Shown: one piece after another, positions 1 to 64,000 of the stretch
How the letters are laid out: each line of letters starts with the position of its first letter
Numbering within the stretch: the first letter of the stretch is position 1
NCBI GenBank assembly: GCA_028277105.1
Contig: JANQHO010000017.1
Coordinates: 1-64,000, forward strand
DNA length: 64,000 bases
Direction: 5' to 3'
Origin: Owenweeksia sp.
GTDB taxonomy: Bacteria; Bacteroidota; Bacteroidia; Flavobacteriales; Schleiferiaceae
Translations under genes and position numbers: made by a program
The notes under the pieces: generated by a model
Seen by the model: only the letters and a program-made list of their open reading frames with translations
What the model was told of the DNA's origin: nothing
Database searches by the model: none

Positions 1-295
1 ATACACTGGTAATAGTTCCAGGGAGGTAGAAACCGTTGATCTGCCCTGGCTGGTTCGTTACCGGGAAGAAGATATAGGTATATTAAAGCTGGATTGTGAG
101 GGTTGTGAAGCCAGTGTTTTGGAAGTTCTTGATGAAAAACTGGTAAAAAGATTTCCGAGGATAATACTGGAAACAATGCCGGCAGTATTCAGTGATAAGG
201 ATCTCGTTCGCTTTTTAGCATCACTAGGTTATAAAGTTGAAGAATTCCCAGGAATGATAAAAGCAGAATTAGGTATTCCTTTTTTGGGAAACTAA
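1..295 (+). CDS. 3-prime fragment of an FkbM-family methyltransferase gene (open at window start); translation ...ILKLDCEGCEASVLEVL...GN*
   Basis: In-frame translation ending at TAA 293-295 gives the LK(I/L)D(V/C)EG(A/C)E..VL motif typical of FkbM methyltransferases. Not in the ORF table because the 5-prime end is truncated. Confidence 0.45.
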   Translation, partial: YTGNSSREVETVDLPWLVRYREEDIGILKLDCEGCEASVLEVLDEKLVKRFPRIILETMPAVFSDKDLVRFLASLGYKVEEFPGMIKAELGIPFLGN

Positions 296-409
296 TCCTT
301 TTTGTGGAATTAAAATCAAAACAGTAAAACGCTAAGGTACTGTAAAGTAGATTTTTACGAAATTTGCGTTTAGTGGTATACGTATTGGGTATATAGCAAA
401 TAGTAAAAA

Positions 410-3400
410 ATGAACTACTTTAAGTTGAAAAAAAAACTACACATATTATTCATTCTGATAGTATCTATTCTTAGCACAACCTCGATTTTTGCGGAAGGTA
501 CTAAAGAACTGAGGCCCACCCAGGCTGATTTCGGGAAACTAAATCCATGGGATTGGGGAGGAGAATTTGCATCTTATAATGCGCCTCCCTCTAAACGGCT
601 TAATGTTAGAATTCATGATCATACTAAAGAAAGGATATATCTGGGCTTTAATGCTTTTTATGGGGGCTCTACTTACCTAAGGATAAAAGATCCTAATGGC
701 AATATAGTATTTGGGCCTTACCTGTTGCCAAAGAACCAGGGAGATAAAGGCTATATCCATACCTATGACGAAGCAGTGGCGGGACCCAATAAATACAATG
801 CGTCAGGTTATGTTCCTATCAATATAGAACCCTCTATGAATGGTGACTATTACATAGAACTCAACCGGGATTTGCCCAACACTAAAACGCAACCTCCAAT
901 AGGAGTGAGAGGAGGCCATATCTATGAATACTTTGATATTACAGTAGCAGATACCGTAAATAATGTGATTGAGAACGGAAGGGTTTGGGCCAATGTATGG
1001 GCTTTAACTACCGGTAACGGAGGAAACCCTTTTAATGCCAAACTCTATGTTTTAAGAGAAGACAGCATCCGCTTCGAGATCGATTATAACGGTATTGATC
1101 CATTTGGTTTTGGTATTATTTCCAATTCATACGGTATTACCGACACTGGCACTATTGCTCAAAACAGAATGAGTATAGACGACCAGTTTCAACAAGGTAC
1201 AGTACCTTATTCTCCCGAACACAAAATATTTCTCAATCCACCAGACACTAAAATATGGCCTTTTCCCAAAGTGCTTCCTTCTTTGGGCAACATCAATTCT
1301 GCATCTGTTGATCTGATCACCGGCTGCATAAGTATCGGTTACTGCGTCAATATTACAGCTACCAAGAAGGGTGAGGTTACTGTTGTGCTCGATCTTGATG
1401 GCACACCGGGATATCAGGCTGGTGGCAGGGACCGGCAAATTATAAGCCTGTTGGATGCGGGTAAGAATTGCGTTCCCTGGGATGGCTTTGATGGACTGGG
1501 AGATACCGCCCGATCAGCAGCTATCAGTATAAATTATCGCTATGAGTCCGGTTTTGTACATATTCCTATCTACGATGCGGAAAACCACCCGGCCGGTTAT
1601 GTTTTTACCCTGTTATCAAGCCCTACCCAAAAAGATACTTTAAAGTTGTACTGGGACGATTCTAATTTCAATTCCAATCCCGTTTCCAATAAAAATCTTA
1701 CCGGTTGTGCCTCCTTACCATGTCGGAACTGGATACAGAGTTATGGTAACGAACGCTTTCTGAACACCTGGGGCTTTGCTTACGAACAAAATATTAATCT
1801 GAGCAATGTACAGTTTGAGTTTTGTGCACCCAATATTGCTGATGACAGTGTGGTTGTTGACCAGGGACAAACAAAAGACTTCTTCCCTTTGCTCAACGAT
1901 GATCCCGGGGCATCAACCTTCGATCCCGGTTCCCTGCAAATTACTTGCCCTCCGCAAAATGGAATAGCCGTACTCAACTCTCCGGCTATTCGCTACACCC
2001 CTAATCCCACTTTTTTGGGAACCGACAGTATATGTTATTACATCTGCAATAATGAATTTCCTCCACAATGTGATACGGGGGTGATATATATAGAAGTAAA
2101 AGATATCAATTTACCACCAGACGGAGGTGATATAAACGGGCTTCCGGTGGTTAATGATACCTCTGCTGTAATTACACTAGCAGAAGATAGCAGTATACAA
2201 TTGTGCTTTAACTGGGTTGATAGTGATGGAGATAATATAACCCTGAGCTCACTTATCCAGGCACCGGCAAACGGTATTGCTACCAATATTGCAGGAGGGG
2301 ATTCTTGTTTTAACTATACCCCTGATCCGGATTATACGGGTAATGATACCATAGCAGTAGAGATATGCGATGATGGAACACCTGCTCCCCAGTGTGATAC
2401 TATTTACATTCCCATATTCGTAACACCCGTTAATGATAAACCTGATATTATTTCCGGTAATGGCATACCCGAAATAAGCGATACCATTACCGTTATTACT
2501 CTTAATGAGGATACACCTACCCAGGTGTGCCTGTCGCTCACCGATATTGACGGGGATAATCTCGATGTTAGCCAGGTACTGTTGAACCCTCAGCACGGAA
2601 GTATTAACAGTATCGGTACGGGCGATAGTTGTTTTACCTATAATCCCGCACCTGATTACAACGGCCCTGATATAATACAAGTATTGGCTTGTGATAACGG
2701 TAGTCCGGTATTGTGCGACTCTGTTTGGATAGAGTTTGATGTTTTGCCGGTTAACGATAAGCCCATTGCTAAAAACGATACTCTTTTCCTAGATCCCGGG
2801 ATGACGGGTGCCAAATTCGTAATGATCAACGACTCTGATCTGGAAACCAAGGTCAACCTCAGCATTACCATTGTAGGTAATCCTACTAAAGGCACGGCAG
2901 TAAAAGTGGGTGATAGCATCAGGTATACTCCTTTTCCAAGCTTTACCCTGGGATTAGATACAGTTATCTATGCTGTTTGTGATACCGGTGCCCCTGTTTT
3001 ATGCGATACGGCAATATTACTGATATCTGTACCTCTGAGTGATTTTCCCCCTGTAGCTAATGACGACTTTAGCAGTACTCCCGAGGACGTACCTGTTCTT
3101 ATCAATGTACTTAATAATGATTTTGATCCCAATTTGGACCCTGTAAGTGTTACTGTTTTGACCCCTCCGCAAAATGGAATGGTAACATTACAGGGAAACC
3201 AATTGCTTTACACTCCGGATTCACAGTTTAGTGGCAAAGACAGCCTTTCCTACACAGCTTGCGATACCACTATGCCGGTACCCTTATGCGATATGGCCTG
3301 GGTATTTATAGATGTTATCCCCATGCCCGATAATCCGGTTATTATCGATTCACTGGGCAACCCGGTTTCCAAATTGAACTATGTTATCAATGAAGATACC

Positions 3401-5275
3401 CCAACCCAGTTTTGTCTTGATGCCACCGATGCCGATGCCGGGCAGACCCTGGATGTTACCCAATGGATAGCGGCTTCCGGTAATGGAACGGTAAGTGGGC
3501 TTGGAAATAACGATACTTGTTTTACCTATACTCCCGATCTGAATTATAACGGAGTAGATTCTCTGCAGATAGTGGTTTGTGATAATGCCAGTCCGGCTGG
3601 CTGCGATACCGTCTGGGTTCAGATCGATATACTACCCGTTAATGACCCTCCGGTAGCGGTAAATGATTTTTACACGGTAGATGAGGATATTACCAGCACA
3701 TTATTGCCTCTGCCCAATGATTCGGATCTTTATGATCAAAGCCCTCTGGATATCTCCAGCCTGCAGATCATAGGAGGACCTTATAATGGTAATGCGATTG
3801 TTGTTGGTACGGACATAGCATACACTCCTAATCCCGGGTTTAATGGAACAGATAGTATCCGCTACATAATATGTGATACAGGAGTGCCTTTACCGTCACT
3901 ATGTGACACTGCGGTAATATTTATTACGGTGGATTTCATAAATGATCCTCCGGTAGCAGTAAATGATACCGTAGGGGCTAGGGACGGTATTCCTCAATTG
4001 ATCGATGTACTTAATAATGATTTTGACCCGGATAATGATCCACTCCAAATCACTGTTATAACCCCTCCTCAAAACGGTGTCGCCAATGATACCAATGGAG
4101 GAATAAGTTATACAGCTAACCTCGGGTATTGTGGATCAGATTCACTGCAATATGTAATTTGTGATACAGCGGCAATTGTTCAGTGCGATACAGCCTGGGT
4201 ATTTATCAGCGTTGAGCCATCAGATGATGATCAGGACAGCCTTAGTAATAACTATGAGACTCTCACCCGCAATACTGATGGAGATGTTTTAAACGATTAT
4301 TTGGATATTGACTCAGACAATGACGGTATCACCGATCTGATAGAATCCATTCCTATTGGCGATATCTGCAATCCTGTTGCTTTTGATTTTGATCAGGATA
4401 ATGTGCCCGACTATCGCGATCTGGACTCGGATAATGACGGTATCCCCGATTGGGCTGAAAGGAGTATTGATATTGTATCTCCCACGGGCTTAGATACCGA
4501 TGGTGATGGGATTGATGATGCTTATGATGCAGATAATGGTGGTTACCTGGAAGATAAGCCTATTGATTTTGACAATGATGGCTCTCCTGATTTCAGGGAT
4601 ATTGATACCGATGGCGATGGTATCCCCGATTGGCTGGAAGGAACAGATATACTGGTAGCTCCTACTGGTATAGATACTGATGGAGACGGTATAGACGATG
4701 CCTGGGATACTGATAATGGGGGAGTAGGGCTTTATGCCAATCCTGAAGATACCGATAAAGATGGTATCCCCGATTTCAGAGATTTGGATTCAGACGGTGA
4801 TCGTTTACCCGATATTATGGAAGCGGGGGGTGATGGTAAAAACCCTGTTGATACTGACGGAGATGGTATACCGGATTTCAGGGATATTGATTCCGACAAC
4901 GATGGTATTGACGATGAGAATGAAGGAAACGATCAGGATGACTGTGATGGGGATGGTATCCCTGACCGCTTGGATCCTGATGTATGTGATGTAGTTATTC
5001 CTCAGGGAATTTCGCCCAACGGAGATGGCAGTAATGATGCCTTTGTGATAGAAGGCTTACTAGATCGCTATCCCAACAATACACTGGAGGTATACAACCG
5101 CTGGGGTTATTTGGTATACAGCAAAAAACCCTACGACAACAGCTGGCAAGGTGAATCAAATAAAGATGCGGCCTTTGGAGAAGGCAAGTCGCTACCGGCC
5201 GGAACCTATTTCTATGTGTTGGATTTGGGAAATGGTACATCCCCGAAAACTGGATATTTATTGTTGAAACGCTAG
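410..5275 (+). CDS. Giant secreted T9SS cargo adhesin. Contains about 10 tandem Ig/cadherin-like approx 100-aa repeats with paired Cys, thrombospondin type-3-like Ca-binding repeats (DxDxDGxxDxxD), and a C-terminal gliding-motility-associated (type B) CTD.
   Basis: N-terminal signal peptide. Repeated blocks ...VNDxP...TxxED...CxDxDGD...YTPxxxxxGxDxxxYxxCDxGxPxxCDTA. DTDGDGIPDxxDxDSDNDGI repeats in aa ~1290-1540. The C-terminal ...ISPNGDGSNDAFVIEGL...EVYNRWGYLVYS...GTYFYVLDL... matches TIGR04131-type CTD. Confidence 0.8.
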   Translation: MNYFKLKKKLHILFILIVSILSTTSIFAEGTKELRPTQADFGKLNPWDWGGEFASYNAPPSKRLNVRIHDHTKERIYLGFNAFYGGSTYLRIKDPNGNIVFGPYLLPKNQGDKGYIHTYDEAVAGPNKYNASGYVPINIEPSMNGDYYIELNRDLPNTKTQPPIGVRGGHIYEYFDITVADTVNNVIENGRVWANVWALTTGNGGNPFNAKLYVLREDSIRFEIDYNGIDPFGFGIISNSYGITDTGTIAQNRMSIDDQFQQGTVPYSPEHKIFLNPPDTKIWPFPKVLPSLGNINSASVDLITGCISIGYCVNITATKKGEVTVVLDLDGTPGYQAGGRDRQIISLLDAGKNCVPWDGFDGLGDTARSAAISINYRYESGFVHIPIYDAENHPAGYVFTLLSSPTQKDTLKLYWDDSNFNSNPVSNKNLTGCASLPCRNWIQSYGNERFLNTWGFAYEQNINLSNVQFEFCAPNIADDSVVVDQGQTKDFFPLLNDDPGASTFDPGSLQITCPPQNGIAVLNSPAIRYTPNPTFLGTDSICYYICNNEFPPQCDTGVIYIEVKDINLPPDGGDINGLPVVNDTSAVITLAEDSSIQLCFNWVDSDGDNITLSSLIQAPANGIATNIAGGDSCFNYTPDPDYTGNDTIAVEICDDGTPAPQCDTIYIPIFVTPVNDKPDIISGNGIPEISDTITVITLNEDTPTQVCLSLTDIDGDNLDVSQVLLNPQHGSINSIGTGDSCFTYNPAPDYNGPDIIQVLACDNGSPVLCDSVWIEFDVLPVNDKPIAKNDTLFLDPGMTGAKFVMINDSDLETKVNLSITIVGNPTKGTAVKVGDSIRYTPFPSFTLGLDTVIYAVCDTGAPVLCDTAILLISVPLSDFPPVANDDFSSTPEDVPVLINVLNNDFDPNLDPVSVTVLTPPQNGMVTLQGNQLLYTPDSQFSGKDSLSYTACDTTMPVPLCDMAWVFIDVIPMPDNPVIIDSLGNPVSKLNYVINEDTPTQFCLDATDADAGQTLDVTQWIAASGNGTVSGLGNNDTCFTYTPDLNYNGVDSLQIVVCDNASPAGCDTVWVQIDILPVNDPPVAVNDFYTVDEDITSTLLPLPNDSDLYDQSPLDISSLQIIGGPYNGNAIVVGTDIAYTPNPGFNGTDSIRYIICDTGVPLPSLCDTAVIFITVDFINDPPVAVNDTVGARDGIPQLIDVLNNDFDPDNDPLQITVITPPQNGVANDTNGGISYTANLGYCGSDSLQYVICDTAAIVQCDTAWVFISVEPSDDDQDSLSNNYETLTRNTDGDVLNDYLDIDSDNDGITDLIESIPIGDICNPVAFDFDQDNVPDYRDLDSDNDGIPDWAERSIDIVSPTGLDTDGDGIDDAYDADNGGYLEDKPIDFDNDGSPDFRDIDTDGDGIPDWLEGTDILVAPTGIDTDGDGIDDAWDTDNGGVGLYANPEDTDKDGIPDFRDLDSDGDRLPDIMEAGGDGKNPVDTDGDGIPDFRDIDSDNDGIDDENEGNDQDDCDGDGIPDRLDPDVCDVVIPQGISPNGDGSNDAFVIEGLLDRYPNNTLEVYNRWGYLVYSKKPYDNSWQGESNKDAAFGEGKSLPAGTYFYVLDLGNGTSPKTGYLLLKR

Positions 5276-5279
5276 TAAG

Positions 5280-6191
5280 ATGAAGAAGATTTATGCTGTA
5301 ATATTATTATTGATCGCTGGCAATACCTACGCCCAGCAAGATCCCCAATTTACACAGTTCAGGGAAAACCTGCTGATTATTAACCCTGCCTATGCGGGTA
5401 GCCGCGGTGCTTTAACCTTAGCTATGATTCACCGTAGCCAATGGGTTGGGGTAGAAGGAGCGCCTACTACCCAAACTCTAACCGCGCATAGTCCTTTTTA
5501 CAATAATAAATTAGGTATTGGCCTTACTCTTTTTCACGACAAGATCGGAGTTAGCCGTACTACCGGACTTTTTAGTGATGTGGCAGGTCGCATAAAAGTA
5601 GGCGAGGCAAGTTATCTTTCTGCTGGTTTAAAGCTGGGTTTTAACTTTTTCCAATCAAACCTTTCAGAATTGCAATTGGATAATTCTAATGATAACTCTT
5701 TTCTGGAAAATGTATCCAGCTTGCAACCCAATGTTGGCTTTGGTTTGTATTACTATACCCCTGGCTTTTATGTTGGACTTTCTGTTCCTCGTATTCTTCA
5801 GCTCAAGTTGTTTGAGGAAGAGAGTATTGATGGACCAGTACTGCAAAAAAGGCACTTTTATGCCATGAGCGGTGCGGTTTTTTCGTTGAGCTCAAACATT
5901 AAATTCAGGCCTTCAGCTCTGGTAAAGGTAGTAGAAGCGGTTCCTCTGTCGGTTGACGTTGCCGGTTCTTTTATTTTTAACGATAAATTCTGGGTAGGCG
6001 GATATTATCGCCTTTCCGAGTCAACGGGACTTATCCTTAATTACAACTTTACTCCCCAGTTGCGTATGGGTTATTCCTATGATTACACTCTTACCGACCT
6101 GCAAACCTATAATTCAGGCTCCCATGAGATTAGCCTGATCTACGACTTTATCTACAACGCTAAAAAAATTCGTTCACCCCGCTATTTCTAA
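5280..6191 (+). CDS. PorP/SprF-family type IX secretion system membrane protein (partner of type-B CTD cargo)
   Basis: Signal peptide, then the DPQFTQF...NPAYAG signature and a beta-barrel-like C-terminus ending in F. Sits immediately downstream of a type-B CTD gene. Confidence 0.8.
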   Translation: MKKIYAVILLLIAGNTYAQQDPQFTQFRENLLIINPAYAGSRGALTLAMIHRSQWVGVEGAPTTQTLTAHSPFYNNKLGIGLTLFHDKIGVSRTTGLFSDVAGRIKVGEASYLSAGLKLGFNFFQSNLSELQLDNSNDNSFLENVSSLQPNVGFGLYYYTPGFYVGLSVPRILQLKLFEEESIDGPVLQKRHFYAMSGAVFSLSSNIKFRPSALVKVVEAVPLSVDVAGSFIFNDKFWVGGYYRLSESTGLILNYNFTPQLRMGYSYDYTLTDLQTYNSGSHEISLIYDFIYNAKKIRSPRYF

Positions 6192-8125
6192 TGAGGAATT
6201 TCATTGTACATATTACAGCGTTTGTCTTGATGTTGACTACTACCGTGACTTCGGCTCAGGGAGATATTCAAAAGGCCAATCGATACTTCAATAATTTCAA
6301 CTATCCCAAAGCAGTAGAGTATTATCACAGTGCCTTAGAGTCTTATCCGAAAAAGAAAAAACACATTACACAGAGGCTGGCCACCTCTTATCGCCTGATG
6401 CTTGACTTTAAAGAAGCAGCGAAATGGTATGGCAAATTGGTACAGCTCAAAAAAGTGAAACCAGTAAATTATTTTTTCTACGCTAAAATGCTGGAAAGTA
6501 ACGGAGAGTACGAAGCTGCCAAAGTTTGGTTTGAGAAATTCATCGAAGAACTACCTTCCGATAGCCGGGCCAGAAAGCACGAAAAATATTCTTTGGAAGA
6601 AATAACAAAACTGCTCGAGAAAAAAGACAATTACCAGATATATCCTATTAGTATTAACAGTGCTTACGATGATTTTAGCCCGGCTGTTTATGGTAACAAA
6701 GTGGTATTTGTAACTAACAGGGACAATAACCCAATGGTAAAAAGGGATTACGTTTGGGATAATCAACCCTTTCTGGATATATATGTATGTGACCAAACCG
6801 GAGATGGTGACCTGGCCGATCCTAATCCGGTAGACGATCTTAACAGCCCACATCACGAAGGTCCCATGACCTTTACCAGTGATCTAAAGCGTATATATTT
6901 TACCCGTAATTATACTACTTCTAACGGGAAACTGGTTAAGGGTATGAACAATACTACTAACCTGAAAATACTCACTGCCCAGGCCAGTGTTTCAGAAGAT
7001 GGTGATGAACATTGGATAAATATTGAATCTTTGCCTTTTAACTCCAAAGATTATGTTTGCCAACATCCGGCATTAACTCCTGATGATAAAAAATTGATTT
7101 TTGCTTCTGACAAGCCCGGAGGTTACGGGGGGATGGATTTATACGTGGTAGAACGTAACCTCTTGGGCTGGTCTAATCCCAAGAATCTCGGCCCGGAGAT
7201 CAATACCAGTGGAGATGAGGCTTTTCCCTATGTTTCACAATCGGGAGACCTGTACTTTGCCAGTAACGGTCACCTTGGCCTGGGAGGGTTGGATATTTTT
7301 AAAGCTAACCTTGTGAAAAAAAGTTATGCCAACGTTACTAATCTCGGTTATCCGGTCAACGACAGTAAAGATGATTTTGGTTTGGTAATCAACGAAGCCA
7401 ACAAGGTGGGGTATTTTTCATCTAATCGCGATGGAGGCAAAGGAAGGGATGATATTTACCGCTTTATAATTCTGGACAAGAAGAAAGAAGAAAAGAAAAA
7501 AGCCCTGGAAATACACGTTTATGACCAGGTAAGTGGAGAAGGATTAACTGACGCAGTGGTTAATATTTTTACCCAGGAGGGTAAGCTTATAGAGGCTATT
7601 CAAATGAACGATACAGGCTTTTATTTTGCCGGGCGTAACCAGTATGAAGGAGAGCTGAGGTTTATTGCCTCTTACCCCAACTACAGTACTTACCGTGAAG
7701 TGGTAGATATTGCTACTTTAACCGGAGACCGCCCCAGGATCGATTTGCCGCTTAATCAAGATTTGGGAAAAGTACTCAATATCAATCCCATCTATTTTAA
7801 TTACGACAAAGCCAATATCCGCCCGGATGCTGCGGTAGAGCTCAATAAAATTGTTAAGATCATGATGGAAAACCCCACTATGGTAATAGAGGTAGCCAGC
7901 CATACCGACAGCAGAGGAAACAATGCCTACAATTACAATCTGGCCCAACGCAGAGCCCGCAGTAGCCGAGAGTACATCATCGATCGCGGCATTTCTCCCG
8001 AAAGGATCTATGGCCAGGGTTATGGTGAACAGCAGCTAACTAATGAATGTGAAGACGGGGTAAAATGTTCCGAATCCAAGCACCAGCTCAACCGCAGAAC
8101 CGAGTTTCGCATCATTAAATTCTGA
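6191..8125 (+). CDS. OmpA-family protein (TPR plus TolB-like beta-propeller region plus C-terminal OmpA peptidoglycan-binding domain)
   Basis: The C-terminal NPIYFNYDKANIRPDA...LAQRRA...TEFRII is an OmpA_C motif. Its ATG overlaps the PorP stop (TAATG). This is the canonical cargo-PorP-OmpA triad. Confidence 0.8.
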   Translation: MRNFIVHITAFVLMLTTTVTSAQGDIQKANRYFNNFNYPKAVEYYHSALESYPKKKKHITQRLATSYRLMLDFKEAAKWYGKLVQLKKVKPVNYFFYAKMLESNGEYEAAKVWFEKFIEELPSDSRARKHEKYSLEEITKLLEKKDNYQIYPISINSAYDDFSPAVYGNKVVFVTNRDNNPMVKRDYVWDNQPFLDIYVCDQTGDGDLADPNPVDDLNSPHHEGPMTFTSDLKRIYFTRNYTTSNGKLVKGMNNTTNLKILTAQASVSEDGDEHWINIESLPFNSKDYVCQHPALTPDDKKLIFASDKPGGYGGMDLYVVERNLLGWSNPKNLGPEINTSGDEAFPYVSQSGDLYFASNGHLGLGGLDIFKANLVKKSYANVTNLGYPVNDSKDDFGLVINEANKVGYFSSNRDGGKGRDDIYRFIILDKKKEEKKKALEIHVYDQVSGEGLTDAVVNIFTQEGKLIEAIQMNDTGFYFAGRNQYEGELRFIASYPNYSTYREVVDIATLTGDRPRIDLPLNQDLGKVLNINPIYFNYDKANIRPDAAVELNKIVKIMMENPTMVIEVASHTDSRGNNAYNYNLAQRRARSSREYIIDRGISPERIYGQGYGEQQLTNECEDGVKCSESKHQLNRRTEFRIIKF

Positions 8126-8171
8126 AATTCCAAAAAATTATTTCCTCATTTTTATGAATGGTTTTTTCGTG

Positions 8172-8179
8172 TATATTTG
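8172..8179 (+). promoter_or_regulatory. Candidate Bacteroidetes sigma-A -7 element (TAtaTTTG) upstream of tRNA-Val
   Basis: Exact match to the TAnnTTTG consensus about 28 bp upstream of the tRNA 5-prime end. The -33 TTTG partner is not clear. Confidence 0.3.
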
Positions 8180-8206
8180 CCCTCCCTTTTTGAGGGGTAT
8201 ATAAAT

Positions 8207-8281
8207 GGGCGATTAGCTCAGCTGGTTCAGAGCACCTGCCTTACAAGCAGGGGGTCACTGGTTCGAATCCAGTATCGCCCA
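8207..8281 (+). tRNA. tRNA-Val (anticodon TAC)
   Basis: Cloverleaf read by hand: acceptor GGGCGAT/ATCGCCC, D-arm GCTC..GAGC, anticodon stem CCTGC/GCAGG with loop CTTACAA, T-arm ACTGG TTCGAAT CCAGT, discriminator A. CCA is not encoded. Confidence 0.85.
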
Positions 8282-8292
8282 CAAAAGAAATC

Positions 8293-8324
8293 AACCCGGC
8301 TCACAGATGTGAGCCGGGTTTTTT
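8293..8324 (+). terminator. Rho-independent terminator after tRNA-Val and the cargo-PorP-OmpA operon
   Basis: Hairpin acccggctcac-agat-gtgagccgggt followed by a T-run. Confidence 0.7.
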
Positions 8325-8446
8325 CATGGAATGCAGCGTTGAAACGAATGTTTCAGAAAGCGAAAATCCATGAAAAAACCGAGGGCGGAGCGTGCGGGTT
8401 GCTTTTATGCTTGGGTACCAGGGCCTCTAAACCTGGATCATACAAT

Positions 8447-8464
8447 AATCCAGTATCGCCCACA
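8447..8464 (+). repeat. 18-bp perfect direct repeat of the tRNA-Val 3-prime end (aatccagtatcgcccaca; other copy at 8266-8283). Candidate att-site scar or degenerate pseudo-tRNA remnant.
   Basis: Exact 18/18 identity with the T-arm plus acceptor 3-prime half of the upstream tRNA. The sequence preceding it (8383-8446) has a tRNA-like acceptor start (gggcgga) but no proper cloverleaf. Confidence 0.7.
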
Positions 8465-8618
8465 CTGAAAACCAAAAGATTAAAGCCGAGAAATTTTCTC
8501 GGCTTTAATTTTTTATATCTGCATTACAAAGTAATCTATAGGACTGTGAGTCTCCCAGTGGACAAGTTTATTACCACACCACCACAATAAATCTGGTACA
8601 GAAGGTTAGAATAACAAT

Positions 8619-11111
8619 CTATAAGACGCTTAATTTTAAGACTGTTCCATCGTTTCCTTTATGATGAATTACCAGAAAATAAAGCCCTGGGCGAATAGTG
8701 CTCGGAATAGTAACCGTAAAATCCGATTGGTGTCTTTCGTCTTTTGAGAGAAGCGTTTTCCCATGTACATCAACCATCTGGAAACTATCGACCGTCTGAT
8801 TATTGAGAACCGTTATGGTTTCACCTCTGGAAACGGGGTTTGGGTAAACCTGTTGTGGTATACCGCTAAACATATCTTCGGTTACTCCTAATGATTCGCC
8901 TAAGCATTCAAAATTCTTGGCATTATAAAATTGATGTATGTTTTGAGCGTGATCTTTTAGCTTTATCACAGAATTGAACGATTCCAATGGTGCTACAGCA
9001 CTATCACGCCCATAAATAAGAGCTAGATCAATACACCTTTCTTCATCTATTGCTACTCCACCTATATCTATTAAGGCTAAAGTTCTGGTATCAGGAGAAT
9101 TAGCTGGACTCTCATACCAATTAGCCGCATCATTATAGGCAAAATTGGTAGAAGAAGAGGACGCAGGTATTTCATAGCCGTCTCCATTATTTAAATTAAA
9201 TAAACCCGATGGATTTTCTACTGTCAGCGGAGAGCTATCTTTCCAGCGTCTATTCATAATATTTATATAATCCCCTGAAGACTGAGGATCAGTTGTTGCC
9301 GTTGGACCAAATGAACTAGTGTTATTATAATACATAAAACCTGATAAGGAGTCTGAGAGAAAAGTTCCACCAAAGGCAGGAGGGTTTGATCCATAGCCAA
9401 GTGGCCCTTCATCATAAGAATCACCATTATATGCATAAAATACTCCATTGACACTATCGCTCCCAATCACATCATCAAAAGCAGCTCCTATATCATAATC
9501 TGTCCATAGGCCTAATTTTAATTGGTTGTAATTCAATCCAGAACGGTTATGAATTTTGTAGGTTAGAAATATCGAATTCTCAAATTCTGCCACAGCAGAA
9601 TCATAAGCGTACATCATACCATGGATTTCCATTTGCATAGAGTTGGTGTTGCTCTCAGTTTTTGATCCTCGTGTATCATTCATAATAAAATAGAGTGCTT
9701 CATCTCCTCGAATATCGGGGTGTTCCCCTAGTGATGGTTCATATACACCGTTGTAATTGTAGTCCTCAAACGGAGCTAAGAAGCGTGCTTCTCCCTTGGC
9801 CTGATCACCATTTCCAGGCCAGTCAGCTATTCCAAAGGGTGCAGAATAAGTAGGATTATTGAATTGCTGCTGATGCGTTTGAATCTCAGATTTGGTTACT
9901 TTCCAAACATGATTATACTTACTGACATATAGCGAATCATATACCTGAGAAATCGGTCCAGAATAAAAATCTACACCATTTTGACCATAAGTTTCGATGC
10001 ATAGAAGTGTATCAAAATTTTGATCAATACCACCAAGCCAGAGCCCAGAAGCAAAAATACTTTGTTTACCTCCTGCTTTTAGGCCGACAAAAGAGAATCC
10101 TTGATTAAAGTTTTTGTACAAACCACCATTCGGAGACACACCAGCTTGGATTTGATTGAGTGATAGTTCTTCATAAGTATGATCTAACGCCAATTCAGGG
10201 AAAAATTGAAATATCGAGTGTTCCTTTCCTATCCAAATATTTCCGAATTTCCCTGCCGTAAAAGCTGAAATAGGACTATTATAAACATAGGTTGTTGCAA
10301 TTGTATCAAGAGAAGAGGTAGTGATTTTGAGTACACCACCTGACCCAAATCCGCTAATCAGTGGGGTATAAATTGTTTGACCGACAGCGATAATTTTCGT
10401 GTGAGTAATGCTATTGGCTAAAGAAAAATCGTCTATCCAACTTTGCCCATCGTAATGGGAAATACCAGCATCGTGCGCACTCCATAAATTACCAGTTATA
10501 TCTACTGCAAAATCTATGGTTTGATTATTTACAGCAGACCCCATGGATGGTAATGTATCCCAGACAGAATTCGCATAAAAATGTCCTGGCTCGTTATTAC
10601 TACGAGTTCCTAGATACAGAGTATTTTGAAAACTTTTTAATGTAAACCCTCCGATGTTGTGATTGGTAAAGGCATTACCTGTAAATTCAAAAACATCTTT
10701 AGAAAAGAAGCTACCACCACCAAGACACCAGAGTGTATTATTAGCCGTGAAAACGATTTCAACAACGGGTGTTGTCAGCCCTTGTGTTGGTAAAATAGTC
10801 CATATGCTTCCATCAAATTTATAAACGCCATTGTCTGTTCCGATCCAAATTGTATCACTATTTTCTTCAATAGTATGAATCGTCCCTGGGGACGGAACAA
10901 TAGCATTGCTAGGATATTTAGTGATTTGATTTCCATTATTGGCAATATGTACTATCTCGAAATCCGTTGCTACCCAAATTTCACCTAGATCGGTTTCTAC
11001 AATATCATTTATATCATTTAAATCTTGGCCATAAAAAATACCACTTTGAGCGGTTAAGAAAGAAGAATATAAAAAAGTGAACCAGACAAAAAGGGAGCTT
11101 TTTTTGTTCAT
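8619..11111 (-). CDS. Secreted beta-propeller-repeat protein with a C-terminal T9SS type-A sorting domain (Por_Secre_tail)
   Basis: Signal peptide from the internal Met (MNKKSSLFVWFTFLYSSFLTAQ). The ORF-table start at 11144 is probably too long. C-terminal ...VYPNPVSRGETITV...LYFLVIHHKGNDGTVLKLSVL matches the TIGR04183-like CTD. Repeated W/G-rich propeller-blade-like segments. Confidence 0.75.
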   Translation of the reverse strand: MNKKSSLFVWFTFLYSSFLTAQSGIFYGQDLNDINDIVETDLGEIWVATDFEIVHIANNGNQITKYPSNAIVPSPGTIHTIEENSDTIWIGTDNGVYKFDGSIWTILPTQGLTTPVVEIVFTANNTLWCLGGGSFFSKDVFEFTGNAFTNHNIGGFTLKSFQNTLYLGTRSNNEPGHFYANSVWDTLPSMGSAVNNQTIDFAVDITGNLWSAHDAGISHYDGQSWIDDFSLANSITHTKIIAVGQTIYTPLISGFGSGGVLKITTSSLDTIATTYVYNSPISAFTAGKFGNIWIGKEHSIFQFFPELALDHTYEELSLNQIQAGVSPNGGLYKNFNQGFSFVGLKAGGKQSIFASGLWLGGIDQNFDTLLCIETYGQNGVDFYSGPISQVYDSLYVSKYNHVWKVTKSEIQTHQQQFNNPTYSAPFGIADWPGNGDQAKGEARFLAPFEDYNYNGVYEPSLGEHPDIRGDEALYFIMNDTRGSKTESNTNSMQMEIHGMMYAYDSAVAEFENSIFLTYKIHNRSGLNYNQLKLGLWTDYDIGAAFDDVIGSDSVNGVFYAYNGDSYDEGPLGYGSNPPAFGGTFLSDSLSGFMYYNNTSSFGPTATTDPQSSGDYINIMNRRWKDSSPLTVENPSGLFNLNNGDGYEIPASSSSTNFAYNDAANWYESPANSPDTRTLALIDIGGVAIDEERCIDLALIYGRDSAVAPLESFNSVIKLKDHAQNIHQFYNAKNFECLGESLGVTEDMFSGIPQQVYPNPVSRGETITVLNNQTVDSFQMVDVHGKTLLSKDERHQSDFTVTIPSTIRPGLYFLVIHHKGNDGTVLKLSVL

Positions 11112-11199
11112 AAGTCTAAGTTTTAGTTGAAGTTCAAAAATCAAAAAAATATCTGAAATAAATGAGTTTGTTGGGATTTAAGTGATTTTAAAAACAAAT

Positions 11200-12230
11200 A
11201 GGTATTCGTAAAGATAAAGTTTGTAGATTTCGGTCAAATATTTATTGATGGAATTAGCTCAATTTTTTAAGACTTAAAGTGATGAAGACTCTTATATAGA
11301 GTTGTTTAAAGAATTTCGCGATAGTCAGGGGGTTACTTGCAAGCGTTGTGGCAGACAACAGCATATGTGGATTCATACTGTGCGAAAATATGAATGTATG
11401 TCCTGCGACTATCAAACCACTCTTCGCAGCGGCACTCTGTTTCAAGCCTCTAAAATACCTTATCATTATTGGATTTATGCTATTGTTTTAATGACTTACA
11501 CCAAGAAGAGCATTTCGGCTTTAGAGATGCAACGTCAATTAGGTCATAAACGTTATGAACCCATTTGGGCTATGATGCATAAAATCCGTAAGGCTATGGG
11601 TAATCGAGATTCACGGTATCAGTTGGAGGAATTGATAGAATTAGATGATGGCTTTGTAAAAACCTTTAAGGATAAAGATGGTGATGATTCAAATGGTAAT
11701 AAGCTAGGTAGAGGAACTCAGGAAAACTCCAATATACTGGTTATGTGTAGGGTGGATAGCGGAAAATAGGATGGTAATAAGAAGAAGGATACGGCTTTTA
11801 GATATGTGAAAATGCAACTAACTCACAATCAAAAAGGGGAAGAGTTTGAAAGAATCGTTGGATAATATGTTGACCCTTCATCTTGTCTAATCTCTGATGG
11901 TTTTAGATCTTTTAATCAACTAGACCTTAAAATGAAAAGTCACCTTCAACTTACAGTAAGCCCTAAACTCAGTAGTAAGGTTATACCTTGGGTGCATACC
12001 ACTATTTCCAACCTCAAAAGGCAATTATTAGTAGTGCATTCGGGGATAAAAGAATCTTATATATAGAATTACCTCGATGAGTTCTGCTATAAAACCAATA
12101 GAAGGTATTTTGGATTTAAACTATTCGATAGGGTCATGGTAGCCGCGGTTACTTTTTCTCCCTTAATCAATGACACTTTATGAAAACCGATACCCATTTA
12201 GATTAAATCTTACACTCTATTGGTGCCCTT
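11200..12230 (+). mobile_element. Degraded IS1595-family insertion sequence (boundaries approximate; IRs not confidently identified)
   Basis: Contains a transposase pseudogene with the IS1595 zinc-ribbon and ISXO2-like DDE domains. Locally AT-rich. Confidence 0.55.
11302..12183 (+). pseudogene. IS1595-family transposase, N-terminally truncated (TTG start) and broken by frameshifts or stops after aa 155
   Basis: ...CKRCG...YECMSCDYQTTLRSGTLFQASKIPYHYWIYAIVLMTYTKKSISALEMQRQLG...MMHKIRKAMG is the Zn_Tnp_IS1595 signature. ...IELDDGFV starts the DDE domain. Downstream, in other frames, ...VKMQLTHNQKGEEFERIV... and ...HLQLTVSPKLSSKVIPWVHTTISNLKRQLLVVHSGIKESY.NYLDEFCYKTNRRYFGFKLFDRV are the IS1595 C-terminal motifs. 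Confidence 0.75.
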
Positions 12231-12399
12231 TAGAAGTATTTAAGGCTGGACAGATGCATAATGAACAGGCTTCATTACTGCTTTAGCGGGAACTGTTGCT
12301 CTTACAGATGCGGAGGAGGAAAGGGAATTTGAAAAAGTCATCGTCTGTAAGTTTATCCACCCTTTTGAGGGAAAAAAGCACGATTACAGCTATGGAGTT

Positions 12400-12594
12400 T
12401 TGCTTGATGTAAAGGCAGCAGCAGGACATTATTCCAGTGGATGGTTACTATATTATGATTGTTGTGGTGATTATTCGGGATTCTCTGGCTCAGAACATAA
12501 AAGGGCTGAAAATCTTATTAAAAAGTATGTTGCTGATGGACTAGTCGAACTTCGGGAACTTAAAGTAGGTAAAAGATATTCCGAAAATATGTAG
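12400..12594 (+). CDS. Hypothetical protein (TTG start; the frame is open back to 12265). Possibly the N-terminal half of a frameshifted gene continuing in 12573-13100.
   Basis: ORF only, no recognisable motif. Its stop at 12592-12594 lies inside the upstream open extension (from 12573) of the next ORF, in a different frame. Confidence 0.25.
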   Translation: MLDVKAAAGHYSSGWLLYYDCCGDYSGFSGSEHKRAENLIKKYVADGLVELRELKVGKRYSENM

Positions 12595-12698
12595 CAAAAC
12601 ATCTTAATACATCTAGAGAATTAACTCAAGAGAAAATTCAGGAGATTGAAGAACAATTAGAAGAAAAATCTACAACACAGAGATTAAAAGCAGATGAT

Positions 12699-13100
12699 GT
12701 GCTTGGAAAAGCAATTATCCTTGAACAATTGACGTATTATGCTTTTAGTAAAAATAACAAAGCTAGCTCAGTTGAGTGGAGTATTAACAAGTCGAATGGG
12801 GAAATTGATATTTTGGTTAAAATTGTTGATGCAATAAAGATTATCGAATGTAAGGTAAATCCAAATAATAGTGACCTCCCAAAAGAATATGAAAAACTAC
12901 TGGTTAATCTAGAAAGGTACTCTGAAAAAGATAAGAATGGTGAATTTTGGTTTTGGATAAAACCTTCTCCTCAAAATACAAAATGGCTAGAGGATAATGG
13001 AATTCGATACGAGTACGTTAACCCAACAGAAAGGTTACCTATTATTCTTAATGGTATTAATCCTAACAATATGAAATTTGTCATGAACTACCAATATTAG
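12699..13100 (+). CDS. Hypothetical small protein with a possible PD-(D/E)xK nuclease-like motif (GEIDILV...IIECK). GTG start; frame open from 12573.
   Basis: hhD(x13)ExK spacing in ...NGEIDILVKIVDAIKIIECKVN... AT-rich islet context next to the IS remnant. Confidence 0.3.
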   Translation: MLGKAIILEQLTYYAFSKNNKASSVEWSINKSNGEIDILVKIVDAIKIIECKVNPNNSDLPKEYEKLLVNLERYSEKDKNGEFWFWIKPSPQNTKWLEDNGIRYEYVNPTERLPIILNGINPNNMKFVMNYQY

Positions 13101-13250
13101 CATTTTGTAAAATGCGAACTCCTCTTCTAAGTTTTCAATACATCAAAATTTGTAAGTCTCTCAATTTCAATTAACAAATTGACAAAATGGTTCGATACTG
13201 TTCCTCTTACCTCCACCAAGCTGCACAAGCAGCTACATTGCTACTGGCAG

Positions 13251-13280
13251 CCCCGCCTCTCTGGCGGGGTTGTTTTGTTT
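13251..13280 (+). terminator. Rho-independent terminator (ccccgcc-tctct-ggcgggg followed by ttgttttgttt)
   Basis: 7-bp GC stem followed by a T-rich tail, downstream of the small-ORF islet. Confidence 0.5.
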
Positions 13281-13433
13281 GCGCCCCTCGCAAGTCATTG
13301 TGTTTCAGGATTAAATCAAAGGGTTATTAATATCATTTCTCTGCTCGAAGAAGGGACATTGTCTTTATAGAGTAATAGTAGGAACCCATTTTCTGTACAG
13401 GCCATAATTGTTTTACCTTAGCCGCAGATATCC

Positions 13434-13508
13434 GGGGAGTTAGCTCAGTTGGTTCAGAGCACCGTCTTGACAGGGCGGGGGTCGCTGGTTCGAATCCAGT
13501 ACTTCCCA
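13434..13508 (+). tRNA. tRNA-Val (anticodon GAC). CCA is encoded at 13509-13511.
   Basis: Acceptor GGGGAGT/ACTTCCC (one G-U pair), D-arm GCTC..GAGC, anticodon stem CCGTC/GGCGG with loop TTGACAG, T-arm GCTGG TTCGAAT CCAGT. Confidence 0.85.
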
Positions 13509-13565
13509 CCAGGCTGTATTTACAGCACCACATCTATGGGCAGGGTTGTTTTGTTTGTAGTTTTT

Positions 13566-16500
13566 TTAGTCGTCAAGCCCCTTTTCCAACACTTCTTTAA
13601 TACCGGCCAGGTTTTCGCTGAAGATCATCATTTGATTAAGGATCTGTCCCATTTCATTTTTGGCACCCAAAGCTTTGAGTTTGTTATTTTTCCGGAATAT
13701 CTGTTTAATGCTCTCCCAGCGCTCTAACTCTTCCTTACTCAAAGTGTCAGTCAGCTCCTTGTACTTTAAGAGGTTGGCCTCAGCGGCCGAAGTAAGGGTT
13801 TGGGATTCACTTTCGTAGTGAGCGAGGAGCAGGGTTTGCAATTCCTCGTCATTCATCACTGGCACTACTTTGGCTACCAGTTTGTTCATATCCCGGTAAG
13901 ACCCCTGCAGCTTAAAAGCAGGTTCGGTGCGGTAGCTGTCTTCCATAGCAGCCGAATCGATGTAGGTGGCATTCACCTTCAATACGGTATCCCTGATCGC
14001 CATCACCTTTTTCAACACCGACAAATAATCCTGTATCTCCTGGCTGGTGTGGTTTCCCTTAAACAGAACTCCCTCTTCGTTGCCAGTTTCGGCTATCTGG
14101 ATAAAACTGTATACGTCCTCAAAATACTTACTGCTGAGCTGGTTTAGTACAGAGTTAGAGGTAAGGGCATTTTCCATCAGGCTAAGTTTAAAGAGGGTAG
14201 CGGTATTGCCAATGATGTCACCTAGGTTGTAGATGTCGGCCCGGTTGGCCAGCATATCGGGGATCTGAAATTTTTCACCGCTTTCGGTATAGGGGTTTCC
14301 GGCCATAACAACACAGAATTTATTCCTGCGCAGATCATAAGTTTTAGCCTGGCCATTGTACACGCCTTCTATTCTACGGGTGCCATCGGCCAGGGAGATG
14401 AATTTTTGCAGGAACTCTGGGTTGCAATGCTGGATATCGTCCAGGTACAGCATTACATTGTTGCCCATTTCAAAGGCCAGGTTGAGTTTTTTCAACTCTT
14501 CGCGGGCTGCGGCATTGTTAGCCGACATGGGATCTATCGAAGTTACATCGTATCCTATGGCTGGGCCGTTAACCTTTACAAAAACCAGGCTCAGGCGGTT
14601 GGCGATGTATTCCATCAGGGTGGTTTTACCGTAGCCGGGCGGGGAAACTAGCAAGAGCATTCCCATGCGATCGGTACGCTTTTTATCGCCCAAGGCCCCG
14701 ATCTGTTTAGCGAGGTTATCGCCAAAAAAAGGCAGGTACACCTGATCGATCAGTTTATTCCGTACAAAAGAAGAGAGCACACGGGGCTGGTAATCTTCCA
14801 GTTTGAGTTCCAGTTTAAGTTCTTCTATCACCTGGTGTTTGGCCTTTTGGTATTCTTTGTAGGCGGGTACTTCCTGCTCGTAATAACTTTGCAGTTGATG
14901 TATGAACTCGTGGTAATCAAAGACAAATTTTCCTTCTTTTACAGTAGGGTGTTCTCCTTTAATTCCTCTGATGATCTCGTAGGGTGAAATATGGTGGAGC
15001 CTGGAAACGGACTCATCTTTAAAGAGTTCCAGGCAAACCACTTCATCTGCATAGGCCAGTAAATTCGGTTTTGTATTTTTTATGAAAGAGGTGGTCCATT
15101 GCCGTATCAACTGTATCCTTGAACTGTACTTTTCTATATCCTGATAACCCGACCTGAATTTCTGGGCCGCCTGTTTTTTTTCCAGTTCATGCACAAATTC
15201 ATCGTAACATTCCCGGGCTAAAATGCTTATCTCAAATTCGTTATTTTGTTTGAGCTCGTTAAACAGGTATTGAGCAATAGAGTGAGCAGGCTCAGGGGCG
15301 AAGAGCTGGCTGATTCTCGCAAAAGCGGCAATTTTTTCCGCCAGCACTTCGAGGGTGTAATCGTATTCGGTAGATTGGGGGAAGATCTCCAATACGGCCC
15401 CTGAGGCTTTGATAGCTTGGTTGAGGTCGATTCTTTCCGCTTCCGGCAAAGAATACCAGAAATACTGGGCCCATGCCCTGAGACCGGGGCGGTAACGCAA
15501 TAAGCCCAATTCGTGGTGTTTGGTAACCAGGGTCTTTAATATTTTGAGAGCGTCCAGGTCGTGTACACCTTTAATATAACCCGCGGAATAGCTTTCGCTG
15601 ATCTCTGCTTTTACCATGGCCGCCAACTCATCTTCTGATGTATTGTATAGTTCCGGAGAACTGTTTTGGGCAAATATCTTATAAGCCAGGTAGGAGGCGC
15701 GGTAGATCTGAGAGTTTTCCGAAACCAGTTCCTGGTTCCAGAAGCGTTGGGATTGATTCAAGATTTCATTCTCAATGGAATGGTATAGGTTGGTTCCCGT
15801 AAGGTGGTACTGTAATTGGTCGTCCTTGTATACGATAGTGAGATCTATGGGTTGTTTGTTAACCGCAAACTTGTGGTTTCCCAATTTGATGATATTATCA
15901 CCATCCTCAAATAGCTCAATAGTGTCTTTCAGTTTGCGCAAAGTATCTTCCCGTACCACTTTCAGTTTGGTCTCCAGCATTTCGGCTTTGCCAACATCAT
16001 CCAGGGATTTGAGTTGCTCTACGATATCTCTGAGCTTATTGATCATCAGGTCGGAGGCAAAATAGCCATTGATAGCTTCCGGGCTTTTAAAGGAAAGGGC
16101 CTTTTTTTCGACCCCTTTGAGAATACGTTCCGAGGCATTTTGGAGAGCTAAGGCCTTTTTATTGCGGGCCTCGACCAGGAAATTCTTTTTCATTTCAAAG
16201 CTGCCATACACTTCTTCACGCTTTTCAACGATCTGGGTGATGAACTCTTCGAAATTGGCAAAACGGCCCTCCAAATCTTCCAATTGAAGGGATATTTTAT
16301 TGAGATATTCATCACATTTTTCAGGGGTGTCCGCTAGGTCGAGGTAGTTGGTTACGCTTTGGTTTACCAGTTTTAACTGAGCGGTAAATTCAGCTTTGGC
16401 CTCTTTGCTGCCCAGCGTTTTGATCTTGTTTTTTATGCTGGCCTTGAGCTGATTGAGGGTAGCGAAGATGAGGGAAATATTGTCGATGATCTCGGTGGTG

Positions 16501-18467
16501 TGCGAAGTGTCTTCAATGTTGAGGTTGGACACAATATCGATGAGCATTTCCAGGTCAACGCCTATTTGGGCGACCTCTTCTTCCAATTTTTTGATCTCTA
16601 CAACTTTTTCAAGGCCTACTATAGCCCCTTGTTTTTCCTCTATGCGCAAGTGATAGGGAGCCAGGGCTTTTTTATCCAGCAAAAAGGTAGCGCAGCGACT
16701 GGAGATCTTTTCGGTTTGTTCAGAAACAGAGTCCTCCAGTTCAGATATGTAACCCACATCGATGTAGCGGATGTCCTTTAAGCTGATAGCTTCGCCCCGC
16801 AACGAGCGCAGTTGGGAGAGGGCATAGACAAAATCATCGATATTCCGGAAGGAAGTGGCTTTTATCTTACCCAATAAGACATCTGCTTTTTCCTGGAGGT
16901 TGTCGATGGCATTACGGGCAACCTTCCTCAGGGCTACCACCTTTTCAAATTCGTCTATGGCAGCATCTGCAGCCGCTTTGATCTCTTTTACCGGTTCGGC
17001 CAGGACAAAGGTTTCCTTTTGTGATATCCAATAGTAACTGTCTACAATGTCTTTGGCCAGTTTGGAAATATCGGCATACAGGTCGGCATAGCTATCTTCC
17101 TTGTTTAAGAGGGTAATAAGAGCATGGCATTCGGCCGTAGCCTTTACAATGTCTTTATTGCCAATTTTATAGAGCAGCGAATCACTATGCTGGGAAGGGA
17201 TGTAATTCCCTTTCATAAAGGGTGTTTGCCAGATTTGCACTAAATGGTGTTTAGTCTGCTCATTTTCATTGCGGAAGTAACACAACTCTCCATTTTGTAG
17301 GCGGGTAAAGCCATTGCAAATAATGGGAGTCATAATTTCCTGATCGATTACGTTATAATGGATCAGGAGATAGGTGCCGCGGTGTGCCCCATAAAAAACA
17401 TAAAGAAAATCTTCGCCATTGGGCGAGGATATTTTTTGCTGGAACTTAATATCCCTGAGATCATTATCTATAATCTTATATTCTCCCGTTTGCAGATAGT
17501 AACCATTCGGGAAAATAATCCCTTGATCGTCAGGTAGCATGACAACAGTATCTTTTATGCTGTCAATCTTTTTAACTTCCTGTGCCTTGTGATTGTAAAC
17601 AAAGTAGCGGGCTTTCTCATGAAAAGGTTTGATCTCAAGGATAATAAGATTGCCCAAATCCGCAAAACGATACTGACCATCATCCAAAGTCTGGTCTCTG
17701 TGCTCTACCTCTTCGATGTAAATCCCCTGGCCATCATCTGTATTGTCTTCAATCTTAATAGTAAGGTCGCCACCAATAGTTTCTACAAAAACTTTATCTA
17801 AAATAGAAATATGGGGGTGTGGTCCATAGCGGTGCATATCACGATTAACTTCCTGCCAGTTAAACTCATGTTGTATAGGGAAGCGGTACTCATGCTCACT
17901 CCTATTGTCTACGTAATGAAGTTTTTCATCTTTAATCAGCCATTTAAAAGTTTTAATGTCATTGTGGATCTCACTGAGTTGAAATACCATGTGGAGGTAA
18001 TTTCCCACTAAGGCAAATTTGGAAAAGATGGTATGCCTGTAATACTTATAAAGGTTGGAGAAATCGGTCAGAAAGGTATCATCCTGTATGAGGTCTAAGC
18101 CCACCTCCTGAAAGTGCTCATCCTTGTAGCGGTAAATACTGAATACATCAGATAAAGTAACTTCTGTACGAAGGCCAAAGTGAACGTTATAGCCAAAAAT
18201 GGAAAGCTCACCAATAGTTACTATATCACGGGCAATACAATTATTATCGGTATTGATACGGTCATTGGCAATCAATTTGGTTTCAATAGCGCCAAAAACT
18301 TTTTTACGCTCCCCGTTTAGTTGGTCCAGGCGGTTGAGCAGCGATTCTTTGTGGGATTGTAGTCGATTTTTGATAATCTCATACGTCCCACCACTCAACT
18401 GGTGTTGCTCTTTATTTTCTTTTTCCTGCATAGAATAATTTAGAAGATGTTGAAAAGGAAACCCCAT
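13566..18467 (-). CDS. Giant (1633 aa) cytoplasmic protein. N-terminal approx 450-aa mixed domain, long alpha-helical/coiled-coil middle, one C-terminal MoxR/dynein-like (AAA_5-type) AAA+ ATPase module, and a 230-aa helical tail.
   Basis: Walker A LLLVSPPGYGKTTLMEY (encoded approx 14619-14660). Walker B VMLYLDDIQH. Sensor/Arg region VVMAGNPYTESGEKFQIPDMLANRADIYNL resembles the MoxR ATQNP..LPEA..DRF block. No second P-loop and no TM helices. Last gene of a tight operon. Confidence 0.75.
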   Translation of the reverse strand: MGFPFQHLLNYSMQEKENKEQHQLSGGTYEIIKNRLQSHKESLLNRLDQLNGERKKVFGAIETKLIANDRINTDNNCIARDIVTIGELSIFGYNVHFGLRTEVTLSDVFSIYRYKDEHFQEVGLDLIQDDTFLTDFSNLYKYYRHTIFSKFALVGNYLHMVFQLSEIHNDIKTFKWLIKDEKLHYVDNRSEHEYRFPIQHEFNWQEVNRDMHRYGPHPHISILDKVFVETIGGDLTIKIEDNTDDGQGIYIEEVEHRDQTLDDGQYRFADLGNLIILEIKPFHEKARYFVYNHKAQEVKKIDSIKDTVVMLPDDQGIIFPNGYYLQTGEYKIIDNDLRDIKFQQKISSPNGEDFLYVFYGAHRGTYLLIHYNVIDQEIMTPIICNGFTRLQNGELCYFRNENEQTKHHLVQIWQTPFMKGNYIPSQHSDSLLYKIGNKDIVKATAECHALITLLNKEDSYADLYADISKLAKDIVDSYYWISQKETFVLAEPVKEIKAAADAAIDEFEKVVALRKVARNAIDNLQEKADVLLGKIKATSFRNIDDFVYALSQLRSLRGEAISLKDIRYIDVGYISELEDSVSEQTEKISSRCATFLLDKKALAPYHLRIEEKQGAIVGLEKVVEIKKLEEEVAQIGVDLEMLIDIVSNLNIEDTSHTTEIIDNISLIFATLNQLKASIKNKIKTLGSKEAKAEFTAQLKLVNQSVTNYLDLADTPEKCDEYLNKISLQLEDLEGRFANFEEFITQIVEKREEVYGSFEMKKNFLVEARNKKALALQNASERILKGVEKKALSFKSPEAINGYFASDLMINKLRDIVEQLKSLDDVGKAEMLETKLKVVREDTLRKLKDTIELFEDGDNIIKLGNHKFAVNKQPIDLTIVYKDDQLQYHLTGTNLYHSIENEILNQSQRFWNQELVSENSQIYRASYLAYKIFAQNSSPELYNTSEDELAAMVKAEISESYSAGYIKGVHDLDALKILKTLVTKHHELGLLRYRPGLRAWAQYFWYSLPEAERIDLNQAIKASGAVLEIFPQSTEYDYTLEVLAEKIAAFARISQLFAPEPAHSIAQYLFNELKQNNEFEISILARECYDEFVHELEKKQAAQKFRSGYQDIEKYSSRIQLIRQWTTSFIKNTKPNLLAYADEVVCLELFKDESVSRLHHISPYEIIRGIKGEHPTVKEGKFVFDYHEFIHQLQSYYEQEVPAYKEYQKAKHQVIEELKLELKLEDYQPRVLSSFVRNKLIDQVYLPFFGDNLAKQIGALGDKKRTDRMGMLLLVSPPGYGKTTLMEYIANRLSLVFVKVNGPAIGYDVTSIDPMSANNAAAREELKKLNLAFEMGNNVMLYLDDIQHCNPEFLQKFISLADGTRRIEGVYNGQAKTYDLRRNKFCVVMAGNPYTESGEKFQIPDMLANRADIYNLGDIIGNTATLFKLSLMENALTSNSVLNQLSSKYFEDVYSFIQIAETGNEEGVLFKGNHTSQEIQDYLSVLKKVMAIRDTVLKVNATYIDSAAMEDSYRTEPAFKLQGSYRDMNKLVAKVVPVMNDEELQTLLLAHYESESQTLTSAAEANLLKYKELTDTLSKEELERWESIKQIFRKNNKLKALGAKNEMGQILNQMMIFSENLAGIKEVLEKGLDD

Positions 18468-18492
18468 ATTTCAGGGGCTTGCCATCAATGGA

Positions 18493-20550
18493 TCATCCTA
18501 TTTTTTTGTCTGATAAACCTAAGGCCTTGGCTAGGTTGGATAAGTTCAGGAAGTTATTTCTTTCGTCAGCATTGGAAGCTTTGTCCTGTAATTCCAGTAG
18601 AATGTTGGCAATCGTCAGGTTTCTGATATTTTCTGAGGAGATACCATATTTCTCAGCAAACTCTTTGATCTTATCTAAAAGGTTGCCTTTTACATCATCA
18701 TTTCCTAAAATAGCGTCTTTTACATCCTGTATGCTGTTGCTATGGTCAACCAGGCGATCTATGCCCTTGGCTTTAGTGATCTGACCGATGATATTTTCAA
18801 AGAACATGGTTTCACCCCCTACAATATCAATGTTAGCGGATTTCAAGGCTTCACCTATTACCAGAGCCTGGGCGTTGGCAATATCTTTTTGAATGGTGAT
18901 ACCGGCCAGTTCAATTTCTTTCTCTTTATCCAGGCGTAGCTTGAATTCTTCGTGGTCTTTACCTACCCCATCGAGTTTCTTCATAGCCTCAGCTTTTTCT
19001 TCTATACCTGCTGCATCAGCCAGGGATTTTTCCTTGATCACTTCAGCTTCAGCTAATCCTTCTTTCTTAATGGCATCAGCTTTAGCTTCTATACCAGAAG
19101 CTTCAGCTTTGGCTTTCTTTTCTATTATTAAAGCCTCAACTACCCCTTTTCGCTCTTCGGCATCTGCTTTAGCATGCATAACCTGTGCTTCAGATAAACC
19201 AATCGTTGCTTCTTCCTTGGCTTGAGCTTCAGCCAAAGTCTTACGGGCTTCAGCTTCTTTTTCACTCGCTTCTTTATGGGCTTGAGCTTCAATATTAATT
19301 TCTTCTGCTTTTTGCTTGGCAGCTTCTTTCTCAGCTTCTGCTGCTTTTATACGCTTAATCAAGGATTCTTGAGCGTCAGCTTCAGCTTTGGTTATGGTCA
19401 CTTGTTTATCACGGTCGGCTGTCTTAAAAGCCTCAATGTCCTTCATGTTTTCCTGTTCTTCCACCACGCCTTTTTCCAGCATTACACGATCCCTGATAAC
19501 ATCTTGAATGTTCTTCTTTTCAACTTCTACTACTTTGTCTTTCTCAATAGTGGCTAGCGACACAACTCTTTCTCTTTCGGTAGCCTCCAGCAAACGGTCT
19601 TTTTCAACGCGTTCTGTTTCCACCGCATCCGTTCTTTGCTTGTTCTTTGCTGCAATGATTACCTGCCTTTCTTTATTCTCTTCTGCAACTTTTACTTTTT
19701 CCTCTGTTTGGATACGGGCAGATTCTGATTTCAGACGTTCTTCTTCATTTACCTTTTGGATTTCTGCTTCTTCGCGGGCTTTGATGTTGGCAATTTCTCT
19801 TTTTTGCTGTTCTTCTTTTTCAGCTAATTGCTTGTCCAGCTCTAATATAGCTTCGCGGGCTTCAACATCTTGTTTTCTGATGACCTTTTCCTCATCACGT
19901 TTAATCAGATTGGCCTTTATATTTTGAGCAGTAGTGAGTTCCGTGATCTTTTTGATACCCTCTGCATCAAGAATATTATCCGGCTTTAAGAAAGAGATGG
20001 GGGTTTGCTCCAAAAAGTCAATGGCACAATCGTCAAGGACATAACCGTTGAGGTCTGTTCCTATGATATTGATGATCTCATCCCTGAATTCCCTACGGGC
20101 TTCGTATAAAGCACTGAATTCGAATTTTTTACCTACGGTTTTTAAGGCTTCAGAAAATTTAGCTTCAAAAAGGTCTTCTAAAGTTTTAAAATCTGAAGCC
20201 CTGGAAACACCTATAGTCTGGGCTACATTGATAATATCGTCTTTGGATTTATTGACCCTTACAAAAAAGGCTACTTTAATGTCAGCTCTCATATTGTCTC
20301 TGCAAATGAGGCCATCATCACCGAGCCTTTCAATCTGAATTTTTTTTACGGAGATGTCCATAATCTCCAGTCTGTGAACAACGGGTACAACGTATAACCC
20401 TTTGTCGAAGGCAACTGCGGCACCTCCAAAACCTGTTCTTACCAATGCTTTGCCCTGTGGGATTTTTCTATAAAAAGCGGCAATGATAATCACCAGGGCA
20501 AGGAGGGTGATTACGATAACGCCAATAACGGTTAGTGCAATAGTGCTCAT
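18493..20550 (-). CDS. Flotillin-family SPFH/band-7 protein (YqiK/FloT-like) with a long EA-rich coiled-coil C-terminal region
   Basis: N-terminal TM, then SPFH core ...VRTGFGGAAVAFDKGLYVVPVVHRLEIMDISVKKIQIERLGDDGLICRDNMRADIKVAFFVRV..., then AEAEAK-type repeats typical of flotillins. Confidence 0.85.
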   Translation of the reverse strand: MSTIALTVIGVIVITLLALVIIIAAFYRKIPQGKALVRTGFGGAAVAFDKGLYVVPVVHRLEIMDISVKKIQIERLGDDGLICRDNMRADIKVAFFVRVNKSKDDIINVAQTIGVSRASDFKTLEDLFEAKFSEALKTVGKKFEFSALYEARREFRDEIINIIGTDLNGYVLDDCAIDFLEQTPISFLKPDNILDAEGIKKITELTTAQNIKANLIKRDEEKVIRKQDVEAREAILELDKQLAEKEEQQKREIANIKAREEAEIQKVNEEERLKSESARIQTEEKVKVAEENKERQVIIAAKNKQRTDAVETERVEKDRLLEATERERVVSLATIEKDKVVEVEKKNIQDVIRDRVMLEKGVVEEQENMKDIEAFKTADRDKQVTITKAEADAQESLIKRIKAAEAEKEAAKQKAEEINIEAQAHKEASEKEAEARKTLAEAQAKEEATIGLSEAQVMHAKADAEERKGVVEALIIEKKAKAEASGIEAKADAIKKEGLAEAEVIKEKSLADAAGIEEKAEAMKKLDGVGKDHEEFKLRLDKEKEIELAGITIQKDIANAQALVIGEALKSANIDIVGGETMFFENIIGQITKAKGIDRLVDHSNSIQDVKDAILGNDDVKGNLLDKIKEFAEKYGISSENIRNLTIANILLELQDKASNADERNNFLNLSNLAKALGLSDKKIG

Positions 20551-20556
20551 GATTGT

Positions 20557-21264
20557 TTATGAATAGTTAGTATAGGGTTGAACGTAGTAGTATTTTTTAT
20601 CTGAGGATTGCTTGATCACCAGTATTTGTTCCCCTGAATTTATGAGGGAACCATCCAGTGATTTGGCGTAAAACTTTATGGGGCTATCCAGTACTTTAAC
20701 TTCAACGGTGCCAATTCGTTCCCCTTCCAGTTGAGAGAGGCTTATACCTGCTCTGCCAAGTAGGTCAATGGATTGATCGCCCTTGCTGTTGAACTTTTTA
20801 AACAGCCGTTTAAAAGGGCTGGTCACCATCTTATTGATATACAGGGCGGGAATCATGGCACCAAAGAAAAAGAGGAAGCCAATATTGTTGTCATAAGTTC
20901 CGGTAAGGTAGGTACCTGTTACCGTAATGGTCCACCAGATCAACACCCAAAAGGTGAAAGTGAACATGAGTGGCAGGCCTACAAAATTGAAGTAGATGAG
21001 AAAGATCTGAAACCAATTGAGCTTACCTTTTTTTCTTACAGCCTGGTCTTTAGCTTCAGCATTAGTGATGTCTTCAAAATCTACTGACTCTGAAGAGCCT
21101 AAGTCAGCTTCAGCACCCACATCAATGTCTACATCAATATCCGTATCTATATTGGTATCCAAACCTGTAATGATGGCAAATATCCAGTAGATTACAACCA
21201 GCAGTAGTAGTATGCTAAGCCCAATATTGACTTCGGAGAAAAAAACTTCCTTAATAAAGTCCAA
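20557..21264 (-). CDS. YqiJ/NfeD-like membrane protein (TM helices plus C-terminal OB-fold), the usual flotillin partner
   Basis: Several TM segments, an acidic D/I/D/V-rich loop, and a C-terminal ...GTVEVKVLDSPIKFYAKSLDGSLINSGEQILVIKQ... beta-rich NfeD-like domain. 6-bp gap to the flotillin gene. Confidence 0.6.
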   Translation of the reverse strand: MDFIKEVFFSEVNIGLSILLLLVVIYWIFAIITGLDTNIDTDIDVDIDVGAEADLGSSESVDFEDITNAEAKDQAVRKKGKLNWFQIFLIYFNFVGLPLMFTFTFWVLIWWTITVTGTYLTGTYDNNIGFLFFFGAMIPALYINKMVTSPFKRLFKKFNSKGDQSIDLLGRAGISLSQLEGERIGTVEVKVLDSPIKFYAKSLDGSLINSGEQILVIKQSSDKKYYYVQPYTNYS

Positions 21265-21266
21265 TA

Positions 21267-21998
21267 TTACTCCTCTTTAGATGGGTTGGTACCGTCTTCA
21301 CTTAAACCCAACTGCGCTTTTAGTTTTTCCAGGTCATCTTCGGCATTAGCTTCTGAAGTGTCCACAATCTTATTCAACTCATCGTCAATAGATTTGGACT
21401 CATTGGCCATATTGCCGTAGGCATCAGCTAAAGCTTCATCCTGAGCCACTTTGTCTTTCATGCGCTCAAGCATAGAAACGGTGCTGCTGCTATCTATTTC
21501 TGCCATTTGTTTGTTCAGGTTTTTGGTGGCTTTGCTCACCTTAACGCGGGCAGTTAGGGTTTTGAGTTCATTTTCCCATTTACTGATATTGGACTTAATG
21601 GTCTGGATAGTAGTGTTTAACTGATTAGCAGACTCCTCAAATTTTTGAGCTTCTTTTTGAAGTCTCTCCACCTGCTTAAGGCTTTCTTCCTTTTTGACTA
21701 AAGCTTCCTTGGCTAAGCGATCTGCTTCGGCAATATCCAGTTCTCCTCTACTTGCTTTTTTAAGGATAAGAACGGCTTTGTTTTTATAATCTTCAGCTTT
21801 AGATTGGGATTCTTCCATATCGTTTTTGGCACGTATGGCAAGAGCCTTAACCTGGGCTAAGGCTTCCATGCTTTTGGCCAGATCTTCTTTCATGTCCCTT
21901 ATACCTTGCTGGGTTAGTTTAATAGGGTCTTCCATTTTATCCACAGCAGCGTGAGCTTCAGCTTGTCCTATTTTAAAAAGTCTTTTGAAAATATTCAT
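21267..21998 (-). CDS. PspA/IM30/Vipp1-family (ESCRT-III-like) protein
   Basis: MNIFKRLFKIGQAEAHAAVDKMEDPIKLTQQGIRDMKEDLAKSMEALAQVKA... is the canonical PspA_IM30 N-terminus. All-helical coiled coil, 243 aa. Confidence 0.8.
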   Translation of the reverse strand: MNIFKRLFKIGQAEAHAAVDKMEDPIKLTQQGIRDMKEDLAKSMEALAQVKALAIRAKNDMEESQSKAEDYKNKAVLILKKASRGELDIAEADRLAKEALVKKEESLKQVERLQKEAQKFEESANQLNTTIQTIKSNISKWENELKTLTARVKVSKATKNLNKQMAEIDSSSTVSMLERMKDKVAQDEALADAYGNMANESKSIDDELNKIVDTSEANAEDDLEKLKAQLGLSEDGTNPSKEE

Positions 21999-22002
21999 AG
22001 TA

Positions 22003-22398
22003 TTAATTTTTAGAAAATTTTATGATTTGATCCGAGTATTCGCTTAGTAATAAACTCAAGGAGTTTAAGGAAGCTTCCAGTTCGTTAAGGTCGAGGTTCT
22101 CCAATTGTAAAGTGTCTCTGAAGATCACCTTATCACCAGTTTCATTCAGTACAAAAGCTCCATGAATAATGTCCCGGTTTTTTTGAAGCAGGCTTTTGAA
22201 AATCTCCAGTGAAGGAAAGTTTACCGTAAAGATGAATTGTTCGATAATTAGGATAGGGTAGGCTACACCTATGATCAAATTCTTAATTCCGGCCGACTCT
22301 TTTTGAATAACCATAACCCCATTCAATTCATCTTCCAGCGTAATCAAAAATTCGAGTTCCTGAATGTATTCTTTAGTCTTTTGATACTGGTCTTTCAT
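22003..22398 (-). CDS. Small cytoplasmic protein, first gene of the PspA operon (possibly YbjN/YjfI(DUF2170)-like PspA partner)
   Basis: 131 aa, no TM. 4-bp gap to pspA-like gene. The YbjN/DUF2170 call rests on weak sequence resemblance plus gene context; it is not a homology hit. Confidence 0.35.
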   Translation of the reverse strand: MKDQYQKTKEYIQELEFLITLEDELNGVMVIQKESAGIKNLIIGVAYPILIIEQFIFTVNFPSLEIFKSLLQKNRDIIHGAFVLNETGDKVIFRDTLQLENLDLNELEASLNSLSLLLSEYSDQIIKFSKN

Positions 22399-22441
22399 TG
22401 GCGTGTTTGTTTAAGTTAGAGATAATTAAGGGTCAACTTTA

Positions 22442-22461
22442 AGATGTTTTGTAAAACATCT
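22442..22461. promoter_or_regulatory. Perfect palindrome agatgtttt-gt-aaaacatct in the divergent promoter region between the PspA operon and the XRE regulator gene. Candidate operator.
   Basis: 9-bp inverted arms with a 2-bp spacer, seen directly. Located 44 bp upstream of the first operon gene and 188 bp upstream of the XRE gene. Confidence 0.4.
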
Positions 22462-22648
22462 ATGATGATTGCTAAAGTTATTAGAATAATATTTGCCGGC
22501 CACCATCTCAACATTAATATTCTTTTTCTTTTTGAGAAAAGAAATCGGATAGACACCTACCTAAGCTAAAATTATTAACTACTTTAGCTAATAAGAATGG
22601 GGTAAAGATAAGATTTTTTAACCAAATTGCAAATAAAATTAGCATTCT

Positions 22649-23413
22649 ATGACTTTTTTTGGGAAGAATATCAAAAAGATCAGAGGGGTAAAGAGATTGA
22701 GCCAGCAGGCTTTTGCTGATCTATTCGACTTAAAAAGAGGCACTTTGGGAGCCTACGAGGAGGGGAGAAGTGAACCTAAACTGGAAACTATTATCCGGAT
22801 TGCTAATTATTTTAGTGTTTCGATCGATAGCTTGCTAACGCATGAGCTTACGGTAAACCAGTTACTGCAATTTAAAGGTGATATTGCAGCTGCTATTGAT
22901 GAAAACCAGCTTAAAGAGTTTACCCAAATACCTTGCCTTACGGTTGACAAAATAAGTGAGTACTGCAAAAATTTTACGGATAAGGGGCTTATTGAAACCC
23001 TGCCCAAACTTCAGCTACCGGTGATGAGCAAAAGGAAATTGCGGGGCTATATCATCCATAATTTAGAGATGGCCCAAAACGAAAGTGGGCTCTATCCTAA
23101 AGATGTGGTTATAGGGGAAGCCATACCTAAAATAAGGATCAGTGATCTGGAGGAGGGAACACTGAGTATGTTGTTATTGGAAGAAGATTTTTTGATACGC
23201 AGAATATTTATTAACGACAATAAAATAGTCCTCAAAGCTGACCATGAGAGTGTACCTGACAAAGAGATCAACCCAAAAGAATTGAAAGAATTATGGGTAG
23301 TAAAGTACATTTTTAACCATAGGCTTCCTTACCGTACAAATTCGCTGGAAGAAAGGGTCAGAGTATTAGAACAGGAGTTTACGAAGTTAAAATCGTCACT
23401 TGGTGATAAGTAG
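22649..23413 (+). CDS. XRE-family (Cro/C1-type HTH) transcriptional regulator with a C-terminal domain of unknown function
   Basis: ...IKKIRGVKRLSQQAFADLFDLKRGTLGAYEEGRSEPKLETIIRIANYFSVSIDSLL... is the HTH_3 signature. Divergent from the PspA-flotillin operon. Confidence 0.75.
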   Translation: MTFFGKNIKKIRGVKRLSQQAFADLFDLKRGTLGAYEEGRSEPKLETIIRIANYFSVSIDSLLTHELTVNQLLQFKGDIAAAIDENQLKEFTQIPCLTVDKISEYCKNFTDKGLIETLPKLQLPVMSKRKLRGYIIHNLEMAQNESGLYPKDVVIGEAIPKIRISDLEEGTLSMLLLEEDFLIRRIFINDNKIVLKADHESVPDKEINPKELKELWVVKYIFNHRLPYRTNSLEERVRVLEQEFTKLKSSLGDK

Positions 23414-23430
23414 TAATTTATTAGCAGATT

Positions 23431-24126
23431 TTATAACCCCAGGTATTTCTGAAGCTCAGCTTTATAAGCCTCACTAACGGGAATGTAATGTTTACCGATC
23501 ACGATGCGATTTCGTTCTACGGTGGTAAGGTGCTGCAGACTAACGATGTAGGAGCGGTGTACTTTCATAAAGGCGTTTCGAGGCATTTTTTCCTCTAGTG
23601 ACTTTAAGCTCATCAAAGTCATAATAGCGCGGCCATCACTGAGGTAGATCTTTACGTAATCCTTTTGGTTTTCTATGAAAAGTATGTCCTTCCAGACGAT
23701 CTTGATCAATTTGTAGTCTGCTTTTACAAAAAAGTAATCTTCATTTTTCCGGTATGGCGCGTCCTTTTTCAAGGAAAAGTATTCTTTGGCCTTGGTGGCT
23801 GAGTTTAGAAAATCTTCAAAGCTGAAAGGTTTCAGTAAATAGTCCAGGGCATGAACCTTATAGCTTTCCAGAGCATACTGCTCGTAAGCGGTAGTAAATA
23901 TTACCCGGGTTTGTTCCGGCAGCAAACGAGAAAGATTCATTCCGCTTAAGTCGGGCATATTTATGTCCATAAAAACCAGGTCTACTGGTTTTTCATGCAG
24001 GGATTCCAGGGCCTTTAATGAGCTGTAGTAAACTCCTTGTAGTTCCAGAAAGGAAACTTTTCCAATGTATTCCTTTACCAGTTCAATAGCCGGTGGCTCG
24101 TCATCTATGGCTATACATTTTATCAT
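23431..24126 (-). CDS. LytTR-family two-component response regulator
   Basis: REC domain MIKCIAIDDEPPAIE...D plus a C-terminal LytTR DNA-binding domain. Confidence 0.85.
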   Translation of the reverse strand: MIKCIAIDDEPPAIELVKEYIGKVSFLELQGVYYSSLKALESLHEKPVDLVFMDINMPDLSGMNLSRLLPEQTRVIFTTAYEQYALESYKVHALDYLLKPFSFEDFLNSATKAKEYFSLKKDAPYRKNEDYFFVKADYKLIKIVWKDILFIENQKDYVKIYLSDGRAIMTLMSLKSLEEKMPRNAFMKVHRSYIVSLQHLTTVERNRIVIGKHYIPVSEAYKAELQKYLGL

Positions 24127-25189
24127 CCCGGGGCAATATCAGGTTTACGGTAAATTTCGAATCTTTTTGTTGAATGTCAAGCCGGTAATTCTGTTTAGGA
24201 TATAACAGTTCCAACCTTTTGCGGATATTGGTCAAGCCTATACCCCCCGTTTCTCCGGTATTGCTTTTTTTGTGAATGCTGTTGCTGATATCAAAATAAA
24301 TGCCCGATTGATCGGAAGTCAGTGAAATACTCAGGCTGGAAGGCTGCTCGTAGCTCACTCCGTGTTTAAAGGCATTTTCTATAAAGGGTATAAAGATCAA
24401 GGGAGGTACTTCGAGGTGGTCTTCCAGTTGATCTACTTTAAGATCAACGGCTACATCTTCTGCCAGGCGCAGCTTCATCAGTTTGATGTAATCTTCCAAA
24501 AAAGCTACCTCTTTGCCGATGGGGATAGTTTGCTTATCGGTTTCGTACAGCATATACCGCATGAGCTTGGATAGCTGATGAATGGTTTGCCGGGCCTTAT
24601 CGGGATTGGAACCCACAAAAGAGTAAATGTTATTCAGGGTATTAAAGAAAAAATGCGGGTTGATCTGGTTTTTGAGAAAGGCCAGTTCGGCCGTGAGCTT
24701 CTCCTTTTCCATTTCTTCCTTGTCTTTATCCTGTTTCAGAGCCCGGCTCACTGCGGTAAAAATCAAGCCAAAGGCAAAGGTCAAAATAGTTGACATGACC
24801 ACAAACAGATGCTGAGGATCGGGTCTTTGGCCTTCTTTTAAGAAGCGGTTATCCAGCTCGGCAAGGGGTTGAGGCCTTTTCCATTTTTCTATGTGAAAAT
24901 ACTCATCGAATGAGATGTTAATGAGATAGATAAGGACAAAACAAGTCAGTACCGCCAGCAGGTACCACCATACCTTTTTCCTGAACAAGAGTTGAGGTAT
25001 CAGCAAAAGGGTATTGATGTAGTAAAAAATAACGATCAATGTGAGATGACCGGCTATGCGATAGTATATGTCGTTGGGAAGTACCGATAAATTGACCGGC
25101 CCTGCAAATAGCAAAAGGGAGAACAGCCCTGACCATACAATGAGGTGTAAAAGAACTTTCCAGAAAATATGATTAGGGTCAAATTTCAT
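24101..25189 (-). CDS. Membrane sensor histidine kinase, LytS/YehU type (His_kinase PF06580-like plus HATPase_c)
   Basis: Multi-TM N-terminus. ...LKNQINPHFFFNTLNNIYSF... signature. G-box GGIGLTNIRKRLEL. Confidence 0.8.
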   Translation of the reverse strand: MKFDPNHIFWKVLLHLIVWSGLFSLLLFAGPVNLSVLPNDIYYRIAGHLTLIVIFYYINTLLLIPQLLFRKKVWWYLLAVLTCFVLIYLINISFDEYFHIEKWKRPQPLAELDNRFLKEGQRPDPQHLFVVMSTILTFAFGLIFTAVSRALKQDKDKEEMEKEKLTAELAFLKNQINPHFFFNTLNNIYSFVGSNPDKARQTIHQLSKLMRYMLYETDKQTIPIGKEVAFLEDYIKLMKLRLAEDVAVDLKVDQLEDHLEVPPLIFIPFIENAFKHGVSYEQPSSLSISLTSDQSGIYFDISNSIHKKSNTGETGGIGLTNIRKRLELLYPKQNYRLDIQQKDSKFTVNLILPRDDKMYSHR

Positions 25190-25200
25190 TCATCAGCAGG

Positions 25201-26028
25201 TTACGGAACAACAATGGTGACTTCGTCTATGGCTTCGGTACCGAAATATCCCAAAGCACCGTTGGACCAATTGTTTACCGGATTGCCGGGAGCAGCTGCC
25301 CCGGGGCCAGTACCCCCGGAAACATCTTCCAGGGAGCGGAAAAAATCATAGGTTTTAGTGTCTATTTCAGACAAGCGGATCAGAACCACGTCACCCGTAA
25401 TAAAGGAGGGATCATCACTACCTCCCGGCCCACCGCCACCGGGAACACCACCAGAGCCTCCCACACTCCTTTCAATTATTTCACCATTCTGAAAGGTATC
25501 GTCAATTACCAGGCTGGCCGAGCCATTGAAACCAATATTTTCTCTTAGGCCATTGACAAACATTTGCAGACGGTAAAAGTCAACTGTGGCAGCCGGATCC
25601 TCAAAACTAATGCTTATCCTGTCTCTTTCTTCAATAAAGGCCGTATCAATCTCTATGGCTGAAGGCATAACCGCTGAAGCGGTAAAAGACTTATCTTCAA
25701 CCGTTACTGCAAGGGTATATTCCGTGCCAGACGTAGCAGTAAAGGAAGGCAAGAAATAGGCGCCATTACCTGAATCGGTTAAGGTGTGTGAATTACCCTC
25801 ATCATCACTCAATACCATGCTGGCCCCGGCAATTCTAGCTGGGGTCTCAGAAGTAAAATAGCTGGTGGTTTGGGTAAGACTGACCCTGAAGTCGTTAGTC
25901 CCGAGCACTACGCTTCCTTCTATAACGTAACGGGGATCGGCTTCATTAAGGTCAACCTCGATCACTTCCTGGCAGGAGGTGATAATGAATAAGGCGACTA
26001 AAATAACGGCAATTTTTTTCATGTTCAA
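25201..26028 (-). CDS. DUF4249-like lipoprotein (usual companion of carboxypeptidase-regulatory-domain TonB receptors)
   Basis: Lipoprotein signal ...IITSCQE. Positioned directly downstream of the TonB receptor gene. Confidence 0.5.
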   Translation of the reverse strand: MNMKKIAVILVALFIITSCQEVIEVDLNEADPRYVIEGSVVLGTNDFRVSLTQTTSYFTSETPARIAGASMVLSDDEGNSHTLTDSGNGAYFLPSFTATSGTEYTLAVTVEDKSFTASAVMPSAIEIDTAFIEERDRISISFEDPAATVDFYRLQMFVNGLRENIGFNGSASLVIDDTFQNGEIIERSVGGSGGVPGGGGPGGSDDPSFITGDVVLIRLSEIDTKTYDFFRSLEDVSGGTGPGAAAPGNPVNNWSNGALGYFGTEAIDEVTIVVP

Positions 26029-28353
26029 TTAGAATTTGAAGTTATAGGAAATTGATGGAACTATGCCAAATAAGGTGGTTTGTACCGCTTCGGTGGTACC
26101 GGGCTTGTCTTCGCTTTCCTGAAAAGTAATGGTATAGGCGTTATACTGGTTGTAGGCGTTATAGAGCGAAAAATTCCAACTGGATTCAAATTGGTCAGTC
26201 TTCTTGTTTATCCAGGTCACTCCCAGGTCCAGGCGATGATAATCCGGCATGCGATAGCCGTTTCTCTCGGTGTAAAAAGGAACCCGTTGTCCAGCTACGA
26301 AGTAGCTGGCTGAAGGGAAGGTAACGGCATTACCGGTATAGTATACCCAGTTGGCCGAGAGGGTTAGCCTGGGATTCAATTGATAAGAAGCAACAATAGT
26401 AATGTCGTGGATCCGGTCTTGTTTGGCTGGGAAGGGGTCGCCATTGTTGATATCGTCAAACTGCCTCAGACTACGGGATAGGGTGTAACTCACCCAACCG
26501 GTTAGTTTTCCCCGGTTCTTGCGGAGTAAAAATTCGGCTCCGTAAGCATAGCCACGACCGTAAACCAGTTCGCCTTCTACGTTTTCATTGAGCAGCAGGT
26601 CAGCCCCGTCCCTGTAATCGATCTGGTTTTGCAGGTCTTTATAGTAAACCTCGGTGGAAAACTCATACATATTTTTACTGAAATTTCTGAAATACCCCAA
26701 AGCCACCTGATCGGAGATTTGCGGCTTAATATTGTTGCTACTGGGCACCCAAAGGTCAGTAGGTTGGGCAGAAGTGGAGTTGGACAACTGATGCAGATAC
26801 TGGTAATTGCGGTTGTAAGACATTTTTAAGGAGCTGGATTCGTCCAGTTGATATTTTACCGATAGGCGGGGTTCAAGCCCTCCGTATTTTTGGATGGATT
26901 CCCAGTTATCAAAAGTGGTTTTGGAAATGAGATCTCCGTTTGCCGTAAACTCATAGGCATTACTGGGGCCCAGGTAATCAAAGAAAGAGTATCGCAGACC
27001 CAAATGAATACCCCAGCGTTGGCTCAGCTTATAGTCATCCTGAATGTATACCCCCCCTTCCAGAGCGTATTGCTCATCTATGCTAACGGAATTGCTCTCA
27101 TTATTGCCGTCAAAATCTCCCGGAACAAAATTGTGGTAGATAATATTTCCTCCGAACTTCAGGGTGTGCCGGGCATCCAGAAAATAGGTGAAGTCCTGTT
27201 TCAGGTTCCAGTCTTCAATACCGGCACCGATAGAAAAGCTGTTTTCATCACCTCCTATGTTGATGTCGTAATCGTAGTCGCTGTAGATCAATGAGGTGTT
27301 GGAAAAGAGCTTATCCCCGTAAATATGGTTCCAGCGGAGGGTTCCGGTCACATTGCCCCAGTCAAAACCAAAATTGTCGATGCCCAGCTCATCCCGGCCG
27401 AAATAGCCAGATAGAAAAATACGGTCTTTATCGCCAATCCGGTAATTCAGTTTGGCGGTAAGGTCGTAAAAATAGAGGGTGCTATTGCTGATGTCTTCAT
27501 CGCCAGCAAGGCCTGTAAACAGATCGAGATAGGTTCTGCGACCCGAAACAATAAAGGAGCTTTTGTCTTTCTGAATAGGGCCTTCCACCGTTAAACGGGA
27601 AGATATCAGGCCGATCCCACCGGTGGCTTCGTATTCTTTGCTGTTGCCTTCCTTCATTTTAATATCCATTACAGACGAGGCCCTGCCCCCGTATTCGGCA
27701 GGAATGCCCCCTTTATACAGGGTTACATCTTTTAAAGCATCGGAATTGAAGACCGAAAAGAAACCCAGTAAATGGGAAGGATTATAAACCGGAGCTTCAT
27801 CCAGCAGGATGAGGTTTTGGTCAGCGGCCCCTCCTCTAACGTAAAACCCGCTATTACCCTCTCCAGCGGAATTCACTCCGGGTAATAATTGTACAACTTT
27901 GATCAGGTCCCGCTCTCCAAAGAGCACTGGTACATTCTCCACTTCTTTAATGGATATCTTGGCCACGCTCATTTCGTTGGCTGTAACGTTCTGGTCTTCC
28001 TTTTTGGCTGATACCACTACTTCCTGCAACTCCTGGGCGGTGGACTCTAATTCCAGATCGATCTTCATGTCTTTGGTGAGCTGAATGGGTTTTTCCTGGG
28101 ATTGCAAACCAATAAACTGGTATTGCAGGGTGTAGTCTCCCTCCGGGAGGGTAAGGGAATAAAAACCGTATACATTGGTTACAGTTCCCGTACCGGACAT
28201 CTCCTTTACCGTAATGCTGGCCCCGATAAGGTCTTCCCCGTTAGAGGCGTCTTTGAGCGTGCCGCTTATGGTGTATTTGTTCTGAGCTTCTGAAGATAAC
28301 CCCAGTCCAATAAATAAAAGAAAGGGCAGTGCCTTAGAAAAGTTGTATTCCAT
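26029..28353 (-). CDS. TonB-dependent outer-membrane receptor with an N-terminal carboxypeptidase-regulatory-like domain
   Basis: Signal peptide. YTISGTLKDASNGEDLIGASITVKE...GFYSL is a CarbopepD_reg-like fold. Plug and beta-barrel, C-terminal ...YNFKF. Confidence 0.8.
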   Translation of the reverse strand: MEYNFSKALPFLLFIGLGLSSEAQNKYTISGTLKDASNGEDLIGASITVKEMSGTGTVTNVYGFYSLTLPEGDYTLQYQFIGLQSQEKPIQLTKDMKIDLELESTAQELQEVVVSAKKEDQNVTANEMSVAKISIKEVENVPVLFGERDLIKVVQLLPGVNSAGEGNSGFYVRGGAADQNLILLDEAPVYNPSHLLGFFSVFNSDALKDVTLYKGGIPAEYGGRASSVMDIKMKEGNSKEYEATGGIGLISSRLTVEGPIQKDKSSFIVSGRRTYLDLFTGLAGDEDISNSTLYFYDLTAKLNYRIGDKDRIFLSGYFGRDELGIDNFGFDWGNVTGTLRWNHIYGDKLFSNTSLIYSDYDYDINIGGDENSFSIGAGIEDWNLKQDFTYFLDARHTLKFGGNIIYHNFVPGDFDGNNESNSVSIDEQYALEGGVYIQDDYKLSQRWGIHLGLRYSFFDYLGPSNAYEFTANGDLISKTTFDNWESIQKYGGLEPRLSVKYQLDESSSLKMSYNRNYQYLHQLSNSTSAQPTDLWVPSSNNIKPQISDQVALGYFRNFSKNMYEFSTEVYYKDLQNQIDYRDGADLLLNENVEGELVYGRGYAYGAEFLLRKNRGKLTGWVSYTLSRSLRQFDDINNGDPFPAKQDRIHDITIVASYQLNPRLTLSANWVYYTGNAVTFPSASYFVAGQRVPFYTERNGYRMPDYHRLDLGVTWINKKTDQFESSWNFSLYNAYNQYNAYTITFQESEDKPGTTEAVQTTLFGIVPSISYNFKF

Positions 28354-28449
28354 TGCCGGTTTAGATTTGAGCCCAAACCTAGCCTTAGCTCAGGCCGGGA
28401 GGAAATAAAATCTACGTTTGCCGGAATTTTATCTACGTTTAAGCGACTT

Positions 28450-29172
28450 TCACTCTACCGGAAAATCGAAATAGGTATCGGGATAAGGTTCATCTACCAG
28501 GGTAAAATGCCACCACTCTTCAGGCAGGTGCTTAAAACCGTGCTTTTCCATCACCAATTGTAAGAGCTTGCGATGAGCGCGGGCGGTAAAGGAAATGTCG
28601 GGATAATCGGGCCAGGAGGGAGGGCCGAAGAAATCGAAGCGGGTGCCCATGGAAAGCTCCTGCTGGTTTTCGTCTTCCTTGAGGGAAATAATGGTAAGGT
28701 CTACCGTACTGCCGCGGGAGTGGCCAGATCTGGCTGCAATGAAACCTTTGGCAAACAGTTGGTCTTTAGGGATATTGGGGTAATAGATAGGTTTGTTGGT
28801 AACATCCTCCACGTCTTCAGCCCACTTTACAAAGTGATTCACGGCCTGCTGGGGGCGGTAGGCGTCAAATATCTTGAGGCCCAGGCCAAAAGCTTTAAGG
28901 TCTTCCTGTACTTTTTTTAAAGCCATGGCTGCTTCTTTGCTTAAAATACATTTATTGGCTTTGTAACCCTCTACCGGGCTGCCCAAAAAATTATTGGCCG
29001 TGAGGTAGCGCATATCCAGCACTATATCGGGGATCACATCCTTAACGTATACAAAACCTTCGGGCAGGCCTTTGGTTGTGGATTGAGCAGCAGGAGCGAC
29101 TGACTTAAAAGTATAGGCAGCCGATAAAAGACCTGTAAGGGCTACGGGCAGGAGGAATATTTTGCGCATGAT
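28450..29172 (-). CDS. Secreted M15D-family D-Ala-D-Ala dipeptidase (VanX/DdpX-like). The start is taken at the internal Met with a signal peptide.
   Basis: Motifs ...IFDAYRP..., SGHSRGSTVDLTI and LPEEWWHFTL. The ORF-table start at 29280 adds 36 aa before a clear signal peptide (MRKIFLLPVALTG). Confidence 0.75.
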   Translation of the reverse strand: MMRKIFLLPVALTGLLSAAYTFKSVAPAAQSTTKGLPEGFVYVKDVIPDIVLDMRYLTANNFLGSPVEGYKANKCILSKEAAMALKKVQEDLKAFGLGLKIFDAYRPQQAVNHFVKWAEDVEDVTNKPIYYPNIPKDQLFAKGFIAARSGHSRGSTVDLTIISLKEDENQQELSMGTRFDFFGPPSWPDYPDISFTARAHRKLLQLVMEKHGFKHLPEEWWHFTLVDEPYPDTYFDFPVE

Positions 29173-29278
29173 AAAAGTTCTGATCCGACAATATAATTCA
29201 TTGCTCGGAAATATAACCTTGATCCATGGAGTTGAAAGGAGCCCGTAGAATGATATTTCAAATTTGTGCAAATCAATC

Positions 29279-29305
29279 AAGGGCTTCTATTTCAAAGAAG
29301 CCCTT
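29279..29305 (-). terminator. Hairpin aagggcttc-tatttcaaa-gaagccctt, probable terminator of the 476-aa lipoprotein gene
   Basis: 9-bp stem immediately downstream of the stop at 29324 on the minus strand, with a moderately T-rich tail. Confidence 0.45.
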
Positions 29306-29323
29306 GTTGTTTAAAGAATAAAA

Positions 29324-30754
29324 CTAGTAACAGGCACTTAAATTGAGCTGATGGTTTTTATTCCACTGCCCATTGTGATATGACTGATGATCAGAGTAAA
29401 AATTGGTCCAGCCAAAATTATTTGGAAACTTTACCTGGGCAGTTGCTGAACTAGCATGACCGCCACCGGCCTGCCTGATCACGGATCCCATTGGGTTGCA
29501 GTCGTGATCTGTGCGCGACAGATCCATATAAGTCCATGGATACCCTTTTCTCGACCTCCATCGCCAACTTCCGAATCTGTTGGTCCACTTGTAAATTCTG
29601 GTGCAGGCACCGGCACGGTTAAATTCCCAGCCCAACCAGTTTTTATTTTGATTTACCCAACAGGTAGCTGCCCAGGCAGTACCATGAGAGTTTTTCCAGT
29701 GGGCATTGTTGATGGCTCTTCCATAACCGTATAAGCAATTTCTGGGACCGATAACAACTTCATGTATATCCAACCAGGCTACAGGGGTGTTACCCGAAAA
29801 AGTAGGATAAATGGACACTGCTTCAATTTTGATGGTGTAGGTTCCATTATTGGCATAAGTATGTTCTACATAGGGTACTATGGAGCTGTTGAGCCCTTTG
29901 CTGGAAGTAACACTGCTGGTTTGCCCGTCTCCCCAGTCAATGGTATAGGTCGCTTTGTTTTGATAAGCATTATGCCCTGCCAGTTCATTTAGTATAAGGT
30001 TTTCCAGCCTTAGCCGTCTGGGGTTATTACAGGGATCGGGAAACTTTAGGCCCGGCATTGAAATGTGGAAATTGTTAATAGTAGTTTTATGAACTCCATG
30101 GTGCCCAGCTCCTTCATCAAGGACAAATACTTCAGCGAGTCCATCTATATCGTAGTTCATTACATCTTCATAAACATCTGCCGTGGTAGCGGAGGTTCCC
30201 AAAGCATCGAAAGCGTCCAGTAAGTTCTGTGGAGCTGCTATATCAATGGATAAACCTATTTCTTCATTGATGTACTTGTACTTTTTTGTGCCTACAATAA
30301 CTTGTTTATCAGTGTTTAATACCGACCTTATAGCGATGTCCTGTATAAAATGTATCTCGGGAATATCAGATAGGTGAGCCCAGCCCATTTCACTCAGTAT
30401 TTCAAAGTCGGCCATAGCCTGGGCCCGAAGAGAGATAAAACCGGGTAAATTGCTTTCTACCCATTCCAGCTTTTCATCCGGATCATAAGTGAAAGTATCT
30501 GCAGGGGGAATGACAATGCTATCCATTACAATACTATCCAGATAGCTCAGGTATTCTACCAAATGCTGACCATCTGAAAATTCAAGGGTGCCGTCTGAAA
30601 ATTCAAGGGTGCCGTTAACGACCATTGGCCAGACTACGGGAGACAAACCTCCGTTTTTTTTGATACTGCTTGGCTCAGGTGCTTCTTTTTTGCATGACAG
30701 AACTGTAAACAGAACTACTAACCATAATAGTTGGGTCAATTTTAAATGCTTCAT
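29324..30754 (-). CDS. Hypothetical secreted lipoprotein with a PKD-like segment and an unusual W/N/G/R-rich C-terminal 150 aa
   Basis: Lipobox ...VLSCKK. TIDWGDGQTSSV...YTIKIEAVS is PKD-like. The C-terminal composition is seen directly; no family recognised. Confidence 0.45.
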   Translation of the reverse strand: MKHLKLTQLLWLVVLFTVLSCKKEAPEPSSIKKNGGLSPVVWPMVVNGTLEFSDGTLEFSDGQHLVEYLSYLDSIVMDSIVIPPADTFTYDPDEKLEWVESNLPGFISLRAQAMADFEILSEMGWAHLSDIPEIHFIQDIAIRSVLNTDKQVIVGTKKYKYINEEIGLSIDIAAPQNLLDAFDALGTSATTADVYEDVMNYDIDGLAEVFVLDEGAGHHGVHKTTINNFHISMPGLKFPDPCNNPRRLRLENLILNELAGHNAYQNKATYTIDWGDGQTSSVTSSKGLNSSIVPYVEHTYANNGTYTIKIEAVSIYPTFSGNTPVAWLDIHEVVIGPRNCLYGYGRAINNAHWKNSHGTAWAATCWVNQNKNWLGWEFNRAGACTRIYKWTNRFGSWRWRSRKGYPWTYMDLSRTDHDCNPMGSVIRQAGGGHASSATAQVKFPNNFGWTNFYSDHQSYHNGQWNKNHQLNLSACY

Positions 30755-30840
30755 AATTAATTAATGTTAGTAGTGGTGTGGCCTTTGAACCAGCTGTTTG
30801 ATCAATATTAAATCAAGAAGCTGCTAAAAGCGGAATACGC

Positions 30841-30859
30841 TTTAGCAAGTGTTGCTAAA
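30841..30859. promoter_or_regulatory. Palindrome tttagcaa-gtg-ttgctaaa in the promoter region of the 476-aa lipoprotein gene, just downstream of a LytTR regulator gene. Candidate operator.
   Basis: 8-bp inverted arms with a 3-bp spacer, seen directly. Confidence 0.3.
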
Positions 30860-30889
30860 ATAGCTGTAAGTGTAGAAAATGAAAAGAGC

Positions 30890-31612
30890 TTATGATGTAA
30901 ACGCTTCGATCAGATGGTGTTTTCTGCGGGAAGAAACCGGGATAGTTTGCTGGTTATCCATTACTATAAAACCACCGCCCCGGCCTTTAGAGTAAGATTT
31001 GATCTTTTTTAAGTTTACCAGATGCTTGTGATGTACCCTTAAGAAGCAATAGGGTGTCAGATCTGATTCAAATTTGGCCAGTGTTCTTGAGATAATTCTT
31101 TTATCTCCATTAGTAAAGAAAACCAGGGTGTAGTTATTATCAGCTTCACAGCGTATGATCTCATCAATGTCTACAAAGTCCAATCCTGTAAGGCTGGGCA
31201 GGGCTATTTTAGGAATACCTGTTTTGGGGAAATGCACAGGTGTATTAAACTCTTCAGATAGAGCTCTGTCAACCGCCTTTTTAAATTCAGCCTCATTAAC
31301 AGGCTTCAAAATATAATCCTGTGCAGCTACTTTTACAGCTCTAATGGCATATTCATCGTGGGCGGTAACAAATATTACTTTGGGCAGAAGTTGTTTCTCC
31401 AGCTTTTCCAGTAGATCAAAACCGTTTTGGTTGCCCATCTGTATGTCCAGGAACATGAGATCAACCGTATTTACAGACAAAAAGGTATAAGCTTCATTTA
31501 CAGTATTGGCTTTTTTTACCACTTTGATTTCCGGGAAGAGTTTTTCCAGCAGAAGGACAATCAGGTTTTGAGCATCGGATTCGTCATCTATAATTATAGC
31601 TGTAGTTTTCAT
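30890..31612 (-). CDS. LytTR-family response regulator
   Basis: MKTTAIIIDDESDAQN... REC plus a C-terminal LytTR domain. Confidence 0.85.
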   Translation of the reverse strand: MKTTAIIIDDESDAQNLIVLLLEKLFPEIKVVKKANTVNEAYTFLSVNTVDLMFLDIQMGNQNGFDLLEKLEKQLLPKVIFVTAHDEYAIRAVKVAAQDYILKPVNEAEFKKAVDRALSEEFNTPVHFPKTGIPKIALPSLTGLDFVDIDEIIRCEADNNYTLVFFTNGDKRIISRTLAKFESDLTPYCFLRVHHKHLVNLKKIKSYSKGRGGGFIVMDNQQTIPVSSRRKHHLIEAFTS

Positions 31613-34556
31613 GTTTCAAGGGGATTAAGAGTTCTACAGAAGTTCCTGATTTATCATCAGCCAGAGTAGTTTTATTTTCAATATTTATGCGGATACCCAT
31701 TTCAAATAATTGATTGTAGGTGTCGGCCCGTCCACCACCCAGGCGAAGCCCCAGGGATGAGGTGTTATTTACCTGCTCCGGATCCCATCCGGGACCGTTA
31801 TCTTCTATGGTGATCTTAAGAGCAAAATCAGGCGTTTCACTAAATGTGATTTTGAGATAGCCTTCTTTTTCGAGTGGAACAATACCGTGTTTTATAGCAT
31901 TTTCCACAAAAGGTTGCAGCATCATAGCCGGGATAGTTCTTTGATAAAGCTTCACAGGGATATCTATGATATAATTGAGTTTGTCTTTGAACCTCATTTT
32001 TTCCATTTTCAGGTAATTTTCGAGGTAATCTTTTTCAGTGGCTACGTCTACAAAAGTTTGCCTGGATAAGTGCATGGTTTGCCGCAATAAAACCGAAAAG
32101 GAATTGATGTATAGATCGGCTTTATCCAGTTGCCCTTGTTTAGTGAGATATTGTATAGAATTAAGGCAGTTGTATACAAAGTGAGGATTGATATGTGCCT
32201 TTATGGCTTCGAGCTCCAGTTGGGCCAGCTTTCGTTTGTTCTCTAATTTTCTGATAGTTTTTAAGTGAGATCTTCTTAAGATTTGGTAAATTATCAGTAT
32301 TAACATTGTAAGTAATAAAATGGCTGCAGATACTTTAAACCAAATCCTTTGCCAAAAAACGGGATGAATAGTAAGGGGCAGCAAGGTGTAGTTTGAAAGT
32401 TGTTTTCCATTATCAGAAGCTACTTGGAGTTGGTATTCTCCCGGAGGGAGGTTGTTGAGGTTTATTTCGGGCGTATTAGTAATATACCAGCGCTTGTGAT
32501 AACCTTGCAGAAAATAATGATATACCGGAGATTTTGTTAGCTGATAGGGGAAGCTCTTCAAGGATAGCTGGAGATCATTTTGTCGATATAACAACTCGAG
32601 TTTTCCGGGAGAATAAAAATAGTCGTCCCCTGCCCGTACCTTGTAGATAAAAACTTTCTCAGATGTGTTCTTCAAGCCTTGATACTTTGGGGGAAGTATA
32701 GCCAGGCCTGATGAGGTGAGTACATAAACCGTGTCGTTGTAAATTGCCAGATCAGTTACGTCATCGGAAGGCAGGCCTTCAGAATAATCGTAATGCTTAT
32801 GGTGCAGATCATTGAAATCGTTGTGCTGAACTTTATATACACCCATGTCAGTAGCCAGCCAAAAACATTGATGATCCGCTTTTTCAATTTTTCTTATTGT
32901 GGCTGTAATAGCAGCTTCCTCAAAAAGCAGGGAACAAAATCTTTTTTGTTCTTTTTCAAAGAGATGAAGGCCTTTAATAGATGTACCGATTAAAAGATGA
33001 TTCTCATCTATTGGTTGTAAAGCAGTAATGTGGGATCTGCCTAATATAGAGTCATTTACCAGTTTAGGAAGAGAATCATTAACTGACAGGTATAAGCCAT
33101 TAGGTGTTCCGATAAATATAAAATCATCCAGACCGCTTACACTGGTGGTTCTGTCAGGATAAAGGATATCGAGTTGCCCCGTTTTATCTTTTCTATTTAA
33201 ATATAGTCCGTTGTGGGTAGCTATGTATAAAGAGCTGTTCTTATACAGATCCTTAACAACAAATGGTATTATTGATGCTTTAAAGTCAACTGTGTGATCA
33301 GGATTGTATTTCAGATGAAGTAATTTGCCGGTTGTAAAGGCATATAAGTCTTCATTGCCCAAGTATAAATCTGTTATATTGTTGAAAGAGAGATTGTTTG
33401 GATTTAGATCCGCATATCTTCCATTTTGTAAGAGGCCGAATGTGTTTTTCTCGGTATAATAAACGAATATACCAATTCCGGGTATTCTCTCAATAGAAGA
33501 TGGAATTTTATCCAGGGGTATGTTCATAGAGGAATTGAGTAGATAATTCTTCCAGTGGCTGGCTGAAATAAAATATATCCCCCTTGATTCAGTAGATAGC
33601 CATATGTTTTCATCCCTGTCTGTAAAAACATGATTAATAGTGCTTTCAGGTAAGAGCTCCAATGGATTTGAGGAAGAGTCCAGTGCATTTATGTTTCCCC
33701 AAAAGTGTAACCCATTTCCAATGAATGTAAGCCAAAGCTGGTTGTTCTTATCTACTACAATTTGTTTTACCAGTTTATCGAGTTTATAGGAATATTTAAG
33801 AGTTAGGTGATTTCCTTTGAGTTCTAATAGGTCTAACTGTTGATTGTTTTGAGAATAGACTATAAGTCTTTTTCGGTCATTACTCAGCTTTACTATGTTC
33901 CATTCAGATTTTTTACTTATTCCTGTGAACTTTTTTGAATTACCATTTGAAAAAAAGTAATAAGCAAGTTGAGTTTCTTCCCCTGTTTCTATTTGCATGA
34001 GAAGGGTATCGCCAAAAAACTGTACTGGTGTAAATGCTTGGTCAAGGGTAATTTCTACTTTTTCAATTCCCTTACTATTCAGCCTATAAAGCAATCTTTT
34101 ATTATTGATCAGGTCACCGAGCCAGAGGTTTTCACCGTCAGAAATACACATATTTGTTTTCTGGTTTTTTATCTGCTTAAGCTCCAAAAGAGAGTCAGGC
34201 AGTAGATGGCCGTCTTTGTAGCAAGCCCAATTGTTTAACAAGGGGCTTAATATCACCTTTCTTCCCTGGCTTGGAATAGCCTGCAATATTTCTTTGTCGG
34301 TAAGCCCCGATTTTTCGTCAACTATTTCAAATTGTTGCCCGTCAAAAAAAACTGCTCCCTGATCGGTTCCTATCCATATAAAGCCAGTACTATCCTGGTT
34401 AATGATGTAGCTCTTATAAGCGGGAAAACCTTTAGAGGCATCGTAAATGCGCATACCTGGAACCGGTAGCTGAGCCAGGCTTATGTGAAACAGGCCTGTG
34501 ATAACTATAATAAACAGGCAAAATGATCTCATGATATCTATAAATATAGAATACAT
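31584..34556 (-). CDS. Large sensor histidine kinase with periplasmic two-component-regulator propeller repeats, a Y_Y_Y domain, one TM, a His_kinase (PF06580-like) domain and HATPase
   Basis: ...HINPHFVYNCLNSIQYL... plus a C-terminal ATPase G-boxes. Long propeller N-terminus. 29-bp overlap with the RR gene. Confidence 0.8.
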   Translation of the reverse strand: MYSIFIDIMRSFCLFIIVITGLFHISLAQLPVPGMRIYDASKGFPAYKSYIINQDSTGFIWIGTDQGAVFFDGQQFEIVDEKSGLTDKEILQAIPSQGRKVILSPLLNNWACYKDGHLLPDSLLELKQIKNQKTNMCISDGENLWLGDLINNKRLLYRLNSKGIEKVEITLDQAFTPVQFFGDTLLMQIETGEETQLAYYFFSNGNSKKFTGISKKSEWNIVKLSNDRKRLIVYSQNNQQLDLLELKGNHLTLKYSYKLDKLVKQIVVDKNNQLWLTFIGNGLHFWGNINALDSSSNPLELLPESTINHVFTDRDENIWLSTESRGIYFISASHWKNYLLNSSMNIPLDKIPSSIERIPGIGIFVYYTEKNTFGLLQNGRYADLNPNNLSFNNITDLYLGNEDLYAFTTGKLLHLKYNPDHTVDFKASIIPFVVKDLYKNSSLYIATHNGLYLNRKDKTGQLDILYPDRTTSVSGLDDFIFIGTPNGLYLSVNDSLPKLVNDSILGRSHITALQPIDENHLLIGTSIKGLHLFEKEQKRFCSLLFEEAAITATIRKIEKADHQCFWLATDMGVYKVQHNDFNDLHHKHYDYSEGLPSDDVTDLAIYNDTVYVLTSSGLAILPPKYQGLKNTSEKVFIYKVRAGDDYFYSPGKLELLYRQNDLQLSLKSFPYQLTKSPVYHYFLQGYHKRWYITNTPEINLNNLPPGEYQLQVASDNGKQLSNYTLLPLTIHPVFWQRIWFKVSAAILLLTMLILIIYQILRRSHLKTIRKLENKRKLAQLELEAIKAHINPHFVYNCLNSIQYLTKQGQLDKADLYINSFSVLLRQTMHLSRQTFVDVATEKDYLENYLKMEKMRFKDKLNYIIDIPVKLYQRTIPAMMLQPFVENAIKHGIVPLEKEGYLKITFSETPDFALKITIEDNGPGWDPEQVNNTSSLGLRLGGGRADTYNQLFEMGIRINIENKTTLADDKSGTSVELLIPLKHENYSYNYR

Positions 34557-34729
34557 TAATTTGTATTTATTGCAAGTAGCTTATAGTCGATATTAAATCA
34601 TTCATACTTGTTTTAAGGCTATAAAAATTTACAACTAACTATATATAGTATGTCAATTGTGACTTATGGAAGTAATTTGTGAAGTAAAATACCCTGAGAA
34701 TACCACAAAAAAAGGAGAGTTATTTTAAA

Positions 34730-35419
34730 TTAATTAAGGCTCCATTCTACTAACTTTTCTTCCCAGTTCACTAATTGATGGAAAAGAGCATACAGCACCA
34801 GACCCACCGTATTTTTAGCACCTGTTTTAAGTAGTAAATTATTGCGGTGGCCTTCTACGGTACGGATGCTGATAAAGAGCTTCTCAGCTATTTCAGCATT
34901 GGTATATTGCTCACAGATCAGTTGCAAAATCTCCTTTTCCCGTCTAGTCAGTTCCGTTTCTTCAATCAGTTTGGGGGAACTCATTTTTTGACCGGAGCTC
35001 AACTGTTGGTGTAAGCTGTTCAACTGGCTATCGGTGAAGTATAGTCCTTTTTTATCGACCTTTTCAATAATACGCATCAGCTCGTCCAGAGCAATGTTTT
35101 TGGGCAGGAAGGCATTCACACCCAGTTTCATCATATAGCCCAAAAAAGCTTCGCGGTAGTGACTGGAGAGAATAATGATCTTAAGGTCGGGATAGAATTC
35201 TTTAAGGTGTTCGGTGATTTCGGTACCGTCCATTTCCTTCATCCTCAGATCCAGCAGTACAATATCCGGCAGTTCACTTGTCTTTAATTGTTTCAGCAAG
35301 CTTTCACCATTGTTTGCGGTAAACAGTATTTTCAACCGGGCCTGATTTTCCAATATAGCCTTCAGTCCATTGAGAAATAAGGTTTCGTCATCGGCTATAA
35401 CCAGTTTGATAGGGGGCAT
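34730..35419 (-). CDS. NarL/LuxR-family response regulator (REC plus HTH_LuxR)
   Basis: ...ELTRREKEILQLICEQYTNAEIAEKLFISIRTVEGHRNNLLLKTGAKN... Confidence 0.85.
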   Translation of the reverse strand: MPPIKLVIADDETLFLNGLKAILENQARLKILFTANNGESLLKQLKTSELPDIVLLDLRMKEMDGTEITEHLKEFYPDLKIIILSSHYREAFLGYMMKLGVNAFLPKNIALDELMRIIEKVDKKGLYFTDSQLNSLHQQLSSGQKMSSPKLIEETELTRREKEILQLICEQYTNAEIAEKLFISIRTVEGHRNNLLLKTGAKNTVGLVLYALFHQLVNWEEKLVEWSLN

Positions 35420-35489
35420 GGAAGTTGTATTGCCGTATAAAAGTAGTTAATTGTCGGGTGTAATCAACCCTTATCTCGATCTGTGATAA

Positions 35490-35700
35490 GTATAAATGAA
35501 AACGGTCATGCTGGGCGTGGACCCGGATAACAATTATAAGATCGCGGGTCTTGGCCCGCGATGAGTCTCTTTACAGGCGGTCATGCCGGATCAGATCCGG
35601 TATCTTAAACTCCTAATAACAAAGTTGGGATCGCGGTTCTACCTGCCGGTAGATAAGCCTGCCTGCGGAAAGCAGGTCTACGGCTGCGATGGTTTTTTGT
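35490..35700 (-). other. GC-rich cluster of 4-5 consecutive small hairpins with internal repeats (ccgcgatc x3, catgaccg x2) between the HisKA_3 kinase gene and its LuxR-type regulator gene. Candidate structured RNA or REP-like element.
   Basis: Read directly: cctgc-tttcc-gcagg, ctacc-ggca-ggtag, ccggatc-t-gatccgg and atcgcggg-ccaagac-ccgcgat on the transcribed (minus) strand. GC content is far above the surroundings. Confidence 0.4.
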
Positions 35701-36418
35701 CTACGAGTAGTATTACCCCTGTCCCTTTTCCCGGAGCAGTTTTAATTTTATACTTCCCACCTAATATTTGTACCCGCGATTCTACATTAGCCAAACCGAG
35801 GCCTCCTTTGATCTTTGTTTTATCAAAGCCTTTACCATTGTCATTTATCCTTAAAGCGATCCAATTATCAGTAATTCTCAAGATAAAAGATAGCCGGCTG
35901 GCTTCGGCATACTTCAAGGCATTCTGTACCAGCTCCTGGCTGATACGAAACATATGCAAGGCTTGTTCAGGCTGAATGTTTTTCGCGTTGCCATTCGGGT
36001 AGAAATCTATCTCTAATTGCTGTTCCAGGGGTTGTAGAAAATCCTGTAGGGTTTCGGTCAGGCCCAGTTGCGCCAATAGAGGAGGGTAAAGATCATGGGC
36101 AATATAGCGGGAAATATCGATTGCTCCATCCAGCAGTTGACCGGTTTTAGCGAAGAGCTCTGGCAGTTGAGGCTTCATTTCATAAAGACTCAGTTTTAGT
36201 ACGTTGAGTTGGGAAGACAGTTCATCGTGCAAGTCTGCCGCTATGCGTTGACGTTCCCGCTCCTGGGTACTGATACTGTTATGTAGCAGTTTTTGCTGGT
36301 GTTTCAGCTCTGCCTGGCGCATCTTTTCCCGCTCTTCCATTACTCTTTTCATAGCGAGGCGAAAAACAATAATAACCGCTATAGCCAAAGCGGTCATAGC
36401 CAGTACGGCTATGGTCAT
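35678..36418 (-). CDS. Sensor histidine kinase, NarL-partner type (one TM, HisKA_3, HATPase). Start taken at the internal Met overlapping the upstream stop (ATGA).
   Basis: ...ERQRIAADLHDELSS... is the HisKA_3 H-box. C-terminal GKGFD...GLGL. The ORF-table start at 36475 would overlap the upstream gene by 61 bp. Confidence 0.7.
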   Translation of the reverse strand: MTIAVLAMTALAIAVIIVFRLAMKRVMEEREKMRQAELKHQQKLLHNSISTQERERQRIAADLHDELSSQLNVLKLSLYEMKPQLPELFAKTGQLLDGAIDISRYIAHDLYPPLLAQLGLTETLQDFLQPLEQQLEIDFYPNGNAKNIQPEQALHMFRISQELVQNALKYAEASRLSFILRITDNWIALRINDNGKGFDKTKIKGGLGLANVESRVQILGGKYKIKTAPGKGTGVILLVDKKPSQP

Positions 36419-37104
36419 CCATAGAGTGAAGTTTTCGTTTGGCGGCTGTCCTTCTGCCATAGGGCTGTAATACAAGCGAGGTGAAAGATAAAAGTAAGGA
36501 TTACGTTGATGAGCCAGAGGTAAAGTGTTTCAGAAAGATCGGCTCTGATCATTTGATTAAGGATGAGGTAGATAATAAAGCTACCTGTAAAATAAAGTAA
36601 TATACCGGAGTTGAGGTAAGCCAGGGCATTGAAGTTTTGAAGGTAGCGGTTAGGGTTTCGCAGGCTTTGGATAAAAAAGGTTAACGCCAGGGCAATCATA
36701 GTTCCGTTAACGATCAGTTTGCTATACAACTCAAAGCTTTTATCACTATTACTGAGGCTAAAAAGAGTATAGAGCAAAATAGTACAGAAAGCTACCAAAA
36801 AGTATAGCTTTAAAGCTTTGTTTTGTTGGTTTTTAAAACCATATATACCGAGATACATCAGTGCCAGCAGGGCAAATTCAGCCAGGGTATAAAAATGTAA
36901 AAGATAAAGATTGCTACCCTGTAGCCAACCGTAAACATAGAGTTTAGCCAGTATTTCAATTAAACCAACCATTAGCAGGTAGGCTACCAGGAACTTAAGA
37001 GCGGGATGAAGCTTTTTAAATACCCCCAATCTGATGCCGGTACCAAGAAGCACCAGTGCCAGATCAGCTAGGGCTATGAATTTAATGAGGTCTGCGGCAG
37101 TCAC
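36415..37104 (-). CDS. Polytopic membrane protein (about 6 TM), probable separate membrane-sensor subunit of the downstream kinase
   Basis: Hydrophobic helices throughout. Translationally coupled (4-bp overlaps) to both neighbours. Confidence 0.45.
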   Translation of the reverse strand: MTAADLIKFIALADLALVLLGTGIRLGVFKKLHPALKFLVAYLLMVGLIEILAKLYVYGWLQGSNLYLLHFYTLAEFALLALMYLGIYGFKNQQNKALKLYFLVAFCTILLYTLFSLSNSDKSFELYSKLIVNGTMIALALTFFIQSLRNPNRYLQNFNALAYLNSGILLYFTGSFIIYLILNQMIRADLSETLYLWLINVILTFIFHLACITALWQKDSRQTKTSLYG

Positions 37105-37772
37105 TGTTTAAAAAAGTTCTGCAAGAGACTGTAACGGTCTTCCTGATCGGTGCCAAAAGGAGGTTTGGGCGTGGTAAAGTCATCTACCGAAAGGTTGAGG
37201 AAATTACCGGAATCCCCATCGTAAAAGAGTAAGTGTAACTGATGGGCGGGGTTTATTTCATTACCCAGACCCATAAAAACAAAGAGTTCATCCTTTTGCT
37301 CAAAGTGTGTGGTAATATCTGCAGTGGGAACATCAGAAACCAGGGTCATTCCTTCGGCACTTTCATTGATCATGAAGTTCAGCCAGCTTTGATGCTCATC
37401 TGCCCAGCGTTCCTGTAATTGATCGGCAGTTTCGGGATTCAAGGTAATCGTAAATCCATCATTGATGTAAGGAGCCCGATATATATAAACTTCCGGTTCG
37501 CCTTCCCCTTCTCTCACTTCATCATCTGACTCCGAAATAAACAGTAAAGAGAATTCGAGCTGGATCATTCCACCCTCAACCGGAGTGGATTTCACCGCAA
37601 AATAGGCGTGAGCCAGTTGGCCTTCAAAATGCGTGTGGTCAAAATCACTTCCAATTCTAAAGAATAAGCCATTGTCAAAAAGTTGCCTGACCAGGGTAAA
37701 ATGGGTGCTTATTGCAAGCCAGTTATCCACTTGTTCAATAGCTTCGGACGGGCTGATAGTACTGGTATTCAT
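37101..37772 (-). CDS. Hypothetical acidic cytoplasmic protein co-transcribed with the membrane sensor and kinase
   Basis: ORF with a 4-bp overlap to the next gene. No motif recognised. Confidence 0.4.
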   Translation of the reverse strand: MNTSTISPSEAIEQVDNWLAISTHFTLVRQLFDNGLFFRIGSDFDHTHFEGQLAHAYFAVKSTPVEGGMIQLEFSLLFISESDDEVREGEGEPEVYIYRAPYINDGFTITLNPETADQLQERWADEHQSWLNFMINESAEGMTLVSDVPTADITTHFEQKDELFVFMGLGNEINPAHQLHLLFYDGDSGNFLNLSVDDFTTPKPPFGTDQEDRYSLLQNFFKQ

Positions 37773-37829
37773 GTTTTTGGGTTTTGTGGTTAATAGCAGC
37801 CTAAAGGTAATGGGAAGCAGTAAGAAATA

Positions 37830-37852
37830 AAACAGGTAGTACTACCTGTTTT
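37830..37852. repeat. 23-bp palindromic element aaacaggtag-ta-ctacctgtttt, copy 1, upstream of the TetR-efflux operon
   Basis: Identical to copy 2 at 44467-44489. Arms here extend to 13 bp (ataaaacaggtag/ctacctgttttat). Confidence 0.7.
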
Positions 37853-37960
37853 ATTGCAATGAATAGGTTAGACATTTCTAAAGATAACAAGTTATTTTCA
37901 TGCGGTTTCAGATAGATTTATATTGTATAATAAAATTTTGAGGTATTTTATTTTGATCAG

Positions 37961-37973
37961 TGAACATTGTTCA
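37961..37973. promoter_or_regulatory. Candidate TetR operator TGAACA-t-TGTTCA, copy 1, overlapping the tetR promoter/start region
   Basis: 6-bp inverted repeat. The identical 13-mer recurs between tetR and tolC. Confidence 0.45.
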
Positions 37974-37990
37974 TTTATTTTGTACCTGAA

Positions 37991-38608
37991 ATGGGAACAG
38001 CTGAAAGAAAAGAAAAAGAAAAAGAAAAGCTGAAGGCTCTTATTTTACAAGGTGCCAAGGAACTATTCATTGAAAAAGGAATAGAAAAGACAACTATTAG
38101 GAATATTGCGGATTCCATCGATTACAGTGTAGGTACTGTATATGTTTATTACAAAGATAAAAACGCAATCCTGCACGACTTGCATACGCAGGGCTTTAAG
38201 CAACTGGGTGGGGCTATGCGGGTTTTGGAAAATGTAGCCGACCCAATAGAGCGATTAAAAGCTATGGGTAGGGTTTACATCAATTTTTCAGTTAACAATG
38301 TAGATATGTACGAGCTGATGTTTACCATGAAGGCTCCTATAGAGTTTTTGGACGCGCATGGTAGGGACGAATGGGGTGAGGGAGCGGCCACTTTTAATGT
38401 CCTTCGCTCTACCGTTAGGGCTTGTATGGATAAAGGGCATTTTAAAGGTCATGACTTGGACTCTTTGTCATTTATGATTTGGGGAACGGTTCACGGGATA
38501 TGCTCTTTATATAACAGCGGTAGAGTGAATGGCGTGAAATTTCAAAACACTTCGGGCATGGTAATGAAAGGATATGATGCTATGATTAGAATGATTGATA
38601 GGGCATAA
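37991..38608 (+). CDS. TetR/AcrR-family transcriptional regulator. Start at the ATG giving MGTAERKEKE...
   Basis: ...AKELFIEKGIEKTTIRNIADSIDYSVGTVYVYYKDKNAIL... is the TetR_N HTH. The ORF-table TTG start at 37967 lies inside the operator. Confidence 0.8.
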   Translation: MGTAERKEKEKEKLKALILQGAKELFIEKGIEKTTIRNIADSIDYSVGTVYVYYKDKNAILHDLHTQGFKQLGGAMRVLENVADPIERLKAMGRVYINFSVNNVDMYELMFTMKAPIEFLDAHGRDEWGEGAATFNVLRSTVRACMDKGHFKGHDLDSLSFMIWGTVHGICSLYNSGRVNGVKFQNTSGMVMKGYDAMIRMIDRA

Positions 38609-38626
38609 AAAAATTTAGCTCAGTTA

Positions 38627-38639
38627 TGAACATTGTTCA
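38627..38639. promoter_or_regulatory. Candidate TetR operator TGAACA-t-TGTTCA, copy 2, upstream of the TolC/MFP/RND genes
   Basis: Same 13-mer as 37961-37973, with an extended match cag-t(ta)-tgaacattgttca. Confidence 0.45.
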
Positions 38640-38769
38640 AAAAAAGAACATAGATCAAATATTGATCTGGTTAATAGTTTTGAGCCAGAGATATATTATC
38701 ACACCTAAATAAAGTGGGTTACTTAAATGAAAATACCAATTTCAATAATCAACATACAATAAAAAAGCT

Positions 38770-40131
38770 ATGAAAGGGAAGATGGTTAGTATGGCTCTGC
38801 TCCATTTACTGACAATGCAAACAGTAGTTAGCCAGTCTGTGCTAGATGAATACATAAAGGTTGGCCTGGAAAACAATCAGCAATACATTAAGGAAAAGCT
38901 CAATACGCAGATTAGCATGGATGACAGGGATATATCAAGGAGCCTCTTTTTTCCAGATGTGTCTTTTGAAGCCAGTTACATTTTGGCCGAAGGCGGTAGA
39001 ACGATAGATTTTCCAGTAGGGGACTTGTTTAATCCGGCTTATGCCGCATTGAATCAACTAACAGGTACCAATCAGTTCCCTACGGACATAGAAAATGTTA
39101 ACGAGCAATTTTTACCCAACGATTTTCACGAAACTAAGGTGAGAATACTCCAACCCATTTTGAATACCGATATATTTTACGGGTACAGGGCTAGCCAGGC
39201 CAATGTTTCTGTTGCTCAAGCCAAGCAGGAAAATTTCAAGAATCAATTGATCTTTCAAATTACAAAAGCTTATTTCAATCATTTACAATTACTGGAACAG
39301 AAAGTTATTTTGGATAGTACCAGAATCCTGATTAAGGAGCTTATCCGTGTAAACCAGAAATTGATTGATAATAATGTATCTACAAAGGAGGTGCTATACA
39401 GTGCCAATGCCCAATTGGGGCAACTAGAGGCTCAAATAGCAGCCACAAGAAAGGGGATCAATACATCGCGCATATTTTTTAATTTTCTTTTAAACAGAGA
39501 TTTAAATGAGCCAATAGAAGCTGTGGCAAGCGATGGGATCACACTGTTTCCCAATCAGCTTACGCTTAATAATGCACAACAAAAAGCAGTAACCCAACGC
39601 AGTGAAATAAAGGAAGTAAAAGCAGGACTGGAAGTACAGGAATATCTTATTAAGAAAGAGAAAGCTTATCTAGCTCCGGATATTACTATGGCTGCTGAAC
39701 TCGGTTATCAAGGTTTTAGCTATACGTTTGACGATAATCAGGATTTTTACTTGGTCAGCTTCAGTTTGAGTTGGCCCATTTTTCAGGGCGGACGAAACAG
39801 ATCTAAGATCAATAAAGCCAAACTGCAGAAAGAACAGCTTACAACCGATTATACAAGCATTATTAATCAAATCAAACTAGAGGTTGCTAACGCTTATTAC
39901 GAATTGGAAGAGGCTTCACGGGTTTATCAGGCACATCTGTCAGAACTGAAAAATGCAACAGAGAATTTTCACATCGTAAAAGGAAAATACGCTACCAATC
40001 AGGTTCTTTTGGTTCAATTTAATGAATCTAGAAATAACCTGACAAGCGCTAGACTGGCTGCTTCTATTGCCAAATACAATATAGCTATTGCTAAAGCAAA
40101 TCTCAATAAAACAATACAAACAACACGATGA
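38770..40131 (+). CDS. TolC-family outer-membrane efflux protein
   Basis: Two-repeat OEP architecture, all-helical and beta segments, 453 aa. First structural gene of the efflux operon. Confidence 0.75.
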   Translation: MKGKMVSMALLHLLTMQTVVSQSVLDEYIKVGLENNQQYIKEKLNTQISMDDRDISRSLFFPDVSFEASYILAEGGRTIDFPVGDLFNPAYAALNQLTGTNQFPTDIENVNEQFLPNDFHETKVRILQPILNTDIFYGYRASQANVSVAQAKQENFKNQLIFQITKAYFNHLQLLEQKVILDSTRILIKELIRVNQKLIDNNVSTKEVLYSANAQLGQLEAQIAATRKGINTSRIFFNFLLNRDLNEPIEAVASDGITLFPNQLTLNNAQQKAVTQRSEIKEVKAGLEVQEYLIKKEKAYLAPDITMAAELGYQGFSYTFDDNQDFYLVSFSLSWPIFQGGRNRSKINKAKLQKEQLTTDYTSIINQIKLEVANAYYELEEASRVYQAHLSELKNATENFHIVKGKYATNQVLLVQFNESRNNLTSARLAASIAKYNIAIAKANLNKTIQTTR

Positions 40132-41180
40132 AACTACACACGATAGCCCTCACCATCTTAGTTATCCAGTTTTCATATTCCTGCAAAAAAGAGTATGTAA
40201 AACAAGCTGAAAACACGAAAAGTAATCCTAAAAAAGTCCGGGTAGCCAATCTTGATGATCAAGCAGTTGTTCACCCGGTTTTAGCTACTGGTATTCTTGC
40301 TTCCAAAGAAGAAATTCTACTTTCTTTTAAAACAGGAGGTATCGTCAGCAAACTAAATTACCAAGAAGGTGCTGCTGTAAACCAAGGTGATAAAATGGCC
40401 AGTCTTGACTTGAGCGAGATAAACGCCCAGGTAGAAAGTGCTAAAAACGGCTACCAAAAAGCGGTTCGCGATTACAATAGGGTAGCTAATCTTTATGAAG
40501 ATACGGTAGCTACGCTAGAGCAATTACAAGATGCGCAAACGGGACGTGATATAGCTAAATCCAATCTTGATATTGCTTATTTCAACCAGCGTTACTCCGT
40601 TGTTAGATCACCCATTAAAGGCACCGTGCTCAAGCGTTTTGTGGAAGAAGGCCAATTAGTATCACCCGGGCAGCCCGTATTTCTGGTGGGAAGTTCTGGT
40701 ACTCAGGATGCCCAGATAATAAGGGTGGGACTTTCAGATAAAGATATTGTGAATGTATCCCTGAATGACAAAGCGCTTATTTCGTTTGATGCATTTCCTA
40801 AAACAGACTACAAGGGGGTACTTACAGAAATTGCTCAGGCTGCAAACGAAAGAACAGGCTTATATGAAATAGAAATAACTTTATTGGAATACCAACCAGA
40901 GCTTAAAAATGGATTTATCGCCAGGCTGAAGATCATGCCAAAAGTTGGAAAACCAGTGTATAAAATCCCTATAAACGCCTTGGTTGAGGGGGTGGACAAA
41001 AAGGCCACAATATTTTACACTGTAAACAATGATGTGGCTAGTAGTCTTACAGTCGATATCATCGGGTTATACGATGAGTATTTTACAATTAGTACTTCTG
41101 AGCTCCCCTCTAATGCCAGGATCATAACAGAAGGGGCGCCTTTCATAAGGTCTAACGACTCAATCTTAGTACAACCATGA
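40128..41180 (+). CDS. RND efflux periplasmic adaptor (membrane fusion protein, HlyD/AcrA family)
   Basis: Lipoprotein signal ...FSYSCKK. Coiled-coil hairpin and barrel-sandwich features. 4-bp overlaps on both sides. Confidence 0.8.
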   Translation: MKLHTIALTILVIQFSYSCKKEYVKQAENTKSNPKKVRVANLDDQAVVHPVLATGILASKEEILLSFKTGGIVSKLNYQEGAAVNQGDKMASLDLSEINAQVESAKNGYQKAVRDYNRVANLYEDTVATLEQLQDAQTGRDIAKSNLDIAYFNQRYSVVRSPIKGTVLKRFVEEGQLVSPGQPVFLVGSSGTQDAQIIRVGLSDKDIVNVSLNDKALISFDAFPKTDYKGVLTEIAQAANERTGLYEIEITLLEYQPELKNGFIARLKIMPKVGKPVYKIPINALVEGVDKKATIFYTVNNDVASSLTVDIIGLYDEYFTISTSELPSNARIITEGAPFIRSNDSILVQP

Positions 41181-44100
41181 GACTCCCACAATTAGCAATC
41201 AAAAATTACCTCTTTGTATTAACAACCGTTGCACTTACTATTTTTCTTGGTGTACGCAGTTTTAATACGATGCCAAGATCAGAAGATCCGTTTTTGAGCT
41301 TGCCCAATTACACTGTGGTAGTGGTCTATCCTGGAGCTAGTCCAGAAGATATGGAAGAGTTGGTAGTGGATCCCATTGAGAAGGTTATTGACGAATTAGA
41401 CGATATTACCGAAATCAAAACCGAAATAGCTAATAGCTTAGCTGTGATTAAGATAGAAGCTGAATTTGGTATTAATTACGATGATGTATATGACGATATT
41501 GTTTCTGAAATTGATAAAATCCGTCCTTCCTTGCCAGAGGGGATCATCCAACTTGACATAGATCAGTTTAAACCGGAAGACCGTGTTGTAGTGTATCAAT
41601 TTGCGTTAGTATCAGAATCTGTATCATATAGAGTATTAAATGATCTTGCTGAAGATTTTGAGGATAGGCTAGAAGCTGTAGACGGGGTGAAAAAGGTAGA
41701 AGTAGAAGCGAGCCCAAAAGAAGAAATTAGGATTAGCCTTGATTTTGAGAAGGTCGCAAACTTGGGGATTAGCTTGAATGCTATCGTTCAAACGCTCCAG
41801 ACTAACAATATAAATGTACCAGGCGGAACCCTTAAGGCGGGAAATCTAGAGTTTAATATTCAAACCTCAGGAAACTATAAATCATTGCAAGAGCTTCGGG
41901 CAACTCCTATATTATCCGATCAAAATCAAATTGTTTACCTCAAAGATGTTGCTGACGTTGATTTTAACTATGAAGACCTAAGGTGGATCGCCCGTTTTAA
42001 CGGGAAAAAGGCCATTTATGTAACTGTTACTCAAAAGAGAGGAGGTAATATTATTCAGTTGGCAGAGGCTATTAATGTAGTAAAATCAGATTTTGAACGG
42101 CAATTACCAGAGGTAGTGGAGTTACAAACAGCCTTTGAACAAGCACCAGCGGTGGATCTCAGGATTAATGATTTTGTTTCTAACCTTTTGCAGGGGATTT
42201 TTCTGGTTGGCATCATTATTTTGACCTTTTTAGGATGGCGCTCTTCCGTAGTAATTATGGTGGTTATCCCACTTTCCATACTAATATCTATTGCATTATT
42301 AGATTTATCGGGTTATGCCTTACAGCAAATATCAATTGCAGCCCTGGTAATTGCCTTGGGCTTATTAGTAGATAATGGCATCGTGGTTATTGAAAATATT
42401 GTGCGCTTTACTCGGGAAGGTCATTCACTCAAACAAGCGGCAGCCCTGGGGGCTAGTGAGGTTGGTTATGCCATTATCAGTTCCACATTAACCACTATAC
42501 TTTCATTTGCCCCCTTGTCTATGTTGCAGAGCGGACCAGGTGAGTTTTTGCGAACCCTTCCGCTAACGGTCATCTTTGTGTTAGCAGCTTCGCTTGTTTT
42601 AGCCTTAACGCTTACGCCAATTTTAGCGAGTAGGGTGCTCAAGAAAAGAAAAGAAAGAAAGGCCTCATACATTACTAAAAGAATTGAAAACTTTATAGAA
42701 AAGTACTATAGTCCTGTTTTAAATTTTTCATTGCGCAAGGGCATAATAGTGGTGTCTTCTGGTATAGGGCTACTCATTGCTTCCAGTATGCTTTTCCCAA
42801 GTATTGGCGTCAGTTTTTTTCCTACGGCAGACAAGCCCATGTTACTAATTGATGTGGATTTACCTTATACCAGCAACGTTAATCACACGGATAAAACAAT
42901 GGCTTACATTGAATCAGTATTGGATACCGTTGAATTTGTAGAAAACTACACCATAAATGCAGGTCATGGAAATCCCCAGGTGTATTACAATCGGATACCA
43001 GAAGAATACAAGTCTTATCACGGAGAAGTTCTGGTTAATTTTAAAACCTGGAACCCTGAAAAGTTTTACCAAACCTTAGAACAGTTGCGGCAAGAATTTA
43101 CAGGTTATCCCGGAGCACAGATTTCGTTTAGAGAATTAAAAAATGGAGCACCATTTGAAGCACCCATAGAGATTCTGTTGATCGGTGAAAATGTAGATAC
43201 GCTAAAACGAATTTCTTATGAGGTAGAGCAATTAATGCGTAAAACGGAGGGGATAATAGACGTTAATAATCCGCTTTCTATCGGTAAAACCGATATCAAT
43301 GTAAAAATCAATCGCGAGAAAGCTGCATTGTACAATGTACCTTTATTAGCTATTGACCAAACTATTCGCGCTACTTTAAATGGATTAACTATAGATGAAG
43401 TTCAAATTGATAAGGATGACGAAAAATATCCCCTTGTTATCCGTATGCCGTTTAAAAATGAGCCTTCCATTGAAGATTTTAATAGTGTTTACATCACAAA
43501 TACTACAGGTGATGACATTCCTTTAAAGCAATTAGCGGACATTCAGTTTGATCAAAACTTCGCTACACTTTACCATTACAACACCAAAGAGAATACAGCG
43601 ATCACTGCTAATGTAGTTGATCCGGATAAAACAAAGGATTATACTGAGAAGCTAATCCCGAAGCTTGATTTTTATCGCTGGCCAGATAACTATAGTTATT
43701 ATATAGGGGGAGAGTATGAAACCCAAACAGAAAGCTTTGGGGATTTGGGTATTCTACTCGCTATAGCTCTGATCCTCATATTTGCGGTTTTAGTTTTACA
43801 GTTTAGAAGCCTTACTCAGCCTCTCATTGTATTTTCGGCCATACCTTTAGCTTTAAGTGGTTCATTTATAGCACTATTCATATCTGGGTGGTCGTTTTCG
43901 TTCTTCGCATTTGTTGGATTCATAAGTTTGCAGGGAATTGTAGTAAATAACTCAATCATTCTGGTGGACTATACCAATCAATTGATTGCCGAAGGCATGG
44001 AGAAGCTGGAAGCTATTAAACTGGCTTCCAAGCGAAGGTTTACTCCAATTGTACTTACTTCGTTTACTACCATCCTGGGATTAATGCCTTTAACGTTTGC

Positions 44101-44227
44101 CGGAACCTCTCTTTGGTCGCCATTAGGCTGGACTCTTATCGGTGGGATGATATCATCCACCTTACTTACTTTAATGGTTGTGCCCGTACTGTACAATTGG
44201 CTTACAAAGGTTAAGGTAGGTGCATAG
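41177..44227 (+). CDS. RND-family efflux transporter permease (AcrB/HAE1-like, 12 TM, 1016 aa)
   Basis: Size. Two large periplasmic loops. Conserved TM4/TM10 regions (...GLLVDNGIVVIENI...). Confidence 0.85.
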   Translation: MRLPQLAIKNYLFVLTTVALTIFLGVRSFNTMPRSEDPFLSLPNYTVVVVYPGASPEDMEELVVDPIEKVIDELDDITEIKTEIANSLAVIKIEAEFGINYDDVYDDIVSEIDKIRPSLPEGIIQLDIDQFKPEDRVVVYQFALVSESVSYRVLNDLAEDFEDRLEAVDGVKKVEVEASPKEEIRISLDFEKVANLGISLNAIVQTLQTNNINVPGGTLKAGNLEFNIQTSGNYKSLQELRATPILSDQNQIVYLKDVADVDFNYEDLRWIARFNGKKAIYVTVTQKRGGNIIQLAEAINVVKSDFERQLPEVVELQTAFEQAPAVDLRINDFVSNLLQGIFLVGIIILTFLGWRSSVVIMVVIPLSILISIALLDLSGYALQQISIAALVIALGLLVDNGIVVIENIVRFTREGHSLKQAAALGASEVGYAIISSTLTTILSFAPLSMLQSGPGEFLRTLPLTVIFVLAASLVLALTLTPILASRVLKKRKERKASYITKRIENFIEKYYSPVLNFSLRKGIIVVSSGIGLLIASSMLFPSIGVSFFPTADKPMLLIDVDLPYTSNVNHTDKTMAYIESVLDTVEFVENYTINAGHGNPQVYYNRIPEEYKSYHGEVLVNFKTWNPEKFYQTLEQLRQEFTGYPGAQISFRELKNGAPFEAPIEILLIGENVDTLKRISYEVEQLMRKTEGIIDVNNPLSIGKTDINVKINREKAALYNVPLLAIDQTIRATLNGLTIDEVQIDKDDEKYPLVIRMPFKNEPSIEDFNSVYITNTTGDDIPLKQLADIQFDQNFATLYHYNTKENTAITANVVDPDKTKDYTEKLIPKLDFYRWPDNYSYYIGGEYETQTESFGDLGILLAIALILIFAVLVLQFRSLTQPLIVFSAIPLALSGSFIALFISGWSFSFFAFVGFISLQGIVVNNSIILVDYTNQLIAEGMEKLEAIKLASKRRFTPIVLTSFTTILGLMPLTFAGTSLWSPLGWTLIGGMISSTLLTLMVVPVLYNWLTKVKVGA

Positions 44228-44301
44228 GTTATTGCTCAATTTAGATTAAGACTACATGCGTTTCTAATTTCTTAATTAACAGTTGGGGCATGTTGAGCCA
44301 A

Positions 44302-44348
44302 AGCCTGTTCATATCAACAGTTATTGTTGATATGAACAGGCTTTTTTG
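44302..44348 (+). terminator. Strong rho-independent terminator of the efflux operon (18-bp stem agcctgttcatatcaaca / tgttgatatgaacaggct, loop gttat, T-run)
   Basis: Perfect 18-bp stem followed by TTTTTT. Confidence 0.8.
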
Positions 44349-44466
44349 AATGACTTTGGCTGACTATCACACTTAAAAAACAATATTCTCTTCAAAAAAT
44401 ATTAGCTGATCAAGCGGCAGTCATTGGTTTATTACCGAATGGAATAAAGAGCGGATACCCAAAGAT

Positions 44467-44489
44467 GAAACAGGTAGTACTACCTGTTT
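44467..44489. repeat. 23-bp palindromic element aaacaggtag-ta-ctacctgtttt, copy 2, downstream of the TetR-efflux operon
   Basis: Identical to 37830-37852. Confidence 0.7.
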
Positions 44490-44597
44490 TTAATAATGGG
44501 GTAATAGTGCGGATAAACAGACAGCGTGGGCTTTTCACTTTTGAAGTGTAAAAATCAACCAATTAAGGCGGATGCCGAAAAGCCTTCAAGAGAGTAG

Positions 44598-46046
44598 GTG
44601 ATCAAACCCAAATGTTTAAAAATGTCAAACAGTAAAAACACACAAGTAAGCGAAAAAGAAGGAGTAATTTTCCTATTGTCATGGTTATCCAATGTAAATG
44701 CAGGAATAGCCGGAAAACTAAGTGATCTGACGGATCATGCCACTACTTACATTAATGAAGCTCTAGGCGATTCTACTATACAGTCAGCTTTAAAAGATGT
44801 GAGCAATGATCCCCAATCAGCAGTTGTTTGGGGCCCGGTTTCTTTTACAGAAACTGATCTCGACTCTGATTCTGTGACAGATAACCTTATGTATGTTTTT
44901 AGGGGAATCCAACCAGGCGATAGCTCTAAACGGCTTTATGTTGTGGCAGTGGCTGGTACCAATCCCGATTCTTATTACGGCTGGTATAGTGAAGACCTTC
45001 AGCCTGGAACTATGTTAAACTGGCCAGTGGTAAGTGACCCCTGTCAGGGTGACAACCCGTTAATTGATCCCTCTAAGAACCCTGCTAAAGAAGGTGAACC
45101 TGCGGTAGCCCTGGGTTTTTCGGTAGGTTTGGATAAGCTGTGGAATCATATGTCTTTTCAGGGGGATTGTATCTTAACTTTCCTGAACAACGAAATGACC
45201 AGCGATGCCAATGAAGATTTTACGGATATTGAAATAGCGGTGGCAGGGCATAGCTTAGGAGGTGCATTGGCACCTATGCTGGCATTAGCCCTGCAAGAGA
45301 AAATGGATGCCAATGGTAAAAATCTGACTATTTCAACCTGGCCTACTGCAGGTCCTACTCCCGGTGAATCGAATTTTGCCAGCTATTTACCCAAGCAGCT
45401 AGGTACCGATAACTACAATGCAGCTTTTAACGATAACGATATTGTTCCCCATGCCTTTGAAATGGACATGATGCAACAGCTTTGCAATATTTACAATGAT
45501 CTGAATATCACTACTTGCAATGGCTCGGTTACAGGAATTCAGGCTAATGATCTGGCTAAAGGTATCCTCTGTTATGCCAGAAGCTTACCCGGTAGCTATG
45601 ATTATGAAAGAAGTGATAAAGATTCCACTTTTACCGATCCGGGAGTAAATTTTACCGATACTAATCCCATTACACAAAATGCTTATGTGAGTTGTGTGAA
45701 ATTAACAGAAGGAGCAGGAATTATTTATGAACTGTGTCAACAGAATTTCACTACTATTTTAAATGCCGTTAATCCTAGCGATAGTCTTAACATCCTTACA
45801 GTGTTTAACCTGCTTACTTATATGGCAGAAGCGGGTTACCAGCATACTGATGCTTATACCATGCATTATTTGGGCGAAGAGCTATTTGCAGCGGTACATC
45901 AATATGTGGGTATTGATTCAGCCAGTATTTTGGATAAACTTTTAAGCAGCGGTACGGATGAAATTATCAACTTTACTCAACTGGTACAAAATGCAGCTGA
46001 TTTTTACAACAACGGTGGTACGTATTCCGATTGTAGTAACTCCTGA
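44598..46046 (+). CDS. Class-3 (fungal-type) lipase-like alpha/beta hydrolase
   Basis: ...VAGHSLGGALAPMLAL... is the GHSLG nucleophile elbow typical of Lipase_3. Confidence 0.65.
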   Translation: MIKPKCLKMSNSKNTQVSEKEGVIFLLSWLSNVNAGIAGKLSDLTDHATTYINEALGDSTIQSALKDVSNDPQSAVVWGPVSFTETDLDSDSVTDNLMYVFRGIQPGDSSKRLYVVAVAGTNPDSYYGWYSEDLQPGTMLNWPVVSDPCQGDNPLIDPSKNPAKEGEPAVALGFSVGLDKLWNHMSFQGDCILTFLNNEMTSDANEDFTDIEIAVAGHSLGGALAPMLALALQEKMDANGKNLTISTWPTAGPTPGESNFASYLPKQLGTDNYNAAFNDNDIVPHAFEMDMMQQLCNIYNDLNITTCNGSVTGIQANDLAKGILCYARSLPGSYDYERSDKDSTFTDPGVNFTDTNPITQNAYVSCVKLTEGAGIIYELCQQNFTTILNAVNPSDSLNILTVFNLLTYMAEAGYQHTDAYTMHYLGEELFAAVHQYVGIDSASILDKLLSSGTDEIINFTQLVQNAADFYNNGGTYSDCSNS

Positions 46047-46072
46047 ATCGGTCTAATAATCATACATAAAAA

Positions 46073-46098
46073 ACCCTTGCTGAGGCAAGGGTTTTTTT
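46073..46098 (+). terminator. Rho-independent terminator (acccttgc-tgag-gcaagggt followed by a T-run) after the lipase gene
   Basis: Stem-loop plus T-run seen directly. Confidence 0.75.
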
Positions 46099-46232
46099 AT
46101 ATAGCTAGTTACCCAGCAGAAAAAGCAATTTATTTACTCTTTTAATACAGTTATACATTTTTATTGATAAATGATTTTATGTGGAGCTATTTTTACTCCT
46201 GATAAATAATTACTATTAACTAAATTTTAACC

Positions 46233-47249
46233 ATGAAAAAGTTGTTTTTATTTTTTGCCTTATCAGGTATTTTTTTTTCTTGCGAAAAACAAAATGAAGA
46301 AAACCTTGATAACCATGAACGGCCTAAAAATCAGTTATCAGAGTCAATACCATACTACAGCTCTTTTGAAGATCTAGAAAAGGATTTGGAGCAAATACAG
46401 GAGTTCATTGACGAAAGAAATGAGATGTTGATGAATAATTATTTACAATCAGGGACTGATGACAAAAAAACATATATAGAGTCAGATTATAATCCTTGGA
46501 AAAACTATACTACTCTTTTTAATCTTAAAAAAGAGTTGAATAATTCAGAAATTAACTTACCTTATAATCAGGCAATTTTTCATTTTTATAAAGGAGTTTA
46601 TATGGATATTTTGCCGGAAAAATATTTACATGTTCTCAATAGGTTTGGTATGGTACAGGTAAATGATACCTTGTACAAATACTCTCATCTCGGAATTTTA
46701 AAATCACACATTAATGATGTGGCCAGCGTTGACCAGATATCATATTCCAGGGAATCTTTTATCCAGTTTACAAACGAACATAGAGAGGTGCTTATAAACA
46801 GTGCCAATTATAAAACTTCAAATTGCCATACCAGCGGTAGTGGTTGTAGCTTGAAAATTCATGATTTTTCAACTTCATATAAGGTTCATTATTATCCTTA
46901 CATAGCTCAAGGTTCTGGAAATATCACTTTTGGAGTGGTGGTTGCGCTATGGCATTGGGTAGGTGGAGTCCCTTCTCAAATTGTTCCTGCACGTTATGAA
47001 CTTCAGTCTAATATTAATAACTATTTTGAGATAATAGGCAATAAATCAGGTAGTACCTATCATTATTTTAACCAAATCCCATTGGTAACCCCTCAATTGA
47101 AATATTCTAATAATGGATATGGTTTTACAAGAACACTAAATCATGCTGTCATCAATCCTGAGATTACAAGTTTTATGCACTATCTTCAAGTTCAGCATCC
47201 TTCTCCTCCTAATACTCCTTTAACATCTTTTTGGATGCAGTGGCCATAA
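46233..47249 (+). CDS. Hypothetical lipoprotein
   Basis: Lipobox ...GIFFSCEKQ. No recognisable domain. Confidence 0.5.
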   Translation: MKKLFLFFALSGIFFSCEKQNEENLDNHERPKNQLSESIPYYSSFEDLEKDLEQIQEFIDERNEMLMNNYLQSGTDDKKTYIESDYNPWKNYTTLFNLKKELNNSEINLPYNQAIFHFYKGVYMDILPEKYLHVLNRFGMVQVNDTLYKYSHLGILKSHINDVASVDQISYSRESFIQFTNEHREVLINSANYKTSNCHTSGSGCSLKIHDFSTSYKVHYYPYIAQGSGNITFGVVVALWHWVGGVPSQIVPARYELQSNINNYFEIIGNKSGSTYHYFNQIPLVTPQLKYSNNGYGFTRTLNHAVINPEITSFMHYLQVQHPSPPNTPLTSFWMQWP

Positions 47250-47275
47250 AGTTTCTGCAATCTTATTGATGCTAA

Positions 47276-47306
47276 AAGCCCTTATCTTTTATAAGGGCTT
47301 TTTTGT
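47276..47306 (+). terminator. Rho-independent terminator (aagcccttat-ctttt-ataagggctt followed by a T-run)
   Basis: 10-bp perfect stem plus TTTTTT. Confidence 0.75.
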
Positions 47307-47445
47307 TTATATAGTAATCACGGTAGTTAACTTATACTGATTGTACAATTTTTATAAAATCACCTAAGCCAGTAACTAATTTTGAACATTATCGCGGTGT
47401 TTTAGTATAGTAGGGTATTAACAATCCCAGGTTTTTATATTTTAT

Positions 47446-48171
47446 TTAAATGTATTCCTTTAACAGTTGCTTGTATTTTTTAGACAGTGGTATTTCTTTT
47501 TTGTTACTCATCACAAAAGAACCACCATAGGCCTTCAGGTATTCCTTAATGTGCAGGGTGTTGATCAGGTAAGAATTGTGAGGCCTGATAAAGCCCAGGG
47601 AGCTCAACTCTTTTTCAAATTCCTTCAAAAGTTTAATAACGGTGATATTGCTGTTATCCTTTAGATATACCCCACTGTAATTTCCTTCAGCTTTGATATA
47701 AATGATCTCCCGGGCAGGAATAGTTTGCCAGCCCTTTCCCGTAGGTATGCGAACTAACTGGTGATCGTGAAGGCTTTTTAAAAGATTATCGTAATCAGGT
47801 TTTTGATTGTTAGCTATTTTCAGGCGCACTTTGTTGACAACTTTAACCAGCTCTTCCGGGTCTATGGGTTTTAGTAGATAATCCAGGGCATCCAGCTTAA
47901 TAGCTTTAAGGGCGTAGCGTTCGTGGGCGGTGAAAAATACACAGAACAGATCTTCTTTATCAATGGTTTCCAGCACTTCAAGGCCATTGGTGCCTGGCAT
48001 TTCAATATCCAGGAAAATAAGCTTGGGCTTGATCAGCGGTATGTTTTTTATGGCATCAGCCGCCTTGTGGTAAGTCGCTACAATTTTGATGTCTGGAAAG
48101 TCCAAATCCAACAAAGACTGCAATACCACGGTAGAGTCGGGCTCATCATCAACCAATATGGTAGGTATCAT
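47446..48171 (-). CDS. LytTR-family response regulator
   Basis: MIPTILVDDEPDS... REC plus a C-terminal LytTR domain. Confidence 0.85.
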   Translation of the reverse strand: MIPTILVDDEPDSTVVLQSLLDLDFPDIKIVATYHKAADAIKNIPLIKPKLIFLDIEMPGTNGLEVLETIDKEDLFCVFFTAHERYALKAIKLDALDYLLKPIDPEELVKVVNKVRLKIANNQKPDYDNLLKSLHDHQLVRIPTGKGWQTIPAREIIYIKAEGNYSGVYLKDNSNITVIKLLKEFEKELSSLGFIRPHNSYLINTLHIKEYLKAYGGSFVMSNKKEIPLSKKYKQLLKEYI

Positions 48172-51076
48172 CTTTAGGGTTTATTTGTAAATAGGGTATT
48201 GTTAAAATTATTTGGGTTAATTGTGGTTTGGTTACAATGTCAAAATTAGTTTTTTGGCCCAGCCATTTTTGCATAAGCTCCAACCTTTTCTTTACCAGCT
48301 TCATACCAGATGGCCTGCCACTTTTTTCCATAAGAATATTTTCTTTTTTGTAGTCTGGAAAGTGACCTCCGTTATCGCTGACAACAATGATCAATTGATC
48401 GTCAGCTTTTCTGACTTCAACTTTAAGTTTGCCACCCTTTTGCTGATCGCTCTTGAGTATACCGTGTTTGATAGCGTTTTCTACTAATGGTTGTATCAAT
48501 AGTGGCGGAAGATAGCAATCAAAAGTCTCTACATTTTTATCAACGATAATCTCATAATCTATATTTTCTTTAAAGCGAAGCTTTTCAAATTCAAGGTAAC
48601 GTTTTAAAAGCCCGAGTTCTGTTTCCAACATAACCATGTTTTGGGAAGTTACTTCAAAAATTGAACGGAAAAGATGGGCAAAACGCGCTACAAAAGTCAT
48701 TAAACTTTTACTGTCGTTTTTTACGGCATAAGCCTGTATAGAGTTTAGGCTATTAAAAATGAAGTGCGGGTTAATTTGCGAACCGAGCGCCTGATTTTGA
48801 TAAAAACTGACCTCGTCTAGTACGGCTTGCTGCTTCTTCATGTAGTTAATACGCAACCTAATAATTATAAAAATAATTCCTGCGAGGCCCAAGATTGACA
48901 CTACAATAAACCAGGGCCTGTACCATAGAGGAGGAAATATAGTGAAGGAAAGGGAAGCAGTGTTGGTAGACCACCATCCGTGGCCATCACCTGCCTGTAT
49001 TTCCAACTGGTAGCTGCCCGGTGGCAGGGAGTTGTATTCCAGTTCATTATTGCGAGTAGTTGTCCAGTTGGTAAAGCCTTCGAAGCGATAGCGGAACAGT
49101 AGAGAGGAGCGGTACTTAAAATTGACCGCATCAAAACTCAGTTGAAAATTATTTTCACGGTAGCTTAAAACGGTATTGGGCTGAAGTAAAGTGTCTTTTC
49201 CGTTGATCTTTATCGTTTTAATGTAAATGGGAATTTCTTTTTTATCATCTGGAAAGAGTTCTTCTTTAAAAAAGGAAACCCCTTTATCAGTGGCGGCTAC
49301 AACCCATCCGTTATTAGCCTCTACATCATAAACCAGATTGGAAACCAAACCATCTGATAAATTGTAGTTGCGAACGGGGCAAAAGTCCGTGTCGAATTTG
49401 CTGATACCGGAACTGGTAGTCACCCAAAGGTAGTTTCCGTCAAAAAAAAGGCGGTTGCATAAATTATCGGCCAAGCCCTTGTCTGTGGTGATATGGTGGG
49501 TTACTTTACTGTCGTTCAGAATGATTACTCCTGTTCCCAAAGTAGCAATGGCACAAACGGAATCGTTCAGGTTGATCATGTCAGATATGCGGCTGCCCAA
49601 GGCGGGGTAGATATTTTTCATAGGAAGAACAGTATCTTTTTCAACTTTGTACAGCCCAAAACGGCTGCCCAGCAATATTCCGGAAGGGATTAAAGCTACG
49701 TACCTGTAATTTTTATTCGTGATGTTGCAGATAAGTGTATCGACAGTCATAGATCTCCGGTCAATTAAGCTCAGCGAATCATACCTAAGAGTGACCAGCT
49801 TATTGTGTTGAGGCAAGGCATTTTTAAGAAGAGATAATTGGGACAGATCATGAAGTCTTCCAGTTTGGGGATCGTATTCGTAGTTGTTGCCAAATCCAAA
49901 GCCTATCTTTCCGTCTGGCCAGCTTATCAGAGTTTGTATATGGGAGTTTATGGTCAATAACCTTTTAAGGCTTGCCGAATCAGGCTGGAGGCTGTAAAGA
50001 CTACCATCGTAGCTTCCCAAATAAAATATACTATTTTGTGAAGTTACTACCTCAATCTGCTCATTAGTCAGGCCGTTATTTGCTCTGAAGCATTTGTTAT
50101 TGATAGAAGGGGCATATAAGACCCCGTTGTTGTGCGTGGTAAACCAGTAGCCCGATTCGTGATCTTTATAGATAGAGGTAATGCTGTAATTCTCCAGGTA
50201 AACGGTGGGTTTCCGGGAAAGGTCATTTAAAGAATAGCGGTATAGCCCTTTGATGGTACCGACCCAAAGGTTATTATGATCAATGAGTAGAGCATTGTTG
50301 AGATAGTGTTCAAATTCCAGCAATTCACATTCCCCTCCTGGTTCAAAAGCAAGTAAATATTTACTAAAAATGCAAAAGTAGGTGCTGTCCAGCAGGTGGG
50401 CATATACCCAGCTATTGGAAAAATTATGAGGAAGGCTCAAGCACTCGGAAACAACAACTGATTTTTTTTCGATCCTTTTCAATCGGACACCCTTTAAAGG
50501 GTGCAAGAAAGAAAAAGCAGCAGCAAAAATGGGATGATCAGTAGCAACGAGCTCGAAGTATGGACTGTTTTCGGCATAACTGGAGTACATCTTTATATCT
50601 GTACAGTTGTACCTGGATGTAATTAATCGACCATCTGTTTGAGATACCGTGATTTTATCTTCTGCTACATATATACTGCCAATAACATCAGGTACTTTTT
50701 TTAAAGAATCGGATAAGCAATGCCGGTGTATCCGGCCTTCTTCGTAATAGTAGATATCATTGTTGTAGGAGGAAAACCAGATCCGGCCCTTTTCGTCTTT
50801 AAAGAGATTAAAAATGGTGACATCTTTCAGGCCGTCCTCAAAAGTAAAGCGCTCGAATTCACGGCCGTTAAAGCGGGCTATTCCCCGGTCGGTAACAAAC
50901 CACATATAACCTTCGTCATCCTGCAACGATTGGTATACCTCCGAACTGGGCAGGCCGTCATTTACTGAATACTGAGTATAGCTAAAAGAAGGCTTAGATT
51001 GTGAAAATCCTTTTAAAGCGATAGCCAGGAGAAGAAAGACCCACTGGAGTTTTGATATGTGGCTGCCGTTGATCAT
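48149..51076 (-). CDS. Large sensor histidine kinase with propeller/Y_Y_Y periplasmic sensor, His_kinase (PF06580-like) and HATPase. Start taken at the internal Met with a signal peptide.
   Basis: ...QINPHFIFNSLNSIQAYAV... signature. The propeller N-terminus is paralogous to 31584-34556. The ORF-table start at 51178 adds 34 aa before MINGSHISKLQWVFLLLAIAL. Confidence 0.8.
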   Translation of the reverse strand: MINGSHISKLQWVFLLLAIALKGFSQSKPSFSYTQYSVNDGLPSSEVYQSLQDDEGYMWFVTDRGIARFNGREFERFTFEDGLKDVTIFNLFKDEKGRIWFSSYNNDIYYYEEGRIHRHCLSDSLKKVPDVIGSIYVAEDKITVSQTDGRLITSRYNCTDIKMYSSYAENSPYFELVATDHPIFAAAFSFLHPLKGVRLKRIEKKSVVVSECLSLPHNFSNSWVYAHLLDSTYFCIFSKYLLAFEPGGECELLEFEHYLNNALLIDHNNLWVGTIKGLYRYSLNDLSRKPTVYLENYSITSIYKDHESGYWFTTHNNGVLYAPSINNKCFRANNGLTNEQIEVVTSQNSIFYLGSYDGSLYSLQPDSASLKRLLTINSHIQTLISWPDGKIGFGFGNNYEYDPQTGRLHDLSQLSLLKNALPQHNKLVTLRYDSLSLIDRRSMTVDTLICNITNKNYRYVALIPSGILLGSRFGLYKVEKDTVLPMKNIYPALGSRISDMINLNDSVCAIATLGTGVIILNDSKVTHHITTDKGLADNLCNRLFFDGNYLWVTTSSGISKFDTDFCPVRNYNLSDGLVSNLVYDVEANNGWVVAATDKGVSFFKEELFPDDKKEIPIYIKTIKINGKDTLLQPNTVLSYRENNFQLSFDAVNFKYRSSLLFRYRFEGFTNWTTTRNNELEYNSLPPGSYQLEIQAGDGHGWWSTNTASLSFTIFPPLWYRPWFIVVSILGLAGIIFIIIRLRINYMKKQQAVLDEVSFYQNQALGSQINPHFIFNSLNSIQAYAVKNDSKSLMTFVARFAHLFRSIFEVTSQNMVMLETELGLLKRYLEFEKLRFKENIDYEIIVDKNVETFDCYLPPLLIQPLVENAIKHGILKSDQQKGGKLKVEVRKADDQLIIVVSDNGGHFPDYKKENILMEKSGRPSGMKLVKKRLELMQKWLGQKTNFDIVTKPQLTQIILTIPYLQINPKDDTYHIG

Positions 51077-51276
51077 TGGGGCTTCTAAAATACTACGTGG
51101 GGTTGGTGCATATATAACCCTTATATAAATACTTATTTGTTGGTTTAGAACATCTATACAGTAAAACCGGGTAAACATACAATAACCTGAAATACCCCAT
51201 TATACCCTTGTATTTTAGATATGCTAAAAGGAGTTTCTGCTCCAGATGAAAACAATAACTCTACTGCTGCTTAAAG

Positions 51277-51834
51277 ATGAAATACATTCATTATTGCCTT
51301 TTATCCGCTACTTGTATCCTTCTTGCAATCCTTACGTCTTGTAATGATTCTTCCGACACAGCTACTACTATACCTATAGCCTATGTGAACACTACTACCT
51401 TGTTAAGTGAGTATCAGGGCACCCTTGATGCTTTACAAGATATACAAGAGCAGCGAAAGAAATTAAAGAAGGATATTGACTCTGCAGATGCCAACCTTAA
51501 GATGGATATCCAAAGGTTTCAGAAGCTGGAAAAAAGTAATCCCAGGCAAGCCCATATGATGTATGAATTGATCCAAACCAGGCAAAAACAGTCCGCAGCC
51601 ATGCGAAGGGATTACAACCAACAACTGGCAGATGAAGAAAACCGTATCTCGGCAGGAGTGCTCAATCAGATCAACGCCTTTGTGCAGGATTATGCCAAAC
51701 GCCATGGCTACAAGATGATCTTCGGAGCTACCGATGAAGGCAGCATCATGTATGGGGATGAAGACCTCGATATCACCAAAGAAGTATTAGCCGAACTCAA
51801 TACCTCCTACCATGGGCCTACCGCTAAAAAATAA
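51277..51834 (+). CDS. OmpH/Skp-family periplasmic chaperone-like lipoprotein
   Basis: Lipobox ...ILTSCND. Helical ...YVNTTTLLSEYQG...QQLADEENRISAGVLNQINAFVQDYAKRHGYKMIFG... resembles the OmpH family. Confidence 0.65.
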   Translation: MKYIHYCLLSATCILLAILTSCNDSSDTATTIPIAYVNTTTLLSEYQGTLDALQDIQEQRKKLKKDIDSADANLKMDIQRFQKLEKSNPRQAHMMYELIQTRQKQSAAMRRDYNQQLADEENRISAGVLNQINAFVQDYAKRHGYKMIFGATDEGSIMYGDEDLDITKEVLAELNTSYHGPTAKK

Positions 51835-52387
51835 CATCTCTCTGGTTTTATACAGTTTGACTGCACTATTAATAGCCGGTGCCTGTACATCGCCTTACCC
51901 CCAATCCCTGGAAGAGTGGCACGAGGCCTTTCACGAGCCCAATTCCGGTTACCGATACCAACGCGTGGGAGAGAAACTAAAATATTCTCTTACCCTTGTT
52001 CCCCGTGATTATCTCAGCTTGCTCAATGTTGCCAAGGGTATTAATCATACAGCTGATACCTCAGATCATAATTATGGTTCGTTTTATCTCGATGTAGAAG
52101 TCCGGGAAGAAGCCCAAAAAGATCAGGCATCCCTCATCCAGTATCTCAATTGGGTATTTACTCAAAAAGAAAGGGGTTCCATAGAGTTGCGTTTTCCCAA
52201 TGGTGAAATAGTTACTCCCTCCTTATTTGAGTTAGAACCAGTCAGTAACCTGTCGGGGCGTATACGCTTCATTATCACTTTTACGGAGTTTGTGAAAAGT
52301 TCCTCTGCTACTCTGGTATTTGAGAATAGCCACTTACCGGAGTATCAAATACGATTTAATCAAGTAGACCTCACCAAATTTTCATGA
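51812..52387 (+). CDS. Hypothetical lipoprotein immediately upstream of the SpvB-domain giant gene
   Basis: Lipobox LLIAGAC. The start is uncertain (overlaps the OmpH gene by 23 nt). Confidence 0.4.
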   Translation: MGLPLKNNISLVLYSLTALLIAGACTSPYPQSLEEWHEAFHEPNSGYRYQRVGEKLKYSLTLVPRDYLSLLNVAKGINHTADTSDHNYGSFYLDVEVREEAQKDQASLIQYLNWVFTQKERGSIELRFPNGEIVTPSLFELEPVSNLSGRIRFIITFTEFVKSSSATLVFENSHLPEYQIRFNQVDLTKFS

Positions 52388-52388
52388 T

Positions 52389-55300
52389 ATGAATTTGTTA
52401 ACACCTATACGCAAAGTTAAAAAGCCTGTCTCCTACAGCTTGATCTTTTTGCTCTTGTTCGGGACTTTATGGCCCACCCAATCTGTGGCCATAACCGGGC
52501 ATTCTTCCATGCCCGAATACGGCTCCTTTACCGCTGTAAGCAATGCAGATATGGTCAATACTTTTGACGGGAGCTTCAATTACCAGATCCCGCTGCTGGA
52601 AGTGCCCAACGGCTTTCCCATTACTCTTTCTTATTCCAGCAATAATGTCAATAATGAAGCCTTAGCCAGTTGGGTAGGCATGGGCTGGGACCTCAATATC
52701 GGGGCCATCAACCGCATAAAAAGCGGAGTGCCCGATGAATACGATGGGAGCCAACAGATAACCTATTTCAACCGCATGGAGCCCAACTGGACGGTGAGTG
52801 CAGGAGCTCATCTCGGCTTTGACCCGCTCAAGACCGGAAATACCGGACTTACCGGTAGTGCTTCTGTTTCCTACAACAATTATACAGGGCTTAAAAATGT
52901 ACTCAGTGTAGGTTTTGATTTTGCCGGGGTAGCTAATCTTTCAGTGACCTATTCCAACGGACGTTTTGGTTTTAATCCCAATATTAATCCTGCCGAATTG
53001 CTGCTCACCGGCATCAAAAAAATAGGGGAGAAAAAATCCAAAACACAAAATGATGATGCCCAGCCCCCTATGATAGAACGGAGCAGCTTTTTCAAGAATA
53101 TGGACAAACGCAGAAAGGGCACTATGAAAATTACCAATTTGAAAAGTGCTGCCTCTTTTGGTAAAAGTATGGGAAAGAGCACCGGAATTGGTGCGGCTAA
53201 AGGTTTGTTCAACAATACTTTTGCCTCCTTGCTCAACCTGCCCCCTTCTTCTTATCCCGGAGTTTCCCATCAGTACAGAGGTTATTTTGCAGAAATAACT
53301 TTTGATATGGGAATTGACCCAACCCCTGCTCCTTTCAACATGATAGAAACCGGGGTTTTTGGTTCGTTTGCCTCGCAGAAAAACGAAGAATCTGTCACTA
53401 AAAGTGGCTTTGGCTATTTCAATAATGAAACTGGCTATAACAGCATTTCGGCCGCTATGGATTTTTACGTGGAAATGGACAAGCCTTATCAGGAAAGGGA
53501 AGAAATAATAGGTTATCCCCTTCCTTCCAATGATGTTTTTTCTTATTCCTCTCCGGTAGGAGGGGGTAGCTTCAGGGCTTATCGCAGTGAATTTGGCCAT
53601 TACCGCCTCAACGAATCCAAAAGTGAGGATTTTTCAGCCGATGTAGGGGCTGATATAGACCTGCCAATATTTGCAGCTCCTTACCCCTTTATTGTATTAA
53701 ATACTACCAGTGCTTACGGAGGCTCTATTGGCGGTAGTTATCACTACACCAAAACCGACAAATGGGACGATGATGGCTTTACTTTCAAAGACGATAACAG
53801 CTTTTCCAATTCTAATGAGAAGTATTTCTTCCGGGTTTCGGGTGACCGCGCGGGCTATTTCGATTTAGCCCCTGCTCAAAACCAGCCCATCCGGGCCGGT
53901 TTCAGCGGAAACTCTGCAAATGTCAGTAGTTCTTATACCGGTATCCAAACCCTGGATACGCGTAGCAGCGGAAAACTCAAGCAGCGCAGCCAATACGTTG
54001 ACGTGCGAACTAACGGTGATTTCGGTATAACCTCAAACGGACAATCGGGCAGCCAGGTAGCCTACCGGGTTAAGCAAAAGCAACTCAATATTCTCGGTAA
54101 AAGCGGAAATATTATTGACTTCAATTCTTCCATACGCCCTGCCCTGGAGGCTACTTCCATCGGAGAAGTGAGCATTACCAACAAAGATGGCAGTACCCAG
54201 GTTTTTGGCCTTCCCGTGCATGTGAAAAATGAGCGCCAATTGCAGTATTCTTTTCCCGCAGCCAGTGGCCTTTCTTCAGTGCCAAACTGGACTACCAGTG
54301 GTTTACTGATGCAGGTAACGGCCAATGTAGACGGTTCGGCTAAGCGTAAGTTGGGAGTAGTGGATAACAATCTTTACTCTGGTTCTTTTTTATTGACCCA
54401 AAGCTACGACCGCAATTACATAGACCGGACGGGTAATGGTCCTTCGCGTGATGATTTTGGCAATTACACCAAAGTAAATTACAAACGTCAGTTTGGGGGA
54501 GCAGGAGATTGGTATGGCTACCGTTCACCCTATAAGGGGGTTAATGTAAGCTATGGCAGCCTTTCCGAAAACAATGACGATATGGGAAACTTTAGCTACG
54601 GGGAAAAAGAAGTCTACTATGTGTATTCCGTAGAGTCAAAGACCCACGTAGCCTTTTTCTATACCAGCGACCGTTATGACGGTTTGCCTGCTGCCCTGGC
54701 TAATAGTCCCGCGCCTGATGATCTGATCAGGGGTACAGGGGGAACTCCTGCTAATAGGTTGCAAAAACTGGATCGCATCGAATTGTATTCGCTGGACGAT
54801 TGCCAGTTTATAAGTCAGGGCAAGGACTTATTGGAACCCAAAAACGGAACCCACCCTATTAAAGTAGTACACTTTGATTATGAAAGCTATGCCATTAGCG
54901 GGGAGCTTTTAAACTCCGATCATCCTACTTCAGGCCAAAAGGGAAAGCTAACCCTGGACAGAGTTTGGGTCGAATCCGGGGGAGTGGTAAAAAGCAAGAT
55001 ATCGCCTTATGTCTTTAAGTATAAATATCCCGCCAACGCCAGTGCGCTGGATTTTCCCTTGCCTTACAATACCCAAACCGGTTTTAAAGAAGTTGCATGG
55101 TATACGGAAGCCAATCTCAATGATCAGGATCCGAACTACCACCCTTCCAATACTGATCGCTGGGGCAATTACCGCAATTTTTCCCATGTCCAAAGCCAGC
55201 TGTCTTCTCCGGTTGGTGTCACCGGCAACCTGGCCCTTTTCTTTCCCTATGTCCTGCAAAATCCAGACTACCGTCACTTTGATCCGGCTGCCTTTGCCCT

Positions 55301-57890
55301 TAAAGAGATCCAGCTTCCCTCCGGAGGGCGTATCCTCGTACAATACGAAGAAAACGATTACCAGTATGTGCAGGACAAACGCGCTTCAGTGATGGTCCGC
55401 TTAGAAGGAAGAAACAGTTGGAAGGAGAAAGATTTTAACGGCAAGCGGTATTACCTAGATTTGGAAAGCCTCGGAATAGATTATAACTCTTTAACGCTCC
55501 CTGCACAACAACATCAGCTTGCCCAAGAACTATTTTATCAGCAGCAAGTCAACAAAGAGCGCCTCTATTTCAATTTTTTATACGCTTTGATGGGGGAAAC
55601 TCCAAATTATACTAAGAATCATTCGGATTATCTCGAAGGCTACGCCCGTATCCATTCCTTTGGCTATGATGGCACGGGTGTGTATTTCACCTTTAAGCCA
55701 TCCGGAGGCAATCCCAATGAAACTCCCATTAGTTATACCGGGCAAACCAGTAAGCGGGAGATACCGCAGAAAGTGTGTATGGACTTTTACAAGAATATGC
55801 GCAAAATGAAAATAGACGGGGGTGGCAATGTATCTTCTTTGGCCGGAGCAGTAGATAATGGGGATGAAGAACAGATAGGTTTTGCTTTTCTCAGTATGTT
55901 GAAACATAACCTCAAAACCTGGGATCGCTGTAAATACTTTCAACCTGACATGAGCATGGTGCGGGTTAGCGTACCTATGGGAGAATACCGCAACTATACC
56001 TACAATGGCAGCCTGCAGCAGTCTCCTACCTATTACAGTAAACTGGGGGGAGGTATCCGCGTGAAGCGTTTGTTGTTACAGGATAAGGGTATCGGTAGTT
56101 ATAAGCAGGGGGCTACTTTATTGGGACAAGAGTACGCTTATACCACTACGGAGAACGGACAAACCATCTCCAGCGGAGTGGCTACCAATGAACCGGCCAA
56201 TGGCCGCAAAGAGAACAGTCTGGTAGTACCCATTGAGAGGGGGCAGCAAGGCAAGATAAATGCACTACTTTACGGGCGGGATATGTACAGCCAGGAAGGG
56301 CCAGTAGGGGAATCTTTATTGCCTTCCCCGGGTATAGGCTATTCCAAAGTTACGGTGAAACCGATCTTCCAGGGTGAAACCTCTACCGGCTGGACAGAAT
56401 TTGAATATTACACGGCCAAAGACCACCCCTTTGAGGTAAAGCGAACTCAACTGAAAAAAGATCTGGGCCCCCTGGGAGGCAATCTGCCGCTTTCCATCGG
56501 TACGCCACCTATCAGCATAGGAGGGGTTAGTGTTAGTGCTTCCTACGCCACCACTTCCAAAAAATTCTCCCAGGGTTATTTGTTCGAGAATTTCGAAGGC
56601 CACGGTACGGCCAAGTCTGTTGTGAATTTTACCAATAGCGGAACCATATACAGCAAAGAATCTTATGTCTATTTCCAGCCGGATGAAACGGTTAAAATTA
56701 TGGGGGATGATATGAATATCTCTACTGTACCCTTATATACACTGGGACGCGAGGCAGAATTACTGGCCTATTCCGGCAAGGTAGAAGATTACAGTTTTGG
56801 CGGCCGGGTAGATGTGGCCTTTACTCCAATCTTTATCGTTACCGGACCCTTTTTAGTGCCTTTCCCGATATTTGTCCCTGTGGGCTGGCCTATGCCGGTG
56901 GATATTGGCCTGAGTGCCCAGATATCGCATCACATGCTGCGAAAACACGCCCAGTCGCGCATTGTATACCATCCCAAAATTCTCAAAAAGATCGTTTCGG
57001 AAACCGAGGGGCGTACCATGGTAACGGAGCACCTGGTATTTGACAATTATACCGGTGATCCAGTGGTGACCCGCTCTTCTGAGGAATACGACCAGAACAG
57101 CCTCATCAGTCAGTCGTATATGGGAGCCTGGAAATACGATAACCTTAAACCAGATTATATCAATGAAAACCTGCGGGTACTTCCTTCAGCAGGAGCCACC
57201 ATACAGGCAGGAATAGCTTCCTCTGGCCGTACTTACGTAGAGTTCATTATGCCTTCTCAGCAGGTAGCCTGTGAAGAACTGGGCAGGTTTGTACGGGGGG
57301 ATTTTATCCAACTCAACGGTAATAAAAACCATGACCTGTATCACGTTACGCAGATAGACCCTACTCATAACCGTCTATACATTGAGCGTTCCATGTATAA
57401 CCCTAATGCTTCGGCCGGCAGTTCCATCAGCAGTATCGACATACTGGAAAGTGGCTATACCAATTTATTATCGGAAGAGATCGGCAAAACGGTTTACCTC
57501 ACAGAATCAACCGGTTCTAATTTTTACTCTTATACCACAAACTACGATCAAACTCATCCTTTTGTGGTGGACCTGAAAAATATGGTCGGAACTAAAGGAG
57601 TCCAGGTATCTAACCTTCCTCCGCCCTTACCTCCGGTTCCTTCCAGCAACCTTATTACCCTGCCAGGACCCTATACCGGCATGGATGTATCCCATTTTGC
57701 CGGTTGGGGGGCTAACCTGAATATCAATGCAGATTTTTCAAGTGCCAGCATTGCAAATGTGATGATCTACCACCGGATCACCCCTAATTCATCCGGAAAT
57801 GACAGGGTACATGTCGCTATAGCGGGCTTTGAAATAAAAGATATTAATGGCGATTGGCAAAAGGTACACTGCCAGGAAGTCGCCTGGTAA
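52389..57890 (+). CDS. Giant (1833 aa) secreted protein with an N-terminal SpvB domain (Tc-toxin TcB/TcaC N-terminal type)
   Basis: After a signal peptide, ...GSFNYQIPLLEVPNGFPITLSYSSNNVNNEALASWVGMGWDLNIGAINRIKSGVPDEYDG... matches the SpvB motif IP..P.G..P.L.L.Y.S...G.GW.L....I.R....GVP.YD. Proline-rich LPPPLPPVP segment near the C-terminus. Confidence 0.7.
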   Translation: MNLLTPIRKVKKPVSYSLIFLLLFGTLWPTQSVAITGHSSMPEYGSFTAVSNADMVNTFDGSFNYQIPLLEVPNGFPITLSYSSNNVNNEALASWVGMGWDLNIGAINRIKSGVPDEYDGSQQITYFNRMEPNWTVSAGAHLGFDPLKTGNTGLTGSASVSYNNYTGLKNVLSVGFDFAGVANLSVTYSNGRFGFNPNINPAELLLTGIKKIGEKKSKTQNDDAQPPMIERSSFFKNMDKRRKGTMKITNLKSAASFGKSMGKSTGIGAAKGLFNNTFASLLNLPPSSYPGVSHQYRGYFAEITFDMGIDPTPAPFNMIETGVFGSFASQKNEESVTKSGFGYFNNETGYNSISAAMDFYVEMDKPYQEREEIIGYPLPSNDVFSYSSPVGGGSFRAYRSEFGHYRLNESKSEDFSADVGADIDLPIFAAPYPFIVLNTTSAYGGSIGGSYHYTKTDKWDDDGFTFKDDNSFSNSNEKYFFRVSGDRAGYFDLAPAQNQPIRAGFSGNSANVSSSYTGIQTLDTRSSGKLKQRSQYVDVRTNGDFGITSNGQSGSQVAYRVKQKQLNILGKSGNIIDFNSSIRPALEATSIGEVSITNKDGSTQVFGLPVHVKNERQLQYSFPAASGLSSVPNWTTSGLLMQVTANVDGSAKRKLGVVDNNLYSGSFLLTQSYDRNYIDRTGNGPSRDDFGNYTKVNYKRQFGGAGDWYGYRSPYKGVNVSYGSLSENNDDMGNFSYGEKEVYYVYSVESKTHVAFFYTSDRYDGLPAALANSPAPDDLIRGTGGTPANRLQKLDRIELYSLDDCQFISQGKDLLEPKNGTHPIKVVHFDYESYAISGELLNSDHPTSGQKGKLTLDRVWVESGGVVKSKISPYVFKYKYPANASALDFPLPYNTQTGFKEVAWYTEANLNDQDPNYHPSNTDRWGNYRNFSHVQSQLSSPVGVTGNLALFFPYVLQNPDYRHFDPAAFALKEIQLPSGGRILVQYEENDYQYVQDKRASVMVRLEGRNSWKEKDFNGKRYYLDLESLGIDYNSLTLPAQQHQLAQELFYQQQVNKERLYFNFLYALMGETPNYTKNHSDYLEGYARIHSFGYDGTGVYFTFKPSGGNPNETPISYTGQTSKREIPQKVCMDFYKNMRKMKIDGGGNVSSLAGAVDNGDEEQIGFAFLSMLKHNLKTWDRCKYFQPDMSMVRVSVPMGEYRNYTYNGSLQQSPTYYSKLGGGIRVKRLLLQDKGIGSYKQGATLLGQEYAYTTTENGQTISSGVATNEPANGRKENSLVVPIERGQQGKINALLYGRDMYSQEGPVGESLLPSPGIGYSKVTVKPIFQGETSTGWTEFEYYTAKDHPFEVKRTQLKKDLGPLGGNLPLSIGTPPISIGGVSVSASYATTSKKFSQGYLFENFEGHGTAKSVVNFTNSGTIYSKESYVYFQPDETVKIMGDDMNISTVPLYTLGREAELLAYSGKVEDYSFGGRVDVAFTPIFIVTGPFLVPFPIFVPVGWPMPVDIGLSAQISHHMLRKHAQSRIVYHPKILKKIVSETEGRTMVTEHLVFDNYTGDPVVTRSSEEYDQNSLISQSYMGAWKYDNLKPDYINENLRVLPSAGATIQAGIASSGRTYVEFIMPSQQVACEELGRFVRGDFIQLNGNKNHDLYHVTQIDPTHNRLYIERSMYNPNASAGSSISSIDILESGYTNLLSEEIGKTVYLTESTGSNFYSYTTNYDQTHPFVVDLKNMVGTKGVQVSNLPPPLPPVPSSNLITLPGPYTGMDVSHFAGWGANLNINADFSSASIANVMIYHRITPNSSGNDRVHVAIAGFEIKDINGDWQKVHCQEVAW

Positions 57891-57902
57891 AAATAGAAGG
57901 AT

Positions 57903-59708
57903 ATGAAAAGATACATTTTTTTAATTATTGCCAGCCTGGGGATTACAGCTTACGTTCAGGCTCAACTTCAAACATTAAATGTCACGATTGCCCGGGATCC
58001 GGTTCACTGGAATCAGGTGAGGGTTACTTACCACGGGCCTTATTCTTGCCTTCAGGCTTTAAAAGTGGTTAAGGGAGATGGTCTTACCAGGTACATTTAC
58101 AATTTCCAGGCAGGAACTACTCAAACCATCTATTATTATTTTCCCGCTACCTATAACATACAGTTTTCTGCTGTTAGCGTCCCTTCTATGGCAATGCCCG
58201 GTTGTGTTACACCTCAATATCCGGCTCCGCCTATTCCCGGTCCCAGCCCTACTATCGACCTGACGAGAAATGCAAACGGTTACGGTTGTTGTGACGACCA
58301 GATCATGGCACCCGGGATCAATGCTTCCAATCCGCTGAACAACTTTGGCGATTTTGCCCTGGAAACCTTTACCGGGGAGTTTGTCTTTCTCTCCAATGAT
58401 CCGGAATGTTTACCCAACACCATTTTCTCTTGCCTCAAAGTAGATAACTCAGCGGATAAGATCAACGGCATCATCAGTACTTACGCCAACACTTTACAGG
58501 ATGTATGGGACTATAATATGCCGGAATACCCTTTTATCATGAACGATGTGGATTATGTAGCATTCGATAACAATTATTCATCAGGAGGTCTTACCGATAC
58601 CGATATTCAGCGTTTTGAAAATCACGCTAATTCCATCGAAAGGGGTGAGGCTAACAAATGGAGGGTCAATGGCTCCTATACCTATGTGGCTGATCTGGAT
58701 GAAACCATTATTAATACCCCAGGTAATCCCGATGATTATAAGATGTTTGACCGCGGGGCTTTTCAGTACGTGCAGTTCGACTGGGACAACGTAGGACAAA
58801 GCCAGAACTTTGGCTGGGTTAAGACTTCTACCATTACCCATACCAGCCCGGATGGTATGCCCCTGGAAGAAGTAGACCCCCTGGGGCGTAGAAGTGCGGC
58901 CCTTTTCACGGCTAATAACCGCCAGCTTTCTGCCGTAGCACAAAATGCGGGGCGGGAGGCTATCTTTTACCAATCTTATGAAAATTACTATGAAAACCCC
59001 TTGTCCTCTGTTAACAGCAACCGCCTGGAGAACGGTCATGTATTGGATCAGGGGACTAGCCTTACTGCTGCTAAGTACCATACTGGTAAACAGTCAGTAG
59101 CACTCAATGCTGCCAACGGAACCTATACCTACAAATTTACTGAGGGGGATGATCCTTATGTAGTTTCAGAGGAGGTATTGAATAATGGTATTGTGATTAA
59201 TATCTGGATAAATGCCGGGGGAGAGGCAGTTGTAACGCAGAATGACCTTCACCTTTGGGTTGGGAAAGCAGGGCCAAGTCCTTCAAGCATTAGCTGGATT
59301 TCCAGTGCCGGAGTAGATGAATTTGACTTCCGGGTGAAAGCCTGTATTAACGATTGGTGTTTGATTGAAGCTGAGGTACCTGCTTCTTTTATCCAGGGTA
59401 ACAATTTTAATCTTAGTGCCAACAGTAGCATGTATCTCGCCTTGCGCTACCGCAATACCACTTCTGATCCAGGCTTGCGTAAACACCTGGATGACGTGAA
59501 GATCCAACCCATGAATTCATCTATGCTATGTTACGTATACGATGAAGCAGGTCGTATAGCGGCAGAGTTCAGCGATCAGCATTTTGCTAAGATCTTCCAG
59601 TATGCCCCGGATGGCAGCCTGAAGCGCATTCTTACCGAAACGGAAAGGGGTGTGCAGACCGTGTCTGAAGGAGCTGAAAATCAACAAGGAATAACCAACT
59701 GGCAATGA
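57903..59708 (+). CDS. Secreted protein with divergent RHS/YD-like repeats
   Basis: Signal peptide. ...THTSPDGMPLEEVDPLGRRSAALF... and the C-terminal ...LCYVYDEAGRIAAEF...QYAPDGSLKRI... resemble YD/RHS repeat units. 12-bp gap to the upstream gene. Confidence 0.5.
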   Translation: MKRYIFLIIASLGITAYVQAQLQTLNVTIARDPVHWNQVRVTYHGPYSCLQALKVVKGDGLTRYIYNFQAGTTQTIYYYFPATYNIQFSAVSVPSMAMPGCVTPQYPAPPIPGPSPTIDLTRNANGYGCCDDQIMAPGINASNPLNNFGDFALETFTGEFVFLSNDPECLPNTIFSCLKVDNSADKINGIISTYANTLQDVWDYNMPEYPFIMNDVDYVAFDNNYSSGGLTDTDIQRFENHANSIERGEANKWRVNGSYTYVADLDETIINTPGNPDDYKMFDRGAFQYVQFDWDNVGQSQNFGWVKTSTITHTSPDGMPLEEVDPLGRRSAALFTANNRQLSAVAQNAGREAIFYQSYENYYENPLSSVNSNRLENGHVLDQGTSLTAAKYHTGKQSVALNAANGTYTYKFTEGDDPYVVSEEVLNNGIVINIWINAGGEAVVTQNDLHLWVGKAGPSPSSISWISSAGVDEFDFRVKACINDWCLIEAEVPASFIQGNNFNLSANSSMYLALRYRNTTSDPGLRKHLDDVKIQPMNSSMLCYVYDEAGRIAAEFSDQHFAKIFQYAPDGSLKRILTETERGVQTVSEGAENQQGITNWQ

Positions 59709-60394
59709 AAAAAACTATAGCTACACTTACTCTAACCATGCAGTTTGTCCTGGCATTTGCCCAGGCTCCGTTTGAAAGTAAAGACTCTTGTCTGGCCCGT
59801 ATGATACAATTGGTTGCTAAGGCCGATCTGGAGATCAAAGGATCCTGTGTGCAACTCAGCTATCGCAATACGGCTTATTTAAATGGAGAGTTGGATCACG
59901 AGATAGATTCGGAACTGTTTTTCAAGGGCGATCGTATAGTTACCTCCAATGACCTTTTTGCGGCTTATCGCCTGGATTCCTTCCAGCTTGCCATTGTACA
60001 TGAAGCCCGTCAAATCGTAGTAAACTGGGTGCCTAAAAAACCGGAAACAAACAAAGATATGCCTGATCTGGCTTCCTGGGGTGATAGCCTGAGCACTTTT
60101 TTTCATGTTGAAGCTTGCTATGAAACCGGGCAAAGCTATGTGCTTGACTTGAGGTGTAAGCAATGCGAAGCCAAGCAGCGCTGGTCTTTGAGCTATGTCT
60201 TTGACAAATCGAAGAACGTCATCAGTCGCATGAGCTCCAGCTATACCGATCCGGAATGGGGAGAAATTACCCGGACCTATGAACTACTTAAGGTATCCCA
60301 TGCCCCCTGCAAGATCCCCGGTAAAAAAGAATTATTGCAGCGCTACGCTCATTACGAACTGATTGATCTAACCGGAAAATTCACTGAATTATGA
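59705..60394 (+). CDS. Small secreted Cys-containing protein (229 aa) inside the giant-protein operon
   Basis: Signal peptide MKKTIATLTLTMQFVLAFAQA. 4-bp overlaps with both neighbours. Confidence 0.4.
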   Translation: MKKTIATLTLTMQFVLAFAQAPFESKDSCLARMIQLVAKADLEIKGSCVQLSYRNTAYLNGELDHEIDSELFFKGDRIVTSNDLFAAYRLDSFQLAIVHEARQIVVNWVPKKPETNKDMPDLASWGDSLSTFFHVEACYETGQSYVLDLRCKQCEAKQRWSLSYVFDKSKNVISRMSSSYTDPEWGEITRTYELLKVSHAPCKIPGKKELLQRYAHYELIDLTGKFTEL

Positions 60395-63300
60395 AACGCA
60401 TCCTATTATCCCTCTTTACCCTGTTCATCATTACATTTTCTACGGCACAAACACCACAGTTAACGGTATTGAAAAAAGGCTATCTTTCTACCATAACCCA
60501 GCCAGCTAATAGTCCTTTTACTCCTACTTATACACCTCCATACAGTGGAGCTAATCAAGGGCAAGACCTGATCAAACGTAATATCGAAATAGAATTAAGA
60601 GCTCCGGATGATTTTGTCAGTCCCTCTGGTTCCTGGTCAGCTAGTTTAAATATTACTGCCGGTACAAATTCTACTACCCTGGAATTGGGCAATGCATTAA
60701 ATCGCACCAAGCACCTTATGCAATTTCCTTACAGCGCATCGGCTATATCATTCAGTAGTGCCAATACTTCCGGGGTCAGTACGGATTTTGAAGTCATCAT
60801 TCGGGTGGTAGAGGTGGTGGCCAAAAACGGGCTGGATAATTCTTCCAATCCTATCATACCGGTTGATGTCAATTCCAAATGCATTGCCGATAACGGTTCG
60901 GTTTGCGAAAGAGTAGAGCTGAGTTGGGAAGTAGCCGCTAATCAGTTTTTTGAGCAATACCAATTACAGATTGCCAAGGTAGAGCCTGGCTTTACAAGCA
61001 ATGGTAACGGAGGTTATAACCTTGCTTTAATTTACGATTGGGACGGGGCTTCCTCCATTATAGTAGATGGCACCATTTATGATTTTACCCCCCGCCAGGG
61101 TTCGGGCTATTATATCTGGCGGGTAAAGGGAGTAGGAAATAAAGAATCAGGCGAAAATGATTATATGAATTACGCTGACTGGTCAACTGCAAGTACCAAT
61201 AGCCAGATAAACAGCTTCCTGTCCAGCAGCCCTTTCAGCGTGGCTCCTCCTCCGGCTCCGCCTGTAATATCCGATAATCCCTACAGGGTCAATGCCAGTG
61301 TATCTTCTATGAACAACAATAACATTTATTCTGCTGCCCGTAAAGATGTGTTTTACTACGAGCAGGCCGATGAAGACGTCAACTGGAAGTACCAGGGCAC
61401 TTTTCTGGAAGGAGGGCGTAAAGGAGAAGTCATCCAATATGCCAATGGCTTAAACCAAGTGTTGCAAACCCAATCCCGCATTGCTTCCATCAATACGGTA
61501 GTAGGCTTGGAAACCGCTTACGACTACCTGGGCCGGCCGGTGGTGAGTTCCATGCCCAGCCCTTTGGAACAACCTTACATCAGTTATAATGAGCCAGTTT
61601 TAAAACCCTTGGGCAATCCTGCTAAGGCTTATGCAGCTGAGCATTTTGACGATCCTTCCAACCCCTACAATGCCACGGCATTAGACCCAGCCTCGACAGT
61701 TTTGGAGTATTATTCCAGCACTAATAACAAAGATCGCCTGGATCAATACATACCCGTTACCCAGGCAGCCTATAGCCGTATGCTTTACTTGCCCGATCCC
61801 TCTGGGAGAGTAATGCGCGAAGCGGGCATAGGCGAAGGCTTTGAGCTGTCGCAAAGCCAGGATCCCAATGAAAACCACAATGTTACCCGCCAGTATGCCA
61901 CTCCTACCCAAACCGAACTGGATCGCATTTTCGGCAATGAAGCACCAGAAGCCTCTTCGGCTTATAAAATTGCGGTGACCGATCCCAACGGGGTGCGTAC
62001 CATTGAGTATTACAGCAAAAACGGCAACAAGTTGGCCTCTTTTCTTGACAATGACGTTACCCTGGATAATTTACTGGGAGTAGGGGGCAATAGGCGCTTT
62101 ACCATTGAAGATGTTTTGCCCGCCACCGCCAATCAGGGTAAAGAAAACTATACCTCCAAGAATATTATAGTTTCCGGTAACCGCAACATAAACCTGGGTG
62201 GTGGTACCATATTGGAAAGAGTGACCCCGGTCAATCTCAATTACGAAATGTCACCTGCCAGCTTTGGGGTAAGCTGCGATCCTTCCTGTACCACCTGCGA
62301 TTTTTGTTATTCCTGTGCCTACCGGGTAGACATCAGCATCCACTCCATAGAGTATCCCAATGATACCGATCGCAATGCTATCCTGTCCTTTTTGGTGGGT
62401 CCCTTTGCCAATTGTGCCAGTATACCTAACTATACTTCTTTTGCCGATATAGCTGCCGCTGCGGCAGCCGGTGATATCAGAACGGTAGATTACAGCGCTT
62501 CCAATTGGCTGTTTGACCCTGCTGGTAATCCTTCCACTTCCAATTATTTTTCCAATATAGCCAATCTCACTTCGGTTGTTGCCAACCCCTCCGTTTTCCT
62601 GGAAACAGGCACCTACACCATAGAGCGTAAGCTTAGTGTATACGACCTGGATACGGATACCAATAACATATTGGTGGAGGCCATTGACGATCTGCGCAAC
62701 CGCTTTGCGAATATGACCAAAGACGATAATTGTTGCGGCCCTTTTGTACCCGATACTTTTTCCTGTGACACTGAATTCAGTGTGAACTGCGGTGATCCGG
62801 GCGAGCTGAATACCCAACTGGACGACCTTTCCCAGCTTATTGTCGACCTGGCAGCGAAAGAGCAAAACCATGCCCTCAGCAACGGTAACCCTTATGTGCA
62901 GTATCTACAGATACCCAATGCAGATCTGCTTAGTCACCAGTATTTGCCGGGGGTGGATATGGCTACCATAAGAGATTGGTTACAGGTATTGTTGTGTGAA
63001 CGGGGCATGCCAATTAATGATTTGGTCGCCTGTATAATGGGGATGGACGGTTTTCTCGATGGTAATATCCAGCGCATGGAACTGGTGATTACCGGGCAGG
63101 CCGGTAATGCTACCGGTTCTTCTACCCCGCCTTCCCAGGCCAATGAACACCTCGACATTATGACCATGCTGTTCCAGTGCATCGGTTCCGATCCCTTTGG
63201 GCATACCTGTGCCGATTACCGGGTGGCGGTACAAAATGATCCGTCTAACACGCCTACCCAGGAGGAAGACGATGCCTGGGCCGCTGCTGAAGCCGACCCT

Positions 63301-64000: not shown

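Follow-up and report, generated by a model that had tools for sequence, protein, structure and literature searches.

What is a giant ATPase doing beside a flotillin, an NfeD-like protein and a PspA homologue, and is such a set of genes an acquired accessory system? The question arises from the window, that is, the whole stretch of 64,000 nucleotides of Owenweeksia sp. that was analysed. Its ORF listing places five minus-strand reading frames at 13566-22398 with a spacing of 2-25 bp, and these coordinates match exactly the five-gene operon described in the earlier note. Proceeding from the end of the ATPase gene to that of gene 1, the successive gaps are 25, 6, 2, and 4 bp. Pfam and NCBIfam profile searches were run on each of the proteins, and the genes are as follows:

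22003..22398, minus strand: gene 1, a small CesT/Tir-type chaperone-like protein of 131 aa (PF22550 CesT_Tir_1)
21267..21998, minus strand: gene 2, PspA/IM30 of the ESCRT-III superfamily, 243 aa (PspA_IM30)
20557..21264, minus strand: gene 3, an NfeD/YqiJ/YuaF-like membrane protein of 235 aa with a TTG start (AlphaFold with Foldseek, and an HMM iterated from YqiJ)
18493..20550, minus strand: gene 4, a YqiK-type flotillin of 685 aa (BLASTP against E. coli YqiK)
13566..18467, minus strand: gene 5, a soluble giant AAA+ ATPase, 1633 aa counted from the first ATG (Pfam matches)

A terminator scan found no strong minus-strand terminator within the operon, and scans for sigma-70-type promoters, which are uninformative for Bacteroidota, were also run. 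The most likely arrangement is a repressor plus five genes that would be carried on one transcript.

Gene 1 matches PF22550 over positions 1-131 of its 131 residues (E=1e-54, 184 bits against a cut-off of 27). Neither DUF2170 nor YbjN is among its Pfam matches, and a sequence search of the PDB gave no relative. Its earlier description as YbjN/YjfI-like holds at the level of the superfamily but not as direct similarity, the BLASTP comparison with E. coli YjfI being not significant (E=0.66). A CesT-like gene lies immediately 5' of pspA in 35 loci, with a median gap of 11 bp. As for gene 2, its assignment to PspA/IM30 stands: PF04012 (PspA_IM30) is matched over positions 2-230 with E=6e-45 and 153.9 bits against a gathering threshold of 33.9, and the protein aligns along its full length with solved Vipp1/PspA chains (E=2e-15 to 5e-12). 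It falls under the NCBIfam equivalog cut-offs, with 65 bits against 243 for TIGR02977 (PspA) and 50 against 380 for LiaH. Judged by these profile scores, it is a distinct PspA subfamily, outside PspA sensu stricto as represented by E. coli PspA and B. subtilis LiaH.

No Pfam or NCBIfam model matched the 685-aa and 235-aa proteins, even at E<10, and scanning every family member of the latter against Pfam gave nothing. Nevertheless, both had been named correctly. The flotillin is recognized by its similarity to E. coli YqiK in BLASTP (30% identical over 445 aa, E=9e-46; aa 2-442, SPFH domain included), and its architecture comprises an N-terminal membrane anchor, with the single hydrophobic segment at aa 1-32, the SPFH domain, and a long E/A/K-rich coiled coil. 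Its orthologues, ∼80% identical across Flavobacteriaceae, are annotated as flotillin or YqiK, and Band_7 is matched by the Dokdonia orthologue and by another, P0052. In the PDB, the best result of the sequence search was QmcA at E=0.21, and the profile search was empty.

The product of gene 3 is laid out as a first transmembrane helix, an acidic D-x-D loop, two more transmembrane helices, and an OB-like beta domain at the C terminus. The four best Foldseek matches in the PDB for its AlphaFold model (pLDDT 72.8) are all NfeD domains: YuaF (2k14, 7.6e-5), YbbJ (8z5g, 7.9e-4), MTH693 (2k5h), and PH1510-C (3wwv), YbbJ being part of the solved SPFH-NfeD complex QmcA-YbbJ. When an HMM was iterated with E. 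coli YqiJ as its seed, it settled on the same 69 ORFs, gene 3 among them. Direct comparison with YqiJ is not significant (BLASTP E=0.15; hhalign with the 235-aa family E=0.037). The gap between gene 3 and the SPFH gene is 6 bp in the window, and the same arrangement recurs in 69 loci with a median of 26 bp. Both of these proteins are membrane-anchored, and a hydrophobicity scan found no transmembrane segment in the ATPase.

The ATPase itself likely starts at Met13, at 18431, as indicated by the deposited protein (P0121, 1621 aa) and by the alignment of homologues; the gap to the flotillin gene then becomes 61 bp. Its recognizable parts are:

17031..18341, minus strand: DUF3686 domain, aa 43-479 (PF12458, E=4.8e-179)
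16419..16670, minus strand: DUF7902, aa 600-683, inside the long helical/coiled-coil middle (PF25472, E=4.5e-24)
14280..14657, minus strand: AAA+ core, aa 1271-1396, with Walker A SPPGYGKTT, Walker B YLDDIQH, sensor-1 Asn1391, and Arg1409

Just one AAA module is present, as had been claimed, and it is matched by both AAA_5 (6.6e-8) and AAA (2.3e-6) at aa 1271-1396. The large N-terminal DUF3686 had been overlooked; the region has been described as a beta-propeller, within the architecture “Betapropeller+Coiled-coil+AAA-ATPase” (Ravi et al., PMC11237479). No variation was seen in Walker A, Walker B, sensor 1, or the conserved arginines among 85 homologues, so that ATPase activity is probable, a prediction made from these motifs. 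Structural matches are to many AAA+ proteins, with an alpha/beta fold plus lid. The acidic pair of Walker B is DD instead of DE, and the AAA+ subclass is weakly resolved, the MoxR/dynein match being that to AAA_5. Full-length homologues with 34-69% identity occur in many phyla, the nearest in Aquimarina and Tenacibaculum (68-69%), and they carry the same Pfam set of DUF3686, DUF7902, and a C-terminal AAA in ∼1600 aa. A census of the DUF3686-AAA combination gave 1334 clusters at 50% identity for E<=1e-3, and 406 for E<=1e-30.

On the other side of the operon there is a gene for a regulator, preceded by a control region:

22649..23413, plus strand: divergent regulator of 254 aa, with an N-terminal Cro/CI-type HTH (HTH_3, E=7e-11) and a degenerate LexA/S24-like C-terminal domain
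22399..22648, no strand assigned: 250 bp of control sequence separating the divergent regulator gene from the operon, with conserved heptamers
22627..22645, no strand assigned: operator-like imperfect palindrome, TTGCAAATAAAATTAGCAT on the plus strand, with the family form TTGCTAAT-N3-ATTTGCAA

The divergent XRE regulator that had been noticed is therefore real, the gene at 22649-23413 carrying HTH_3. Peptidase_S24 is matched by 13 of 21 regulator orthologues (best 4e-9), and the window copy scores 0.096. Alignment with E. coli LexA by hhalign gives E=7.3e-5 at a probability of only 62%, and in it Ser119 and Lys156 of LexA face Ala142 and Arg184 of the regulator. The S24 fold is supported, and the catalytic Ser-Lys dyad of self-cleaving LexA/CI-type repressors is absent from the window regulator. 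The gene is divergent from the operon in 36 of the 46 Bacteroidota loci; it belongs to the conserved unit and is not a sign of mobility.

Does the control region carry a site for this protein? Of 34 orthologous intergenic regions, 24 contain the heptamer TTGCTAA and 23 contain TTTGCAA, compared with 2.1 and 1.5 in shuffles. The strict form of the palindrome is found in 17 of the 34, mostly beside the start codon of the regulator, at loci from Flavobacteriaceae, Bacteroides, Chryseobacterium, and Sphingobacterium. In the window, it lies 4 nt upstream of the regulator ATG and has one mismatch to the family form. On the strength of this pattern it is a candidate operator, to which the regulator would bind.

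The comparison of neighbourhoods covered 88 related loci. The order NfeD, flotillin, ATPase is kept in 68 of the 71 having enough upstream DNA, and the triad ranges over Bacteroidota, Planctomycetota, Verrucomicrobiota, Desulfobacterota, Kiritimatiellota, Omnitrophota, Clostridia, Actinomycetota, Deinococcota, and Pseudomonadota. It is a near-universal core among the 88 loci, in at least 8 phyla. Of the 46 Bacteroidota loci, 35-36 carry the extension formed by the divergent XRE gene, CesT, and PspA, which was absent from the surrounding 6 kb at all 25 non-Bacteroidota loci; this PspA-chaperone-repressor set is typical of Bacteroidota. The constant partners of the ATPase are the flotillin and the NfeD-like protein, not PspA, a point that had escaped earlier attention.

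How new is the arrangement? The pairing of PspA with a flotillin and its partner had been thought to be known piecemeal, but the full layout, cHTH+protease regulator included, has been published for Dokdonia donghaensis DSW-1 (Ravi et al., mSystems 2024, PMC11237479; preprint 2020), and in Pseudomonas aeruginosa a related cluster is one operon by RT-PCR. The neighbourhood of the D. donghaensis pspA (ANH61663.1) has the same genes, order, and divergent regulator as the window, and the layout in Dokdonia sp. Hel_I_63 is identical too. The window has every feature of the class named [quoted passage not shown] by Ravi et al. (PMC11237479). There is no structural difference from Dokdonia, the window locus being the orthologue of a related genus; the flanks differ, being a PadR-PspC/Toastrack module upstream in Dokdonia, and LytTR two-component genes and a tRNA here. 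The locus adds little, as one more orthologue of an operon class already catalogued. What the re-analysis contributes is the triad as conserved core, the Bacteroidota character of the extension, and the candidate operator.

The Pseudomonas cluster, bacABCDEF (PA3732-PA3727, “biofilm-associated cluster”), is likely the proteobacterial counterpart. It forms one transcript by RT-PCR, and its authors tie it to the six-gene class of Ravi et al.; bacB, the PspA homologue, is upregulated on osmotic shock, bacA and bacB mutants have biofilm and virulence defects, and without the chaperone-like BacA the other Bac proteins rise 6-13 fold (PMC10948618; PMC2587700). As in the window, a CesT-fold protein comes first, the PspA homologue second, and four further genes follow. 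Unlike the window, BacA belongs to DUF2170/YjfI and not to CesT_Tir_1, the cluster has bacF as its sixth gene, the proposed promoter is of the sigma-54 type, and no divergent XRE gene is present. One table terms bacE (PA3728) an “ATPase”, and the match of bacC-bacE to genes 3-5 of the window is presumed.

Other systems share portions of the layout. An NfeD-like gene directly 5' of a YqiK-type flotillin gene is also seen in E. coli yqiJ-yqiK and B. subtilis yuaF-floT (SPFH2-type; Hinderhofer et al. 2009, PMC2636767), although the yqiJK locus lacks the ATPase, PspA, the chaperone, and the XRE regulator. In E. coli yjfI-yjfJ, a PspA paralogue comes after a small protein of the CesT superfamily; the resemblance to the window proteins is weak or lacks significance (PspA to YjfJ E=0.006; gene 1 to YjfI as above). 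On pQBR103, a yjfI-pspA dyad lies on the same strand as genes for a YqiJ-like protein, an SPFH protein, and a DUF3686 ATPase, with polyamine-related genes between. An SPFH scaffold with an NfeD partner recurs in QmcA-YbbJ, and one with an AAA+ enzyme in HflK/C-FtsH, but the window ATPase has no protease domain and is soluble rather than membrane-anchored.

With these parallels in mind, we lean, if with modest conviction, towards reading the operon as the Bacteroidota form of a conserved module for membrane stress and membrane remodelling, composed of a repressor and five genes. Repressor-controlled membrane stress response or remodelling is the most likely predicted function. The earlier view of a membrane-remodelling machine fares well to this extent, since a scaffold plus an ATPase is a reasonable reading, and it is also the published inference of Ravi et al.; its novelty does not hold, and its phage link is unsupported. 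The triad of NfeD/YqiJ-like protein, flotillin, and DUF3686 AAA+ ATPase would be the ancient part. The flotillin and its NfeD partner may build an SPFH scaffold or cage at the cytoplasmic face of the inner membrane, onto which the soluble ATPase would dock through its propeller and coiled-coil regions, spending ATP on assembling, remodelling, or recycling the scaffold and its contents. Bacteroidota would have added PspA, as an ESCRT-III-type polymer for sealing or reshaping membrane that has been damaged, and the CesT-like chaperone, whose probable role, by analogy with what BacA appears to do in Pseudomonas, is to hold or regulate PspA. In B. subtilis, an SPFH protein is reportedly required for linking PspA to the membrane. 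Until a stress signal arrives, both promoters are probably kept repressed by the HTH plus pseudo-S24 regulator acting at TTGCTAAT-N3-ATTTGCAA sites.

Could the ATPase be, more precisely, the motor of a flotillin machine? This we put forward only tentatively: it would be a soluble dynein/MoxR-like mechanoenzyme assembling or stripping SPFH cages, in Bacteroidota it would act also on PspA polymers as a Vps4 analogue of independent origin, and the pseudo-protease LexA-like repressor would sense membrane damage, not DNA damage. With the ESCRT-III/Vps4 systems of archaea (CdvB/CdvC) and eukaryotes, the locus has in common an ESCRT-III-superfamily polymer encoded beside an AAA+ ATPase, a likeness of functional analogy. 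We know of no obvious Vps4 in bacteria. The giant ATPase, encoded just 3' of the flotillin gene in nearly all the loci examined and in many phyla, would by the same analogy be the best candidate for recycling flotillin or PspA polymers. The ATPase has no MIT-like PspA-binding domain, nor does it show the Vps4-type combination of MIT with a classic-clade AAA. PspA is missing from most triad loci, so that it may not be a substrate of the ATPase.

A second possibility, in our view rather doubtful, is quality control in the manner of HflK/C-FtsH. Here the flotillin/NfeD cage would recruit or enclose an ATPase that unfolds, extracts, or matures membrane clients; neither the scaffold nor PspA would be a substrate, and PspA would be a co-induced patch. 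The operon offers no identifiable client, no protease domain, and no VWA partner of the kind typical of MoxR systems, and neither FtsH nor MoxR has anything comparable to the huge propeller and coiled-coil region.

Was the operon instead acquired horizontally, as a defence or abortive-infection island that may be phage-related, as the earlier note proposed? The setting described there is largely genuine: tRNA-Val(GAC) does abut the operon (13434-13511, 54 nt from the ATPase stop), and an AT-rich islet with a GC of 0.31-0.38 extends over ∼11000-13000. Of the IS1595 remnant there remains a Zn_ribbon_IS1595 match (E=1.7e-4) under the gathering score, in a broken reading frame and with no intact DDE transposase. 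The module may be mobile because its flanking genes are shared with none of the 88 related loci, and homologues occur in 13 “plasmid” records, pQBR103 and a Hymenobacter plasmid among them; absent flank synteny fits rearrangement and mobility alike. However, no tRNA adjoins any of 26 related operons, no integrase lies beside the window operon, and its GC (0.41-0.455) is inside the range of the window. The six-gene unit is kept in 35-36 of 46 Bacteroidota loci, and orthologues 65-86% identical occur over many Flavobacteriaceae genera, in every case together with the regulator, all of which speaks against an acquired accessory system. The phage link finds no support either: no relatives were found in 50,697 phage records (INPHARED tblastn) or in IMG/VR, and PADLOC gave no real match, only trivial ones to the P-loop of IetA (1.9e-4, 29 residues) and the coiled coil of LmuB. 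Nothing supports a phage origin or a recent acquisition, and the island is very improbable.

Least credible of all is a DNA-repair ATPase under a LexA-like repressor in an SOS-type response, suggested by the PGAP name and Pfam description of DUF3686, by the LexA/S24-like domain, and by a weak RuvB P-loop similarity that is confined to the Walker A region, given that the operon proteins carry no nuclease or other DNA-metabolism domain recognizable by Pfam, the constant neighbours are membrane proteins, and the regulator lacks the LexA dyad. The name “DNA repair ATPase”, given to the family by both PGAP and Pfam, is likely a misnomer that the two have spread over hundreds of genomes. The literature search found no paper that mentions DUF3686 and none backing the name; for PA3728 it gave mutation lists and tables and no functional study. 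PA3729 appears in the eLife Arc paper as mere background of a pull-down list.

A last observation concerns the neighbours of the operon. LytTR/histidine-kinase genes are found near it in ∼9 loci, at varying positions, and their proximity is a probable coincidence; the window alone has four such pairs.

The five-gene operon of the window is not a new system: it is orthologous to one that the literature already describes, on computational grounds. Ravi et al. described this operon class in words (mSystems 2024, preprint 2020; PMC11237479), noting abbreviated flotillin/YqiJ/ATPase operons in other lineages. The Owenweeksia locus alone adds little to it, and it is the biology of the system that is interesting. 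The earlier note was correct on the operon as a whole and largely right in its domain calls: the five minus-strand ORFs separated by 2-25 bp agree exactly with the ORF listing (gaps of 25, 6, 2 and 4 bp), and both the tRNA-Val(GAC) and the divergent XRE regulator are present.

Features of the operon and its borders
13434-13511, strand opposite to the operon: tRNA-Val(GAC) (tRNA search)
13566-18467, minus strand: gene 5, ATPase ORF, 1633 aa (ORF listing)
18493-20550, minus strand: gene 4, ORF of 685 aa (ORF listing)
20557-21264, minus strand: gene 3, ORF of 235 aa, TTG start (ORF listing)
21267-21998, minus strand: gene 2, ORF of 243 aa (ORF listing)
22003-22398, minus strand: gene 1, ORF of 131 aa (ORF listing)
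22649-23413, plus strand: divergent HTH protein, 254 aa (ORF listing and Pfam)

The ATPase probably starts at Met13 (18431), leaving a gap of 61 bp, because its deposited protein (P0121) has 1621 aa and its homologues align from near residue 13 of the window ORF. The five genes are presumably co-transcribed; no strong minus-strand terminator-like site was found inside the block.

As for gene 5, Pfam finds DUF3686 (aa 43-479, E=5e-179), DUF7902 (aa 600-683) and, as had been claimed for this giant protein, a single AAA module, with AAA_5 as the best model (6.6e-8). The catalytic motifs are intact: all 85 full-length homologues keep Walker A (SPPGYGKTT), Walker B (Y-x-DDIQH), the sensor-1 Asn and several arginines unchanged. 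A hydrophobic segment was looked for in the protein and none was found. Our literature search found no paper naming DUF3686.

Genes 3 and 4 match nothing in Pfam or NCBIfam, and therefore their NfeD and flotillin labels needed independent tests, which support both. The 685-aa protein aligns with E. coli YqiK across 445 residues, anchor and SPFH domain included (E=9e-46); across Flavobacteriaceae genera its orthologues share ∼80% identity and go under the name flotillin or YqiK, with Band_7 recognized in some of them. Direct comparison of the 235-aa protein with YqiJ was without success. Its AlphaFold model (25 homologues as input, pLDDT 72.8) has TM helices, an acidic loop that is disordered, and a beta domain at the C-terminus, and the top four Foldseek matches in the PDB are the NfeD domains of YuaF, YbbJ (QmcA-YbbJ complex), MTH693 and PH1510-C. 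Moreover, iterated HMMs on the ORFs of related loci, seeded with E. coli YqiJ or with the window protein, converge on the same 69 ORFs. That NfeD pairs with flotillin was already known from Hinderhofer et al. 2009 (PMC2636767).

A side point concerns the loop of the NfeD-like protein, a conserved, disordered D-x-D-x-D repeat between TM1 and TM2 (aa 37-80). The flanking K/R residues suggest a cytoplasmic location, and the loop might bind cations or polyamines; the latter would be notable because polyamine genes occur in proteobacterial versions of the operon.

Gene 1 matches CesT_Tir_1 over its full length (Pfam, E=1e-54) and has no detectable similarity to E. coli YjfI, so that the proposed "YjfI/YbjN-like" label is valid at the superfamily level only. 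Gene 2 was rightly called PspA/IM30 (Pfam, E=6e-45): its alignment with Vipp1/PspA chains of solved structure covers the whole length (best E=2e-15), its scores fall far short of what NCBIfam requires of a PspA or LiaH equivalog, and it is weakly similar to YjfJ.

How widespread is this arrangement? When aa 1-1200 of the ATPase were run with HMMER against the full set of 1.84 billion cluster representatives, 1334 clusters matched at E<=1e-3, of which 406 reached E<=1e-30; most are 1600-1900 aa long. A one-genome-per-species scan yielded at least 594 ATPase loci, the best 80 of which were fetched; 13 "plasmid" records (megaplasmids, chromids, mislabelled chromosomes) extended the set to Pseudomonadota, Actinomycetota and Deinococcota. 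ORF and HMM analysis finds the order NfeD>flotillin>ATPase, irrespective of phylum, in 68 of the 71 loci with enough upstream DNA. Of 46 Bacteroidota loci, 35-36 have the complete order XRE< CesT> PspA> NfeD> flotillin> ATPase>; none of the 25 other loci shows it within 6 kb. Therefore, flotillin and NfeD are the constant partners of the ATPase, while PspA, chaperone and repressor are a lineage-specific extension.

Elsewhere, the P. fluorescens megaplasmid pQBR103 has a YjfI-PspA dyad on the same strand as the triad, farther upstream. This locus (L004, 84437-97641) carries yjfI-pspA, rhomboid, DUF2491/DUF350/DUF1190, glutathionylspermidine synthase, YqiJ-like, SPFH and DUF3686 ATPase genes on one strand, i.e., the E. 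coli modules yjfIJKLMC and yqiJK merged with the ATPase. The Dokdonia sp. Hel_I_63 locus (L001), related to the Dokdonia donghaensis locus that Ravi et al. list, has a layout identical to the window operon; it differs by a second Psp-type system beside the first, a PadR plus PspC/LiaF/Toastrack module (402-2536) ∼3 kb upstream of the operon's regulator gene, which is absent from the window.

In the P. aeruginosa bac cluster, a YjfI-type chaperone gene precedes a PspA homologue and four further genes, all on a single transcript by RT-PCR; bacA and bacB (PspA homologue) mutants show biofilm, rhamnolipid production and virulence defects, and BacA loss raises the other five Bac proteins 6-13 fold (PMC10948618; PMC2587700). 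bacE (PA3728) is entered as "ATPase" in one table, and the literature search found no functional study of PA3728.

The regulator has a Cro/CI HTH (Pfam). Peptidase_S24 is matched by 13 of 21 orthologues (best 4e-9), with a value of 0.096 for the window copy. In an hhalign comparison with E. coli LexA (E=7.3e-5), Ser119 and Lys156 of LexA lie opposite Ala142 and Arg184, and for this reason the S24-like domain looks non-catalytic. The control region between the divergent regulator and the operon spans 250 bp. Directly 5' of the regulator start codon lies an imperfect palindrome, TTGCTAAT-N3-ATTTGCAA, from which the window copy (22627-22645) departs by one mismatch; it is a candidate operator of the regulator. 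Of 34 orthologous intergenic regions, 17 contain the strict form, their sources ranging from Flavobacteriaceae to Bacteroides, Chryseobacterium and Sphingobacterium, and the half-site heptamers turn up in 23-24 of the 34, vs ∼2 in shuffles. The operon's first gene has a near-perfect palindrome, AGATGTTTT-GT-AAAACATCT (22441-22460), ∼45 nt upstream; this might be another operator or an element close to the promoter, and none was seen by eye in ∼10 other intergenic regions.

Set beside the observed folds, gene order, conservation, catalytic motifs and DNA motif, the reading that we favor, by a modest lean, is a module for membrane stress and remodelling that a repressor controls. In it, flotillin and NfeD would build an SPFH scaffold at the inner membrane; the soluble ATPase would dock via propeller and coiled-coil regions, spending ATP on assembling, remodelling or recycling the scaffold and whatever it contains. 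The Bacteroidota version would have PspA as a membrane-sealing polymer, held or regulated by the CesT-like protein. We infer the contacts between these proteins, the ATPase substrate and the inducing signal. The same scaffold and ATPase might instead form an HflKC-FtsH-like device processing clients, which we consider rather unlikely.

Another question is whether the operon is acquired or phage-related, a framing of the earlier note that is unsupported overall. ATPase relatives were absent from 50,697 phage records and 2.9 million IMG/VR contigs, which speaks against a phage link, and PADLOC gave trivial matches only on the operon. Its GC (0.41-0.455) is ordinary, inside the window range of 0.34-0.48. 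The tRNA-Val adjacency is specific to the Owenweeksia genome, since in 26 related Bacteroidota loci no tRNA adjoins the operon. On the far side of the tRNA, the AT-rich stretch and its weak zinc-ribbon remnant of IS1595 are a separate feature. No flanking gene is common to the window and any related locus, which fits frequent genome rearrangement and also a module moving as a unit. Otherwise, the window has the usual content of a Flavobacteriaceae chromosome (T9SS cargo, PorP/SprF, TonB-dependent receptor, LytTR two-component systems). An acquired defence island is very improbable, and a genuine DNA-repair ATPase, beside constant flotillin and NfeD partners, scarcely credible.

Some minor observations concern the surroundings. 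The IS1595-like remnant (11250-12200) is degenerate, with a sub-threshold Zn_ribbon_IS1595 match (E=1.7e-4, ORF 11302-11769) and a frame broken downstream; it lies within the lowest-GC part of the region (0.31-0.38). A T9SS cargo protein (Big_9/cadherin repeats, CHU_C sorting domain), PorP/SprF and an OmpA/TPR/PD40 protein follow one another at 410-8125, and two neighbouring ORFs, 52389-57890 (1833 aa) and 57903-59708 (601 aa), have zero Pfam matches at E<=0.001. Four LytTR response-regulator/histidine-kinase pairs lie in the 64 kb (23431-25189, 30890-34556, 34730-36475, 47446-51178), two of the kinases with Reg_prop/Y_Y_Y sensor domains; LytTR or kinase genes lie near the operon in ∼9 related loci at varying positions, probably a coincidence. 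Finally, a 19-nt direct repeat, GGC(G/A)GGGTTGTTTTGTTTG, with a chance expectation of none, stands on either side of tRNA-Val(GAC) (13263-13281 and 13539-13557), its first copy being the tail of a strong plus-strand terminator-like hairpin (13246-13274).

Follow-up and report, generated by a model that had tools for sequence, protein, structure and literature searches.

What does a very large ATPase do when its gene closes an operon that also encodes PspA and a flotillin, and which of these two would it act upon? The window analysed here (the whole stretch of 64,000 nucleotides) presents this question in the open reading frame at 13566..18467 (1633 codons plus stop; minus strand, as are all features given below unless stated otherwise), a member of the DUF3686-DUF7902-AAA+ family that carries the name 'DNA repair ATPase' at NCBI. 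The true start is probably M13 (nt 18431) rather than the first codon; it is where the identical database entry and every close homologue begin, and it gives 1621 aa. More than 5300 homologues of the 1633-aa protein were found at E<=1e-5, and relatives with the DUF3686-DUF7902-AAA+ arrangement are about 1500-2000 aa long, with DUF7902 in mid-protein and one AAA+ module, a description that the open reading frame fits. It also contains the family motif set SPPGYGKT / DDIQH / GNPYTESG...NRAD, and the query aligned collinearly over its full length with 73 representatives in which these motifs are invariant. Conservation was judged on 74 full-length 50%-cluster representatives having 28-49% identity to the query. 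We found no transmembrane segment in the open reading frame, as the original prediction had held (the 19-residue Kyte-Doolittle mean peaks at 1.06), and the gene product is a soluble cytoplasmic multidomain protein of about 1620 aa. Searches of PDB sequences, whether started from the protein alone or from a profile of 80 sequences, returned only matches of about 35-60 residues at the P-loop, to p97, RuvB and Rix7, so by sequence the protein has no solved relative.

Structure prediction gives the domain order as a beta-propeller, a helical-bundle stalk, a beta/alpha neck, one AAA+ module and an extended helical lid. The N-terminal domain had been described as possibly beta-rich, and both AF2 and Foldseek now point to a beta-propeller at aa ~60-415 (17223..18290). 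This lies within DUF3686 (PF12458; aa 43-479, E=4.8e-179, score 596 bits where the cut-off is 25, with positions 2-448 of the 448-position profile aligned); the N-terminal AF2 model (pLDDT 88) has one helix (28-58) ahead of some 27 beta-strands spread over 64-414, the propeller strands having pLDDT >90, and every Foldseek match obtained with this region was a beta-propeller. The stalk that follows, aa 431-852 (15912..17177), is modelled as 13 helices, each 15-58 aa long, and takes in DUF7902 (aa 600-683, E=4.5e-24, Pfam). A central helical coiled coil of roughly 700 aa had been expected here, and the helical part of that expectation stands, the middle ~720 aa of the open reading frame being mostly helical; by a crude test, however, heptad periodicity of the AF2 helices is weak (z up to 2.9, 2 of 13 helices), and because of this the idea of one long coiled coil was dropped. 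We instead describe the ~420-aa stalk as predicted helical bundles with no single coiled coil, to which the neck adds a small beta domain (aa 859-897) and then an all-alpha domain (aa 901-1148; together 15024..15893, AF2 DSSP), with D848, G863, E917, G967, H969 and D972 listed as its invariant residues.

The AAA+ alpha/beta core, aa ~1230-1414 (14226..14780), was modelled at pLDDT 90 and is the best-conserved part of the protein, with 54-72% identity across the family. Its P-loop (aa 1271-1283, LLLVSPPGYGKTT) is the only one, as predicted, no second GK[ST] motif being found in the open reading frame. Within it the Walker A motif SPPGYGKTT occupies aa 1275-1283 (14619..14645), S1275-T1282 being invariant in the 74 representatives. 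The Walker B motif and sensor block that had been picked out by eye were located as MLYLDDIQH at aa 1339-1347 (14427..14453; D1343, D1344, Q1346 and H1347 invariant) and as the putative sensor-1/arginine-finger block AGNPYTESGEKFQIPDMLANRADIY at aa 1389-1413 (14229..14303; N1391 and R1409 invariant). Between beta2 and alpha2 lies a conserved loop, GPAIGYDVTSIDPMSANNAA, at aa 1301-1320 (14508..14567), where clade-7 AAA+ proteins carry their helix-2 insert, and between alpha3 and beta4 AF2 DSSP assigns a pre-sensor-1 beta-hairpin at aa 1365-1378 (14334..14375; two strands, aa 1365-1370 and 1373-1378). The core is not strictly C-terminal, as had been supposed, since it is followed by a helical extension of ~220 aa, the lid and C-terminal domain at aa 1415-1633 (13569..14225); the single MoxR-like module itself stands. 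Within this extension QGSYR (aa 1521-1525, nt 13893-13907) is invariant; it is a candidate for the sensor-2 arginine motif, which in MoxR proteins is of the 'GxSPR' type, and sits ~110 residues past beta5 and behind an inserted helical segment. Walker A and B, N1391, R1409 and QGSYR are invariant in alignments of 74 and of 80 diverse sequences; far from degenerating in orthologues, the Walker motifs are thus retained throughout, and the module appears from its residues to be catalytically intact.

With regard to the kind of AAA+ protein this is, Pfam AAA_5 (PF07728) scored 33.1 bits, above its cut-off of 22 (E=6.6e-8), the generic AAA profile slightly less at 28.5 bits, and the closest solved structures to the module are those of CbbQ and NorQ (depositor labels MoxR Rubisco activase and NorQ hexamer), both members of the MoxR/AAA_5 clade. 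The AAA+ fold is supported by the AF2 model and by this above-threshold Pfam match, and the module is best modelled as being of MoxR/AAA_5 (dynein-midasin) type. A single-sequence phmmer search with it retrieved 909 proteins among 1.84 billion. The helix-2 beta-hairpin of the MoxR clade is not predicted, AF2 DSSP giving a short helix and loop without strands at aa 1301-1320. A VWA/MIDAS partner is the usual MoxR co-factor; no VWA match was found among the operon proteins or the scanned neighbours in the window, and across the six distant loci described below there was one VWA gene (Myxococcus, opposite strand), the other five having none. The earlier analogy with Vps4 and PspF did not hold: a Vps4 or classical-clade identity was rejected, as there is no MIT domain and no classical-clade AAA fold, and so was a PspF-type enhancer-binding protein, there being no Sigma54_activat match in Pfam or NCBIfam, no GAFTGA and no HTH. 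An SMC or dynamin identity was likewise rejected, the 1633-aa protein giving no such match in Pfam or NCBIfam.

The operon in the window runs CesT - PspA - YqiJ-like - flotillin - AAA+, with gaps of 2-25 nt, and the ATPase gene is indeed its last, as had been proposed. The CesT/Tir-like chaperone (131 aa, 22003..22398; Pfam CesT_Tir_1, E=1e-54) comes first, followed by PspA/IM30 (243 aa, 21267..21998; Pfam E=6e-45); the SMC matches seen in the NCBIfam scan belong to the coiled coil of this PspA. The next gene encodes a YqiJ/YuaF-type (short NfeD) membrane protein (235 aa, 20557..21264), in which Pfam YqiJ_N was recognised through orthologues (8 of 16, best E=3.5e-8); its own best PDB match was YuaF, at a non-significant E=0.25. 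The flotillin-type SPFH protein (685 aa, 18493..20550), separated from the ATPase gene by 25 nt, has a single N-terminal transmembrane segment, with the bulk of the protein following it, a Band_7 domain (E=4.4e-15 with query aa 1-222) and a long EA-rich coiled coil. The full-length query gave no Band_7 match, probably owing to this low-complexity region, and the Flot C-terminal profile matched weakly (E=0.62). Divergent from the operon, on the plus strand, is an XRE-type HTH regulator (254 aa, 22649..23413; Pfam HTH_3), for which Table S3 of Ravi et al. gives the label 'cHTH+Protease' (PMC11237479).

Which of these neighbours is constant was assessed in a Bacteroidota-biased sample of 64 loci, each retaining 6 kb or more on the upstream side, and in six further distant loci (Vibrio, Halopseudomonas, Myxococcus, Streptomyces, Acidobacteriota and a PilZ-fused variant). 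The gene immediately upstream of the ATPase gene, on its strand, encodes a flotillin in 61 of the 64 and in all six distant loci, that is 67 of 70, from at least eight phyla; YqiJ is upstream in 58 of the 64, and gaps in the flotillin/YqiJ operon are often <100 nt. Loci with PspA/CesT number 32 of 64 (PspA 32, CesT 30), all from Bacteroidota, and none of the six distant ones; the XRE-type HTH regulator (30 of 64) co-occurs with the CesT-PspA module. The operon without PspA/CesT was found in Planctomycetota, Verrucomicrobiota, Clostridia, Myxococcota, Actinomycetota, Acidobacteriota and Vibrio. At three of the 64 loci (L035, L044 and L055) there was no flotillin neighbour, nor was any other SPFH gene found nearby. 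The flotillins linked to the AAA+ gene are unusually conserved between phyla, coiled coil included. The conserved partner of the AAA+ gene is therefore the YqiJ/NfeD-flotillin pair, with PspA as an accessory added in a subset of Bacteroidota. The emphasis that the original prediction laid on PspA is not supported.

On balance we lean towards a model in which an AAA+ ring with propeller and stalk arms remodels the flotillin/NfeD scaffold or the clients held there. Going by their fold, the AAA+ modules are assumed to form a ring, whose propeller and stalk arms would dock on the cytoplasmic flotillin/NfeD assembly, and ATP hydrolysis would then remodel the scaffold or its clients by opening, disassembling or reloading. 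Where a CesT-like chaperone, PspA and the HTH regulator are added upstream, as in many Bacteroidota (this window included) and reportedly in some Proteobacteria, the same motor would probably couple flotillin microdomains to PspA-mediated membrane repair. We favour this model because of the domain architecture, the conservation of the active site, the gene linkage, the conservation of the linked flotillins, the lack of a transmembrane segment and the literature; scaffold remodelling as such we infer from gene linkage. Counting against it are the missing helix-2 hairpin and VWA/MIDAS partner and the three loci without an SPFH gene, as well as the fact that, to our knowledge, the MoxR proteins characterised so far are maturation or insertion chaperones and not polymer disassemblases.

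Alternatively, and somewhat improbably in our view, the protein might be a MoxR-type assembly or maturation chaperone for which flotillin/NfeD is only a docking site, with other sequestered membrane proteins being inserted, matured or extracted there. CbbQ and NorQ, whose solved structures come closest, are proteins of maturation or activation, and a beta-propeller is a generic platform for binding proteins. MoxR proteins have been described as chaperone-like (PMC3791482), and flotillin microdomains are reported to confine and stabilise unfolded proteins (PMC11222466). The operon, however, holds no conserved candidate client gene and no VWA/MIDAS adaptor, and conservation of the flotillin over its whole length better fits direct co-evolution with the ATPase.

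We regard as unlikely a second scenario, a Vps4-like disassemblase of PspA, in which the AAA+ ring would pull PspA subunits off their polymers and flotillin would provide only the platform. PspA and the CesT-like chaperone do share the operon in the window and in 32 of 64 loci. PspA is homologous to ESCRT-III, while a Vps4-like ATPase seems to be missing from bacteria according to a 2025 review (PMC7619361), and Ravi et al. make the Vps4 analogy for other PspA-AAA+ pairs (PMC11237479). The operons that have flotillin and no PspA, described above, place PspA as an add-on to the primary flotillin/NfeD partnership.

An anti-phage or conflict system of abortive-infection-like character, in which the giant ATPase would sense infection with its propeller and act on the membrane by way of flotillin, seems to us very improbable. 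It is suggested by Vibrio, where the operon sits in an accessory region beside RNA-ligase/KTI12/R2K genes, HipBA and TelA, and where V. chagasii and V. vulnificus have copies sharing 89% identity, compared with only 40% for another Vibrio copy, a pattern suggestive of horizontal transfer. Nevertheless, PADLOC models gave no meaningful match for any operon protein, in Flavobacteriaceae the operon is kept, with stable synteny, both within genera and across the family, and the neighbours in distant non-Vibrio loci are housekeeping genes. A DNA repair ATPase, finally, is scarcely credible, coming as it does from database names (Pfam's 'ATPase involved in DNA repair' for DUF3686, and those at NCBI) and from weak RuvB matches that span 35-45 residues at the P-loop at ~20-22 bits against cut-offs of 282-299, while the Pfam scan showed neither a nuclease or helicase domain nor one that binds DNA, the genes conserved nearby encode membrane proteins and a full-text literature search for DUF3686 gave no paper.

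Returning to the remodelling of flotillin/NfeD scaffolds, an AAA+ gene genetically tied to flotillin/NfeD across phyla is an obvious candidate for a regulator or disassembler of flotillin and PspA assemblies. More tentatively, we speculate that the family is the dedicated motor of bacterial SPFH/flotillin scaffolds, a propeller-armed MoxR/dynein-type ring that might open or disassemble cytoplasmic flotillin-NfeD cages and, in CesT-PspA lineages, pass on or recycle PspA (ESCRT-III) at the damaged membrane. This stronger version is possible, though we would not ourselves expect it to hold in full; if true, the family would be a functional counterpart of Vps4 that originated in another AAA+ clade. 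The refinements that matter are flotillin over PspA as the core partner, a MoxR-type over a Vps4-type motor, and a database name, 'DNA repair ATPase', that is unsupported here. Candidate models in which to pursue the question exist in Flavobacteriia, Vibrio, Streptomyces and Myxococcus and probably, going by the literature, in P. aeruginosa as BacE.

The latter case deserves comment. The P. aeruginosa bacABCDEF genes (PA3732-PA3727, 'biofilm-associated cluster') are co-transcribed and co-regulated (PMC10948618) and encode a DUF2170 protein, PspA, a short NfeD, the SPFH protein PaFlo3 and two more proteins (PMC13086221); PA3728, which adjoins PA3729, is listed as 'ATPase' (PMC8190622), and the authors equate the cluster with the six-gene operon of Ravi et al. 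It differs from the operon in the window in that its CesT-like protein is DUF2170 and not CesT_Tir_1, and in being regulated through sigma-54 where the window has a divergent HTH regulator. Cluster look-ups for 20 representatives and a Vibrio-seeded homology search recovered Halopseudomonas and did not list P. aeruginosa, so the equivalence of BacE/PA3728 is literature-based.

Among better known machines, CbbQ and NorQ are small by comparison (solved chains of 267 and 254 residues), the protein described here being about five times bigger, since a propeller and stalk precede its ATPase and the lid carries an inserted segment; the identity of its module to those of CbbQ, NorQ and RavA in the MoxR family, and to midasin/dynein AAA_5 modules, is just 14-17%. 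The FtsH-HflK/C complex, in which an AAA+ protease sits in an SPFH cage, couples an AAA+ machine functionally to an SPFH scaffold, a pairing known here from gene linkage. FtsH belongs to the classical clade and is anchored in the membrane, whereas our protein lacks a protease domain, is soluble and is of another AAA+ type. With Vps4/CdvC and ESCRT-III it shares the concept of an AAA+ gene beside the gene of a polymer-forming membrane-remodelling protein.

The nearest precedent is the CesT/Tir-PspA-YqiJ/YuaF-Band-7/flotillin operon with a 'Betapropeller+Coiled-coil+AAA-ATPase' reported by Ravi et al. in 2024 (mSystems, PMC11237479) and exemplified around ANH61663.1 of Dokdonia donghaensis. Nothing essential differs between that system and the window: the two agree in gene order, in domain architecture and in having a divergent cHTH regulator, and Dokdonia orthologues are 66% identical to the AAA+ protein of the window. 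A remodelling role of a similar kind was already proposed for the operon, and abbreviated YqiJ-flotillin-AAA+ operons, which we recovered independently, were described as well (PMC11237479). Both operon and idea are thus already known from comparative genomics; full-text searches for flotillin with MoxR, as for DUF3686, returned nothing relevant. What this study adds is the proposed MoxR/AAA_5 assignment, the resolution of the coiled coil into predicted bundles and a neck, the finding that the catalytic motifs are invariant, and a quantified linkage in which flotillin is far more constant than PspA.

We note that the large ATPase gene (13566-18467, minus strand) is a genuine ORF of 1633 residues and, as had been read from the DNA, the last of a PspA-flotillin operon, which consists of five closely packed minus-strand genes with gaps of 2-25 nt. 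Ahead of it lie genes for a CesT_Tir_1 chaperone (22003-22398), PspA/IM30 (21267-21998), a YqiJ-like membrane protein of 235 aa (20557-21264; orthologues match YqiJ_N in 8 of 16) and a flotillin-like TM/SPFH/coiled-coil protein of 685 aa (18493-20550), and an XRE-type HTH gene (22649-23413, plus strand) is divergent from the operon. The start is likely nt 18431 (M13), since an identical protein of 1621 aa in a public collection begins there, as do all close homologues at the equivalent position. The full-length flotillin-like protein gave zero Pfam matches, even at E<=10, with Band_7 (E=4e-15, first 222 residues) emerging only once the EA-rich coiled coil was removed, and stored annotations of its orthologues were also blank in 5 of 6 loci; flotillins of these operons can therefore escape automated pipelines.

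A tRNA-Val (GAC) at 13434-13511 (plus strand) is convergent with the large ATPase gene, 55 nt from its 3' end, with a strong terminator-like hairpin nearby (13246-13274, plus strand). The HTH gene is adjoined by two overlapping ORFs (23431-25189, minus strand) that by eye resemble a response regulator of the LytTR type (231 aa) and a membrane histidine kinase (362 aa). Positions 410-8125 (plus strand) hold a cluster of type IX secretion cargo: a Big_9/cadherin-like adhesin of 1621 aa that bears a CHU_C sorting domain, a PorP/SprF protein and a TPR-PD40-OmpA protein. Near it is an 841-aa protein with Por_Secre_tail (8619-11144, minus strand). These genes are in keeping with a Flavobacteriaceae genome.

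The large ATPase is soluble and is built from a propeller followed by a helical stalk and then a neck; as anticipated, it lacks a TM segment, the highest Kyte-Doolittle mean over any 19 residues being 1.06. Pfam places DUF3686 at aa 43-479 (E=5e-179), DUF7902 at aa 600-683, and weak AAA_5 and AAA matches, above their cut-offs, at aa 1271-1396. Two AlphaFold2 models were built from an alignment of 80 diverse family sequences (pLDDT 88.2 for aa 1-1160, 90.1 for aa 1141-1633). The distinct, possibly beta-rich N-terminal part of the original prediction is borne out by a helix (aa 28-58) and some 27 beta-strands in the propeller region (aa 64-414), whereas the long central coiled coil is replaced by 13 helices of 15-58 residues with short loops between them (aa 431-852), a small beta domain (aa 859-897) and an all-alpha domain (aa 901-1148).

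The protein's single AAA+ module is of MoxR type, and its catalytic residues are both intact and invariant. In the model the core is canonical: beta1 (aa 1271-74) leads into the P-loop (aa 1271-1283; a second P-loop was searched for and is absent), followed by beta2 (aa 1295-1300), beta3 (aa 1338-43) with Walker B (aa 1339-1347), a two-stranded pre-sensor-1 hairpin (aa 1365-78) and the predicted sensor block (aa 1389-1413), in which beta4 ends on sensor-1 N1391 and a helix terminating in R1409 precedes beta5 (aa 1411-14). The AAA+ domain called C-terminal is thus present, with its position corrected, as about 220 residues of helices follow it. Among 74 full-length representatives of 28-49% overall identity, S-P-P-G-Y-G-K-T, D1343-D1344, Q1346-H1347, G-N-P (1390-92) and R1409 are invariant in all, as is Q-G-S-Y-R (1521-25) in later alignments. 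The sequences align collinearly all the way from the propeller to the C-terminus, and the AAA+ core is the best-conserved segment (54-72% identity). The module is probably active. It is also a tight, rather isolated family, since phmmer with aa 1150-1633 matched only 909 proteins at E<=1e-3 (358 at E<=1e-30) among 1.84 billion cluster representatives, full-length members spanning 1500-2036 aa. Some family members of about 1840-2050 aa (P0363, P0372, P0381, P0385, P0387-P0389, P0391 and P0407; one such locus is L085 8001-13520) contain a PilZ domain (PF07238), with source names including 'MoxR-like ATPase/Tfp pilus assembly protein PilZ' and Polyangiaceae, which hints that the ATPase is under c-di-GMP control in some lineages.

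Operonic linkage of the large ATPase to NfeD-flotillin is near-obligatory. A motif scan ([ILV]SPPGYGKT plus FxxPDMLxNR) of one genome per species found at least 600 stretches, 588 of them confirmed, and the window's partner proteins were compared with all ORFs of the best 80 loci among them, which come from Bacteroidota, Planctomycetota, Verrucomicrobiota, Desulfobacterota and Clostridia. Among the 64 with at least 6 kb upstream, flotillin lies directly upstream on the same strand in 61, with no SPFH gene found nearby in the other three when checked specifically; YqiJ-like proteins occur in 58, PspA in 32, and CesT-like proteins and the HTH regulator in 30 each. The PspA-carrying loci are all Bacteroidota (Flavobacteriia, Sphingobacteriia, Cytophagia, Bacteroidia); the block is missing from Saprospiraceae, some other Bacteroidota and every locus of the remaining four groups. 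As this sample is skewed toward relatives of the query, PspA linkage is probably rarer family-wide. A second search seeded with a Vibrio member added Gammaproteobacteria, Myxococcota, Actinomycetota, Acidobacteriota and Armatimonadota, where six of six further loci have flotillin directly upstream and none has PspA within the operon. The linked flotillins are strikingly conserved between phyla over their whole length.

In a Halopseudomonas MAG (L082) a divergent polyamine-type operon, DUF2170-PspA-K+ channel-DUF2491-DUF350-DUF1190 (1-3949), lies upstream of YqiJ-flotillin-AAA+ (5245-13331), the two separated by two small genes (DUF6471, Rhomboid). The two PspA-related modules are adjacent but unfused. 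In Aquimarina latercula (L001 8552-9976) the flotillin and AAA+ genes are separated by four small ORFs of 83, 84, 119 and 159 aa, of which three or more have membrane-like hydrophobic segments, and this spacing is 0.5-2.3 kb in several other loci versus 25 nt in the window.

We somewhat favor a model in which the AAA+ module would assemble into a ring, propeller and stalk would dock onto the cytoplasmic flotillin/NfeD assembly, and ATP would power the remodelling of this scaffold, or of what it contains, coupled to PspA-dependent membrane repair where the CesT-PspA-HTH add-on is present, the window included. The PspA/flotillin remodeller proposed earlier is supported in part, for flotillin/NfeD, rather than PspA, is the constant partner. 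Alternatively, the large ATPase might be a chaperone for other clients, with flotillin merely a platform, which agrees with known MoxR biology and which we regard as unlikely. Somewhat less likely still is a PspA-specific Vps4 analogue, against which both the phyletic pattern and the AAA+ clade speak. The Vps4 and PspF analogies are only conceptual. A conflict or defence role is improbable; the operon of Vibrio vulnificus (L081 1-20827) does lie in an apparent accessory region, beside RNA ligase, KTI12/AAA_33, R2K ATP-grasp, HipBA and TelA genes, and this, with V. chagasii and V. vulnificus copies 89% identical and another Vibrio copy only 40%, suggests horizontal transfer, but PADLOC gave no signal. 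That the protein is a DNA repair ATPase is barely credible, the Pfam/NCBI name (PF12458) being its sole support; the domains, the gene neighbourhood and the literature searched offered none, and the family-wide name looks like a propagated legacy label.

Architecture, operon and functional idea are already in print, so the finding is not novel. Ravi et al. described this operon and abbreviated forms without PspA, and inferred chaperone-like or ESCRT-like membrane dynamics; their Dokdonia donghaensis example (Table S3) has exactly the window's gene order, divergent cHTH included, and the large ATPase shares 66% identity with its Dokdonia orthologues. A full-text search found no paper mentioning DUF3686, and according to a 2025 review bacteria appear to have no Vps4-like ATPase (PMC7619361). 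In P. aeruginosa, bacABCDEF is co-transcribed, its products increasing jointly in a bacA mutant (PMC10948618); besides DUF2170, PspA and a short NfeD it includes PaFlo3, an SPFH protein, and two further genes (PMC13086221). PA3728, beside PA3729, is entered as 'ATPase' among genes mutated recurrently in cystic-fibrosis isolates (PMC8190622); going by published descriptions, BacE/PA3728 may belong to the family of the large ATPase. The large ATPase is an attractive candidate motor of bacterial flotillin scaffolds.

In the structure ranking the first matches outside the MoxR/AAA_5 group are ClpA (12.9) and NVL (12.8), with Vps4 structures at 10.8-11.6, and sequence searches of the PDB with the single protein or a profile gave matches confined to the P-loop region. 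What supports 'MoxR-like' is therefore fold and profile, by a modest margin. Unlike ordinary MoxR proteins, the large ATPase has no VWA partner, and its predicted structure lacks the helix-2 beta-hairpin, in whose position stands a strongly conserved loop (aa 1301-1320). Compared with the solved chains of CbbQ and NorQ, it is about five times as long, at 14-17% identity.

Follow-up and report, generated by a model that had tools for sequence, protein, structure and literature searches.

A catalytically dead LexA/CI-type regulator and a conserved, predicted operator dyad at a divergent CesT-PspA operon

The regulator encoded next to the CesT-PspA operon described here is best explained as a CI/LexA-type transcription factor, i.e., an N-terminal Cro/CI helix-turn-helix (HTH) followed by a C-terminal S24-fold domain, and its likely DNA target, as predicted from sequence conservation, is a dyad with the core GCTAA-N5-TTAGC that recurs in its own promoter region. 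The reading that we favor, and consider probable, is that the protein is a non-cleavable dimeric repressor of the operon and an autoregulator, which would act at these dyads and not at the perfect palindrome present in the same spacer. The window (the whole stretch of DNA analyzed, 64 kb) contains the following genes of the locus:

13566-22398, minus strand: predicted regulated operon (CesT, PspA, TM, flotillin-like and AAA genes)
13566-18467, minus strand: gene of a 1633-aa DUF3686-DUF7902-AAA protein (DUF3686 E 5e-179; AAA_5/AAA at aa 1271-1396)
18493-20550, minus strand: gene of a 685-aa TM/coiled-coil "flotillin-like" protein
20557-21264, minus strand: gene of a 235-aa TM protein
21267-21998, minus strand: PspA_IM30 gene (PF04012, E 6e-45)
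22003-22398, minus strand: CesT_Tir_1 gene (PF22550, E 1e-54)
22649-23413, plus strand: regulator gene, an ORF of 254 aa (XRE/Cro-CI HTH, linker, catalytically dead S24 domain and C-terminal helix)

The first-pass annotation of this DNA had described a 254-aa XRE-HTH gene divergent from the operon, an intergenic region of 250 bp and a control dedicated to the operon, and all three descriptions were borne out. The ORF carries the HTH_3 domain (E 7e-11), the spacer between it and the CesT gene spans 22399-22648 (250 bp), and Pfam identified a CesT/Tir-like gene, then a PspA/IM30 gene and, within the same operon, a large AAA+ ATPase with an N-terminal repeat/coiled-coil region. The regulator and CesT genes were divergent neighbors in all 80 genome loci compared, about 71 of them with the full operon in the gene order of the window, and the adjacency was also found in a distant subfamily (~30 metagenome loci) wherever the contig allowed. 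No DNA-binding protein other than the regulator was conserved across the 80 loci. Its dedication to the CesT-PspA operon is, from this synteny, strongly supported. A LytTR/histidine-kinase pair located beside the regulator was rejected as part of the system because its synteny is not conserved.

Operons of the CesT/Tir-PspA-band-7/flotillin-AAA+ class have been described before (Ravi et al., 2024; PMC11237479), and that of the window matches them in gene set and order, including the YqiJ/YuaF-like TM protein. The "flotillin" label of the 685-aa protein rests on this match in layout; the protein gave no Pfam or PDB sequence match at E <= 0.01 and, as read from its sequence, has an N-terminal hydrophobic segment followed by a long E/K/A-rich, coiled-coil-like region. 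No regulator is named for this class in PMC11237479, the text of which contains no LexA or S24 term, and the regulator, its predicted operator and a leader small ORF (sORF, see below) are additions to it.

More than 1000 homologs of the regulator of about 250 aa were found. Its HTH_3 domain (PF01381) scored 42.4 bits against a cut-off of 23, and its PDB sequence matches were XRE/Cro-type HTH proteins. Over the whole protein the identity to the orthologs was 49–57% (best non-self 55–57%); it reached 84% in the HTH (aa 1-75) and 95% over aa 17-44, vs. 31–44% outside residues 17-44. The search for closer relatives of the organism gave identical Logan contigs and nothing else, and, the orthologs being only 49–57% identical, an extra lineage-specific operator may exist in this organism. 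The elements of the protein are:

22670-22831, plus strand: HTH_3 DNA-binding domain, aa 8-61 (Pfam)
22916-23314, plus strand: S24 (LexA/lambda CI) fold domain, aa ~90-222 (AF2, Foldseek and column mapping)
23066-23068, plus strand: E140, in place of the Ser nucleophile (column mapping vs. S/K paralogs and E. coli LexA)
23198-23200, plus strand: R184, in place of the Lys base (same column mapping)
23345-23398, plus strand: C-terminal helix, aa 233-250 (AF2 helix, low-to-moderate pLDDT)

The C-terminal ~170 aa had been described at first pass as uncharacterized and as a possible sensor of the inducing signal. This has to be corrected: the region is a catalytically dead LexA/CI (S24) fold, and then the terminal helix. 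The AF2 model had a pLDDT of 80–90 over aa 90-222 (the HTH was modeled poorly), and the top Foldseek matches were LexA (3k2z, 9.5e-7) and lambda CI (3bdn, 2.8e-6). All 24 PDB matches at E <= 1e-3 were LexA or lambda CI, and the TM-score normalized to the target was up to 0.69. The Pfam family PF00717 (Peptidase_S24) remained below threshold in the window protein (12.8 bits vs. a gathering cut-off of 23.3, E 0.096), and sub-threshold matches appeared in 23 of 24 regulator family members (E <= 1, best 2e-6). Searches of the PDB with phmmer/hmmsearch gave HTH matches only, with LexA at E about 0.9, and hhalign to lambda CI aligned the HTH alone, so the S24 assignment needed the fold search and the paralog alignments.

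The column of LexA S119 (G-x-S-M) is S in LexA and in every S/K paralog; among PSP-linked members it may be E, D, A, S or H, the window protein having E140. The family alignment contained no invariant Ser in the C-terminal domain. LexA K156 falls on R184, with hhalign and MAFFT in agreement. There is no Ala-Gly dipeptide in the window protein, and the SAGY of the S/K paralogs aligns with ISEY, SLEY or YIEY in the PSP-linked members. When aligned with the S/K paralogs and E. coli LexA, the PSP-linked members were all E/R and devoid of the Ala-Gly site. The pair Ser plus Lys was kept in 0 of 109 PSP-adjacent members vs. 43 of 43 non-adjacent paralogs. Since both the Ser/Lys dyad and the Ala-Gly site are lost, the predicted behavior of the regulator is that it cannot self-inactivate by RecA-type autocleavage and would not cleave itself at alkaline pH either. 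Judging from the fold, the S24 domain has most likely retained its dimerization role, and the modeled C-terminal helix, in which an E-x-R/K...LE pattern is kept across the family, is a possible extra oligomerization element.

The conserved element of the spacers is a 7-5-7 dyad, TTGCTAA-N5-TTAGCAA, 15–19 bp long, with half-sites one helical turn apart. In an unbiased count of dyads CTAA-N5-TTAG ranked first (78/81 spacers) and TTGC-N11-GCAA second (68/81). There are three to four copies per spacer plus one within the HTH-coding segment of the regulator, at fixed positions with respect to the regulator ATG (-13, -54, -86, -147 and +160). The copies of the window, all unstranded, are:

22469-22487: box D, TTGCTAAAGTTATTAGAAT, two mismatches, the dyad nearest the operon
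22563-22591: boxes B/C, overlapping degenerate dyads that include TTAGCTAA (22584-22591)
22565-22579: box B, GCTAAAATTATTAAC
22572-22590: box C, TTATTAACTACTTTAGCTA
22627-22645: box A, TTGCAAATAAAATTAGCAT, the best-conserved copy, centered 13 bp upstream of the regulator ATG
22800-22818: intragenic dyad, TTGCTAATTATTTTAGTGT, at codons I51-I57 of the regulator's own HTH

Box A has two mismatches to TTGCTAA-N5-TTAGCAA, was found at the same position in 79/80 loci (<=2 mismatches) and is retained, with symmetric variants, in the distant subfamily. The consensus of box B was kept in 78 of the 80 loci and that of box C in 70; in the window, box B is a half-site only and box C has four mismatches. 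The first-pass annotation had also pointed to a second, TTAGCTAA-containing dyad near the palindrome, and this is real (arms 22572-22581 and 22585-22594, 10 nt, 90% complementary) and belongs, as boxes B/C, to the conserved operator-like set, with TTAGCTAA at -64/-65 in 61 of 81 spacers. The equivalent of box D in Aquimarina-type loci is TTGCTAAAAATTTTAGTAA at -147. The intragenic dyad was present at +160 in 80/80 loci and its synonymous sites are frozen: A52 is GCT in 80/80, F55 is TTT in 80/80, and S56 is AGC in 76 and AGT in 4. The remaining 47 conserved codons of the regulator vary, and other conserved Ser codons favor AGT.

The dyad is also essentially restricted to the regulator locus. 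In a scan that included 1.27 Mb of flanks, its density was 5.1 per kb in the spacers vs. 0.076 per kb outside, a 67-fold enrichment, and 80 of the 97 matches outside the spacers were the single intragenic site. Across the 64 kb of the window the only matches with <=2 mismatches were boxes A and D, both in the spacer. In distant relatives both half-sites have changed in a symmetric way, to GCTCA-N5-TGAGC or GCCAA-N5-TTGGC, and these variants track changes at HTH residues 29-33, in few independent clades. Conserved, dyad-symmetric and locus-specific sites in the regulator's own promoter region, as observed here, would be expected of a local autoregulated HTH repressor with palindromic operators.

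We infer that a dimer of the regulator would bind the dyads at 22469-22487, 22563-22591 and 22627-22645, plus the intragenic one at 22800-22818, and most likely would repress the sORF-CesT-PspA-TM-flotillin-like-AAA+ operon as well as the regulator gene itself. Repression of the two transcription units is proposed because the dyads extend over the region where the two promoters would lie back to back. The least certain step is the signal; stress would most likely arrive via a protein partner and not via proteolysis. A candidate mode of induction is partner switching, in which the partner would be the CesT-like chaperone, PspA or the small peptide.

Regarding promoters, no match to the sigma-54-type TGGCAC-N5-TTGCW was found with <=2 mismatches in 22399-22648, and Pfam detected no AAA+ sigma-54 interaction domain in the regulator. 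Control of the sigma-54/PspF type was rejected given this lack of a -24/-12 match in the spacer, and the earlier suggestion that the operon is controlled in some other way was supported. A sigma-70 scan of the spacer gave 3 matches vs. 2.1 expected. The -7 box of Bacteroidota has the consensus TAnnTTTG (PMC9723704); boxes with one mismatch are common in this AT-rich spacer (8 on the strand of the box that adjoins the palindrome), too frequent to place promoters. On both strands, -7-like boxes of this kind overlap boxes B and C, the conservation of which could therefore be due in part to promoters. Another one-mismatch box, TAAAGTTG, abuts the palindrome, 43 nt before the CesT ATG.

The operon side of the spacer holds two overlapping features:

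22416-22514, minus strand: sORF of 32 aa, MLRWWPANIILITLAIIIDVLQNILKLTLNYL, hydrophobic, its position conserved in orthologous spacers
22442-22461, unstranded: perfect palindrome AGATGTTTT-gt-AAAACATCT, over sORF codons D19-I24, lineage-specific

A hydrophobic sORF of 13–32 aa occurred at this position in about 95% of the orthologous spacers vs. 37% of shuffles; in 41 loci it had exactly 23 codons and ended in FL*. The entropy by codon position (0.92/0.51/1.10) and this conservation suggest that the sORF is probably the first cistron of the operon. It was not found in the distant PSP-linked subfamily, so the system does not include it everywhere. Within the sORF, the palindrome covers the codons of the conserved core D-V-L-Q-N-I. 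Scanning the window for perfect inverted repeats (arms >= 9 nt, spacers 0–6) gave 19 nested matches at 9 places vs. 2.55 ± 2.1 in Markov shuffles. Apart from the palindrome, these places mostly have a high G+C content and look like hairpins.

The perfect 9-2-9 inverted repeat at 22442-22461 is present just as the first-pass annotation stated, and was interpreted there as the operator of the divergent XRE dimer, to be checked by its conservation upstream of orthologous operons. It is statistically unusual, lies in the right spacer next to a -7-like box, and the 11-bp spacing of its half-sites would suit an HTH dimer. However, it was absent from 80/80 orthologous spacers (best matches with 5–9 mismatches of 20), it is located inside the coding sORF, and its sequence is unrelated to the conserved, enriched and co-varying dyad. 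Besides, the HTH shares 95% identity with the orthologs over its recognition region, so that a different DNA specificity is unlikely. The palindrome was rejected as a conserved operator, and we regard a role as binding site of the XRE dimer as highly improbable. It could instead be a lineage-specific site for another protein or an element of an XRE-independent, CesT-proximal promoter, which we find unlikely: chance would rarely yield such a perfect palindrome (about 0.01 per 250 bp), the adjoining -7-like box would place it between about -14 and -35 in a putative promoter, and the orthologs carry a different, strongly conserved ACTTTTTGTAATATTGA at the equivalent place, but -7-like boxes are frequent on that strand, as mentioned before, and the pattern at <=3 mismatches occurs only once in the 64 kb (0.05 expected), i.e., there is no second copy. 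Nor is there a candidate factor, since the neighboring LytTR regulator is not syntenic; LytTR proteins, moreover, usually bind direct repeats. Just as unlikely is that the palindrome works as an RNA hairpin in the sORF/leader, tuning sORF/CesT translation or mRNA stability. An 8-bp stem with a 4-nt loop is predicted in both the MFE and centroid structures, within a probably translated leader and 24 nt before the stop codon, and some orthologs show by eye a weak AAAAGT-N6-ACTTTT pairing near the sORF end (listed for one locus, L037, in the scan for inverted repeats). Against it, the region has no advantage over shuffles in folding energy (z = -0.26), the spacer has no Rfam match and no terminator or U-tract, and an inverted repeat of any kind was found at this position in only 16/80 loci, heterogeneous and none of them conserved; a structured-RNA reading was rejected. 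The palindrome is most likely a coincidence of coding sequence, possibly a local RNA hairpin.

Other alternatives concern the dyads and the way in which the regulator works. That the GCTAA-N5-TTAGC boxes are promoter/UTR elements or sites of an unlinked factor, and not operators of the regulator, would fit the overlap of boxes B and C with TAnnTTTG-like boxes and the location of box A in the probable 5'UTR, directly before the ATG. It is nonetheless quite improbable in view of the dyad symmetry, the four to five copies, one of them inside a CDS with frozen synonymous sites, the symmetric half-site changes in distant clades, the near absence of the motif from 1.27 Mb of flanks and the fact that no other DNA-binding protein is conserved at the locus. 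A regulator that mainly activates the operon, like PspF or ClgR, is somewhat easier to conceive, if still doubtful. Lambda CI itself activates PRM, and in Aquimarina-type loci box D lies upstream of the sORF; other PSP systems use the activators PspF, ClgR and LiaR (PMC11237479). However, the sites overlap -7-like boxes at positions typical of repression, which also applies to box A and the intragenic box, both downstream of the likely regulator TSS, and the parent family, the LexA-like S/K paralogs, are repressors. More tentative than simple repression, although conceivable, is that the S24 domain, no longer catalytic, has taken on the role of a sensor. In LexA the active-site cleft receives the cleavage loop of the same protein; the former active-site cleft of the regulator would bind a partner (the CesT-like chaperone, PspA or the hydrophobic leader peptide of the sORF), membrane stress would be transmitted by partner switching and not by proteolysis, and the intragenic and promoter boxes together would give a looped, switch-like repression. 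If true, this would be a fourth, mechanistically distinct control of PSP besides PspF, LiaRS and ClgR, and a new use for a LexA-fold pseudoprotease.

The repressor that we favor can be compared with several known systems. The way in which PspA/ESCRT-III-type membrane-repair systems are turned on is known only from a small number of models (Proteobacteria with PspF, Firmicutes with LiaRS, Actinobacteria with ClgR), and the present data provide a concrete, testable regulator and predicted operator for the CesT-PspA-flotillin-AAA+ operons of Bacteroidota. ClgR is a small activator that is not known to have an S24-fold domain. Compared by description, the window regulator resembles it in combining a Cro-like HTH with linkage to a PspA operon, ClgR having a Cro-like HTH domain and being encoded within the psp operon of M. 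tuberculosis (PMC11237479). PspF, a sigma-54 enhancer-binding protein, is divergent from the psp operon of E. coli, dedicated to it and controlled by the operon product PspA (PMC11237479). The window regulator shares with it the divergent gene and common promoter region, but is from a different family, without the AAA+ sigma-54 activator domain and with no sigma-54 promoter at the locus, and the sign of regulation is probably the opposite.

The S24 fold is common to the LexA, lambda CI and UmuD group (MEROPS S24), as the Foldseek matches indicate, and the Cro/CI HTH together with several predicted palindromic operators in a divergent promoter region recalls lambda CI. Unlike all of them, the window regulator has E140/R184 for Ser/Lys and lacks the Ala-Gly site, and it is predicted to target an operon for membrane stress in place of SOS or prophage genes. 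PrlP of Streptococcus suis is also an XRE HTH plus S24 repressor, which self-cleaves at Ala155-Gly156 via a Ser/Lys dyad and recognizes the motif CCTGAAWCT (PMC12273997). The two are alike in the XRE-HTH plus S24-fold architecture, and PrlP serves a stress response other than DNA damage through a small local regulon (PMC12273997); the window regulator, however, has neither Ala-Gly, Ser nor Lys, and the DNA motifs of the two are unrelated.

Outside the PSP-linked clade, the nearest relatives by sequence are the Bacteroidota XRE-S24 S/K paralogs (L118-L162), which share with the window regulator the length and an N-terminal HTH with ...GAYEEGR.EPK.... Unlike it, they keep GDSM, KR and SAGY (with its Ala-Gly) and score above the PF00717 threshold; their neighbors are either an IMS Y-family polymerase or MsrB together with a Metal_resist protein, in no case CesT/PspA. 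A LexA-like self-cleaving repressor lineage has lost its catalytic dyad exactly where it became tied to a membrane-stress operon. One predicted operator lies within the very codons that specify the DNA-binding domain of the regulator.

The gene facing the CesT-PspA operon codes for a regulator of the XRE-HTH type and is separated from CesT by a spacer of 250 bp, in which both the perfect 9-2-9 palindrome and the second dyad described in the first-pass annotation are present. The genes of the locus are:

22649-23413, + strand: regulator ORF, 254 aa, HTH_3 (Pfam) at aa 8-61 (E 7e-11)
22416-22514, - strand: small ORF (sORF), 32 codons, hydrophobic, between regulator and CesT
22003-22398, - strand: CesT_Tir_1 (E 1e-54)
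21267-21998, - strand: PspA_IM30 (E 6e-45)
minus strand, gene row divergent from the regulator: 235-aa TM protein
18493-20550, - strand: 685-aa TM/coiled-coil protein, labelled flotillin in the first reading
minus strand, same divergent gene row: 1633-aa DUF3686-DUF7902-AAA protein

The naming of a PspA-flotillin operon is confirmed for PspA, by its Pfam match, but could not be confirmed for the flotillin by sequence: searches of Pfam and PDB gave no match to the 685-aa protein at E <= 0.01. Orthologues of this protein in 80 genome loci share 75-85% identity with it, and its putative band-7/flotillin label is taken from the paper describing the CesT-PspA operon type (PMC11237479), which names no regulator for this operon and mentions neither LexA nor S24. 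Convergent to the regulator gene are a LytTR response regulator and a His_kinase/GHKL sensor (23431-25189, - strand), a pair whose synteny with the regulator is not kept among the orthologous loci.

Homologues of the regulator number more than 1000; they are about 250 aa long, belong mostly to Flavobacteriaceae and have 49-57% identity to the window protein, the nearest (55-57%) also being from that family. No close relative of the window organism, which appears isolated, was found in the databases; sequence identical to the window was seen only in two short Logan contigs (SRR20820739 and SRR20820733). The 80 genome loci, retrieved by means of the family alignment, all have a CesT homologue upstream of the regulator in divergent orientation, and the full row of CesT, PspA, TM protein, flotillin-like protein and AAA+ protein is present in about 71. 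The nine loci without PspA, flotillin-like and AAA+ proteins (L001, L005, L009, L010, L019, L021, L030, L039 and L059) have only the regulator, the sORF and CesT, followed by unrelated genes (DUF2911, MarR-like, GNAT and others). In a scan of metagenome loci for which a distant subfamily (35-40% identity) served as the seed, CesT-PspA was again the divergent neighbor wherever the contig allowed. The dedicated control of the operon that had been suggested is borne out by this adjacency, and gene order supports a regulator dedicated to CesT-PspA.

The perfect inverted repeat AGATGTTTT-gt-AAAACATCT (22442-22461) is statistically unusual: with up to 3 mismatches allowed, its pattern occurs once in 64 kb against 0.05 expected, and for perfect inverted repeats whose arms measure 9 nt or more the window has 19 nested matches, where shuffles have 2.55. 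The first-pass annotation had proposed it as the operator, naming conservation as a check, and there the proposal failed, as the palindrome is absent from all 80 orthologous spacers, where even the closest sequences differ from it at 5-9 of 20 positions, a chance level. Any perfect inverted repeat of at least 7 nt within 130 nt before CesT was found in only 16 of the 80 loci, and these were heterogeneous. Among the regulators themselves, identity is 84% for aa 1-75, 95% for aa 17-44 and 31-44% elsewhere, the part predicted to read DNA being nearly unchanged. The conserved element of the spacer is not the perfect palindrome, and the choice of the latter as operator is not supported.

The palindrome coincides exactly with sORF codons GAT GTT TTA CAA AAC ATC, encoding D-V-L-Q-N-I, which fits the family core D-[IV]-x-[EQ]-[KN]-[LI]. 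An ATG ORF of at least 13 codons on the operon strand, no more than 170 nt from CesT, is found in about 95% of orthologous spacers versus 37% of shuffles. In 41 loci it has exactly 23 codons and ends in FL* (e.g., MIAVAEYIANLAVDIVEKLSHFL), with codon-position entropies of 0.92, 0.51 and 1.10, which looks like a coding signature. The sORF was not found in the distant PSP-linked subfamily. An RNA hairpin at the palindrome is possible, but predicted folding of the region is not stronger than that of shuffled sequence (z = -0.26), and the region gave no Rfam match and no terminator. In Aquimarina, Tenacibaculum and Nonlabens loci a near-invariant ACTTTTTGTAATATTGA, containing a -7-like TAATATTG, lies on the operon strand some 60 nt ahead of the CesT ATG, overlaps the sORF stop codon and is conserved beyond coding need; the window lacks it.

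When every k-N-k dyad in the 81 spacers was counted without bias, CTAA-N5-TTAG came first (78/81) and TTGC-N11-GCAA second (68/81), and the two combine into a 7-5-7 dyad, TTGCTAA-N5-TTAGCAA. Its copies stand at fixed distances from the regulator ATG:

Box A, centre -13: consensus TTGCAAATAAAATTAGCAA, 79/80 loci with <=2 mismatches
Box B, centre -54: consensus TAGCTAATATTGTTAGTGT, 78/80
Box C, centre -86: degenerate consensus, 70/80
Box D, centre -147: consensus TTGCTAAAAATTTTAGTAA, Aquimarina-type loci

With <=2 mismatches the density is 5.1 per kb in spacers, compared with 0.076 per kb across 1.27 Mb of flanking sequence, and the 64-kb window has only two such matches, box D (22469-22487) and box A (22627-22645), with weaker copies at 22563-22591. 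The second dyad of the first reading (22572-22594), which contains TTAGCTAA, belongs to this conserved set. Both strands carry -7-like TAnnTTTG boxes (consensus from PMC9723704) that are overlapped by boxes B and C.

Outside the spacers, 80 of 97 dyad matches are a single site at +160 in the regulator CDS (22800-22818 in the window, codons I51-I57). Among 50 conserved codons of aa 1-77 with synonymous choices, only A52 (GCT) and F55 (TTT) are invariant in 80/80 loci; S56 is AGC in 76/80, AGT being preferred at other conserved Ser codons, and variation is seen at third positions inside N5. The pattern suggests that GCTAA-N5-TTAGC is under selection at the DNA level. The dyads are locus-specific, position-fixed and symmetric, with one copy intragenic. 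The distant subfamily keeps a box-A-like dyad just upstream of the ATG with variant half-sites:

GCTCA-N5-TGAGC (L083, L084, L105): HTH ...LARPSVGAYEEGR...
GCCAA-N5-TTGGC (L093): HTH ...LNRGSV...
GCTCA-N5-TTAGC: hybrid dyads
GCTAA or GCAAA, standard half-site form: HTH with K/T-R-G/A-S/T

Such symmetry-keeping changes, tracking the recognition region in a small number of independent clades, are the expectation for a dimeric protein site.

The AF2 model of the regulator, confident over aa 90-222, has as best PDB matches LexA (3k2z, 9.5e-7), lambda CI (3bdn, 2.8e-6) and the C-terminal domains of E. coli LexA (TM up to 0.69); PF00717 matches 23 of 24 family members below threshold. By hhalign, LexA K156 aligns on R184. 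GDSM, KR and the SAGY Ala-Gly site are kept in paralogues that the metagenome scan turned up; these match PF00717 above threshold and have IMS polymerases or MsrB as neighbors. In one alignment with these and E. coli LexA, the Ser column holds E and the Lys column R in every PSP-linked member, and Ala-Gly is missing. The catalytic Ser/Lys pair is distributed as follows:

CesT/PspA-adjacent (n=109): Ser+Lys kept 0; ER 91, DR 6, EK 4, SR 4, AR 2, EG 1, HT 1
Non-adjacent, testable (n=43): Ser+Lys kept 43; other pairs 0

The partition is complete across all testable loci, leaving out four further non-S/K proteins on contigs too short for context, and marks the PSP regulator as a catalytically dead offshoot of a LexA-like family of Bacteroidota. 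Conserved divergent synteny, a LexA/CI fold and the loss of catalytic residues come together in this protein. The paralogous XRE-S24 subfamily with intact GDSM, KR and Ala-Gly (L116-L162, metagenome) probably represents the self-cleaving relatives from which it derives. There, MsrB (SelR), regulator and Metal_resist protein recur as a unit of three genes, and in another layout an IMS (Y-family polymerase) gene follows the regulator.

The regulator would bind the predicted operator dyads as a dimer and probably represses both its own promoter and that of the operon, given that boxes B and C overlap with -7-like boxes and that the likely regulator TSS lies upstream of box A and of the intragenic copy. 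Induction would proceed without autocleavage. Since the regulator-sORF-CesT core persists without PspA, the chaperone (CesT) or the sORF peptide would be the most economical candidate for a stress-relay partner. Among the closest known systems, LexA and lambda CI have the same fold and layout, but catalysis is absent here; PrlP is also XRE-S24 but self-cleaving, and PspF and ClgR are dedicated PSP regulators like this one but of other protein families. The regulator lacks the catalytic features by which S24 peptidases are defined and is best classed as an S24-fold pseudopeptidase repressor rather than a LexA-type autopeptidase.

Other perfect inverted repeats, again with arms of 9 nt or more, lie at 8295-8318 (after the tRNA at 8207-8281), 8483-8505, 46071-46094 and 47277-47299, the first three being G+C-rich and hairpin- or terminator-like. 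One perfect 18-bp palindrome, ACAGGTAGTACTACCTGT (extended AAACAGGTAGTACTACCTGTTT), occurs twice, at 37832-37849 and, 6.6 kb apart, at 44470-44487, the latter copy preceding a DUF805b RNA motif match (44565-44600) by about 80 bp.
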